From an uncultured Anaerolineae bacterium (lineage in GTDB: Bacteria > Chloroflexota > Anaerolineae > VGOG01): DNA of 48,937 nucleotides. Positions 1 to 48,937 of the stretch are shown in pieces. A program made the translations under genes and the position numbers. Positions within the stretch are counted from its first letter, which is position 1; every line of letters begins with the position of its first letter. Under the pieces are notes generated by a model. It was not told the origin of the DNA, did not search any database, and saw nothing but the letters and a program-made list of their open reading frames with translations. Location of the stretch: contig CAYWWC010000002.1 in the NCBI GenBank assembly GCA_964461615.1, positions 1 through 48,937 of the forward strand. Direction: 5' to 3'.

Positions 1-55
1 CGAGGGTAATTTCAGCGAGGTATTTGTTCCACTCGCGAATTTTATCTGGGCTTTG
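1..55. repeat. 55-bp terminal direct repeat (assembly overlap), left copy
   Basis: cgagggtaat...gggctttg is identical to 48883-48937. Confidence 0.97.
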
Positions 56-499
56 CGTGCTGGCTCTACGCCCCCAATGTATTGCCCATTTGTGAGCTTG
101 ATCCCGCTGCACTATAATTCGACGGATTTCGCTTTGAGCGTTGAGGTGTTTGTCCTGTAACAGGTCTCGCTGCTCCTCGGCCTGTTCGGCGCGTTCCTGC
201 TTTGCCATGACCGAAACTTTGTATCCATCAGAAGTGCTCTTCAGCTTCTTGTATTGCTCCTTCAACTCCTCGATCTGCGCGTCTTTGTCCTCCTGCTCCT
301 TGCGCCACTCGGCGTTCAGAGCGTCACAGACACGGGTGGCAGGGAAGAGAGTTGTACTAAGAGGATTAATACGAATCATGTTGTTTTTGGTTTCCAAACC
401 ATATTTCAACGTAACATCACCGCAAGGGTGATGAGCTATAACATCGACTGGCATGAGATACCGCTTGGAAAGTTGTGGTCTTTCTTTAATTCGTTCCAT
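1..499 (-). CDS. 5' part of a ~284-aa coiled-coil hypothetical protein spanning the circular junction (499->1, then 48882->48527)
   Basis: ATG at 499 preceded by AAGGAGAGG; hand translation (MERIKERPQL...EQEDKDAQIEELKEQYKKLK...) is stop-free across the junction and in frame with ORF 48527..48715. Confidence 0.85.
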   Translation of the reverse strand, partial: MERIKERPQLSKRYLMPVDVIAHHPCGDVTLKYGLETKNNMIRINPLSTTLFPATRVCDALNAEWRKEQEDKDAQIEELKEQYKKLKSTSDGYKVSVMAKQERAEQAEEQRDLLQDKHLNAQSEIRRIIVQRDQAHKWAIHWGRRASTQSPDKIREWNKYLAEITL

Positions 500-522
500 C
501 TTTTTCCCTCTCCTTTTCAAAG

Positions 523-579
523 GACCGGGGTGGGCCACCGATTAATAGCCCGCTTTTAACGGCAGTGGCCCATCCGGTC
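523..579. other. Long irregular hairpin between the tRNA-like element and the RBS of the junction-spanning gene
   Basis: GACCGGGGTGGGCCAC (523-538) pairs with GTGGCCCATCCGGTC (565-579); possible inner TTAA/TTAA and AGC/GCT pairs. Confidence 0.6.
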
Positions 580-598
580 ACAGCCTTTTTTCTTCTTG

Positions 599-744
599 CT
601 CCCACGGCAGGACTCGAACCTGCACTTGGACTTTCCGGGCTTGTAAGACGTTCCGTAGACTTGTTTCCACCGGCAATCTAGGTTGTTCGCAACACCTTTC
701 GGATAGCCTTCCCCTAGTGCGTCTACCAATTCCGCCACGTGGGA
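599..744 (-). ncRNA. tRNA-like RNA (Leu-type D and T arms) with expanded anticodon loop and variable region
   Basis: Acceptor TCCCACG/CGTGGGA, D arm GCG-GAATTGGTAGA-CGC, stem CTAGG/CCTAG enclosing 30 nt, 54-nt variable region, T arm GCAGG-TTCGAGT-CCTGC; no encoded CCA. Confidence 0.75.
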
Positions 745-805
745 ACCATATCTAAAACAGCCCACAGCAACGCACTGACTGTGGGCTGGCTGCAACGGGC
801 AGTAA

Positions 806-1570
806 TTACTCTGTGCGTTCCGCTGGATCACCACCGGTGGAGGACAAATCAATCGGTGGTTCTTCCGTCTCAACAATTGATTTTGCTTCCTTGTGTGGAT
901 CTTTTGGATCGGCTTCAGAATGAAGTTCTTCGGTGGTTTCTGAAGTTTCCTGACGGGTATCAGTAACTTCGTGATCTACTTCAACGGGCGGTGTCACTTC
1001 TTCTTTGCTCATTTTCCTCAGACCTTCGTTGATCTGTGGCCACAGTACATTCAATGAGGCTTCCATAGCAGAAGCCCGCCTGATGGCTTCACCTGCTGTG
1101 GCGATCAAAGCTTCTTGACCAAATGGGGATGGCATGGACATAAGACCTTTTTTGTCTTGAAGAAGCTCGTGTAGTTCAACCACAAGGTTCTGACGGGATG
1201 AAAGATTGTCAGGATGATGAAAATAGCAGATTTCTCCTGCAAATCCGCCGCTGACTGCTGCTGCAAGCTTGTCTTTCATGTCATCAGGGATTTTTTCTTC
1301 AAACTGTTCGAGCACCTTGTCCTTGTTTGTTTCAACCCGTTCGTGAGTGGTGATTTGAAGAATTGCGCCATCGTTGAAACCGGTGACGGCAATGTTTTTC
1401 AGGGCATCGAAGATCCCTTCAAGGAACCTGTCTTCACTGGCCTCACGATGAGGTTCATTTTCGGCCTTGTGCATACGCTCAAGGTCTTCAAGCGTAAGGT
1501 CGTTCCAGATGGTGCTCATGAGTGGGAACAGCAAGAATGGCAGTTTTGCTATGAATTCTTCACGCTTCAT
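806..1570 (-). CDS. Hypothetical protein with acidic disordered C-terminus
   Basis: 254-aa ORF, GGAG upstream, overlaps the upstream gene end. Confidence 0.75.
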   Translation of the reverse strand: MKREEFIAKLPFLLFPLMSTIWNDLTLEDLERMHKAENEPHREASEDRFLEGIFDALKNIAVTGFNDGAILQITTHERVETNKDKVLEQFEEKIPDDMKDKLAAAVSGGFAGEICYFHHPDNLSSRQNLVVELHELLQDKKGLMSMPSPFGQEALIATAGEAIRRASAMEASLNVLWPQINEGLRKMSKEEVTPPVEVDHEVTDTRQETSETTEELHSEADPKDPHKEAKSIVETEEPPIDLSSTGGDPAERTE

Positions 1571-1823
1571 CGTTCGTTCTCCGGTGGTGTGGTCTTGATG
1601 GGCCTATTGAACCGTATCGCTTGTGAAAACCAAGTCCACTTCTGACATCAATCACAATTGTTGTGCTTGGTATGTAGTCAGAATGCTTGTGTTTTTTGTA
1701 AGACGATGGTGGTTCAGCAATAATGGCTTGTTTGGGGAAAAAGCGGTCTCGGAAATCAGCCATTGGAATATCCAGACCTTCGAATTTCCCGTTGTGATGG
1801 TTCATACCATCAAACGAGTTCAC
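1560..1823 (-). CDS. Hypothetical protein
   Basis: 87-aa ORF tiling between neighbouring minus-strand genes. Confidence 0.55.
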   Translation of the reverse strand: MNSFDGMNHHNGKFEGLDIPMADFRDRFFPKQAIIAEPPSSYKKHKHSDYIPSTTIVIDVRSGLGFHKRYGSIGPSRPHHRRTNDEA

Positions 1824-2037
1824 ATTCGTTCACATTTGCCAGAACGTATCCGATCCAGCCCATTTTGTCGGTTGCGAAGAAATATTCATCTCTGTATTTT
1901 TTATGACCGGTAATCTTCGCCTTTGTACCTGCTTCGGCACACACACTACCACAGCAAATCTGTTCTTTGGTGAACTTGATCTTTCTGTCCACATACTGGT
2001 CAAGATTGTCAAGGTCAAACTTCTGTTTTTCCGACAT
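1810..2037 (-). CDS. Small hypothetical beta-rich protein
   Basis: 75-aa ORF with GGAGG RBS. Confidence 0.7.
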   Translation of the reverse strand: MSEKQKFDLDNLDQYVDRKIKFTKEQICCGSVCAEAGTKAKITGHKKYRDEYFFATDKMGWIGYVLANVNECELV

Positions 2038-2073
2038 CTTTCTGTCCTCCAGTGATCGTGTTGTAAAACAAGT

Positions 2074-2149
2074 AAAACGGGATGATCGTTCTGCTCATAA
2101 CAGAAACGGAGCTTATGGGGGAAGTAGAGCCCTATTATCATCCCGTTTT
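2074..2149. repeat. Intergenic inverted repeat / long hairpin
   Basis: AAAACGGGATGAT (2074-2086) and ATCATCCCGTTTT (2137-2149) form a perfect 13-bp stem, with further inner and outer pairing. Confidence 0.75.
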
Positions 2150-2171
2150 GTATCGTTACTGACCGGTTTGA

Positions 2172-3209
2172 TCAATCGTCGTCGTTGCGAAGGAGATCGA
2201 CAGAGAAAACTCCGGTTTCCTTGTCGAAGATGACCGCTTCGTCGTTCATCAAATGAGTTTCATATTCATCATGAATCATCAAACGAAGACGTTGAGCCTC
2301 GATGCTGGTCGGGCCGTCGGCAAGGGGCCAGCCAGCATAAACGGTTTGTGCTTTCTTTTTGCGACTCAACGCAAGTTCAATGGATGGCATGATCCGTGTG
2401 TTGAAGAAGCGAGTCAGTTCGGTCTTGGTTGTTTCAGTTGTCGGGCTCACGATGTTGTCCTCCAGCTTTGTTTGTTCAAGGAAATCCTCAAAATCGAAAC
2501 TATCAAAATCAATGGTAGATGCGCCATAAGTCAGGATGTCAAGAATTGCACCTGTGTTGTTACTGAGGGTTGGTTTTGGTCTAAGGCATGTATCAACAAA
2601 TGCCCGATGCTTTCGAGTTATTTCACCGTCATGTATATCTTCTGAATCTGTGTCTTTTCCTGCCGGGAGATAGAAAAAGAAACGATCAGTAGTAGGGTCA
2701 GGAGCATGAGGCAGCCTGTCTAAACATTTACGTGTTGTTGAAGACAGACCTTTCCACTTTACTCTGGAGAAATGTATCCTGAAAGCGTTGAAGAAATCGT
2801 CGTTGACAGCAGGTAAATCTAAGGCAGAAAACGGGTTTTCTTCAACCTGTTTATCTGCAGCTAGAATACGTTTTAACCGGTTATCAGTCAGTCCTTCAAC
2901 AGGGCGACCACTTTGATTAAGAGAGTGAACAAGTTGTTCAATACGGTCGGTACTGGCCGAATCTGTGTGAAAGGCTTTTGTCAGTGCAACACTGTTATGA
3001 AGATCGGCTTCAGGTTGTTCGTCAACGATTGCAATGACGATTGATTCTTGCCAATGCATAAAGTCAGACAACAGTTCATGACCGTTTTCGATGGTGATCT
3101 CGTTCAGGTATGCCTGACCCTTTTTACTACATTGGTGAAAGACGGATAGAGGATATTCTATCAGTCGATACAGAGTATGGTTGTCGTAGTAATGCTTTAA
3201 TGATCTCAT
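2172..3209 (-). CDS. Hypothetical protein
   Basis: 345-aa ORF, GGAGG RBS, ATGA overlap with the upstream gene; no family recognised. Confidence 0.8.
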   Translation of the reverse strand: MRSLKHYYDNHTLYRLIEYPLSVFHQCSKKGQAYLNEITIENGHELLSDFMHWQESIVIAIVDEQPEADLHNSVALTKAFHTDSASTDRIEQLVHSLNQSGRPVEGLTDNRLKRILAADKQVEENPFSALDLPAVNDDFFNAFRIHFSRVKWKGLSSTTRKCLDRLPHAPDPTTDRFFFYLPAGKDTDSEDIHDGEITRKHRAFVDTCLRPKPTLSNNTGAILDILTYGASTIDFDSFDFEDFLEQTKLEDNIVSPTTETTKTELTRFFNTRIMPSIELALSRKKKAQTVYAGWPLADGPTSIEAQRLRLMIHDEYETHLMNDEAVIFDKETGVFSVDLLRNDDD

Positions 3210-3406
3210 CCTCCCCCCTTGTATAAACCGGTTGCTTTGAAATCAATGTATGTTAATGCTGTGAAGACACCAACAGCGAAGAGATACCATGTGTGGGTGC
3301 CTTCAGGGAAGAACTGCCAGTTTGGCACAACCACGATAACAAGGATCGCAAAGCGACCAATACCAGTGATCAGGGTTGTGAGTTTGACCATTTGTGGTAT
3401 TCTCAC
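3206..3406 (-). CDS. Small membrane protein (2 hydrophobic segments)
   Basis: 66 aa, GGAGG RBS, GTGA overlap, two hydrophobic stretches. Confidence 0.65.
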   Translation of the reverse strand: MRIPQMVKLTTLITGIGRFAILVIVVVPNWQFFPEGTHTWYLFAVGVFTALTYIDFKATGLYKGGG

Positions 3407-3591
3407 GATGGAATCACCTCCAATCCTTCGTTGACAGCCCTAGTAGCATAGCTGTTCATTAAATGTGCCGAACTCTCAGCCTCTTCCAAACGACGATACC
3501 AGTAACCATCAAGAAAGAAACCTTTTCCTGTGTTCCACAAACCATAACGACGAAGGTCTTGGTTCCAAGCAACTATCCATTCAGTCATCAT
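3403..3591 (-). CDS. Hypothetical protein
   Basis: 62 aa, GGAGG upstream, tiles with neighbours. Confidence 0.65.
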   Translation of the reverse strand: MMTEWIVAWNQDLRRYGLWNTGKGFFLDGYWYRRLEEAESSAHLMNSYATRAVNEGLEVIPS

Positions 3592-3823
3592 GTTTCATGA
3601 CCTCCACTATCCAATCGTTAGACACATCAACAGCCCACGTTGGGGATGACTCACGTTTAGACTTACCAATAGATAAATATCCATGTTCTCTGCGTTTATA
3701 CATGGCTTGCCAAGTTCGCTGCTTCTTATCAGGAATGATGCCAAAATACACACCTTGCCTCAATCCACAATAATCACCAACAAACAACAAACCAGCATGG
3801 AATACGTTTCTACCGTCTCTCAC
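3581..3823 (-). CDS. Hypothetical protein
   Basis: 80 aa, GTG start, tiles with the downstream gene. Confidence 0.55.
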   Translation of the reverse strand: MRDGRNVFHAGLLFVGDYCGLRQGVYFGIIPDKKQRTWQAMYKRREHGYLSIGKSKRESSPTWAVDVSNDWIVEVMKHDD

Positions 3824-3893
3824 GAAATCATCCCCGTTGCAGGAATATACAGGGGTTTCTAGCAGAGTACCACACTTTTCTGCAAAACCCCTT

Positions 3894-3915
3894 AAAAAGG
3901 GGGAACAAGTCCCCC
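3894..3915 (-). terminator. Intrinsic terminator after the first early-arm gene
   Basis: GGGGGA-CTTGT-TCCCCC followed by TTTTT, just after the stop at 3922. Confidence 0.75.
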
Positions 3916-3921
3916 ATGATG

Positions 3922-4302
3922 CTACGACATTACTTCATCTTCGACAGCTACTGACTCTTCAAGCTCATCAGTACAGCTGTCATCCATAGGGGCTACAACG
4001 ATCTTCACATAGCCACGCTTGGACATTACATCCTTGTGACCTTCAGCAGTCATACCACTACCTTCAGTAGCAGCAATTGAATACCTGTCCAGTACTTCAC
4101 CACTGTCAGCATCAACAATATCAACATATGCAGAATCAGACAGCTTACCGAATGATGGTAGAGCACAACGATTGTAGATGGTGATCCAATCATTGAGTTC
4201 AGTATCACTCGCACGAATAGAAGACATGATCTTACCAGCCTTCACCTGCTTACTTGTACGTGCTACCTTACACGCATCAGAGAACATGAATCGTACACGC
4301 AT
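3922..4302 (-). CDS. First gene of the minus arm, hypothetical with acidic C-terminus
   Basis: 126 aa, strong GGAGG RBS, own terminator. Confidence 0.8.
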   Translation of the reverse strand: MRVRFMFSDACKVARTSKQVKAGKIMSSIRASDTELNDWITIYNRCALPSFGKLSDSAYVDIVDADSGEVLDRYSIAATEGSGMTAEGHKDVMSKRGYVKIVVAPMDDSCTDELEESVAVEDEVMS

Positions 4303-4604
4303 GACTAACCTCCAGTTAAGTTAAACTACCAACCATTCCCCTCTCCTCAAAAGAAGACCCCCATAGACCTAAAAGACCGGTATAGGAAGGAAATCGAAGG
4401 TATACCCCCTCTACACAAATCCCAACTATTTCGTTTCCAATTATTTTTTTCCTCCCTGTTTTCCATATTTTTTTCATAGAAAATCCCCCTGATTTTTTTA
4501 TCAGAGGGATATATATATATGATAAAGCATGTCGGCTGCTGTCGCCCCGGTAAGGTACGGTTGAGATTCTTTCTTGTCAAGAACTCTTTTTATTTTTGTT
4601 CAGT

Positions 4605-4634
4605 TTGTTGGAGTCCACCTGTTGTTCGTATATT
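4605..4634 (+). promoter_or_regulatory. Putative sigma70-like promoter for the + arm
   Basis: TTGTTG-N18-TATATT with TTCG before the -10 box, same style as sites at 42559 and 47211. Confidence 0.45.
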
Positions 4635-4784
4635 GTGGTTCGACGGTGTGATCTGTGTTCTTCGTCCGCACCGAATCTCCAGTGGACCCCCGATGGGCTT
4701 GACCAACCTGTCGGGGTCTCTTTTTGGTCTTGCGTGGGCTCTTCCGTATGGGCTATATTGTCTGCACACACTGGAGAACAGTAG

Positions 4785-5039
4785 ATGACATCAATGGTCA
4801 ACAATTCAAAGGGCTTGGGTCGCAGGCAGAAGTTTATTTTGAAGAATCTGGGCAGTGTCCCGTTCAATACGCCTTCCGGCCTTTCCCAAGCGTTTTACGG
4901 TAAAACAGACCCCAATCACCGGAAAATGATCTGGAGATCATTGCAAAATCTGCGTGGGCGGGGTTTTGTGTACGTGATTGAGGGTAGATATAGCCTGACG
5001 GTAGAAGGGAGCAACCTTGTATCAAGTTTACAGCAGTGA
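4785..5039 (+). CDS. Winged helix-turn-helix protein
   Basis: W..L..L..RG.V...G.YSLT.EG wing motif; GGAG RBS; similar to 40280..40525. Confidence 0.75.
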   Translation: MTSMVNNSKGLGRRQKFILKNLGSVPFNTPSGLSQAFYGKTDPNHRKMIWRSLQNLRGRGFVYVIEGRYSLTVEGSNLVSSLQQ

Positions 5040-5118
5040 TTTCCTGATTTTACCGTCAATGAAGCGCGGGAACTCCGGCGGCATTTTGGAGCAATTTATT
5101 GCGGCGGGTGAGGATAAT

Positions 5119-5340
5119 ATGTTTATCCTGCGTCGAAAATATGCTGATGATCAGCAAAAACGGGCTGAATCTTACGTTGAGACCCTTTCTGGGAAAAAGG
5201 GTTGCAGTATGGTTGTCATGATCACGCCGAAAGGGGCAAAAGTCTTCTATCGGCACGGTAAAGAGGTTGAATTTCTGGCAGAGGAGGATTACGATGCCGC
5301 AGGAGAAATCGAATTTATTGCCTCGAAAACACAATTATGA
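5119..5340 (+). CDS. Hypothetical protein
   Basis: In ORF 5017..5340; start chosen at the ATG after GAGG. Confidence 0.55.
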   Translation: MFILRRKYADDQQKRAESYVETLSGKKGCSMVVMITPKGAKVFYRHGKEVEFLAEEDYDAAGEIEFIASKTQL

Positions 5341-5758
5341 TCGTGATGATCCGTTTGACATTGATCCGGCCTTCCAAACGCGGTTGGAAGCTGAAAACAT
5401 AGCCCAGATGGCTGAAATTGATGAAGAAAATGATGTTACAATGAGCCAGCTGGCAGACGCAATCGAGGTAGAACATGAAGCAAAGGCAGCTCTCGGTGAG
5501 GATGTCACTGTTTCGGCAGAAACAAGGCCCGATGGGGCAGTGGGAGAGCAATTTGAATGGATCAGGGGGATACGTTTACGACAAAAAGCCCGGAGTGAAG
5601 GAAGAACTGTCGAGTCGGGGGATAGCGTTGACACAGGCTGTCGAAAATATGAACAAACCCCAACCAGCAAAAAGCACGGCGGTGTAGTCACCCGTCACAA
5701 GCCATATGTCGACAAGCGTACCGCGCAGCAGCGCAAGGAGATGGGCGAAGATGGATAA
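5294..5758 (+). CDS. Hypothetical protein (acidic N-half, basic C-half)
   Basis: In ORF 5267..5758; GAGGAGG precedes ATG 5294. Confidence 0.65.
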   Translation: MPQEKSNLLPRKHNYDRDDPFDIDPAFQTRLEAENIAQMAEIDEENDVTMSQLADAIEVEHEAKAALGEDVTVSAETRPDGAVGEQFEWIRGIRLRQKARSEGRTVESGDSVDTGCRKYEQTPTSKKHGGVVTRHKPYVDKRTAQQRKEMGEDG

Positions 5759-6413
5759 GTTCACAAAGGTTTGCTTGAGGATTGAAGAAAATGAAGGTGG
5801 AATTTCCAACGATTCAGCAGATCCGGGAGGTCTCACGATCTTTGGTATTACCGAGCGAGATTGGGGAGAAGAGTTCTTCTGGGATATTCTTAGAGATGCT
5901 ATTGAAGAAAATAGTGGAAAGGTCGCCGGAATACGTCTCTCTATTGAGGACAATTCACGCATCCGGGCTCGGACAAGGACCATCATGCGTGAGCATTACT
6001 ATGACCAGATCGGCGCAAGGGAAGATTTTGTCCCACTCCGTCTTGCATACTTGCTTACAGACCATGCCTTCAACGCCGGAGTCGCCAGAACGGGTCGCCT
6101 TCTTCAGTCCGCGCTTAATGACATTGCCGACCAAGAATTCCGTCAAGTCCAGAAAAAGGCCCGAAAACGAGGCGGAACAGTAAAACGGAAAATGCCCCGG
6201 CTGGTGGAAGACGGGGTTGTTGGTCGTAAAACGATAGAAATGATGAAATCGGCCGTCAAGGGGAATCGACTCGCTACGCTTTTGACTGTCATTGTCGCGA
6301 AAAGATTCGTATATTACACGCAACTCGCGAAACAGAATCCCGCGCTGTCAAAATATTGGTGGCACTGGGTTCAAAGGTGCCAGTTTGATCCCGAAGGAGG
6401 AGGTTCCTCATGA
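5751..6413 (+). CDS. Endolysin, glycosyl hydrolase family 108 with peptidoglycan-binding motif
   Basis: EGG..ND..DPGG.T.FGIT signature, D.A.N.G, LVEDGVVGRKT, C-terminal W..R. Confidence 0.9.
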   Translation: MDKFTKVCLRIEENEGGISNDSADPGGLTIFGITERDWGEEFFWDILRDAIEENSGKVAGIRLSIEDNSRIRARTRTIMREHYYDQIGAREDFVPLRLAYLLTDHAFNAGVARTGRLLQSALNDIADQEFRQVQKKARKRGGTVKRKMPRLVEDGVVGRKTIEMMKSAVKGNRLATLLTVIVAKRFVYYTQLAKQNPALSKYWWHWVQRCQFDPEGGGSS

Positions 6414-7276
6414 AATGGTTGGCGTTGTTTCTGACGCTGCTGGTTGGGTTGCTCACGTTTCTTGCGGTTCAGGCTGGTCCGCTCGAAACAGACGTTATTT
6501 ACATCCAAGATTCCACGATTATCTACGGTCAGGACTCGACATACGCCAATTATCATGTCGAATTCAAGTGGACAGACTGGGATTTGCTTGATGTCGGTAG
6601 CGATGTGACGAAAGGCAACAGTAGTTGGCCCAATCCGCGTGGTTTATCGTCTATTTTGTCCGGTTGGGCTCCATCGACGATGGAAGATGACAGTTTATGG
6701 TGTGTAGCTTGGGGTGATTCGGTCCATTTCGACTCAACCGAAAACCGAATGTACTGGTTGAGCAAGAAAAGGGACGATGCTGATGCTGGAGGTGCTTTTT
6801 CAGCGGCTGAACTGGCAGCATTCCAAGAAGACAACAGCATGAAAATCCGGCACTTCTTCTTCGAACGCACCTTCCCGTACTATTATGTTGAAGCCCACTG
6901 CGAAGTCCACGATTCTGGCACAGTTTACCTCATGTTCGGAACCGATACAGTCCTCACCCTGAATGCCGTTGAGTCTCAAACCGCTTATTATCGTCCGCCC
7001 AGAGCCAGCAGGGATATGGTTGCCTTGTTGAAAGCCGATACTTCGACTGGTACAGGCATGTATATCGACTCTATCAGGGCGGTTCCATGCAATGGTGATT
7101 GGGCCGGTATTCAGCCTGTGAATGGTGACGCGACCATCCATATCAGAGGAATGTATCGTGGTGATACCGTAGAAGATACCTTGATATTGAAAAACGGGTT
7201 TTATTACCCGCTACATGCAGGCTGGGTACAGTTGGTCAACGGTGATGCCCTGCTTTACAAGGATAATGAACCGTGA
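6410..7276 (+). CDS. Secreted (Sec signal peptide) beta-rich protein
   Basis: MKWLALFLTLLVGLLTFLAVQA|GP signal-like N-terminus; GGAGGAGG RBS; many D-S/T-hydrophobic triplets. Confidence 0.8.
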   Translation: MKWLALFLTLLVGLLTFLAVQAGPLETDVIYIQDSTIIYGQDSTYANYHVEFKWTDWDLLDVGSDVTKGNSSWPNPRGLSSILSGWAPSTMEDDSLWCVAWGDSVHFDSTENRMYWLSKKRDDADAGGAFSAAELAAFQEDNSMKIRHFFFERTFPYYYVEAHCEVHDSGTVYLMFGTDTVLTLNAVESQTAYYRPPRASRDMVALLKADTSTGTGMYIDSIRAVPCNGDWAGIQPVNGDATIHIRGMYRGDTVEDTLILKNGFYYPLHAGWVQLVNGDALLYKDNEP

Positions 7277-7300
7277 TAGGTACTACTGGAGATCGCAAGA

Positions 7301-7885
7301 ATGAAAAAAATCATTGGCTTGAAAATACCCCTGTGGGTTGTGATACTCCTGCTTGGTATTATGGGCTTTGCAGGAAGTTACTTCGGGAAGACGGAAGAAG
7401 TTGTCCATTTTCAAAAAATGGAAGTCCGTATCCCTGTTCCACAGCCGCCAAAGATTGAACAACAGATCGTTTACCGTGAGGCAAAAGTTGAGCGAGATAC
7501 AATTACGGTTGAGATCCCCGCTGGAACGGTTGTTGGTGATGGGGGACCGCTTAGGATCAGAGTTGGAAGAGATCGACGTAGCGACTACGATTTCGACTAC
7601 AGTAGTGCGTATGTCCCCCCAGACTCCGTTGAGTACATTGATTTTAGCAGTATTAACAGCACAACGAGCACATCAAGACCTGTTGATTCAGCTTGGATTA
7701 GACTCTTCGCATATACGGGCGTCAGGGCCGACTTCAGCACTCCATTATCGAGACACGAGTACGATAGATGGTTGCAGGGTGGTATCGGTGCTGAATCCAG
7801 ACGGATCGGCAGATTGTCGCTCGGAATGGACATTGGTTGGTGGCAAGGATGGAACGCAGGATTAACCGCAAAGGTGTGGTTATGA
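7301..7885 (+). CDS. Membrane-anchored protein with C-terminal amphipathic beta strands (spanin-like candidate)
   Basis: N-terminal TM helix; IVYREAKVERDTITV stalk; alternating C-terminal strands ending AGLTAKVWL; lysis-cluster context. Confidence 0.6.
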   Translation: MKKIIGLKIPLWVVILLLGIMGFAGSYFGKTEEVVHFQKMEVRIPVPQPPKIEQQIVYREAKVERDTITVEIPAGTVVGDGGPLRIRVGRDRRSDYDFDYSSAYVPPDSVEYIDFSSINSTTSTSRPVDSAWIRLFAYTGVRADFSTPLSRHEYDRWLQGGIGAESRRIGRLSLGMDIGWWQGWNAGLTAKVWL

Positions 7886-8325
7886 ACTGGATGGATAGAT
7901 ATTGGTGGGCTCCCGGTACTCTGGCTGTTTTGATTCTGGTAATTGCGCTTGTTGTTAAAGCCGATCCACCATTCAGTCCCAGCGGCGACTATTATATCCC
8001 AAACAGCGGGCTCCCAACAGCGTCGACGTTGTGTTATGTTGATGTTGATTGGGAAGAATGGGTTACTGTTGAGTTGCTTTTTGAATGGGACTGGTATGTC
8101 GTTTCGTCTGACAGTCTTCATGTCCTAGCTCTAAAAAAAGCCGTTGGCTTTACCGAGGAAGACGTTTCCCTGTTACATGATGTTCATGGATTAAACTACG
8201 GCGCAATTCTTTCTCGTGAAGATGGACAAGAGTTTTTTGACAAAGACTCAACTCTGTCTGGTCATTGGCATAACGGGCGGGTTGTTTCGCAGGATAGTCT
8301 CCTGATGGAGGAGTTTTGGGAATGA
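7882..8325 (+). CDS. Secreted or membrane-anchored hypothetical protein
   Basis: ATGA overlap; LAVLILVIALVVKA|DPP signal-like segment. Confidence 0.7.
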   Translation: MNWMDRYWWAPGTLAVLILVIALVVKADPPFSPSGDYYIPNSGLPTASTLCYVDVDWEEWVTVELLFEWDWYVVSSDSLHVLALKKAVGFTEEDVSLLHDVHGLNYGAILSREDGQEFFDKDSTLSGHWHNGRVVSQDSLLMEEFWE

Positions 8326-9974
8326 AATGGCTCATGCTTTTCGCCATGTTGATCACAGCCGCAGCATTTGCACAGGTGACGCTGACGGTCGATGATGATA
8401 ATCCTCTTGAACTTGCAACGCTGGCAGATTATGCCGCGCTTTCGGGCAGGTCTGCCGATTCTCTTGTTGCGTTGATGATCGCTCGTCCATACGGATTCCA
8501 AATGTTGTGTCGGGATTACACGAATATTGACACAACAACCTATACCGCCGCCGCCTATGCTTATGCAGAATCCCCGTTTGGTGGAGATATTGTAGCTGCT
8601 CAGTTCAACGGATCAAAATACTGTTCGTGGACTGATGCTGATTTTCGAGATACACTGCAATGGCGTGACGGGATGCTGATCGAGGTGATTACAAACCCAT
8701 ACATTGGAACTGCTGGAACAGAGATTATTTATGCCCCTTGTGATCTTGATCAAGGTATTCTGGATCGTTATGGTGTTTGGCAACAGCGGGTTGAAAGTTC
8801 ATATATCGACACCCCGGATGACGACAGTTATTCCCACAACTGGAAGGTTTATTCGGTCTATATGGACGGAACCAATGTTCACGCCACGACTAATAACACA
8901 GAACACGCACCAATAGCGCACGGGAAAACCTCGCCGTATCAGGTAAATCCGGCAGACCCTGTAATTGGTGGCGGACACAATGCAAGTGGCAATGCTGATA
9001 ATTCGTTGTCTTACGAAGGGGCCGTGTCGATAGTTGCTGTGTGGCATTTTCCAAGTGAAGCCACTGGGGATAATTTTGACTTTACGCTGACATATGACGC
9101 GCTTGCAAAGTACATGCACATCCCAGACACAACCTTCAGAACATTAACTTCAGCAGGTGGATATGCCAGAAAGAATTTGACAACTGCAGGTCAGATGGAT
9201 ACGATAAAAATCATGCCGTCTGTTTTTTATCATCCAGCCGAAGTCCTTGACAGTCTGTTGGTGATCAAGGCAAACACGAAGAATACTGTCTGGTGGAATG
9301 ATTCTTTGACGCAGGGCAACACGGATCTTGGTGCAGTTCTGAACTTTGGTCAGGACGGATATGTCGCTCAAATTGACTCGTCTTACCGTGTTTATGTTTG
9401 TAGTTTGAACGTCAGAAATAACGATAATGGTCCGGGGATCAAGTTCAACGGTGATGCTGATGGTGAGATTGGGTGGAACGTACTCAAAAATAATTTAATC
9501 GGCATTGATCTCATAATTGCCGAAGCCCAAGATACCATTGAGGTTTACCACAATACAATTGTGGGTCCGGGTTCTGACGTGAACAATTCGCGAGGGGTCA
9601 GATCAAGTGCCTATGGCGGTGAGCCGGGAGGAGAATTAATTGTAACAGATAACATCGTCACTCTCCATAATGGGACAGCTTCATACGGCTATCAAAACGT
9701 AGCTGCCACAAAATTTTCTTACGGTCATACGTTGTTTTATTTGAACACTTCTAACACAAACGGGTCTTTTACTTCGATTGGGAACGATGTAACTGGACAA
9801 GTCCCCCAGTTTGTGGATGCTACGAGCCTGAATTTTTATCTGAAAGCAATTTCTCCTGCTTTTACAACGACATACACGGGTGGTACTTATTTGGGTGCGC
9901 TTGGCACAGAACCCGTTATTGGTCAGGGCGCACAGTTTCTTTTGTTTTTCAACGATGGAGTTGGTGATGACTAA
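8322..9974 (+). CDS. Secreted adhesin-like protein: LamG/concanavalin-like domain plus right-handed beta-helix
   Basis: Signal MKWLMLFAMLITAAAFA|Q; FNG...YMDG...IGG...YEGAVSIVAVW (LamG-like); HNTIVG, DNIV, PQFVD...NFYLKAISPA...LGA (pectin-lyase-like end). Confidence 0.75.
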   Translation: MKWLMLFAMLITAAAFAQVTLTVDDDNPLELATLADYAALSGRSADSLVALMIARPYGFQMLCRDYTNIDTTTYTAAAYAYAESPFGGDIVAAQFNGSKYCSWTDADFRDTLQWRDGMLIEVITNPYIGTAGTEIIYAPCDLDQGILDRYGVWQQRVESSYIDTPDDDSYSHNWKVYSVYMDGTNVHATTNNTEHAPIAHGKTSPYQVNPADPVIGGGHNASGNADNSLSYEGAVSIVAVWHFPSEATGDNFDFTLTYDALAKYMHIPDTTFRTLTSAGGYARKNLTTAGQMDTIKIMPSVFYHPAEVLDSLLVIKANTKNTVWWNDSLTQGNTDLGAVLNFGQDGYVAQIDSSYRVYVCSLNVRNNDNGPGIKFNGDADGEIGWNVLKNNLIGIDLIIAEAQDTIEVYHNTIVGPGSDVNNSRGVRSSAYGGEPGGELIVTDNIVTLHNGTASYGYQNVAATKFSYGHTLFYLNTSNTNGSFTSIGNDVTGQVPQFVDATSLNFYLKAISPAFTTTYTGGTYLGALGTEPVIGQGAQFLLFFNDGVGDD

Positions 9975-10206
9975 GCTCTGGGACAAGATTACAAGCACGA
10001 AACGCATTGCGTTTGCCACATATTTTCTGTTGTGGATTCTGGTATATATCCCGGCCTCTTCACTTATTGTGAAATTTGTTGGCGTTCCTGATGACATGGT
10101 ACTGGAAGGCTTGAAATGGTGTGCTGGTGTAGCTGGCGCGATCATTACCGGACAGTCTGTGTCTGACAGTATCATGGCAGGGAAGAAGACCAAGATTGAA
10201 AGCTGA
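9967..10206 (+). CDS. Putative holin
   Basis: 79 aa, two hydrophobic segments, I.GQ...D motif, basic C-terminus. Confidence 0.6.
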   Translation: MTKLWDKITSTKRIAFATYFLLWILVYIPASSLIVKFVGVPDDMVLEGLKWCAGVAGAIITGQSVSDSIMAGKKTKIES

Positions 10207-11030
10207 TGGCTTGGGACGAAATTCCTGTTGGCAGGGGAAAATTCAAAAAGGTCCGCAAAATACGGCTCAAGAACCCGAAGAGTCATGCGGAAATGTTCGA
10301 ACTTCTCCTGTCTTTTTTGGTTACGGAGGTGTTCCGCGACAAGGTTGTCGACGATGATTTCATGGATAAGAAATTTTCGATGCGCGACCTGCGTTATGCA
10401 TACCTTCGTTTGAAAGGAACCTCAAAGGCCGAGGCATACCGGGGGGCGGGATATGCCCCAACAAAGAATTACCGGCAGATTGAGGCAAAGGAAACAAATC
10501 CTGTAGTTAGGGAAATTATGCTTACTGTATTGTCAAAAGGGATGGTCGACGCAAATCTTCCGCCACAGGAACTGGTCAGGCGGATCATGGAGACGATTGA
10601 TCAGATCGAAGACCCAATTGACAAGAAGAATGCCCTGATGGAACTGGCTGTTCAGGCCGGTTATGGCATTCGTCCACTGGAAATCATCGCTGATGTTGAA
10701 AAACACGCCGGAGGAATGGAAGAAATCCTCCGTAAGATGATGGCTGTCCCCGAAAATAACGCAGCTGCTCTGGTGAACAATGTCGGATACGAAACTGATC
10801 AACTTCAAGGTGCGACCGGGGATGCCGGATCTGAGCCCGAAAGTTGGCCCGAATCCGGTGGAGTCGGTGTTGCAAGATCAACCAAGCAACGCGGGGCTCA
10901 CATCTCGGACGCTATTGTCGACTTGGCACTTGAAAATCGCGAGACTGTCGAACGAAGCCGAGTACCTAAACCACCCGCTTCTGACGATGAACGACAAGGC
11001 GTTGAGGGAGGTGCGGGAGAATCGGCCTGA
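10206..11030 (+). CDS. terS: Terminase small subunit
   Basis: AEAYRGAGYA HTH motif typical of TerS; directly upstream of TerL. Confidence 0.65.
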   Translation: MAWDEIPVGRGKFKKVRKIRLKNPKSHAEMFELLLSFLVTEVFRDKVVDDDFMDKKFSMRDLRYAYLRLKGTSKAEAYRGAGYAPTKNYRQIEAKETNPVVREIMLTVLSKGMVDANLPPQELVRRIMETIDQIEDPIDKKNALMELAVQAGYGIRPLEIIADVEKHAGGMEEILRKMMAVPENNAAALVNNVGYETDQLQGATGDAGSEPESWPESGGVGVARSTKQRGAHISDAIVDLALENRETVERSRVPKPPASDDERQGVEGGAGESA

Positions 11031-12684
11031 TGAATGGAAGTACCTCCTCGGTTGGCTGAAGGATGATCCGGTAGCTTTTGAAGTTTTTGCTCTCACACCA
11101 CGGGACCGCTACGGCAATATGTTGCCGGACAATAAGCATCCCGCCCTTGACGAAGGGGGACACGAAGGACTTGTTGGCCCCCGTTTCGGTGTCCCCCAGT
11201 TCCACATAGAAGCCCTTGACCGTCTTGCTTGCGGAACGGAACACCTTTGTATCATATGGCCTCGCGAACACGCTAAAACTACCGTCGAGCAAATTTTCAC
11301 CCTCCAATGTGTTACTTTCCGAAAGAAGCGATACATCCAATCGTTCTCCGAATCCAGAGAACAGGCGACATTGTGGCTTGATGCCGTTTCCCACGAGTTG
11401 TTGACAAACCCGCGTATCCATCTCCTTTCCGGCGGGGCTTTGAAAAAACTGCGTCGAACCCGCAGTCGGAAAGTCGAGGAAAACAAATGGTCAACGACCC
11501 GGATTGTGACCCAAAATGGCATCATGCTGGAGGCAATCGGCTGGGGTCAGAAGCCGCGAGGTCGTAAGTTCCGGTCGTTTCGTCCTGACCTTGTGTTTCT
11601 TGACGATTTCGAGAGTGAGGAAAACACCAATACGGAGAACCTGCGGGAAAAAGTCAGGCGGTTCATCCGTCGCAAGGTCATGCCAGCCATCGAAAAGCAG
11701 GGTGGGCAGCTGGTTCTTACCGGCACAATCGTTCATGTCGACTCCTTCCTGAACCGTTCATACAACATTTACCAGCAGATGTTGAGCACAGGACAGCCCA
11801 ACTTCTGGGAAGTGATGTTCCTTCAGATCGAAGATACGAACGGTAAGCCTATCTGGGGCAAGCGGTATTCAAAAGAATGGATCATCCGAAAAGGCATAGA
11901 AGCTCGTGCTGCTGGTGACTGGGAAGGCTTCCGGCAAGAGTATTACAACGAACCAATGTCTGATGAAAAACGCCGGATGAAGCCTCATGTCCGGTTGTTT
12001 GACGGAAATCTCTTTTGGCGAAACGGCGGCATGGAACCGTGGATGACGATTAAACGCTATCTTCGCCACAACAACGCTTTGCCGGGGGCGATCGAGCCGC
12101 GCAATCAATTTGATCAGATTACTGTCCCGGTTCACATCTATGCCGGACTTGATTTGGGATTCACAAATAAGGACGAATCTGATTATACGGCGATGATTTT
12201 GGTTGCGGTCGATCCTGATGAAAACTACTACTATTTTCATGACACATCCGGTCCAATGGATTACGGTCAAATTGAAATGGGTCTGGATAGAGCGGACTCC
12301 CAGTTCCGCCCAATTTTATGGCGTTCAGAAACAAATGGGGCGCAAGGGCTGGTACAGGCTGGGATTCAGAGAAACCGGGCTACACAAAATCGACCGCCCT
12401 TTAATATTATCGCAGATGCTGAGAGTATTGGCAAAGACGCACGAATTGATCGTATATTAGGACCATTGAGGAAAGGGAACGTCTACGTCCATATTACTTT
12501 GACAAATTACCTGAAGGATATGGACGATTGGCCTTCGCCAGCAAGACGGGACAGGTTGGACGCGGGAGAAAAGGCAATCAGGGAAGCGATGCCTCCGCCG
12601 CGACCTCCGACACTGAATGCTGAAGGTTTTTATGATGACGAGGAAGTCGAAGTTCAAGATGACTCAAGCTGGATAACGGTATGA
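10780..12684 (+). CDS. terL: Terminase large subunit
   Basis: PREHAKTT Walker A, RG...RPDLVFLDDFE Walker B, GT..H.DS, F.QEYYNEP, nuclease GLDLG...SDYTA and DRLDA; start could be 10988. Confidence 0.93.
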   Translation: MSDTKLINFKVRPGMPDLSPKVGPNPVESVLQDQPSNAGLTSRTLLSTWHLKIARLSNEAEYLNHPLLTMNDKALREVRENRPDEWKYLLGWLKDDPVAFEVFALTPRDRYGNMLPDNKHPALDEGGHEGLVGPRFGVPQFHIEALDRLACGTEHLCIIWPREHAKTTVEQIFTLQCVTFRKKRYIQSFSESREQATLWLDAVSHELLTNPRIHLLSGGALKKLRRTRSRKVEENKWSTTRIVTQNGIMLEAIGWGQKPRGRKFRSFRPDLVFLDDFESEENTNTENLREKVRRFIRRKVMPAIEKQGGQLVLTGTIVHVDSFLNRSYNIYQQMLSTGQPNFWEVMFLQIEDTNGKPIWGKRYSKEWIIRKGIEARAAGDWEGFRQEYYNEPMSDEKRRMKPHVRLFDGNLFWRNGGMEPWMTIKRYLRHNNALPGAIEPRNQFDQITVPVHIYAGLDLGFTNKDESDYTAMILVAVDPDENYYYFHDTSGPMDYGQIEMGLDRADSQFRPILWRSETNGAQGLVQAGIQRNRATQNRPPFNIIADAESIGKDARIDRILGPLRKGNVYVHITLTNYLKDMDDWPSPARRDRLDAGEKAIREAMPPPRPPTLNAEGFYDDEEVEVQDDSSWITV

Positions 12685-14756
12685 TTCAGGCTGGCTTTGA
12701 ACAGGGAATAGGCATAGGGCAGATGGCCCAGATTGAGGATGAAGAACTTCTTCCTTCGAGTCGGGACGGTCTTCTTGGTGCTCTCGATCCGCCTCCGCAC
12801 ACGTTAAGCATTGATGCCGCTTCCAAATCAAACATCAATGGCAGTGATGTTCATCATGAAATTGAAGAGCGCCTGACGGCGTTTCGTTCGTTTCATGATC
12901 GAGCTCTTCGTGGTATGGAAATGATCTGGGGCGGGCATTATACGGCTGCTGAAATCGCCGCAATGAAACGCCAGAAGATGACCCCGATCAAGATGAATTA
13001 CTTGCGTCAGGCCGTTCGTTCTCTTGTTCGGTATTATACCGCAAATAATCCGTCATTTGATGTTGTTGCGATGGAGGGCGGCGACGAACAAATGGCTTCG
13101 GTATTCGGTTTCCTGTTGCGGCGGATGTTTCATATCAGCCGTGGCAACATGCAGATGCAACGAGCTGTCAAATGGCTTATCGGTTCTGGGCAAACCACGA
13201 TTGTCCCCTATTGGGATGCCTTAGCCGAGCGCGGCAGGGGTGATTTGAAGTTCCGACATTGGCCTACCCACCAATCTCTTCCTGATCCATATTCACAAGA
13301 CCCGCTATATACCGACACCGACCTTTGGCTGTTGTTCCAGTATGTAACACCACAACAGGCAATGCGTCATTATCCTCATCTGGCACAGGAACTCCAGTAT
13401 GTGGCCTCTGTGCCGGATGTTTCCAGACCGGGATCGAACTGGACAACACACGAAGGTGTCCCGTTTCAGGAAAATCAGAACGCCTCGATGTTACGCCAGT
13501 CCCAAGCGTTCCGTAGAACATGGGCTCCTCTGTATGTTTTACACACACCGTATGATACTTTTGAATTTAATATGCCACCGGATACAATCCCGTGGGCATT
13601 GCAGTTGTTACAGCAACAAATGGCCCGAATAGAAGTTCAGTCACAGAATATTTACGAGACATCGGTATTTCTGGACCGTCTGCAGGTTAGCCCGTGGATG
13701 AAATTATATACAGACACCTGCCCCGTGGTTTCGACTTCGTATGAGGATACGGGCGGCTATGAACCGATGTCCAATACACAACCAATGGGCGAGCCTGAAT
13801 TTGTCCATGAAGTTGTCAGAACCTTGAACAAGGCAATGTCAACTGTCATGCTTCATGCCCAGCAAACCGCAAACCCACGCATTGCTTATCCTACCGGATC
13901 ACTGCAGGGAGCTCAGAATGCCCAGATGGACAAGGCTCGCCAGATGTTCAGTGCGCCGGGATCACATTTACCATTTAATGGTCAGACTCCACCGATCACG
14001 CTTTCACCAACCCCGATGAACGAGGCGTTCTATGGAATTTACCTCGAAATGGCTAAATTCCTTCGTGAAACAACAGGGTCTGACGTATTCCTGCACGATG
14101 CTCGGGCCGCCGAAACATGGCACGGGTATCTTGCACAGCTGGAAAACGCGAGAGAACAGGTTGGTGATGTCACTGATCGAATCGAAGCTATGCTCGTCCA
14201 GCTTGGTTCAGCGTCTGTCCAGATGATGCAGCAGTATTATGCTGGTCAGCCCAGAACATTCCGCATGATGAATGATCGTGTTGCAAAAGAACGTCAGGTC
14301 CGTGTGAATGATGTGACTGCAATTGGTCCGGGGATTATTGGTAAATTGCTGGATGTTTCGCAGGGTCGGTATGATGTCCAAGTCGTTGGAGGTTCTTATG
14401 CTCCTACCCAGCGCACGGCAAAGTTGTCTGCCATGCTTGAACTTGCGCGTGAAGGCATTGTTGATGGTACGGAAGTGCGGAAGCTGGCTCCGATTGAAAA
14501 TCCGCAGGAAATAGAACAGCGGATGGGCGAAGTTCAGAAGATGCAGCACCTGCTTGAGGCTTATGAACGTGATCTCAGTCAGAAGAATATCCTGTTGCGG
14601 CAGTTCTTGAAGCAGGTTATGGAAGCTGATCGTATGATCGCGAAAGTGCAACTTACCGGCGAAAAGAACGTCGAACTTGAAAAATTCCGAGCTAAACTGG
14701 CTCTGATGGCAGCAGAAGCAGAACAGGAACTTGAAAAAGAAGGAGCTGAAGGATGA
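12681..14756 (+). CDS. Portal protein (P22/SU10-like)
   Basis: Follows TerL; N.LR..V...N.P.F.V.A.EG.DE.MA, GRYDVQV..G...PTQR, C-terminal coiled coil. Confidence 0.88.
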   Translation: MIQAGFEQGIGIGQMAQIEDEELLPSSRDGLLGALDPPPHTLSIDAASKSNINGSDVHHEIEERLTAFRSFHDRALRGMEMIWGGHYTAAEIAAMKRQKMTPIKMNYLRQAVRSLVRYYTANNPSFDVVAMEGGDEQMASVFGFLLRRMFHISRGNMQMQRAVKWLIGSGQTTIVPYWDALAERGRGDLKFRHWPTHQSLPDPYSQDPLYTDTDLWLLFQYVTPQQAMRHYPHLAQELQYVASVPDVSRPGSNWTTHEGVPFQENQNASMLRQSQAFRRTWAPLYVLHTPYDTFEFNMPPDTIPWALQLLQQQMARIEVQSQNIYETSVFLDRLQVSPWMKLYTDTCPVVSTSYEDTGGYEPMSNTQPMGEPEFVHEVVRTLNKAMSTVMLHAQQTANPRIAYPTGSLQGAQNAQMDKARQMFSAPGSHLPFNGQTPPITLSPTPMNEAFYGIYLEMAKFLRETTGSDVFLHDARAAETWHGYLAQLENAREQVGDVTDRIEAMLVQLGSASVQMMQQYYAGQPRTFRMMNDRVAKERQVRVNDVTAIGPGIIGKLLDVSQGRYDVQVVGGSYAPTQRTAKLSAMLELAREGIVDGTEVRKLAPIENPQEIEQRMGEVQKMQHLLEAYERDLSQKNILLRQFLKQVMEADRMIAKVQLTGEKNVELEKFRAKLALMAAEAEQELEKEGAEG

Positions 14757-15379
14757 AAAAGCCCTGCTTTGGACTGTGGATTGTTTTGCTGATCGCAGTC
14801 CTCATGGCCCTGCCCGCACAGGCAGAAGACTGGTGGACAAACACGGCACATTTGTATCATCCCGCTGTTGGTGATACGGCGGAAGATGCATTGTCAACAG
14901 ATTCCATCGTCACTTTCTCGTATCAGTTGGGACGATTACCGGCTGGTTATTTTTATCGTGATGATTGTCAGGCAGCCATTCGGTTAAAACTCGAATGTTT
15001 GGATGATGAAGATTCGTCTGGGACACAAGCACTTCGAAATCTGCAATGGTTTATGTCTGATAATGATTCTTCTGAAGGATGGTTTTCCCAGCGGCGTACT
15101 TTCTTTTGGGATAGTACAAAGGGAAGCCCAACCATTGGGACTTATCCGATTGTAGAAAAGTTGGACTCTATTGCGGATTTGGACACGAACACATGGGTTT
15201 GGCTATGGCTTGAGCCGCAGAAGGAATCATTGTACGATACTGCAAAAGCGGGGCGGCTCCGATATGAGCCGTACCCAACAACTGGAAATTTATGGGTAGA
15301 AATGGATTTTGTTGATTATACGAACGGCGATTCCATTAAGATTTCTGTTGAAAAAAGAGTAATTCAGTGGGACGAATAG
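14753..15379 (+). CDS. Secreted (Sec signal peptide) protein inside the head module
   Basis: MKKPCFGLWIVLLIAVLMALPAQA|ED with AxA site; ATGA overlap with portal; AGGAG RBS. Confidence 0.8.
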   Translation: MKKPCFGLWIVLLIAVLMALPAQAEDWWTNTAHLYHPAVGDTAEDALSTDSIVTFSYQLGRLPAGYFYRDDCQAAIRLKLECLDDEDSSGTQALRNLQWFMSDNDSSEGWFSQRRTFFWDSTKGSPTIGTYPIVEKLDSIADLDTNTWVWLWLEPQKESLYDTAKAGRLRYEPYPTTGNLWVEMDFVDYTNGDSIKISVEKRVIQWDE

Positions 15380-15407
15380 CGTTCCACATTTAACCACTTG
15401 CCAAAGT

Positions 15408-15458
15408 GGAGACCCCGAATGGGAAATTCGCATAGCGGAGACCCCCAGATGGAAATTC
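15408..15458 (+). repeat. Tandem 22-bp imperfect direct repeat upstream of the scaffold gene
   Basis: GGAGACCCC-N5-GGAAATTC at 15408 and 15437. Confidence 0.7.
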
Positions 15459-15474
15459 ACGACCGGAGGCAAAG

Positions 15475-16605
15475 ATGGACCCGAGGATGGCAGCAGACAT
15501 TTCCCCAACAGGGGATGTTCATCAGGGTGGTGAAATGGATCTACCGCCAGCACGAAACATGCTGAACGGTGGTATACCACAACCACAACAACCAGTAACA
15601 CCCAGACCTTCAGACCAGATTATGGGACAGCCGCCTGCGGCAGATCCATTTTTTGCGCCAGAAGGTGCTGGTAACATGCAACCGCCGGTTGAAATGGATG
15701 TTCCTTCTCCGAGAGAACGATTTGAATCGTTCACTCAGCCGAAGCCACAGCCACAGCCGGATGTGCAAACTCAAAGCGGTTTTGGGCCGAGAGATGCGTT
15801 TTGGATGAGTCAGGCGCATCAAACTCAAAATCAATTGAACGGTGTTTTGAACCAGCTCGGTTTGAATAACCCAAATCAATTAACTCCAGAACTTGTATCC
15901 AACATTCGTCAATCCTTTGCCAAAGGTACGGAGCAAGAAGAAGCTCCGGGACCGCCCCCAATTCCAGAGGGTGGCATTGATACCACGGATGAAGACGGTA
16001 TGGCGAAGTTGGGTGATTGGATGCACCAGCTTATTGGTTATTCCATGAATGACCACATGAGTAAGCATGAAAGTCGTCGAGACCTGATGGACTCGTTGGC
16101 TGCACAGCATCCTGAACTTCAAAATCCCCAGCAAAGGGATAACTTCCTCAAGTTTATGGAAGATCCGGGCAATTGGTCGCCTGAGATTTTTTATCAGGTG
16201 TATAACCAAACTCAACAGCAAGCAGCAGGTAACAACATGTTTCCACCGCAAGGAATGCCACCGCAAGGTTATCCTCAGCAGCCTCAGCAGCCTCCGCAGA
16301 TGCAGCCGCAACCGCAGATGCCGCAGCAGCCGATGATGCCTCAGCCGGGACAACCACAGGTGCCAATGCAGCCGATGTCGCCGCAGTTTGCACAACAGCC
16401 GCCAATGGCTCCGCAGTGGAATCCAAACATGTATTATCAACATCCATACGGACAGCCCCCGACCATCATGAATGTTCAGCCGCGTGGATTCCCACAGCAG
16501 CCGAACCAGCAGATGCAACCGGGAATGGGCGATCCGGGCGATATTGAATTCCAGAAGACCATCAAGGATTTGCATGACAAATCCCGTGCGACTTCTTACC
16601 TGTGA
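15475..16605 (+). CDS. Putative capsid scaffolding protein, P/Q/M-rich
   Basis: Immediately upstream of MCP; disordered termini, helical core, GGAGG RBS. Confidence 0.65.
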   Translation: MDPRMAADISPTGDVHQGGEMDLPPARNMLNGGIPQPQQPVTPRPSDQIMGQPPAADPFFAPEGAGNMQPPVEMDVPSPRERFESFTQPKPQPQPDVQTQSGFGPRDAFWMSQAHQTQNQLNGVLNQLGLNNPNQLTPELVSNIRQSFAKGTEQEEAPGPPPIPEGGIDTTDEDGMAKLGDWMHQLIGYSMNDHMSKHESRRDLMDSLAAQHPELQNPQQRDNFLKFMEDPGNWSPEIFYQVYNQTQQQAAGNNMFPPQGMPPQGYPQQPQQPPQMQPQPQMPQQPMMPQPGQPQVPMQPMSPQFAQQPPMAPQWNPNMYYQHPYGQPPTIMNVQPRGFPQQPNQQMQPGMGDPGDIEFQKTIKDLHDKSRATSYL

Positions 16606-16657
16606 TAGCTGAAGAGTCGGAACTCTGACTTGAGGAGCAACGAAAAGGAGTTTTATC

Positions 16658-17923
16658 GTGGCAATTTATAATCCGGGCTCTGGTAGCTCGCCTGCCAACA
16701 TGTGGAACACTTATGTAGATGCTGGTAACAGTGTTTATGGTCCGATCAGTGAACGGCGCGTTCGTGATTTGGATTCGGTGATTCACTGGCTTGAACCGGA
16801 TCAAACGCCGTGGTACACCTTCTTGACCTCGCTTCCGGCTCGTACAACTGTGAACCCGAAGTTCGAGTGGTTTGAAGGTGATGCACTGGCTCGATCCGAC
16901 ACTGTATCCAGTGGTGATACATGGGCCAGTAATGAAGCGACCCTCACCATGTCGGATGGCGATCTGTTCCATACTTACCAGATCGTTCAGATGCAGTACA
17001 CTGACGTCACAGCATTTAACGTCATTGCGATTGTGACGGGTGTCAGTGGAAACAATGTTACGTTCAAAGGCATTACCGGTCATGCAACTTCCACTGTTGC
17101 GAACGATACCGTTGTGGAAATCATCGGTACAGCGCACCCGGAAGGTTCTGGTCGTGGTGAAGCACACATGCAGGCGATGGTTCCGAAAAGCAACTTCACT
17201 CAGATTTTCAAGTCCGAAGTTGCAATGTCGGGTACTGCTGTACAGGCTGCATGGTACGGTATGGACGAATGGAAGCTCCGTGTCATGGAAGCAACCGTTG
17301 CTCACAAGAAGGACATTGACTTTGGCCTTCTGATGGGTGAATGGTTTAACTCCGGCACAGAGACTTACGACAACAACGTCTTTTCCGGTTCGACCATGTA
17401 CACAGCTCACCGTGCTTCGCGCGGTTTCTACCGCTTCATTTCCACCAACAGCGGTTCGGCGGCTGACACTGATTACACGCTGCGTTCCGGTGGCACCAAC
17501 TTCTTCTACACGGCCCGTCAGTACCTGCGGTATGGTTCAAAGCGGAAGATCCTCATGGTCTCTGACTATGTGGCTGCGTTCTATCAGCTGAAGGATTTCC
17601 TCGAAGACACACCGCAGGTTCAGATTGAAAAGCCGCGTACCACGAAGCTGGGCTTCAACGCGCAGTCGTTCCTGACACCGTTCGGCACCGTTGATCTCGT
17701 CATTCACCCGCGCTTGTCCAGTTCGGATTACTCTGGTTACAATTTCTGGATTGATCCAGCAAATGTCCGTCGCCGTCCGATGCGGAACCGTGACACGAAG
17801 TACCGTCCGATTCCGTTCACCGGTCAGGACTCGGTTGAAGGCGAAATCCTGACAGAGGTCGGCCTGCAGTGCATGCAGGAACAGACCCACGGTTTCTTTG
17901 AAATCACGGGTCTGACCTCATAA
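16658..17923 (+). CDS. Major capsid protein (DUF5309/SU10-type HK97 fold)
   Basis: TP...PKFEWFE, NFTQIF...V.MSGT, HK.DI...LL.G, TPFGTV.LV.HP, RP..NRDT, G.ILTE.GL...EQTHG; AGGAG RBS. Confidence 0.9.
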   Translation: MAIYNPGSGSSPANMWNTYVDAGNSVYGPISERRVRDLDSVIHWLEPDQTPWYTFLTSLPARTTVNPKFEWFEGDALARSDTVSSGDTWASNEATLTMSDGDLFHTYQIVQMQYTDVTAFNVIAIVTGVSGNNVTFKGITGHATSTVANDTVVEIIGTAHPEGSGRGEAHMQAMVPKSNFTQIFKSEVAMSGTAVQAAWYGMDEWKLRVMEATVAHKKDIDFGLLMGEWFNSGTETYDNNVFSGSTMYTAHRASRGFYRFISTNSGSAADTDYTLRSGGTNFFYTARQYLRYGSKRKILMVSDYVAAFYQLKDFLEDTPQVQIEKPRTTKLGFNAQSFLTPFGTVDLVIHPRLSSSDYSGYNFWIDPANVRRRPMRNRDTKYRPIPFTGQDSVEGEILTEVGLQCMQEQTHGFFEITGLTS

Positions 17924-17933
17924 CCTGAAATCT

Positions 17934-17970
17934 TCTGGGGAGTTTCGGCTCCCCAGATGATTCTTTTGTT
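17934..17970 (+). terminator. Intrinsic terminator after MCP
   Basis: TCTGGGGAGT-TTCG-GCTCCCCAGA followed by a T-rich tract. Confidence 0.7.
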
Positions 17971-17987
17971 TGACGGAGGAAGGTATC

Positions 17988-18458
17988 GTGCCAAAGAAAT
18001 CCACCAAGAAAACCGGTGCAGCCAAGAAGCGGCAATCCTTCACTTTCCTTTCTGTCCATAAAGGATTTCACGTCATGCTTGGCGGCGAATTCCGACCTGT
18101 TCATTTCCGTAACGGCGTTTTCACGACAACCGACGAAAAGCTGGCAAAGGCTTTGCAGGAAGCTCCCACTAATGGGAAGTATTACAGCCTGCTCCCGGTA
18201 GATGTCGAAGAAAACTTTGCTCCGTATATGGATGAAACCGGTCCAAAAATGGGCATTGATCTGGAAGAGCTGGATGTCATGTCGTATTCTCAGCTGAAGC
18301 GAATTTTTGTCAAGACTCATCCTGAACTTCCGGTTCCGAAGGGTACTATTGCTATTCGAACCGCAGTCAAGGAACTTCTTCAGAAGGATTTTGATGTTCT
18401 TGAAAAAGAACACATGAAATCTCTGGAGGAAAAGGTTGCTGAAATGAAGGGCAAGTAG
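17988..18458 (+). CDS. Hypothetical head-associated protein
   Basis: GTG after GGAGGAAGG; F.NG.F.T.D motif often seen in genes following MCPs. Confidence 0.7.
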   Translation: MPKKSTKKTGAAKKRQSFTFLSVHKGFHVMLGGEFRPVHFRNGVFTTTDEKLAKALQEAPTNGKYYSLLPVDVEENFAPYMDETGPKMGIDLEELDVMSYSQLKRIFVKTHPELPVPKGTIAIRTAVKELLQKDFDVLEKEHMKSLEEKVAEMKGK

Positions 18459-18459
18459 A

Positions 18460-19134
18460 ATGAGCCCAAATGAAATGCTTGCGGATCTTCGGGTAGCTAT
18501 TGGTGATCCCGGTGGTACGAAGCATGACGCCAGTTACCTGTTACCAATGTTCGATAAGGCGGCGGCAGCACTTTGTCGTGCTCTGCCGCCCGAACATCTT
18601 GGTGTTCGTGTTGAAACAGAAAATGTGACGTTTGCCGCAGAAGATTTAAGCGGAAGTTATTCGACTTTTGATAAGATTCAAGCGTCTGCATTTACTGCTG
18701 GGGCTCGTATTGTCCAGATTATCCCTCAGTGCTGGTTGACAGCAAACGCTAAACCATCTAAGCAAATTACAGTGGTTCTTAGTGAGCCGAAAGATGATAT
18801 AGAAACGAACACATATACCAAATCAAGCCTGACAGATCCGACCATGTATATCCAGAACAACGCTTTCTGTTATTACACAGGAAGTGCAACAAACTGGAGT
18901 CATGTTGTTCAGTGCCGATTTGTTACGGTGCCAACAGCTGCTTTTGCAGCAAGTGGTAGTGAATATGCAGATATGCCAGAGGTTCTGCATGGTTTAATGA
19001 CACAGATTGCTTTGGTACACCTGTTGATTTCTGAAGAAGAAGAAACACTAGCATTGGCAATATGGAATAATAACGTGTTGCCAGAATTGCAGCTTTATGG
19101 TGTGAAACTTCAATATCCGGGGAGGAGAAAGTGA
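18460..19134 (+). CDS. Head-tail adaptor-like protein
   Basis: M...EM...LR...GDP N-terminus and MPE.LH...A..H C-terminus; position. Confidence 0.6.
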   Translation: MSPNEMLADLRVAIGDPGGTKHDASYLLPMFDKAAAALCRALPPEHLGVRVETENVTFAAEDLSGSYSTFDKIQASAFTAGARIVQIIPQCWLTANAKPSKQITVVLSEPKDDIETNTYTKSSLTDPTMYIQNNAFCYYTGSATNWSHVVQCRFVTVPTAAFAASGSEYADMPEVLHGLMTQIALVHLLISEEEETLALAIWNNNVLPELQLYGVKLQYPGRRK

Positions 19135-20027
19135 CTGGCGCAACGATGATTGAGCGAGCACAGATTCCTCTGATTGCTCGTGATATTCCGGCTCATTTCC
19201 GGCGCGATGCTTTGCTGCAAGAACTGATCGTTGAAATGCAGAACACTCTGATTCAATATCTTGGGTGTGTGACAGAAGAGTGGTTTCTGAGATTTTCAGC
19301 AAATCAGCAAATGTATCACATGTCTTCCAAGCCGTTCCGTGTCGAAAATGCGTGGTTTGGACCTCGGAAGGCTGACACAACGCTTGATGCTTCTGGTGGT
19401 GTTCCGGCCTTCAGCGGCACCGGTATTGGTGCGACGATTGCTGATGTGGTCCTTGATTCTCTGGACAAGATTTATATCGGTGACATCGTTTACTTTGTTT
19501 CCGGTGAGGTTGCTATCAAGGTGACTTCAATTGATACCGGCGCAAGTTCTATTGATGGGACTTCGATTACTGATTTCAGCGCGTGTACTTTGACTGACGA
19601 AGAAGTTGTTGAGGTCATTTCTTCCAGTCCATCAAATCTTGGACAGGTGGATTTATACGAGAATGTGTTTAACAACAAGAACGTAACGTACAACTATTAT
19701 CAGGGGACTCCTTTCTGGGCTTGGGATGGGCAGGACCGGATTGTTATTGAGCCATATTCAACCGAAGCCTTTACCCTGATGATCAAGGTTTGGCCTCAGA
19801 TAACGACATATAGTTCGACTCTGCGAGTTGATGCTCGTTTTCACGAGGCCATGCTCAAGTGGTTGGTAGCGTCTGTTCTTTCAGAGATTGGGCATCAGGA
19901 CGCGCCGTATTTCGAAGCACAGTTCCATCAAAAAATGGGACCGTTGGCGAGCCTGTTTGTACAAGCAACACCTCCAGAGGTATTGCAACTGCAACCGATG
20001 GATTGGGGAGATTCTCCTCATGCGTAG
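19131..20027 (+). CDS. Second adaptor / tail tubular-like protein
   Basis: GTP..W....RI.I.PY and RFHEAM..W adaptor-like motifs; GTGA overlap. Confidence 0.6.
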   Translation: MTGATMIERAQIPLIARDIPAHFRRDALLQELIVEMQNTLIQYLGCVTEEWFLRFSANQQMYHMSSKPFRVENAWFGPRKADTTLDASGGVPAFSGTGIGATIADVVLDSLDKIYIGDIVYFVSGEVAIKVTSIDTGASSIDGTSITDFSACTLTDEEVVEVISSSPSNLGQVDLYENVFNNKNVTYNYYQGTPFWAWDGQDRIVIEPYSTEAFTLMIKVWPQITTYSSTLRVDARFHEAMLKWLVASVLSEIGHQDAPYFEAQFHQKMGPLASLFVQATPPEVLQLQPMDWGDSPHA

Positions 20028-23000
20028 AAAGCGATCAAAAGTATATCCAATCAGGATATTTGGCGGGTTGCATGAAGGAATTGATCCAGCAGATCTGCCG
20101 GATGATACCCACTTTGCCCAAATTTGTCAGAACTTCGTCACAATCCCCAAGATTGGCGCTTTGACGAAAATCGCCCCTGTGGGAGTTGGTGGTGGTCCGG
20201 GTGGACCCGTCCCACCGTGGGGATACAGATGGGGACGATCTTACGATTATAATCCCGATCCAAAGAAGGGTGATGGGGGCGAGGCCCGTTTTATCACCGA
20301 CTTTATGGACCCGTTGCCTCCTTATAGACGCCACAACGGAAACCCATTTCTGTTCTTCGAGTATAGCGGCAGTCAGTATTATGCCCAAAGCATGATCTGT
20401 CGCAGTTCGCGAGATACCAACGACTATCACCTTCATGGCCCGATTTGTCAGATTGACAAAGGCCCGAATGTGACTGATTTGACAGAAGTTATTAATGGCG
20501 CAAACACCGCTTTGATCGGTGGTGGCAACATGATCAGTGCAGAAGCTGATCGTTACCATCGAAATATGCCGGGGACGGGAATCGAGGCAGGCGACCCCGG
20601 CACTCTGCCGACTGGGGACAAACAGGTGTTTGCGTTGACTGGTGTTACCGAACGTGATAGTGGCTACAACAACCTCATTGGCGGTGCCATCAGCATGTTT
20701 TATGATGAAGATGTTGATGAAACATGGCTGCTTCAAGACGGTCACACTCGTTATGAAGAAACTGGTGATCCAGAAGATGGCACCACAATGGTCGAGACCA
20801 CTGTCAAATATTGGGCTCGCTTAGCCGTTTGGCACGATGACGCTGTTGATGGTGCTACCCGTGTAGACATTTGGGACGAATCGAAAGATTACGCAGACGC
20901 TTACACCGATCGCCCTCAAACCATTCCATGTGAAGGCAATTCTGTAATGGTGATGAATGATGAGAATGGAGATTCTCTTGTCACAATCGCCCAAACATTT
21001 GAGTATTACGCTACTTACCGTCACTGTATTCGTCTTCGTACTATGACTGTGAATCGCACAGGCGGGGAGCCGGTTTCTCTGAGCGCCGATGATGATGTTA
21101 CAATTCCCAATGCCGGTAGCCCACAGCTTTCATTAAGGCAGGACGGGAATTTCGAAACTGGTGCGCTGTTCTATCAAAAATGGGACGCTTCAAATGAAGT
21201 CTGGAAATTGGTCTATCGCACAATCACTGTGACTGGTGGTGATATTGTTCTTGGAAGCGAGACGAATGTTACTGACGGTTCAAATACCTATACCTGCAAA
21301 GGCGGAACTCCAATCTGGGTAGACCACGATAATGATGATGTGACAAAAGTGTTGGTTGGGTATGTACACCCAGATGGACGCATCCGTGTTCTTTACGAAG
21401 ACAGTGGGTCAGTTTATGGGGTACATAATACTGGGATTGTTTTTGATCACATCAGTGGTTTTGATGTTGGGTCATATCGTATTACAGAAAGCGGGCCGGT
21501 TTACACCCGCGTCCCAATTTATGGCTGGACAACAGGGTCGACTATCACTTTCCGCAGGTTGATTTCCGATTCATGGCGTTCCTTTTTGCAGATCCCATTT
21601 GAGACGGATTGCTGGCGGATCGCTCTCTGGAAAAGCTCTTATTATTACCAAGATATAGACGAAAAATTCTTTTTCGGCATTTTGGGCTCTTATAGTTCAA
21701 TTGATACAGACCTGTTTGTTGTAGAGGCGTACGCCGAAACAGAAGTTCCTGTCTATTATAATGCGATTCCGTTTTCTACTTATCATGTGGACGAGCAAAT
21801 CCAGATTGCAATAGATGCATGGACGCAAAGAGGTGGTCGGGCTATTTATTTCTATGATAGGCTTCATAATTCATTGTTTGGGCCAGATATTGACGATTAC
21901 TCTGATTTTGAAGATCAAAGTACGATGGCGGTGTTTGAGGACGCGGTATATGTCTCTTTCAACAACAATGTCCCCGGATTAAAGCTATGGCGTGATTATG
22001 TAAATGATGAATGGATTGTTACCAACATTGCTGCTCTTGCATACAAAAAAGCGCCGGGGATCACGTTTGAAAACCGTTATTATCGATCCCCTCGCGAACA
22101 TTATAGGATCGGTGGGGCGACACCTGATGCGCTGGACTCAACAACAAGATATGACATAGCTGTTATCACAGAGATGCATAATGGAGAATATTCAACTCCG
22201 GTAATGATTGATCAGTCAATTCGTCCGGATCAGTTTGGAACCACACAGGATTGGTTCATCACCGTAATCGGGCTGGGGGCAAGTAAGCAGTGGGGTCGAA
22301 ATGTAAAACGCCTTCATGTGTTTATCCGCAAAAGCGATATGACGAATTACCACGAGAGGGATAATTTCGCCGGGTTTACTTTAGCGGAAATTCTTGAGAA
22401 AAGTAAGTATTATCGTGTACCAGAGATCGATGCTTTTTATATGGACCCGTCTGGCGGAACGGTTGGAAGAACATCCTATACCGTTAAACACATGGACTCC
22501 AGCTTTATAGATGAGGTTCCTGCGGAATGGGCGGCGTCTAACCAATGTCCTGTCATTTATTACATGCGTAATGCTCGCACGGGGAAGTATTGGAAAATCG
22601 TTGGTCGTGAAGGCGGTAATTCCCGCGTTGTTTTTGCCGAACCGACTGATTTTCTCACTATGCACAGTGAACCTGACATTGCAATCCTGTGTTGGAAAAT
22701 TCGCAACACCCAAGCGGGAGCTGGTTTTGGGCTACCAATTGTTGGATTTGATTCTGAAACGAACTTGCCGCTGGAAAACCTGCTTGGTTATTCTCCGCCA
22801 TTTCCATTGGATGAAGAAAGGGAAATCATTACAGAGACGTTGACATCGGGTGCTACTACGTGGTCTGGCTCTTATGGGGAAGAATATGGCGAATGCTCCC
22901 CTATTGTTGATGAAGAAGAAGATTTTTATGTGGGTCAATTGGTATCAATCGAGACGGCTGATCCCAACAAGCCTGTTGTTTTTGCAAGGGTTGATAACGT

Positions 23001-24162
23001 AGATGATTTAACCTCAACTATTACTTTGATGGCGCTTGAAAGTTTTCAATATGATATTTACGGAACAGTTGACGGGTCTCAGGTTAAAGGTTATGCTACA
23101 GCCGCCGTTCGTAGCCAAATGGTTTGGTCGGACGTTGTCGGCGGTCATAATGGGCGCGTGTTCTTTGGCAACGCCAATATAGATCCTGTAAATGCTTATG
23201 ATGACACCAGAACAGAACACCCGACTTTGGCGTGGTCGCACCTCTATGGTCACTCTATGCCTGACCATGTGCCAGCCGCTAACGTGCTCCGGCTGGACAG
23301 TCATATTATTGCAATCTGTAAAGCGGGCGACCGTATTGTCATGATGAAAGAGGATGGTTATTCCGTTGCTTATGTGTCTGGCTTAGAGACCGAATGGACC
23401 ATTCAGGATTCTTTCCCCGGCCCCGGCACCACAGCGAAGAACAGCGTGGTTGTCTACGGTGATGTTATATTTCATCTGGATGGCAGGCATTTCCGTATGT
23501 CCCAGTTAAACGGCGTCTCGCAAGTGATTTCAGAAGAGATCCATGAAACACTCGGCCTGCTTGACAAAAGCATTCGAGATACGTGTTATGGGGAATACTT
23601 CGAACATGAAGGGCGTCCAATGATCTTCTGGGGATTTATTGGCGATACGACAGCGTTTCTTTTCAACATCCTTGAAGGGACTTGGTTTGAAATTACAAAT
23701 GCGAGCGGCGTGAAAGCTGTCTGCCGTGATCCCAATAACGAAGATTTGTTGCTGATTAAATCGGATCAGGTAATCTGGTTTCCTGTAGACAATCCGCCCG
23801 ATGTTGTACCAAAATGGAAATCTAAACGAATCGACTTTGGTCAGCCCGGACAGGAAAAAATCTTTGAGGGGATCGATATTGAATTTGCTTCAAACACGAA
23901 TATTCTGGTAAATATCTATATTGACGGGAGTTTGATCAATACAAACGACTGGGGGTATTTGTCTGATACTGCCAGCGAGCGCGTAATTCGAGACCTAACT
24001 TTGCCAGCGGACGTGCGTCATGGGCGTTATATTGAAATTGAGGTAACCCTTAACACGACACTGCAAGATGAAGACACAAACACACACCTTACCGTCTATG
24101 GGATCAACCTCTACTGGCGACCGGGCTCGCGGTTCAAAGACTCGAACCCAGCCCCAAGTTAA
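20020..24162 (+). CDS. Tail nozzle / stabilisation protein (large beta-propeller-like)
   Basis: N-terminal FGGL...DP..L; HNGRVFFGN, G....NSVV.YGD.IF, WKSKRIDFG.P..EK, GRYI motifs of podoviral nozzle proteins; start after GGAG at 20020. Confidence 0.75.
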   Translation: MRRKRSKVYPIRIFGGLHEGIDPADLPDDTHFAQICQNFVTIPKIGALTKIAPVGVGGGPGGPVPPWGYRWGRSYDYNPDPKKGDGGEARFITDFMDPLPPYRRHNGNPFLFFEYSGSQYYAQSMICRSSRDTNDYHLHGPICQIDKGPNVTDLTEVINGANTALIGGGNMISAEADRYHRNMPGTGIEAGDPGTLPTGDKQVFALTGVTERDSGYNNLIGGAISMFYDEDVDETWLLQDGHTRYEETGDPEDGTTMVETTVKYWARLAVWHDDAVDGATRVDIWDESKDYADAYTDRPQTIPCEGNSVMVMNDENGDSLVTIAQTFEYYATYRHCIRLRTMTVNRTGGEPVSLSADDDVTIPNAGSPQLSLRQDGNFETGALFYQKWDASNEVWKLVYRTITVTGGDIVLGSETNVTDGSNTYTCKGGTPIWVDHDNDDVTKVLVGYVHPDGRIRVLYEDSGSVYGVHNTGIVFDHISGFDVGSYRITESGPVYTRVPIYGWTTGSTITFRRLISDSWRSFLQIPFETDCWRIALWKSSYYYQDIDEKFFFGILGSYSSIDTDLFVVEAYAETEVPVYYNAIPFSTYHVDEQIQIAIDAWTQRGGRAIYFYDRLHNSLFGPDIDDYSDFEDQSTMAVFEDAVYVSFNNNVPGLKLWRDYVNDEWIVTNIAALAYKKAPGITFENRYYRSPREHYRIGGATPDALDSTTRYDIAVITEMHNGEYSTPVMIDQSIRPDQFGTTQDWFITVIGLGASKQWGRNVKRLHVFIRKSDMTNYHERDNFAGFTLAEILEKSKYYRVPEIDAFYMDPSGGTVGRTSYTVKHMDSSFIDEVPAEWAASNQCPVIYYMRNARTGKYWKIVGREGGNSRVVFAEPTDFLTMHSEPDIAILCWKIRNTQAGAGFGLPIVGFDSETNLPLENLLGYSPPFPLDEEREIITETLTSGATTWSGSYGEEYGECSPIVDEEEDFYVGQLVSIETADPNKPVVFARVDNVDDLTSTITLMALESFQYDIYGTVDGSQVKGYATAAVRSQMVWSDVVGGHNGRVFFGNANIDPVNAYDDTRTEHPTLAWSHLYGHSMPDHVPAANVLRLDSHIIAICKAGDRIVMMKEDGYSVAYVSGLETEWTIQDSFPGPGTTAKNSVVVYGDVIFHLDGRHFRMSQLNGVSQVISEEIHETLGLLDKSIRDTCYGEYFEHEGRPMIFWGFIGDTTAFLFNILEGTWFEITNASGVKAVCRDPNNEDLLLIKSDQVIWFPVDNPPDVVPKWKSKRIDFGQPGQEKIFEGIDIEFASNTNILVNIYIDGSLINTNDWGYLSDTASERVIRDLTLPADVRHGRYIEIEVTLNTTLQDEDTNTHLTVYGINLYWRPGSRFKDSNPAPS

Positions 24163-24352
24163 ATCGCCACAGCTGGATAGAGAGTTGAAAAACCTGAAAA
24201 CGGATTTGCTGCGCGAGCGCCGTCAGTACAAAGCGACTGCTGAAAACCTGCGAACGCATCAAAACTATATGTATGATCAGCTCCGGGAGCTCTGGGCTGA
24301 AATTGAAGGTCTTGGTGGTGGTGGTGGTGGAGACATCCCCGACCCGACGTAG
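24068..24352 (+). CDS. Small coiled-coil protein with Gly-rich C-terminus
   Basis: Heptad-like LDRELKNLKTDL...LRELWAEIEGL; start uncertain (24068 or 24098). Confidence 0.55.
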   Translation: MKTQTHTLPSMGSTSTGDRARGSKTRTQPQVKSPQLDRELKNLKTDLLRERRQYKATAENLRTHQNYMYDQLRELWAEIEGLGGGGGGDIPDPT

Positions 24353-24408
24353 GAGATTATCATGGCGGCGGCGGCGGGGACGTTCCGGGTGGTGACTAGG
24401 AGGCAAAT

Positions 24409-25032
24409 ATGCTTTGGTGGATTCCTTTAGTAGCTAGTCTTGCTGGCAAGGTTGCTGGCAATCTGTATGGTGGTCCCGCTCCAGATATCAAGCCACCGAC
24501 AACTCTGAACGATTCCCAGAAATGGGACGCCCGTTCGATGGTGCGTCCGAAGTTTCAGCCATTATATGGCGAAGCCTATCGCAGAGGTCGTCAGACGCAG
24601 GCCCGCGCCAGCGCTGGTTTATACAGTCGCGGCCTTGGTAAATCCGGTGTGTCTGCTTCTGTCGAAGCCGGAATCATGAGTGACACAGCAAACACCGTTG
24701 GTGGTATTGACGCTGACCGTGCTGCAGCAGAAGCTCAAGCAGAATATGCAAAGCTGCAAGAATTACGCCAGAATTATATGATGCAGTTCCAACGCGACAC
24801 TGACGAGCGCGCATATAAACGCTCTTTCTTTGACGATGCTATTGACACCGGGACCAGTCTTTTTTTGCTTGATGCGCTGGGTGGTGCAGAAAAAAACGGA
24901 GGCAAGGCTGCCGCCAACATGTTCACCAAAGGACAGCCTGCGGAAAATTACGGCGGAATTGATTTAACACAAAACGTTGATCTTGGAAGCATGTTTAACT
25001 GGCAATTCTCTAGTTGGAGACCACCGAGATGA
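24409..25032 (+). CDS. Putative internal virion / ejection protein
   Basis: AGGAGG RBS; Gly/Ala-rich hydrophobic N-terminus, A...SRGLG.SG motif, Ala/Gln coiled coil. Confidence 0.65.
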   Translation: MLWWIPLVASLAGKVAGNLYGGPAPDIKPPTTLNDSQKWDARSMVRPKFQPLYGEAYRRGRQTQARASAGLYSRGLGKSGVSASVEAGIMSDTANTVGGIDADRAAAEAQAEYAKLQELRQNYMMQFQRDTDERAYKRSFFDDAIDTGTSLFLLDALGGAEKNGGKAAANMFTKGQPAENYGGIDLTQNVDLGSMFNWQFSSWRPPR

Positions 25033-25340
25033 CAGCCAAGGCCGCAGGAGATTGGTTCAGGGGTATGACAATAGATCGTTGGGTAACTGTTGTTTCAGTT
25101 ATCCTGTTGTTGGGATGGTATGCCTCCAATAACCTTTTTGCCGTTGATTATGCTTCAGCTACACGGCATCAAGAGCAAGCTGAACAGATTGGAGAAATTC
25201 AACAGATCCTTGTTCATCTTGAAGACACAAAGGTTAGTCGAACTGAAATGTATGAATATATTAGTCAGCTAACCGAAGAGGTCACGCAAATTCGTATTAT
25301 GATGGCGGCACAAGTCGGCATAACCAGCTCGGACCCATGA
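25029..25340 (+). CDS. Single-TM coiled-coil protein
   Basis: WVTVVSVILLLGWY TM segment followed by a coiled coil; ATGA overlap. Confidence 0.65.
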   Translation: MTAKAAGDWFRGMTIDRWVTVVSVILLLGWYASNNLFAVDYASATRHQEQAEQIGEIQQILVHLEDTKVSRTEMYEYISQLTEEVTQIRIMMAAQVGITSSDP

Positions 25341-25666
25341 TGCTTCAGGATGAACGTGACTTACAAATGAAAGAGGCGGCTTGGTCTTGCTTCACCGATT
25401 ATAATCACATGTGGTTTAATGTGAATTATGATCCAAAAACATGGTCAGAGCACATTGAATTTGTGCTTCGTCTTTACGATGCGGTTCTGTCGAAAGCAAC
25501 AGAGCTGGATTGGACGGTTGATGTCAAGGAAAAGGCTTTACAATTCCTGAAGGGAAGAATTATCACACCGCTGATCAATATTGAAGAGCGGGACAACCTG
25601 TTGGAACATCTACTTGATGCTGGATTGACCGTTCGTAACATGGCTGTGGAGGAACATCATGGGTAA
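25337..25666 (+). CDS. Hypothetical protein
   Basis: 109 aa, overlaps both neighbours. Confidence 0.7.
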   Translation: MMLQDERDLQMKEAAWSCFTDYNHMWFNVNYDPKTWSEHIEFVLRLYDAVLSKATELDWTVDVKEKALQFLKGRIITPLINIEERDNLLEHLLDAGLTVRNMAVEEHHG

Positions 25667-27383
25667 AATGACCGATATGATTATGCAGATTGCGATTCAA
25701 GATGCGTTTCGTCGACGTTTTGCTGCTAATGATCCAGCCGCTCAACAACAGCTGCTTAATGCACGGTTATACGGTGAGCGCACTCAACAGACGATTAATG
25801 AAACGCGCGCGAATCGGGAACGAACTACTGTAGAAAATACCCGTGCTGATGCTGCTTCTGATGCTGCCGGACTCTTTTTGCAAGAGTGGAATACGGCGTA
25901 TTCTGGATATGGTGCTTCTGAAGATTTGGACGAACCTGCCGAGCTTCGCGCAAGAGTTGAACCTTTAATGAACAAAGCAGCTGGACTTGGTTTTAATACG
26001 GGTCCATATGCTCAAACACTTCAAACCGTTCAAGGCATCGATCAATATCGTCAGGTTACAGAGAAAAACATCAGGGATATTTTTGGGGATGAGGAGTTTT
26101 CAATCCCAGCTGGGATGACTACTGATCAGATCAATAAATATGCTGATGATTACCGAATGCGTTGGAGAACCAAGTGGGACGCAGAAAGCGCACCATACGA
26201 ATTGCATGGGTTCCGAACCCACAATAACATTGAGTATGCTGTCGATAAACGCGGTTATATCATGGGGACACAGACCGCGTGGACCGACTTCCAGAGAATG
26301 GAAAATGCTGGATTGCATCAAGCCACTGAGCTTGGTTCTCGTCAATTCTTAGGTGAACGTCTTACAGAAGATACTGTCGGTCAATATGTCAATGACTTAA
26401 CACGCATTGCTTATTCGATGGAGAAAGATCCTGAACTTTGGGGACTTTCTGAAGAAGAAGCCGCAGGAGCAATTAGTCGCTTCCGGGCTGATGCGAACCT
26501 GCTTTTGAACATGCCTCATGATTTTGAAGACCCATATTATTTGCCGCGTGGGGAAGTAGAAGATTTCGACACCAATATGTTGTTGTCATCTTTTTCAGCT
26601 ACGCCGCAAGGTGTTCAGAATTTCAAGGATTTCCACAGAAGTTATACGCTCGCCGGGAAAGATGCGAAGCGGGAAGAAGCTGAGGACTGGGAAGAGGATT
26701 TCTTTGAAGATTATGCGGCCTTCCTTGAAAAGGCTGGGGCCGGTAAAGCGACTTTCAAGATAGCTGATGGTTCAACTGTTATGGTTGAAAAAGCTGAGGA
26801 TCATTTCCGTAATCGGATGAACGCCCGTTTGAAGGATCTGGTCGGCAAAGCGCCAAATGTATTCACAACCCGCTTCTCCAAAGCTCATATCAGTGCGGAA
26901 CTTCCGGTTAGTCAACACGATATTATGTTGATCGATCAAGTTATGCCCGGATACCGTGACAAATTCCTTGATTATTATTCTGCACCAGAAGAAACCTCTG
27001 AGGGTGATCAAGAAGAGGTCACAGAAAATGTTGATTTCTTTGAAGTTATGATGATCAATGATCCTTCCAACCCGCTTTGGGATGAACACGGTATGCCGGA
27101 AACCTTCAGAGAAGGTGCCAAACTTATTGCTGATGGTATTATTGATAACGTCCCTAAAATTCCGGGCGCGACTGTTCGGTTTATGCGTGATGTATCATGG
27201 ATGACAAGGAATGCCGTTGGAGCTACTGCGGGTTTGTATGGTGACTTTTATTCTGGGGATAGTCTTGCTGGTGTTGCTTATGAACAACGCATGAGCGATC
27301 TTATGCTTGAATACTTCAAGCGCCGTGGGACTTATACGCCGTCAGGTAAAGAGTCCGCTCCGTGGCCTATTCAACAGCCGTAG
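25659..27383 (+). CDS. Putative internal virion / ejection protein
   Basis: 574 aa, helical, acidic; GGAGG RBS; lies just before the giant protein. Confidence 0.6.
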   Translation: MGKMTDMIMQIAIQDAFRRRFAANDPAAQQQLLNARLYGERTQQTINETRANRERTTVENTRADAASDAAGLFLQEWNTAYSGYGASEDLDEPAELRARVEPLMNKAAGLGFNTGPYAQTLQTVQGIDQYRQVTEKNIRDIFGDEEFSIPAGMTTDQINKYADDYRMRWRTKWDAESAPYELHGFRTHNNIEYAVDKRGYIMGTQTAWTDFQRMENAGLHQATELGSRQFLGERLTEDTVGQYVNDLTRIAYSMEKDPELWGLSEEEAAGAISRFRADANLLLNMPHDFEDPYYLPRGEVEDFDTNMLLSSFSATPQGVQNFKDFHRSYTLAGKDAKREEAEDWEEDFFEDYAAFLEKAGAGKATFKIADGSTVMVEKAEDHFRNRMNARLKDLVGKAPNVFTTRFSKAHISAELPVSQHDIMLIDQVMPGYRDKFLDYYSAPEETSEGDQEEVTENVDFFEVMMINDPSNPLWDEHGMPETFREGAKLIADGIIDNVPKIPGATVRFMRDVSWMTRNAVGATAGLYGDFYSGDSLAGVAYEQRMSDLMLEYFKRRGTYTPSGKESAPWPIQQP

Positions 27384-27392
27384 GGGGATTTT

Positions 27393-37838: not shown

Positions 37839-38337
37839 TCACTTGATCGAACGCCGCTGTTACAAAATTGATTGCATCATAATCAAGACCGATGTTTCTA
37901 CTTTGTAACTGGTGGAGAAAGCTGGATATCGCTTCCCGTTTTGCGGTCAACATCTCTGTTGTACGGGTTCTGGAAAGCGGGCCGAGCTTTTCGTCTTCAA
38001 GCTGTTGTTCCAACTCAGCCACCTTCTTCGTAAGAGTCAGTTCCTCTTCGGTTCCCCAATCATTGTGTGCAGATAGCTTCACAATATTTTTGGGATTGCC
38101 ATCGCTGTTTTCAATACGAAGAATAACTTCATCCTTGTCAGGATGATATCTATTGCTTCGCACCTGTACGGTAACTCGTTCTCGAAGAAAACGGTTGCTG
38201 TATCCCTTGCTACCAACAACATTAAATCGTGCGGTGGCGGTGTTGGACGCTTTTCCAATCTGGAAACCGTTGCCTTTTGTTTGATAAACGATTCTGGTGC
38301 TGTCACTGATCCTTTTCAGATCGACTAATGGTTCCAT
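37825..38337 (-). CDS. Hypothetical protein (last gene of the minus arm)
   Basis: 170 aa, AGGAG RBS, 3' end overlaps the giant gene by 14 bp. Confidence 0.7.
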   Translation of the reverse strand: MEPLVDLKRISDSTRIVYQTKGNGFQIGKASNTATARFNVVGSKGYSNRFLRERVTVQVRSNRYHPDKDEVILRIENSDGNPKNIVKLSAHNDWGTEEELTLTKKVAELEQQLEDEKLGPLSRTRTTEMLTAKREAISSFLHQLQSRNIGLDYDAINFVTAAFDQVINDL

Positions 38338-39655
38338 GTTGTTCTCCTGTCATAACCTTAGTTACACCTTCTTCGAGTAATGGCCCGAAGTCTCCAGTTT
38401 CAAAAGCTCTATCGTTAATATCCAGTCGGCGCTTCCATTCGATGATTTCAGGAGCGGCCCACGGATGAGTTTTCCACAACACGTAGGTTGGATAACCGGT
38501 GTTGATCCGAAAATCGTAAAGGTTTGATGGAACGGCATATAGATCACCCTCTTCATAAGGAGATGTTTGATATAAGGATGTTGTTGGATCAAACGCTCGT
38601 GATGCGCCTAACAACAGAAAAACGCAAGCAAGACCAATCGCTCCTATTCGAATTACCTCCGGTGTAATGTAATGCAGTTTGCTCAATGTCAAAGATAGAA
38701 GAATCGGCAGAATAACAGTCATCACACGCCACGGGGTAAATGCACCAAGTTGGGGGAATATCAATGTCAGCACAATCATTGAGATAGCAAAAAGTGATAC
38801 CTTCAGCAGGAATCTTGAGAAAAGAAGATTGTGTCCAGCGAACCGGTAATATATCAACATGGATATTGTCAGGAAAAAGAGAACTACCACGGGATGATCG
38901 GTCATAAATACTTTTGGGTCTGCATGGTGTGGGAAACGCCAAACCAAAATACTAGCTGCTTGAAGTTTTTCAGTTAATGTTCCTTGAGAGAGCCCGGATA
39001 TCCAGAAGATATTTAATAGCGCCACGACTGGTGCAGCAATGGTTTTTGCTGGCTCTTTCCATGAACGATGTGGATACTTCAAAAGTATCCAGAAGCCCCA
39101 TAGAATAAGGGTTGCAACCGCATAGCCCGGATGCATAATTGCGCCAATTGAAAGGAATATTGAAGTCTTTTTGGCGCTTTTCCGCCATAATGCATTAACA
39201 ATTCCAGCCAGAGTGAACGCACCGAATGATGCTGGTGTCAATGATGCAGTCATCATCATCTGTCTGGCAAATCCCAGTCCGATGTAATCAAAAGCTGGAT
39301 GCCATAACAGGTAATGTGCGATGATCATTCCGGCAGTCCAAAATACAAGTCGTTTGCTTTCGCTTACGAACATCGCCATTCGAAGCAGCCCCCAAGCGTA
39401 CAGCCAGAACAGCATCAGGTTAATGACATGTAGCAACCAGCCCGCATTTAATGACACTGCAGTTAGTACAATGAGGGAATAAGCAGGAAACGGGTCTGTG
39501 AACTCGGTAAATGGATCTTGATCCAAGTTCCCATGACCCGCAAAAGCCAGTGCATGGATCGTATATGTATGTTGGTTTCCTGACCAGAGAGCTTCGGGAC
39601 CAACCGTAATAAAAAGTAGTGTCCCTACAATTAAAGATAGAATCCCCAGTTTCAT
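38303..39655 (-). CDS. Polytopic membrane protein, DUF6798-like putative GT-C glycosyltransferase
   Basis: About 10 or more hydrophobic segments; first loop GNQHTY..HALA..G.G.L.QD.....DPFP.YS; RFPHHA.P; TPWR; C-terminal FR.NTG.PTYV.WK.HP.....EW..R. Confidence 0.65.
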   Translation of the reverse strand: MKLGILSLIVGTLLFITVGPEALWSGNQHTYTIHALAFAGHGNLDQDPFTEFTDPFPAYSLIVLTAVSLNAGWLLHVINLMLFWLYAWGLLRMAMFVSESKRLVFWTAGMIIAHYLLWHPAFDYIGLGFARQMMMTASLTPASFGAFTLAGIVNALWRKSAKKTSIFLSIGAIMHPGYAVATLILWGFWILLKYPHRSWKEPAKTIAAPVVALLNIFWISGLSQGTLTEKLQAASILVWRFPHHADPKVFMTDHPVVVLFFLTISMLIYYRFAGHNLLFSRFLLKVSLFAISMIVLTLIFPQLGAFTPWRVMTVILPILLSLTLSKLHYITPEVIRIGAIGLACVFLLLGASRAFDPTTSLYQTSPYEEGDLYAVPSNLYDFRINTGYPTYVLWKTHPWAAPEIIEWKRRLDINDRAFETGDFGPLLEEGVTKVMTGEQHGTISRSEKDQ

Positions 39656-39801
39656 GAATATTCATCTCCTTCTGAAGGTGGCATTGGGCGATTTTCTGCC
39701 CAACGAATAAAGCGACCAAAAAGCCAAGCGAATATGAAACAAAAACCAATGTATCCGCCAACACCGATAATAATCTTCCAAAACAGCGAGATTTCGTTCA
39801 T
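39652..39801 (-). CDS. Small single-TM protein
   Basis: 49 aa, GAGG RBS, ATGA overlaps on both sides, one hydrophobic helix. Confidence 0.6.
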   Translation of the reverse strand: MNEISLFWKIIIGVGGYIGFCFIFAWLFGRFIRWAENRPMPPSEGDEYS

Positions 39802-40280
39802 GCGAACCTCGGTCGTTTGCTTTCTATGTGGGCACGAATAGAATTGGGAAGATATACAGGATTTGCCCAAAGCGTGAATCCGGTATATTTCCAATACATT
39901 CGTTTCTTTTTCCCACGAGAGATGTATTTGTCATCTGCCCACAAAACACCATTTCCGGCATCATAGACAGCTTTCTCCAAATTATCTATGTCAGACCCTC
40001 GGAACATTGGAGCATCGTGTCCTATGAGGTCTTCTCGCAGCTTTTTAGGTATGTATACACCATCAATCGAACTTGGAATTGGTAAAAGGAAGGTGATTTC
40101 TACATTCACAGATTCTGGTTGATCTAAACCAAGAGGAAGATGATCAGTTTTAATGGAATGAAACAGTTCTTTCAAAACATGTTCATATTCCCAAGTGCGC
40201 CACGGGGTAATTGTCATACGACGGTTTTTATACAATGTTTTCGGACGCTGTTTGGGAACAAGATCAATGTCATGGACCAT
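39798..40280 (-). CDS. rusA: RusA-family Holliday junction resolvase
   Basis: PKQRP, DIDNLEKAVYDA.NG..W.DD signature; TAATG coupling to the upstream gene. Confidence 0.9.
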   Translation of the reverse strand: MVHDIDLVPKQRPKTLYKNRRMTITPWRTWEYEHVLKELFHSIKTDHLPLGLDQPESVNVEITFLLPIPSSIDGVYIPKKLREDLIGHDAPMFRGSDIDNLEKAVYDAGNGVLWADDKYISRGKKKRMYWKYTGFTLWANPVYLPNSIRAHIESKRPRFA

Positions 40281-40525
40281 TAGAGATAGTTTCTCTCCTT
40301 CAGGGTGATTACACCCATGCCAGTGATTGAGTATGATCCCCGTTTGATCACTTCGACAAGACCTCTTCTTTTTAGAGTTTTTAGAACGTGCCATGCTGTT
40401 CTCTGGTTATCGAAATTGTTGTTGCCAAGTACACTTTCAGCAATCTGTCTTGGCTTGACTGGGCCTTCCTTATGAACGAAAAAAAGACAACGCAGCTGTC
40501 GGCTGCGTAATGGTTGGTTTGTCAT
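40280..40525 (-). CDS. Winged helix-turn-helix protein
   Basis: L..RQ...L, P..IA, W..L..L..RGLV...RGSYSIT..G. Confidence 0.8.
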   Translation of the reverse strand: MTNQPLRSRQLRCLFFVHKEGPVKPRQIAESVLGNNNFDNQRTAWHVLKTLKRRGLVEVIKRGSYSITGMGVITLKERNYL

Positions 40526-40947
40526 TTTTTCCCTCCGTAACGCGCCTTTCTTTCCAAGCGTTCGGCGGTTTCTTGCGCCTCTATTTCCTGACGGCGTTGT
40601 AGTGCCAGCGCCTCAACATCTGTTGGTGGAGGTAGGCTGACAGCATATGCACGAGCTTTTTCAAGCATCGGATAAAGGCCGTGCGCTTCGTTCCAGTTTG
40701 CTAGATTAGACCACATTTTGAATGCCTCAAAATCACCCATTGCGAATGATTGCTGTCGCAACTGATTGATCCGTGGCATGATGTGATCTTCAGGAACACT
40801 GAGCTGACTCTTACTGGATAAGGCAGCAAGGGTTGTCAGCATGTGCTGATGTTCCCAGCTCATGTTGTTGAAATCAAATGTTGATTCTGTTGCCGTCCCC
40901 GTTGGCCCTTGTGGTCCGAGCGGGTTTCCAAATGGGTCAAAAAGCAT
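40522..40947 (-). CDS. Hypothetical protein
   Basis: 141 aa, GAGG RBS, ATGA overlap. Confidence 0.7.
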   Translation of the reverse strand: MLFDPFGNPLGPQGPTGTATESTFDFNNMSWEHQHMLTTLAALSSKSQLSVPEDHIMPRINQLRQQSFAMGDFEAFKMWSNLANWNEAHGLYPMLEKARAYAVSLPPPTDVEALALQRRQEIEAQETAERLERKARYGGKK

Positions 40948-40954
40948 AAATGCC

Positions 40955-41191
40955 TCAGTTTGGCAGAATACTCTGCTTTGTTTTTTCTGCGACCGATTCT
41001 AAAAAAACGCCCGGAGGAATGATCCCGAACTTGTGATCTGCTTCAAATTCTTCTGCACAATCGGGATGCATGTCAAACCAAACCACACCGCTATATATCA
41101 CTTTACGATATACAGCGGCGGGTCCAGAGATTTCTTCTCCGCAATAAAGACAACGGGTGCCTTTTTTAATTTTGCGGTGTTCAAACATCAA
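40955..41191 (-). CDS. Small Zn-finger-like protein
   Basis: CLYC...HPDC motif. Confidence 0.65.
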   Translation of the reverse strand: MMFEHRKIKKGTRCLYCGEEISGPAAVYRKVIYSGVVWFDMHPDCAEEFEADHKFGIIPPGVFLESVAEKTKQSILPN

Positions 41192-42069
41192 AAGGCAGGC
41201 TCCGATTGGTCAACTTTAACCTTCGGGTTAAGCGACCCATCAGGCCAACCCATGTAAATGTTCCAATCATCCTTGTCGTCATCAAGGATTTCTTCAACGT
41301 GTTCGCGAATTTCAGTTCCGATATTGCGAACAAGGTCAAGCTCTTTGAAGAATTCGAGCTTGAATGTGACGTTTGTTGCACCATCAGTGGAATAGGACAG
41401 ATACACCGGGATCGGGATCGGTTCCATTCCTTCGTAATACGGACAATCAAGAACCCATAAACGTGGGAATTCTGTACGGTTGGGTTCGTCGTCGACCGTA
41501 TACTTGATGGACAAGTTGTTTTCATCCGAATACTCGTTCAACACCTTGCTGGTGCTGGAAGCATCACAGATGGTCACTTTACGAAGCATCAGGGACAAAT
41601 CAAATGGTTCGCCCGGACTGAATCCCATCTGGGCATTTTCAGCTTTCTTGCCCAGAAGAATCTTTTTGGTTTCAGTGAAGAGATGACCATGACGCAGAAG
41701 CATGTCTGCGAAATCTCTCTGCGTTTTGTATCCAAAAATTTCATCAAAGATCGGATTCTTCCGCAGCTTGACAGTTCCCCATTCAGCATTACGAGGAGTT
41801 GAGTCTTCGTTGGTCATGACAGCAAGTTGACATCGTGCTGGGTCATCACCGTGACCGGTAAATTGAACATCAATGAACACTGACTTGTTGCCATCAGCAT
41901 TGATCTTTGCCCAATTGATCAAAGATGGTGTGTCATTGAAACGGTGTCGTCGCTGACGTGGCGGATATGTCTTTTCCTTGAAATCTGGATGCAGGAAAAG
42001 ACGTTCTTCGGCCTGAATGTGGGTTGGGCGGACGTGATCCGCCAGTTTCTGAATGAATTCAGCAATCAT
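41188..42069 (-). CDS. DUF2303/YfdQ-like protein
   Basis: F.D..SLI.W, QR.FA..L, P.YEG...I; GGAGG RBS; paired with the upstream YfdP-like gene. Confidence 0.55.
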   Translation of the reverse strand: MIAEFIQKLADHVRPTHIQAEERLFLHPDFKEKTYPPRQRRHRFNDTPSLINWAKINADGNKSVFIDVQFTGHGDDPARCQLAVMTNEDSTPRNAEWGTVKLRKNPIFDEIFGYKTQRDFADMLLRHGHLFTETKKILLGKKAENAQMGFSPGEPFDLSLMLRKVTICDASSTSKVLNEYSDENNLSIKYTVDDEPNRTEFPRLWVLDCPYYEGMEPIPIPVYLSYSTDGATNVTFKLEFFKELDLVRNIGTEIREHVEEILDDDKDDWNIYMGWPDGSLNPKVKVDQSEPAF

Positions 42070-42536
42070 CTGTGTTTATCCTCCAATGGTTGACCTACGG
42101 AAGCCGGATCAATTTCCGGTTTGTGAGTTGGTTCTTGAGGTTGTTCATCAGTAACATACTCTGGTGTGGTATTGTTTTGATGAGGGTGGCTTTCGTCCGC
42201 CTGTTCCGTATTCTGAAGCATCGGCTGATGGTAATCGCCTGAGACCTTATCGGTCAACAACTTTCCGGTCTGATTGATGTGACAAATCATGCCACGATAT
42301 TCAGCCTTTGGTGAGGTTGTTTTAACCGAAAGAATGGTACGATAGGAGCCCTCCAGCTCCTTGTCTTTGAGTGGTTTGAAAGTCAGTTCGATGGTGATCT
42401 TGTGATCACCTCGCTTGACTTCAGGATCGGACATCTTTTCTTCAATTTCTTCAAGTGCTGTCTGGAATCGTTTGGCAAGTCCCATTCGACCGCCAACATC
42501 ATCCAGATTAATACGACCCGTACTGTCAGGTGCCAT
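42066..42536 (-). CDS. YfdP-like partner of the DUF2303 protein
   Basis: L..RF..AL..I...M.DP.....KITIELTFKP motif; GGAGG RBS before ATG 42536. Confidence 0.55.
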   Translation of the reverse strand: MAPDSTGRINLDDVGGRMGLAKRFQTALEEIEEKMSDPEVKRGDHKITIELTFKPLKDKELEGSYRTILSVKTTSPKAEYRGMICHINQTGKLLTDKVSGDYHQPMLQNTEQADESHPHQNNTTPEYVTDEQPQEPTHKPEIDPASVGQPLEDKHR

Positions 42537-42558
42537 CTGGTCCTCCAGTGAATAATGG

Positions 42559-42588
42559 AATGTACGAAAAGTAGGATACGAAAAACAA
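42559..42588 (-). promoter_or_regulatory. Putative promoter/operator, copy 2
   Basis: TTGTTT-N18-TACATT containing two TTTTCGTA repeats 14 bp apart; shares 13 identical bp with the site at 47210. Confidence 0.6.
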
Positions 42589-42606
42589 GGGGGTCCGAAG
42601 ACCCCC
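42581..42606 (-). terminator. Intrinsic terminator after the DUF932 gene
   Basis: GGGGGTC-TTCG-GACCCCC followed by TTGTTTTT. Confidence 0.85.
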
Positions 42607-42612
42607 AGTTGA

Positions 42613-43467
42613 TTAACCGAAATGTTTCGGCGTTCCGTCTTCGTGTCGTTCGATTTCCTGCTCTGTCCCATATCTGTTAATGAAGTATTCACAGATACGT
42701 TCGTTGGCAGCTTCGGAAGGGAAGCTATTGTCTGAAGTCAGTTCACGAGTGAAATGATTAAACATCGTCCAAGCACTGGTTCCGCCATCCAGAACTTCAG
42801 GATGAGCCGCAACTTTACCAATCAAGCTCTTTGGCATTTTTGCGACATGAATGGCTTCATGAAGAGTGGACAAAATTTCGTCAGCACTCAATTCACGTTC
42901 GTACATCCGGTCCCAGACTGGCAGGGTTTTTTCCCAATTGCTGGCACGATTGACAATAGCTTCTGCTTGGAGAAGAATTTCTTCTTCCATATCACCATTT
43001 TTCAGGTGACGGATGCGGAAACCATCGAAGAATTGACGGGCGACCATGCCGTTTGTACAGACCTGCCGCCACGCAAGAGTCTGCAGGCCGAGAGACATTG
43101 TACCGTTGTAGCTATTTACAATGTCAGCGGCAAACATCAGGTTATCATGACCGCCCACTTGCATCGTCAAATCTTTGGAAATGAACCTTTGACGAAAACG
43201 GTTCCCATCCCAGATTCTGGATTCTGGTTCCCAGTTGAATCCGGTTCGATGTAAAATATCTTCACCGAGATTTCGAGCATCTTCGTTTGACACCAGTTTG
43301 TACTGGTTCGAAACGATTTCGATTCCTTTCGGCTTTGGAATTTCGGTTACATCTTCAGCAAAAGATGTGTCAGGATGAATCGTCACAATTGCACGATCCT
43401 CCATCTGTTCTAGTGGCTCCAAAGTTACCTTTGCGTTCCACGGGAAATAGGGGCTTGCTTTGCTCAT
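42613..43467 (-). CDS. DUF932-family protein
   Basis: VS..YK.V.N, NSYNGT.S, R.VCTNGM, IRH, AW..FN..T motifs. Confidence 0.85.
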   Translation of the reverse strand: MSKASPYFPWNAKVTLEPLEQMEDRAIVTIHPDTSFAEDVTEIPKPKGIEIVSNQYKLVSNEDARNLGEDILHRTGFNWEPESRIWDGNRFRQRFISKDLTMQVGGHDNLMFAADIVNSYNGTMSLGLQTLAWRQVCTNGMVARQFFDGFRIRHLKNGDMEEEILLQAEAIVNRASNWEKTLPVWDRMYERELSADEILSTLHEAIHVAKMPKSLIGKVAAHPEVLDGGTSAWTMFNHFTRELTSDNSFPSEAANERICEYFINRYGTEQEIERHEDGTPKHFG

Positions 43468-43594
43468 CTCCAGTTCCTTTTGGTAGAATTAAAACCATGT
43501 GATCCTTATGATTATAGACGTTTTCAGGACCAATCATGATGCGATGTATCTTCCCACCTTCGTCTGTTAGGAAGACGAAGTTGGGAGGTCTCAT
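43370..43594 (-). CDS. Hypothetical protein
   Basis: 74 aa, ATGA overlap with the Gp157 gene. Confidence 0.5.
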   Translation of the reverse strand: MRPPNFVFLTDEGGKIHRIMIGPENVYNHKDHMVLILPKGTGDEQSKPLFPVERKGNFGATRTDGGSCNCDDSS

Positions 43595-44274
43595 GTTTTG
43601 TCACTCACAGCAAGTGGTCGGGTATACAACGTGTCCTGTTGTGTCCCGGTTGCGACCTCAAGCTGTTTCCAGACGAGCTTCTTGGGTTCCAGCCAATCCT
43701 TTGAAGGACCATACTGTTCTTTGAACCACTCGCGGATTTTCTTGTTGTCAAATTCAACCTTCAGACGAACAAGGCCAACATCAAGAAGATCCTTGATACA
43801 GTCATCTGGAAGTTCGTCAACATCAATAGTTTCCAGATTGAACTGGGTGTTCTGAAGCTGGAATTTCATTACTTCGCCCAGAATTTTCTTCTGGTTGAGT
43901 TGGGCCATTGCGAGACGGATATTTCCGCGTAATGACTCTCTCAAATTGCGAAGTGATTGGGCTTGTTCCTTGAATTGTTTCGCCCAGTTATCACTGATGA
44001 CAGCTTCAGCTTCAAGATGATCAAGAAACATGACGTATTTGTCAATCTTGTTCTGAAAATCCATTTCAGTGATGATGAGTTCAGCGACCCGCTTTTCCTG
44101 TTCGAGAGGGTCTTCGATGTCACGAAGTTCGACCAACTCCTGAGTCAGCAACATCAACGATTTTGGGGTCTGTTGTTCGAAGACCGTCGGAGTTTCTTCT
44201 GTTTCCTGCGGGGTTTCCGGCATTACTTCCGAAATTTTCTTCACCTCGCCCTTTTTCGTTCCGTCTTCCATCAT
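43591..44274 (-). CDS. Gp157-like (Sipho_Gp157 / Gam-like coiled-coil) protein
   Basis: KID.Y......L..........L......LR..I..AM, D...I pattern. Confidence 0.75.
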   Translation of the reverse strand: MMEDGTKKGEVKKISEVMPETPQETEETPTVFEQQTPKSLMLLTQELVELRDIEDPLEQEKRVAELIITEMDFQNKIDKYVMFLDHLEAEAVISDNWAKQFKEQAQSLRNLRESLRGNIRLAMAQLNQKKILGEVMKFQLQNTQFNLETIDVDELPDDCIKDLLDVGLVRLKVEFDNKKIREWFKEQYGPSKDWLEPKKLVWKQLEVATGTQQDTLYTRPLAVSDKT

Positions 44275-44512
44275 CCAGCCCTTTCGGTTTTGCTCTTAAC
44301 TTTCGCTTGTCAATGGTGTAAGGACCAGACAGTCTGAAATACATCCACAGTTCTGATCCCGGTTCCTGAATATAACAGTTGTATCTTGGGTCAACGGCAA
44401 GATCAAACATACGATGCATTAACATCGAACGAGATTGACTTGAGAATTTCAGGTATAAGTCTTTGTCGTGACCAAGCCGTTGTTTTGTAAAAACCGCCCC
44501 TTTCCATTTCAC
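44120..44512 (-). CDS. Hypothetical protein
   Basis: GTGA overlap with the DnaC-like gene; 3' part overlaps the Gp157 gene. Confidence 0.5.
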   Translation of the reverse strand: MKWKGAVFTKQRLGHDKDLYLKFSSQSRSMLMHRMFDLAVDPRYNCYIQEPGSELWMYFRLSGPYTIDKRKLRAKPKGLDDGRRNEKGRGEENFGSNAGNPAGNRRNSDGLRTTDPKIVDVADSGVGRTS

Positions 44513-45249
44513 GGCATTCCCCTGTTTTTTCGCCAGTCAAATCCGTTGAACCTGACTTCTGTTGTGGCACCCAGTAAACGAGAAACCACAGCTTCACCAT
44601 ATAAGTTGACCAGAGTTTTTGCTGGACGGTTGGTAGTATAAATCGTTGGTTTCTTACTACGTGAATAAACGATTTCAGCAAGAATCTGATCTAAAATCTG
44701 GTTGCCTTTTCGTAAAGATGAAATATCATCAACAATTAACAAGTGCGGGGCTGTCATCTCGGTGGCAATAATTGTAGAAGCCTGTTGGTACCCCGGCTGC
44801 TTGAAAATTTGAGATACTCGCTTCATCATGTTGGGCCAATAATAGAACCGTGCTGTTTTTCCTGTTTGCAGGAAGCGCCTTCCTATTGCTGTGGCGTATG
44901 TTGTTTTGCCAGCTCCGGTCCCACCTGTAAACATGAATGAAGCGTCTTCTGGAAAACCATCTATGATGGTAAAGTCTGGATTGCCGGGAGTGGGTGCTTC
45001 AAGTTCTACTCCCAGTAAATGTGGAAAGAAACCGCGAGCGACCATATCAGCATCACCTCCTGCTTCAAATTCACTGAAGGTCGCTTTCGGTTTCTGACTG
45101 GTAGTACGATTTTCCTTATCTACAATCTTAGAACAAGAATCACAATATCGACTTGCCATATTGTATTCTTTATCCCCGATATTGATTGGGATACGATCTA
45201 CCAGCTCTCCACATCGTTGACAAGGAGTAGGTTCCTTAGAATGGGACAT
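44509..45249 (-). CDS. DnaC/IstB-like AAA+ helicase loader with N-terminal Zn finger
   Basis: CQRC/CDSC, GGTGAGKT, LLIVDD, R....PTIYTTN, VSRL, G.DWR. Confidence 0.88.
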   Translation of the reverse strand: MSHSKEPTPCQRCGELVDRIPINIGDKEYNMASRYCDSCSKIVDKENRTTSQKPKATFSEFEAGGDADMVARGFFPHLLGVELEAPTPGNPDFTIIDGFPEDASFMFTGGTGAGKTTYATAIGRRFLQTGKTARFYYWPNMMKRVSQIFKQPGYQQASTIIATEMTAPHLLIVDDISSLRKGNQILDQILAEIVYSRSKKPTIYTTNRPAKTLVNLYGEAVVSRLLGATTEVRFNGFDWRKNRGMP

Positions 45250-45859
45250 CCCCGTCAGTACCTCCAGAAGAGGCTTGCTGCTGCCCAGAATGCATGGACT
45301 TCTTGGCTACATATTCCTTGTTTTTCTGAAGTCCACGACTTGCAGCTTTTTTCGCCTGTTTGATCCGTTCTTCATCAGCATCAGCGGGATATGTGGCAAA
45401 ACACTGAGGCCAACCGGAAGCGTTTTCCATGACAATCATTCCGATTGGAACACCGTGAAGAGCGGTTTCGTCGAAATGATAGTCCGGCTGAAACATGTCG
45501 GACTTAGGTATGGATTTGCCGCATTCAGGACAAACCGGTTTGAACTTCGCTTTACGAATGGCTTTCATTGACATGTTGATGTCTCCGCTACAACCATCAT
45601 CGCCGCCGTGAATGAATGAAAGGTTGTAATCAATACCAGCGTCATCAAACAGCTGCTGAATCAACCAGATCGTGTTTTCTGTGTTGCGGATTCGATGTTC
45701 AAATTCATCATCGCACACAGACGGTTGAACAAATACTGACAGGAACTCGACATCACTGTCCTGATCGAGCCACACTGTCGGTTTCTGTAGCTTCACCACC
45801 TCCATGAAGTCTGGAACTTTCTTGAAGTCCCCCTTGACCTCCTTTGCTTTGCTCCGCAT
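45236..45859 (-). CDS. Putative ssDNA-binding protein with Zn ribbon
   Basis: Acidic-aromatic tail GTDGDVPF, CPECG, directly downstream of the Sak4-like gene. Confidence 0.55.
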   Translation of the reverse strand: MRSKAKEVKGDFKKVPDFMEVVKLQKPTVWLDQDSDVEFLSVFVQPSVCDDEFEHRIRNTENTIWLIQQLFDDAGIDYNLSFIHGGDDGCSGDINMSMKAIRKAKFKPVCPECGKSIPKSDMFQPDYHFDETALHGVPIGMIVMENASGWPQCFATYPADADEERIKQAKKAASRGLQKNKEYVAKKSMHSGQQQASSGGTDGDVPF

Positions 45860-46754
45860 TCTTTTCTTCCTTTCGGTTTTGATCTCGTTCAAGTAGTGAC
45901 TGCTGTATGTTGGCTTTCTTCTGAACGTACTTGTCTTTACCCAACTTACCCGCATAATGCATTTGATCTAATGCGGTCATTTCAGCTGGATAATCAATAG
46001 TTTCTACTTCTTCACCGTTAGCGGCTTTGACAAGAGCTTCCCATCCCTTGTCAGGTGGAAGAACTATTCGTTTACCGGTCCAGTTTTTGATTCTGGAACC
46101 GGATTCGATAAGTGGGCTTGGCATGAAGTCAACGGATACCACAGTGCTGCCGTCTTTGAATTCAGCACATACAAACCCGATGGCATCGACCTTCCCCGGC
46201 ACCTCGCGAGAAAGTCTGCCAGCAAGATCTGGGGAACGTCCTGCGGGTCGATCATCAACATAAGCCCGCTTGGTATGAGTGATGAGATGATAACTGCAGG
46301 GAAGTTTCTGGAGGCGGGTAAGGAAACTTCGAAATTTGGGATAGGCAAGAGCCCATCCGTTGACATCAATGGCCTTTTGAATTTCTGCCAGTGTTTTGAC
46401 TCCGTGTTCTTCACAGGTTTGATCCTCTACCGCGTTCCAGAAAATATTGGTTGGATCAACAGCAACATGTTCAATCTTCATCTTGTTGCCGTCTGCAAAG
46501 TTTTTTTCAAGAGCTCGAAGCCACGCATCAGTGAACTGCATTACTTCAAGAGGTTTCATCCCTTCCGGTATCTGTGTTACTCTCCCGCCCAGATGTTCGT
46601 AACCGCCCTTGTCTAAACTTAGCACCTGACAATTTGGGATTGTTGCGACCAGACTGCTTTTCCCGCCCTTCGGTGGACCGTTCCACAGGTATCCGCCTGT
46701 ATTCGGTAATCCAGTCTTTGCGGGGATGGGTTGTTCTGGTAAGATCAAGTTCAA
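45753..46754 (-). CDS. AAA_24 / Sak4-like ATPase (recombinase)
   Basis: GPPKGGKSS, LD.G, VAVD, GW, LITH, P.L.G.....V...VDAIG; TTG start after GAGGAGG. Confidence 0.85.
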   Translation of the reverse strand: MNLILPEQPIPAKTGLPNTGGYLWNGPPKGGKSSLVATIPNCQVLSLDKGGYEHLGGRVTQIPEGMKPLEVMQFTDAWLRALEKNFADGNKMKIEHVAVDPTNIFWNAVEDQTCEEHGVKTLAEIQKAIDVNGWALAYPKFRSFLTRLQKLPCSYHLITHTKRAYVDDRPAGRSPDLAGRLSREVPGKVDAIGFVCAEFKDGSTVVSVDFMPSPLIESGSRIKNWTGKRIVLPPDKGWEALVKAANGEEVETIDYPAEMTALDQMHYAGKLGKDKYVQKKANIQQSLLERDQNRKEEKNAEQSKGGQGGLQESSRLHGGGEATETDSVARSGQ

Positions 46755-47193
46755 CTTGTTTGTCCTCCTCTGTTTTGATCCTTTCCTCAAGTTCAGGACC
46801 AGCCAGTTTTTCATGAGGCGGCATATCCCACGGCTCGGGTTTACGGACATTTAACCAGTGCCATCTGATACTTTCAAGAGCAGCGATCTGTTTGTTGAGT
46901 GCATCACGCATGGATGCCAGTACAGAAACCGCCTTGTTAATATCATCAATGTTTCTGGCATAAAATGTTCCGCCGCCTGCTTTGGGAAGCCTTACGATTG
47001 GATGATACTTGGATAACAGGAAGGACATACTTTCACGAACAACCCGTTCAGCTTGTGCAAAAGACATCTTATCCAACAGCCCTGACCGATTAACAATGTC
47101 TTTTCTGCTGATTGGTTTTTCAGCGTTTGTTCGACTCAATGCTCCGAGCACACGATACGCCATCCACGGCTGAAATGTTGTCCGTCCTGCCAT
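46546..47193 (-). CDS. Winged-helix DNA-binding protein
   Basis: PIS.K.I, R.VR.....L....HPI.....G.FYA...D pattern; AGGAG RBS before ATG 47193. Confidence 0.7.
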   Translation of the reverse strand: MAGRTTFQPWMAYRVLGALSRTNAEKPISRKDIVNRSGLLDKMSFAQAERVVRESMSFLLSKYHPIVRLPKAGGGTFYARNIDDINKAVSVLASMRDALNKQIAALESIRWHWLNVRKPEPWDMPPHEKLAGPELEERIKTEEDKQVELDLTRTTHPRKDWITEYRRIPVERSTEGREKQSGRNNPKLSGAKFRQGRLRTSGRESNTDTGRDETS

Positions 47194-47362
47194 ACGAATC
47201 TCCTGTTTTGAATGTACGAAAACCGAAGTATGAAAACAAGTCGGTTTCGCAGTAAACACATTGCTCGTCTTCTGCGAAGATTACTCTTTTACAGACAGGA
47301 CAAATTTGTTCTGGACGAGCCAAAAAACAGGGCGCATCACGCGCCCTTTCTGTAGTAAGCAT
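47120..47362 (-). CDS. Small Zn-ribbon protein
   Basis: CPVC...CVYC; GGAG RBS. Confidence 0.55.
   Translation of the reverse strand: MLTTERARDAPCFLARPEQICPVCKRVIFAEDEQCVYCETDLFSYFGFRTFKTGDSYGRTDNISAVDGVSCARSIESNKR
47211..47239 (-). promoter_or_regulatory. Putative promoter/operator, copy 1
   Basis: TTGTTT-N17-TACATT with TTTTCRTA repeats 14 bp apart, directly upstream of the wHTH gene RBS. Confidence 0.6.
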
Positions 47363-47376
47363 TTTTTCTCCAGTGG

Positions 47377-47964
47377 TTAGTTTGAATGCAGGGTTGGTGG
47401 AAGAATGATGTTTAGCGGTTTTTTCGATGGAGTTTGGAATTCCATTGCCTTGTCGAAATATGCCTTGATATTGTCGACAGCACGTTGATATTCGTATCCC
47501 TCTCCTTCAACCATCGTAAGAAAACCCCAGACAATCGTATTAATAACCCGATTCATTACGTCATCGGGAGACATGTGAGGACCAGACGTTGATTTAACAA
47601 TTTCTTTCAGAGATTCAATCAATCCAAATCCAATATCACACATCGCACCATATGTTGGAAACATTTTCATGGATGGCATGAACTCAACAGAAGGTACGTT
47701 TTTTGAAGATTCGGCATGCCCAACAGAGACAAGCAGAATGGTTGGATGATTCGAATCACCCTCTCGTTTCATGTCTTCGTTGTAAATGTCTTCCAAAAAC
47801 TGGACCAACTGATCAAAGTGCGATTGCGGTCTCATGATGTCTCCTATTGATATGCTGCGGGTAACTGTGGCATTATAGGCTTCGGTTAAAGTACCGAAGG
47901 GACTTTCAATGGAACCGTTTCCACTGAGAGCCCCTTCACGAATGTAGTAATTATGGTATGCCAC
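47377..47964 (-). CDS. Hypothetical protein with DUF1565-like N-terminal motif; alternative start at 47835
   Basis: YY.....GNGS..SPF.TL..A; GGAGG before GTG 47964 and AGGAG before ATG 47835. Confidence 0.65.
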   Translation of the reverse strand: MAYHNYYIREGALSGNGSIESPFGTLTEAYNATVTRSISIGDIMRPQSHFDQLVQFLEDIYNEDMKREGDSNHPTILLVSVGHAESSKNVPSVEFMPSMKMFPTYGAMCDIGFGLIESLKEIVKSTSGPHMSPDDVMNRVINTIVWGFLTMVEGEGYEYQRAVDNIKAYFDKAMEFQTPSKKPLNIILPPTLHSN

Positions 47965-47997
47965 AATATCCTCCAGAAATCGTTTCTGGAAGATACA

Positions 47998-48534
47998 TCA
48001 AATCAGGTTGGTTTCGAAAGCAAGACGAGCCTGATCGCCACAAACTTGGGGTCTGCTGATACATCTTACTCGACCAACAGAGAAACATTTGTCCTTGAAC
48101 TTATCAGCATACCGGTTTGAAATGTATTTCCGGTAGTAGGTTTTGATTTCATCCGTTTCAGCTTGAATACGAACCTTGATACCTTCTGGCAAGAGTTCTC
48201 GAAAGGGTTTTGGCACCCCTGAATCATATCTTGTAACCCACAGACTAAGGAATGTGTAGTCTGTTTCAATATCAAACCTTATATTGAAATATTTCTCCAA
48301 TTGATTCAGAAGACGACCAAGACGAGACTTGTCCTTGAATGGAATTTCATAGGTAAAATAGGAACCCCCATCCCAATAAAATTCTACACCCTTTGGGGTC
48401 AGGTGAGCTAGTTTTCTGACAAGGGGTTCCCATTTATGAAGATCCGTTTTCCGTTTTTCCAGTGCAATGGAGTTTTCCAGAATTAAATTAACGGCTCGTT
48501 GGGAATTGATAACAGTCAATTTCTCTTTAAGCAT
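47998..48534 (-). CDS. Hypothetical protein
   Basis: 178 aa, AGGAG RBS, 8-bp overlap with the upstream gene. Confidence 0.75.
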   Translation of the reverse strand: MLKEKLTVINSQRAVNLILENSIALEKRKTDLHKWEPLVRKLAHLTPKGVEFYWDGGSYFTYEIPFKDKSRLGRLLNQLEKYFNIRFDIETDYTFLSLWVTRYDSGVPKPFRELLPEGIKVRIQAETDEIKTYYRKYISNRYADKFKDKCFSVGRVRCISRPQVCGDQARLAFETNLI

Positions 48535-48937
48535 CTTTTCTCTCCTTCCTCGCGTCTGGCGAGTCGGCTAGGGCTTGGCGGAGTTGCTTCATCCAACAAT
48601 CTTCGACAGGATCAAGATTATGGCTTTGGCAATATCCGTGATGATCTATGTGGGTGCAGTCAAGGTTTCCTTCATAGATGTCTAACACCCTCAACCCGGC
48701 CTTTCTCAGCCTCACAACCTCCGCTTCTTTGGATTCGAGGGCGGAGAGGAGGTCGCAAATGTCAACAGCTAAAGATTTGGTTGGGCAAGTTATAACAGCC
48801 CTTGTGGGTGCTAGACGATCTCTAACAAAGTACCCGTCTGTATAGTACCTCAGCGGCTCAGGCTCAGGCGGCGGCGCGAGTTCGAGGGTAATTTCAGCGA
48901 GGTATTTGTTCCACTCGCGAATTTTATCTGGGCTTTG
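48527..48937 (-). CDS. 3' part of the junction-spanning ~284-aa protein
   Basis: Frame is open from the window end to the stop at 48527 and continuous with 499->1. Confidence 0.8.
   Translation of the reverse strand, partial: QSPDKIREWNKYLAEITLELAPPPEPEPLRYYTDGYFVRDRLAPTRAVITCPTKSLAVDICDLLSALESKEAEVVRLRKAGLRVLDIYEGNLDCTHIDHHGYCQSHNLDPVEDCWMKQLRQALADSPDARKERKDA
48883..48937. repeat. 55-bp terminal direct repeat (assembly overlap), right copy
   Basis: Identical to 1-55. Confidence 0.97.

What the first reader, a model, noticed from the sequence alone, without database searches (positions are those of the whole stretch)
6410..15379. Late-operon proteins with Sec signal peptides loaded with FCB O-glycosylation sequons: possible periplasmically glycosylated virion components
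Seen: ORFs 6410, 7882, 8322 and 14753 have cleavable-looking signal peptides and 7301 has an N-terminal TM helix. Hand counts of D-(S/T)-(A/L/V/I/M/T): 9 in 288 aa, 3 in 147, 8 in 550, 6 in 208 and 3 in 194, versus about 1 in the 691-aa portal (the MCP has 4 in 421, so the contrast is not absolute). Known: this is the sequon of the general periplasmic O-glycosylation system of Bacteroidetes, and tailed-phage structural proteins normally fold in the cytoplasm without signal peptides. Inference: the phage exports late proteins, has them glycosylated, and either loads them onto virions at lysis (glycan cloak, RBP maturation) or remodels the host envelope. This could be an undescribed assembly pathway.
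Basis: partly seen in the sequence, partly recalled or inferred. Interest (0 to 1): 0.85.

Follow-up and report, generated by a model that had tools for sequence, protein, structure and literature searches.

The report
Sequon-rich exported proteins of a phage
A previously unseen phage encodes five exported proteins carrying about ten times more Bacteroidota-type sugar-attachment motifs than its other proteins, which suggests they are glycosylated in the host envelope and probably act there rather than as parts of the virus particle.

Summary
The five ORFs have Sec-type hydrophobic N-termini and carry 29 D-(S/T)-(A/L/V/I/M/T) sequons against 6.3-6.5 expected (z 9.35; the best of 5000 shuffles reached 15). 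The other 43 ORFs carry 31 against 38.5. Control motifs are not enriched, and the five proteins are not paralogs.

The virion reading is not supported. Four of the genes lie between a GH108 endolysin and a small holin-like ORF, which marks a lysis or egress cassette. The likely structural proteins have no sequon excess. Lysis-cassette membrane proteins of Bacteroides phages B124-14 and crAss001 show the same bias. My best reading is that these are exported, envelope-acting accessory proteins selected to be substrates of a Bacteroidota-type general O-glycosylation.

The host is unresolved. The contig is a complete 48.9-kb phage genome at 47% GC, binned into a 59% GC Anaerolineae MAG. That MAG's own exported proteins show no bias. 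The phage uses Shine-Dalgarno sites heavily, unlike the phages of class Bacteroidia tested.

No homologues of the five proteins were found, so conservation could not be tested. My literature searches found no description of phage-encoded substrates of this glycosylation system.

The parts
5706..6413 (+). Endolysin (GH108 muramidase-like domain plus PG_binding_3). It has no hydrophobic N-terminus. Its stop overlaps the start of the next gene.
   Evidence: Pfam PF05838 at 2.8e-11 and PF09374 at 3.6e-5, just below its cut-off. PHROG 315 endolysin at 1.4e-23. 1 sequon vs 0.56 expected.
6410..7276 (+). Exported protein, 288 aa, with a signal-peptide-like N-terminus (VQA|G) and 9 sequons. No known family.
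   Evidence: 9 vs 1.44, 0 of 2000 shuffles reach it; Poisson p 1.8e-5. GGAGG precedes the start. No family hit except a sub-threshold match of residues 1-24 to the start of PF08194.
7301..7885 (+). Protein of 194 aa with a single N-terminal hydrophobic segment (signal anchor or cleavable) and 3 sequons in the C-terminal part. Its position and topology resemble an i-spanin.
   Evidence: 3 vs 0.57, p 0.017. No family hit.
7882..8325 (+). Protein of 147 aa (162 aa if the TTG at 7837 is the start) with one hydrophobic segment at residues 6-24, a VKA|D site and 3 sequons.
   Evidence: 3 vs 0.62, p 0.026.
8322..9974 (+). Exported protein, 550 aa, with a signal peptide (AFA|Q) and 8 sequons. No known family.
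   Evidence: 8 vs 2.83, p 0.007. Only itself found in 5.8 billion proteins by word search. The AF2 model is unusable, pLDDT 28.8.
9955..10206 (+). Small membrane ORF (83 aa from the ATG at 9955), holin-like by topology only. It closes the cassette that begins with the endolysin.
   Evidence: Translation. One strong hydrophobic segment (residues 16-32), a weaker second one seen by eye, and a basic tail. No PHROG or Pfam hit. Low confidence.
10780..12684 (+). Terminase large subunit (the true start is probably downstream of 10780). Context gene.
   Evidence: PHROG 38 at 3e-56. 0 sequons vs 1.37 expected.
12681..14756 (+). P22-like portal protein. Context gene. Its stop overlaps the start of 14753.
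   Evidence: PF16510 at 9.7e-29. PHROG 156. 1 sequon vs 1.36 expected.
14753..15379 (+). Exported protein, 208 aa, with a signal peptide (LPA|Q or AQA|E) and 6 sequons. It is inserted between the portal gene and a Q/P-rich scaffold-like gene.
   Evidence: 6 vs 1.09, 0 of 2000 shuffles reach it. AAGGAG precedes the start. GC 45%, like the rest of the phage. There is no gene in this position in the distant relatives L053, L054 and L061.
16658..17923 (+). Major capsid protein. Context gene, not significantly enriched in sequons.
   Evidence: PHROG 1328 at 1.3e-23. 4 sequons vs 1.69 expected, p 0.082.
38303..39655 (-). Polytopic membrane protein, 450 aa, with a C-terminal DUF6798 domain. It lies outside the finding, and any link to glycosylation is speculative.
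   Evidence: PF20604 at 2.2e-9. At least 6 hydrophobic segments. One 24%-identical homologue. The AF2 model is unusable, pLDDT 37.9. 0 sequons.

Best explanation
The window is the complete genome of a novel phage with a P22-like portal, about 49 kb long. Five genes on its long structural-gene strand encode proteins that the Sec pathway moves out of the cytoplasm. All five have been selected to carry many D-(S/T)-(L/I/V/T/A/M) sites, the acceptor motif of the general periplasmic O-glycosylation known from Bacteroidota. The most likely course of events is that they are exported unfolded, glycosylated at these sites by the host's own machinery, and thereby stabilised in the envelope, as is proposed for host glycoproteins.

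Four of them (6410, 7301, 7882, 8322) form a lysis or egress cassette together with the GH108 endolysin and a small holin-like ORF. I infer that they act on the envelope late in infection, for example by disrupting the outer layers in a spanin-like way or by degrading or masking surface structures so that progeny escape. The fifth (14753) is a lineage-specific insertion, translationally coupled to the portal gene, and is also exported. They are most likely not virion parts.

The true host is probably not the Anaerolineae MAG into which the contig was binned. It is more likely a Shine-Dalgarno-using bacterium that has a Bacteroidota-type sequon glycosylation system.

Shown here: the genes, their hydrophobic N-termini, the motif excess and its specificity, and the gene order.
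Inferred: export, glycosylation, the envelope function, and the host.
For: Motif excess and specificity:
- 29 vs 6.45 sequons (z 9.35). The five proteins hold the five lowest p-values of 48 ORFs. Control motifs are flat.
- 29 of 37 D[ST] dipeptides are followed by A/L/V/I/M/T (78% vs 38.6% by composition). In the other ORFs it is 31 of 102.
- The five proteins are unrelated to each other (best BLASTP E 0.06) and the sites are dispersed, so this is not one repeat or one family.
- Third-position usage and the Ser preference match the published glycosite logo (review PMC12871550, part 1 of the text read).

Controls with the same script:
- E. coli: 9 exported proteins, 7 vs 7.29.
- The Anaerolineae MAG: 352 exported-like ORFs at 0.84 of expectation, and 0 of 3017 ORFs with Poisson p<0.001.
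- Rhodothermus plasmid: soluble exported proteins 5 vs 0.75 and 6 vs 1.17.
- Bacteroides phage B124-14, ORF next to the endolysin: 4 vs 0.77. crAss001 gp27 ('lysis regulatory protein'): 4 vs 0.33.

Gene context:
- Order: endolysin, four exported genes, holin-like ORF, TerS-like gene, TerL, portal. Stop/start overlaps occur at 6410, 7882, 8322 and 14753.
- GGAG-type Shine-Dalgarno sites precede four of the five starts.
- The GC content of the five genes (45-49%) matches the phage.

Structural proteins show no excess.
Against: - No homologue of any of the five proteins was found, so conservation of the signal peptides and sequons could not be tested.
- No signal-peptide predictor was run. Both structure models were unusable.
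- None of the five has a lipobox, so a canonical two-component spanin pair is not present.
- The holin call rests on topology alone.
- Host evidence conflicts with a classical Bacteroidota host:
  - Shine-Dalgarno motifs precede 21 of 51 ORF starts (6.5x background), like a Shewanella phage. Four phages of class Bacteroidia give 0-2.4x.
  - There is no excess of the Bacteroidia-type promoter pattern (1 vs 0.98).
  - Gln follows the predicted cleavage site in only 1-2 of 4 proteins, against about 71% in Bacteroidetes (PMC5837995, passages).
  - The contig was binned with an Anaerolineae MAG.
- The 14753 gene is coupled to the portal gene, which leaves a head-assembly or virion role open.
- Glycosylation itself is untested.
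Confidence: 0.55

Rival explanations
1. Same export and glycosylation, different job. The proteins are surface-conversion, superinfection-exclusion or receptor-masking factors (in the manner of T5 Llp, Cor, or lambda Lom and Bor) rather than lysis or egress factors.
For: - They are exported proteins with no enzymatic or spanin signature.
- 14753 is an insertion absent at that position in the distant relatives L053, L054 and L061.
- A paper on P. gingivalis phages proposes that signal-peptide proteins of those phages modify the host outer membrane (PMC10367356, passages).
- Exported exclusion proteins inside late or tail regions are known (recalled: lambda lom and bor, phi80 cor, T5 llp).
Against: - Four of the genes are wedged between the endolysin and a holin-like ORF with overlapping stops and starts, which suggests co-expression with lysis genes.
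- No separate promoter or terminator stands out (16 promoter-like sites vs 15.7 in shuffles).
- Composition is not deviant.
- No integrase or repressor turned up in the Pfam scans of 20 minus-strand ORFs, so lysogenic conversion has no support.
Confidence: 0.2
2. The host is the Anaerolineae (Chloroflexota) bacterium of the bin, or another non-Bacteroidota organism. On this view the motif excess reflects an undescribed sequon-directed modification, possibly carried out by the phage's own polytopic DUF6798 membrane protein, or a structural constraint unrelated to glycans.
For: - The contig sits in a MAG whose RpoB is 88% identical to 'uncultured Anaerolineae' records.
- Shine-Dalgarno use is strong, as expected outside Bacteroidia.
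- DUF6798 was found by HMM in 47 of 300 other Chloroflexota genomes and in 0 of 14 control genomes, which include Bacteroides thetaiotaomicron.
- The oligosaccharyltransferase of the Bacteroidota system is still unidentified (review PMC12871550, passages).
Against: - GC is 47% against 58.6% for the bin.
- The contig shares no DNA or short spacer-like match with the other 492 contigs.
- 0 of 400 other Chloroflexota genomes hold a portal relative at E<=1e-5.
- The MAG's own exported-like ORFs have no sequon bias (0.84; no ORF with p<0.001).
- The phage's DUF6798 protein shares nothing with three Chloroflexota DUF6798 proteins by BLASTP beyond the short domain, and it has no glycosyltransferase family hit.
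- The exact match of the motif, its third-position spectrum and its Ser preference to the Bacteroidota logo would be a coincidence.
Confidence: 0.12
3. The exported, glycosylated proteins are virion components that join particles after lysis, as a glycan cloak or in receptor-binding-protein maturation.
For: - All five are on the structural-gene strand.
- 14753 lies between the portal and scaffold-like genes, and its start overlaps the portal stop.
- Nothing tested here excludes post-lysis decoration.
Against: - Four of the five lie in the lysis cassette, not among head or tail genes.
- None matches a structural family.
- The likely particle proteins (portal, MCP, and the 1424-, 574- and 3481-aa ORFs) have no sequon excess and no signal peptide.
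- The sequon-enriched counterparts found in B124-14 and crAss001 are annotated lysis-cassette proteins.
- Assembly of tailed phages in the cytoplasm is the established rule (general knowledge).
Confidence: 0.08
4. Chance or amino-acid composition.
For: The five proteins are somewhat rich in D (6.2-9.6%) and S+T (12.9-15.8%).
Against: Shuffles keep composition and still give 6.3-6.5 expected against 29 observed. The maximum of 5000 shuffles is 15. D[ST] followed by other residues is not enriched (8 vs 10.2).
Confidence: 0.01

Closest known systems
General protein O-glycosylation of Bacteroidota (motif D-(S/T)-(A/I/L/V/M/T) on non-cytoplasmic proteins)
   Same: - The motif is the same.
- The third-position spectrum is the same (L, I, V, T, A, S, M) and Ser is slightly preferred (against review PMC12871550).
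- The motif is restricted to proteins with export signals.
- The review states that any protein given the motif is glycosylated, even across species, so phage proteins exported in such a host should be substrates.
   Different: - The carriers are phage-encoded, and their density is much higher: all five carry 3-9 sites, whereas the review says about half of host non-cytoplasmic proteins carry the motif.
- The review does not contain the words 'phage' or 'viral'.
- The host is not shown to be a Bacteroidota, and it appears to use Shine-Dalgarno sites.
Signal-peptide proteins of Porphyromonas gingivalis phages that obey the Bacteroidetes Q-rule (Matrishin et al. 2023, PMC10367356; passages read)
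   Same: Phage-encoded proteins of unknown function with Sec signals show a Bacteroidetes-specific secretory adaptation. The authors infer use of the host secretion system and possible modification of the outer membrane.
   Different: - That paper deals with Gln after the cleavage site, not glycosylation ('glycosylat' occurs 0 times).
- Here the Q-rule is met in only 1-2 of 4 proteins, while the sequon signal is strong.
- Its Supplementary Data 4, which lists the genes, could not be read.
Lysis-cassette envelope proteins: spanins (lambda Rz/Rz1 type; recalled), crAss001 gp27 and B124-14 ORF016c
   Same: - The genes adjoin the endolysin and a holin-like ORF.
- 7301 has the N-terminal anchor plus periplasmic domain of an i-spanin.
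- crAss001 gp27 and B124-14 ORF016c, which are N-terminally anchored lysis-cassette proteins, are also sequon-enriched (4 vs 0.33 and 4 vs 0.77).
   Different: - There is no lipoprotein partner, because none of the five has a lipobox Cys.
- Two of the four are large soluble-looking proteins (288 and 550 aa), unlike any spanin.
- There is no sequence similarity to known spanin families in PHROGs.
Exported 'moron' and exclusion proteins inside late regions (lambda Lom and Bor, phi80/N15 Cor, T5 Llp; recalled)
   Same: These are exported proteins encoded among late or structural genes that are not virion parts. This is a precedent for 14753 sitting between the portal and scaffold-like genes.
   Different: - There is no homology: Pfam gives no hits.
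- There are no separate transcription signals and no deviant composition.
- Those proteins are not known to be glycosylated.

Membership tests
Substrate of Bacteroidota-type general O-glycosylation | Extracytoplasmic location (Sec signal peptide, lipoprotein signal or membrane anchor) | tested here: met
   Each of the five has a single N-terminal uncharged hydrophobic segment. Four have small residues at -3 and -1 after it. My own heuristic flags 4 of the 5 blind; it misses 7882 only because the ORF caller took the TTG start. SignalP was not available.
Substrate of Bacteroidota-type general O-glycosylation | D-(S/T)-(A/I/L/V/M/T) acceptor motif in the exported part | tested here: met
   29 sites, all downstream of the N-terminal segment, against 6.3 expected. 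Control motifs are flat.
Substrate of Bacteroidota-type general O-glycosylation | The host possesses the system (Bacteroidota; LFG-type locus) | tested here: inconclusive
   The host is unknown. The bin is Anaerolineae with no SusD hit and no sequon bias. The Por_Secre_tail search rang nowhere, controls included, so it is uninformative. Shine-Dalgarno use is unlike Bacteroidia phages. The Atlas neighbours of 6410 are Bacteroidota hypothetical proteins, but at scores of 0.81-0.83, which is only a lead.
Substrate of Bacteroidota-type general O-glycosylation | Glycan actually attached to the Ser/Thr | not testable with these tools
   This needs glycoproteomics or a gel shift in wild type against a glycosylation mutant.
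Two-component spanin (i-spanin plus o-spanin) | Genes adjacent to the endolysin or holin | tested here: met
   7301 and 7882 lie 0.9-1.5 kb downstream of the endolysin, inside the cassette.
Two-component spanin (i-spanin plus o-spanin) | i-spanin: N-terminal transmembrane anchor with a periplasmic (coiled-coil) domain | tested here: inconclusive
   The anchor is present in 7301. Coiled-coil content was not tested.
Two-component spanin (i-spanin plus o-spanin) | o-spanin: outer-membrane lipoprotein with a lipobox Cys | tested here: not met
   None of the five has a Cys at the end of its hydrophobic segment. The only early Cys is residue 5 of 14753, before the h-region.
Virion structural protein | Similarity to a known head, tail or fibre family | tested here: not met
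   No Pfam, PHROG or NCBIfam match for any of the five. No PDB sequence match for the three tested: 6410, 8322 and 14753.
Virion structural protein | Presence in purified particles | not testable with these tools
   This needs virion proteomics.
Moron / exported exclusion protein (Lom, Bor, Cor, Llp type) | Autonomous transcription signals and deviant composition | tested here: not met
   Promoter-like sites are at chance level (16 vs 15.7). No terminator brackets the genes. Gene GC is 45-49% against 47% for the genome.

The most novel reading that the evidence does not exclude
A sequon-directed protein O-glycosylation like that of Bacteroidota operates in a host outside class Bacteroidia. That host would use Shine-Dalgarno sites and would not clearly follow the Q-rule. 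Alternatively, the phage's own polytopic DUF6798 membrane protein supplies the activity. In either case the phage exploits it to glycosylate a set of exported late proteins, of which at least the portal-coupled 14753 protein ends up on, or helps mature, the released virion.
Probability: 0.08. Interest if true: 0.85.

Novelty: new variant of a known kind. Interest (0 to 1): 0.55.

Why it matters
If these phage proteins are glycosylated, three things follow.

1. Phages of hosts with this system would not merely tolerate the host's general O-glycosylation. They would be under selection to use it for their exported proteins. That offers small, non-essential model substrates for the open question of what this glycosylation is for; the 2025 review calls its function largely unknown.

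2. Sequon excess in signal-peptide proteins could serve as a sequence-only marker of host type for uncultured phages. Here it contradicts the bin assignment to an Anaerolineae MAG.

3. The combination of a Bacteroidota-type sequon signal with strong Shine-Dalgarno use hints that the system, or something like it, may extend beyond class Bacteroidia.

My four literature searches found no paper describing phage-encoded substrates of this system. Subscription journals and supplements were not searchable.

Tried and rejected
Homologues and conservation:
- Portal: the word search found only itself. Full HMMER found the nearest relative at 37% identity and the next at 28%.
- 8322: only itself.
- Scans of viral contigs with the portal alone and with 8322, 6410 and 14753 found nothing.
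- An alignment-based scan of viral contigs gave 80 loci at 19-29% portal identity. In these, tblastn of all 48 window proteins matched only TerL (69 loci), portal (80), MCP (52) and the endolysin (1). None of the five matched.
- Scans of metagenome contigs and genome contigs found nothing.
- Megablast and tblastn against cultured phages gave no DNA match and no portal match. The endolysin, TerL and MCP match only at 21-30% identity, across many host phyla, so this gives no host inference.

Structures:
- AF2 of 8322 (pLDDT 28.8) and of the DUF6798 protein with its one homologue (pLDDT 37.9) were too poor, so I ran no fold search.
- The Atlas's own models of 6410 and 14753 have pLDDT 0.53 and 0.41. 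Their neighbours score below the tool's bar.
- PDB sequence searches for four proteins found nothing below E 0.2.

Other checks:
- crAss-like ancestry: I considered it because of the 1380-aa and 3481-aa ORFs, but tblastn against crAss001 found nothing.
- Chlorobi plasmid pPAES01 as a test of a non-Bacteroidia lineage: 6 exported-like ORFs gave 3 vs 5.3, but it is a Trb conjugative plasmid of doubtful ancestry. I count it as uninformative.
- The lipoprotein family in L053, L054, L059, L061 and L064 has 8 sequons vs 1.4 expected. All of them come from one tandem DT[VIL]Y repeat and the hosts are unknown. I do not count it as support.
- I did not run complex prediction, because I claim no binding. 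I did not use the look-up of sequencing runs or read laying.

- Supplements of PMC10367356 and PMC12871550 were not seen.

Full report
**What the window is**

The window equals contig C2 of a 493-contig, 4.5-Mb assembly. Its two ends share an identical 55-bp stretch. Its GC content is 47.0% against 58.6% for the whole assembly. It holds no tRNA genes.

The plus strand from about 4.5 kb to 37.8 kb carries, in order:
- a GH108 endolysin (5706-6413);
- a large terminase (10780-12684);
- a P22-like portal (12681-14756);
- a Q/P-rich scaffold-like ORF (15475-16605);
- a major capsid protein (16658-17923);
- large ORFs of 1424 aa (listed from a TTG start), 574 aa and 3481 aa.

The minus-strand genes include RusA, a DnaC/IstB-like ATPase, AAA_24, DUF932 and Gp157-like proteins. 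I read this as a complete, novel phage genome. The nearest portal among 1.84 billion representative proteins is 37% identical and the next is 28%.

**Check of the observation**

The hand counts of D-(S/T)-(A/L/V/I/M/T) were exact: 9, 3, 3, 8 and 6, with 1 in the portal and 4 in the MCP.

- Against 2000 composition-preserving shuffles per protein, the five have the five lowest p-values of the 48 ORFs I tested: 0/2000, 0/2000, 0.007, 0.017 and 0.026. The next are 0.059 and 0.082 (the MCP).
- Pooled, they carry 29 sites against 6.45 expected (z 9.35; 0 of 1000 shuffles reach it). The other 43 ORFs carry 31 against 38.5.
- With the first 25 residues removed, the result is 29 against 6.34, and the best of 5000 shuffles reached 15.
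- The excess is specific to the motif. D[ST] followed by any other residue gives 8 vs 10.2. The reversed motif gives 2 vs 6.6. E in place of D gives 1 vs 3.4. N in place of D gives 6 vs 3.7. N-x-S/T gives 12 vs 8.9.
- In the five proteins, 37 of 112 Asp are followed by Ser/Thr (33% vs 14.6% by composition), and 29 of those 37 are followed by A/L/V/I/M/T (78% vs 38.6%). In the other ORFs the figures are 102 of 903 and 31 of 102, at or below composition.
- The five proteins are not paralogs (best pairwise BLASTP E 0.06), and the sites are scattered through non-repetitive sequence.

**Is this the Bacteroidota sequon?**

I read part 1 and selected passages of a 2025 review (PMC12871550). It states the following:
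- Asp almost always precedes the glycosylated Ser/Thr, and Glu is not tolerated in B. fragilis.
- Ser is slightly preferred over Thr.
- The next residue is most commonly L, I, V, T, A, S or M.
- About half of non-cytoplasmic proteins carry the motif.
- Engineered or foreign proteins that carry the motif are glycosylated, even across species.

In the five phage proteins the residue after D[ST] is L8, T7, I7, V4, S4, A3, and G, P, Y and N once each. Ser outnumbers Thr 23 to 14. That fit is close.

Controls run with the same script:
- *Negative.* Nine E. coli K-12 exported proteins in a 50-kb stretch give 7 vs 7.29. Exported-like ORFs of two phages of Proteobacteria give 3 vs 2.6 (7 ORFs); a third such phage has none.
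- *Positive.* On Rhodothermus marinus plasmid pRMAR01, a serine hydrolase gives 5 vs 0.75 and a peptidoglycan-recognition protein gives 6 vs 1.17. Outer-membrane barrels and cytoplasmic CRISPR proteins sit at expectation.
- *Cultured phages of class Bacteroidia.* Exported-like ORFs give 15 vs 7.6 overall (21 ORFs). The clear cases are B124-14 ORF016c, next to the endolysin (4 vs 0.77, p 0.007), and crAss001 gp27, annotated 'lysis regulatory protein' (4 vs 0.33, 0 of 300 shuffles). Flavobacterium phage 11b gp49, which follows its endolysin, gives 2 vs 0.43 (p 0.08). Most other flagged ORFs have none.

**Where the genes sit**

The stop of the endolysin overlaps the start of 6410. The starts at 7882 and 8322 likewise overlap the preceding stops. 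It runs up to the TerS-like gene. I call it holin-like from topology only; it has no family match.

So four of the five genes are enclosed in what looks like a lysis cassette placed ahead of the packaging genes. The fifth, 14753, overlaps the portal stop and precedes the scaffold-like gene. In the distant relatives L053, L054 and L061 the portal is followed directly by the scaffold-like gene, so 14753 looks like a lineage-specific insertion.

The five genes have the phage's own GC content (45-49%). No convincing private promoter or terminator stands out. GGAG-type ribosome-binding sites precede four of the five starts.

**Virion components?**

Nothing I could test supports this:
- The five match no structural family.
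- The likely particle proteins have neither export signals nor sequon excess: portal 1 vs 1.36, MCP 4 vs 1.69, 1424-aa ORF 4 vs 5.63, 574-aa ORF 2 vs 1.81, 3481-aa ORF 7 vs 7.42.
- The counterparts found in B124-14 and crAss001 are lysis-cassette proteins.

A post-lysis decoration role, especially for 14753, is not excluded. I give it about 8%.

**What they most likely do**

I commit to this reading. They are Sec-exported accessory proteins that act in the envelope late in infection. They are glycosylated there by the host's general system, which probably protects them from periplasmic proteolysis; the review mentions stabilisation as a possible function of the host glycans.

- 7301 has the layout of an i-spanin, but no lipoprotein partner exists. 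A canonical spanin pair is therefore ruled out.
- The 288-aa and 550-aa proteins are too large for spanins. They may attack or mask outer layers or receptors to free progeny. This step is inference only.
- A closely related rival is superinfection exclusion or surface conversion.

**The host problem**

The bin is an Anaerolineae (Chloroflexota): a 1230-residue RpoB fragment is 88% identical to 'uncultured Anaerolineae' records. It has no SusD match.

Evidence against this bin as the host:
- a 12-point GC gap;
- no shared DNA or spacer-like match with the other contigs;
- no portal relative in 400 other Chloroflexota genomes;
- no sequon bias in the bin's own proteome. Exported-like ORFs are at 0.84-0.87 of expectation. 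No ORF out of 3017 has Poisson p<0.001, whereas the phage's 6410 has p 1.8e-5.

Evidence against a classical Bacteroidia host:
- GGAG/GAGG precedes 21 of 51 blind-called ORF starts (6.5x background) and 23 of 45 curated starts. This is the same level as a Shewanella phage. The phages of class Bacteroidia give 0 of 58, 2 of 53, 9 of 99 and 10 of 60 (0-2.4x).
- Ribosomes of class Bacteroidia are reported to be blind to Shine-Dalgarno sequences (abstracts of PMC13000453 and PMC13000457 in the listing; passages of PMC7797042).
- The Bacteroidia-type promoter pattern is at chance level (1 vs 0.98).
- Gln follows the predicted cleavage site in 1-2 of 4 proteins. The average in Bacteroidetes is about 71%, most Chlorobi are below 9%, and other FCB lineages vary widely (PMC5837995, passages).

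I conclude that the host is an unidentified Shine-Dalgarno-using bacterium with a Bacteroidota-like sequon system. It may belong to a non-Bacteroidia lineage of Bacteroidota or the FCB group. This remains unexplained. The Rhodothermus sample hints that the bias extends beyond class Bacteroidia, but that plasmid showed no clear Shine-Dalgarno excess (7 of 48).

**A possibly relevant extra gene**

ORF 38303-39655 on the minus strand encodes a 450-aa polytopic membrane protein with a DUF6798 domain.
- It has one 24%-identical homologue.
- It has no glycosyltransferase family hit.
- No paper in the library mentions DUF6798.
- The domain occurs by HMM in 47 of 300 other Chloroflexota genomes and in none of 14 control genomes.
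- The phage protein shares nothing else with three of those proteins, and those proteins carry no other Pfam domain.

The oligosaccharyltransferase of the Bacteroidota system is still unknown. For that reason I keep a phage-encoded modifying enzyme as part of the bold reading only.

**Comparison with what is known, and novelty**

The parts are known: general O-glycosylation of Bacteroidota, phage lysis-cassette envelope proteins, and exported non-virion proteins in late regions. The closest published idea I found is that P. gingivalis phage proteins with signal peptides obey the Bacteroidetes Q-rule and so are adapted to the host secretion system. That paper does not mention glycosylation.

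Four full-text searches and the 2025 review (0 occurrences of 'phage' or 'viral') gave no description of phage-encoded substrates of this system or of sequon loading in phage proteins. I therefore rate the finding a new variant of a known kind.

Limits of this study:
- no homologues of the five proteins, so no conservation test;
- no signal-peptide predictor;
- unusable structure models;
- small control samples;
- an unidentified host;

Noticed in passing
window 1-55 and 48883-48937; whole window: The two contig ends are identical over 55 bp, which suggests a complete circular or terminally redundant phage genome. GC is 47.0% against 58.6% for the Anaerolineae bin that holds it, and no DNA is shared with the other 492 contigs. 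The contig was probably mis-binned.
   Followed up: partly
window 9955-10206 (+): An unlisted 83-aa ORF overlaps the end of 8322. It has one strong and one weak hydrophobic segment and a basic tail, so it is holin-like by topology. With the endolysin it brackets the four exported genes. It has no family match.
   Followed up: partly
window 38303-39655 (-): A 450-aa polytopic membrane protein with a DUF6798 domain. The domain is found in 47 of 300 other Chloroflexota genomes by HMM and in none of 14 control genomes, but there is no similarity beyond the domain. Function unknown.
   Followed up: partly
L053:4715-5278, L054:558-1121, L059:433-990, L061:1787-2344, L064:586-1143: In distant portal relatives from IMG/VR (GC about 38%, Shine-Dalgarno-using), the gene just upstream of the TerS-like, TerL and portal genes is a 185-187-aa lipoprotein-like protein. 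It has 8 sequons vs 1.4 expected, all within a tandem DT[VIL]Y repeat. The hosts are unknown.
   Followed up: partly
L163:6765-7370 (-) (B124-14 ORF016c); L167:25066-25695 (+) (crAss001 gp27); L165:28129-28593 (+) (11b gp49): Lysis-cassette proteins with an N-terminal anchor or lipoprotein signal in cultured phages of class Bacteroidia are sequon-enriched: 4 vs 0.77, 4 vs 0.33 and 2 vs 0.43. The enrichment may therefore be general for such phages.
   Followed up: partly
L172:8638-11164 (-) (Rhodothermus marinus pRMAR01): Soluble exported proteins of a member of Rhodothermia show a strong sequon excess (5 vs 0.75; 6 vs 1.17), and by eye most have Gln close after the predicted cleavage site. Neighbouring outer-membrane barrels and cytoplasmic proteins show no excess.
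   Followed up: no
window 27393-37838 (+): A 3481-aa ORF with no Pfam match. It has only a short PHROG 'phosphatase' segment at residues 842-914. It has no sequon excess (7 vs 7.42).
   Followed up: no
window 15475-16605 (+): A 376-aa ORF very rich in Gln, Pro and Met lies between 14753 and the MCP. I took it for a scaffold from its position only. It has no family match.
   Followed up: no
window 4483-4510: An 11-bp-stem hairpin followed by a T-run lies in the AT-rich divergent region between the minus-strand and plus-strand gene blocks. The Cys-rich ORF 4519-4788 next to it may not be a real gene.
   Followed up: no
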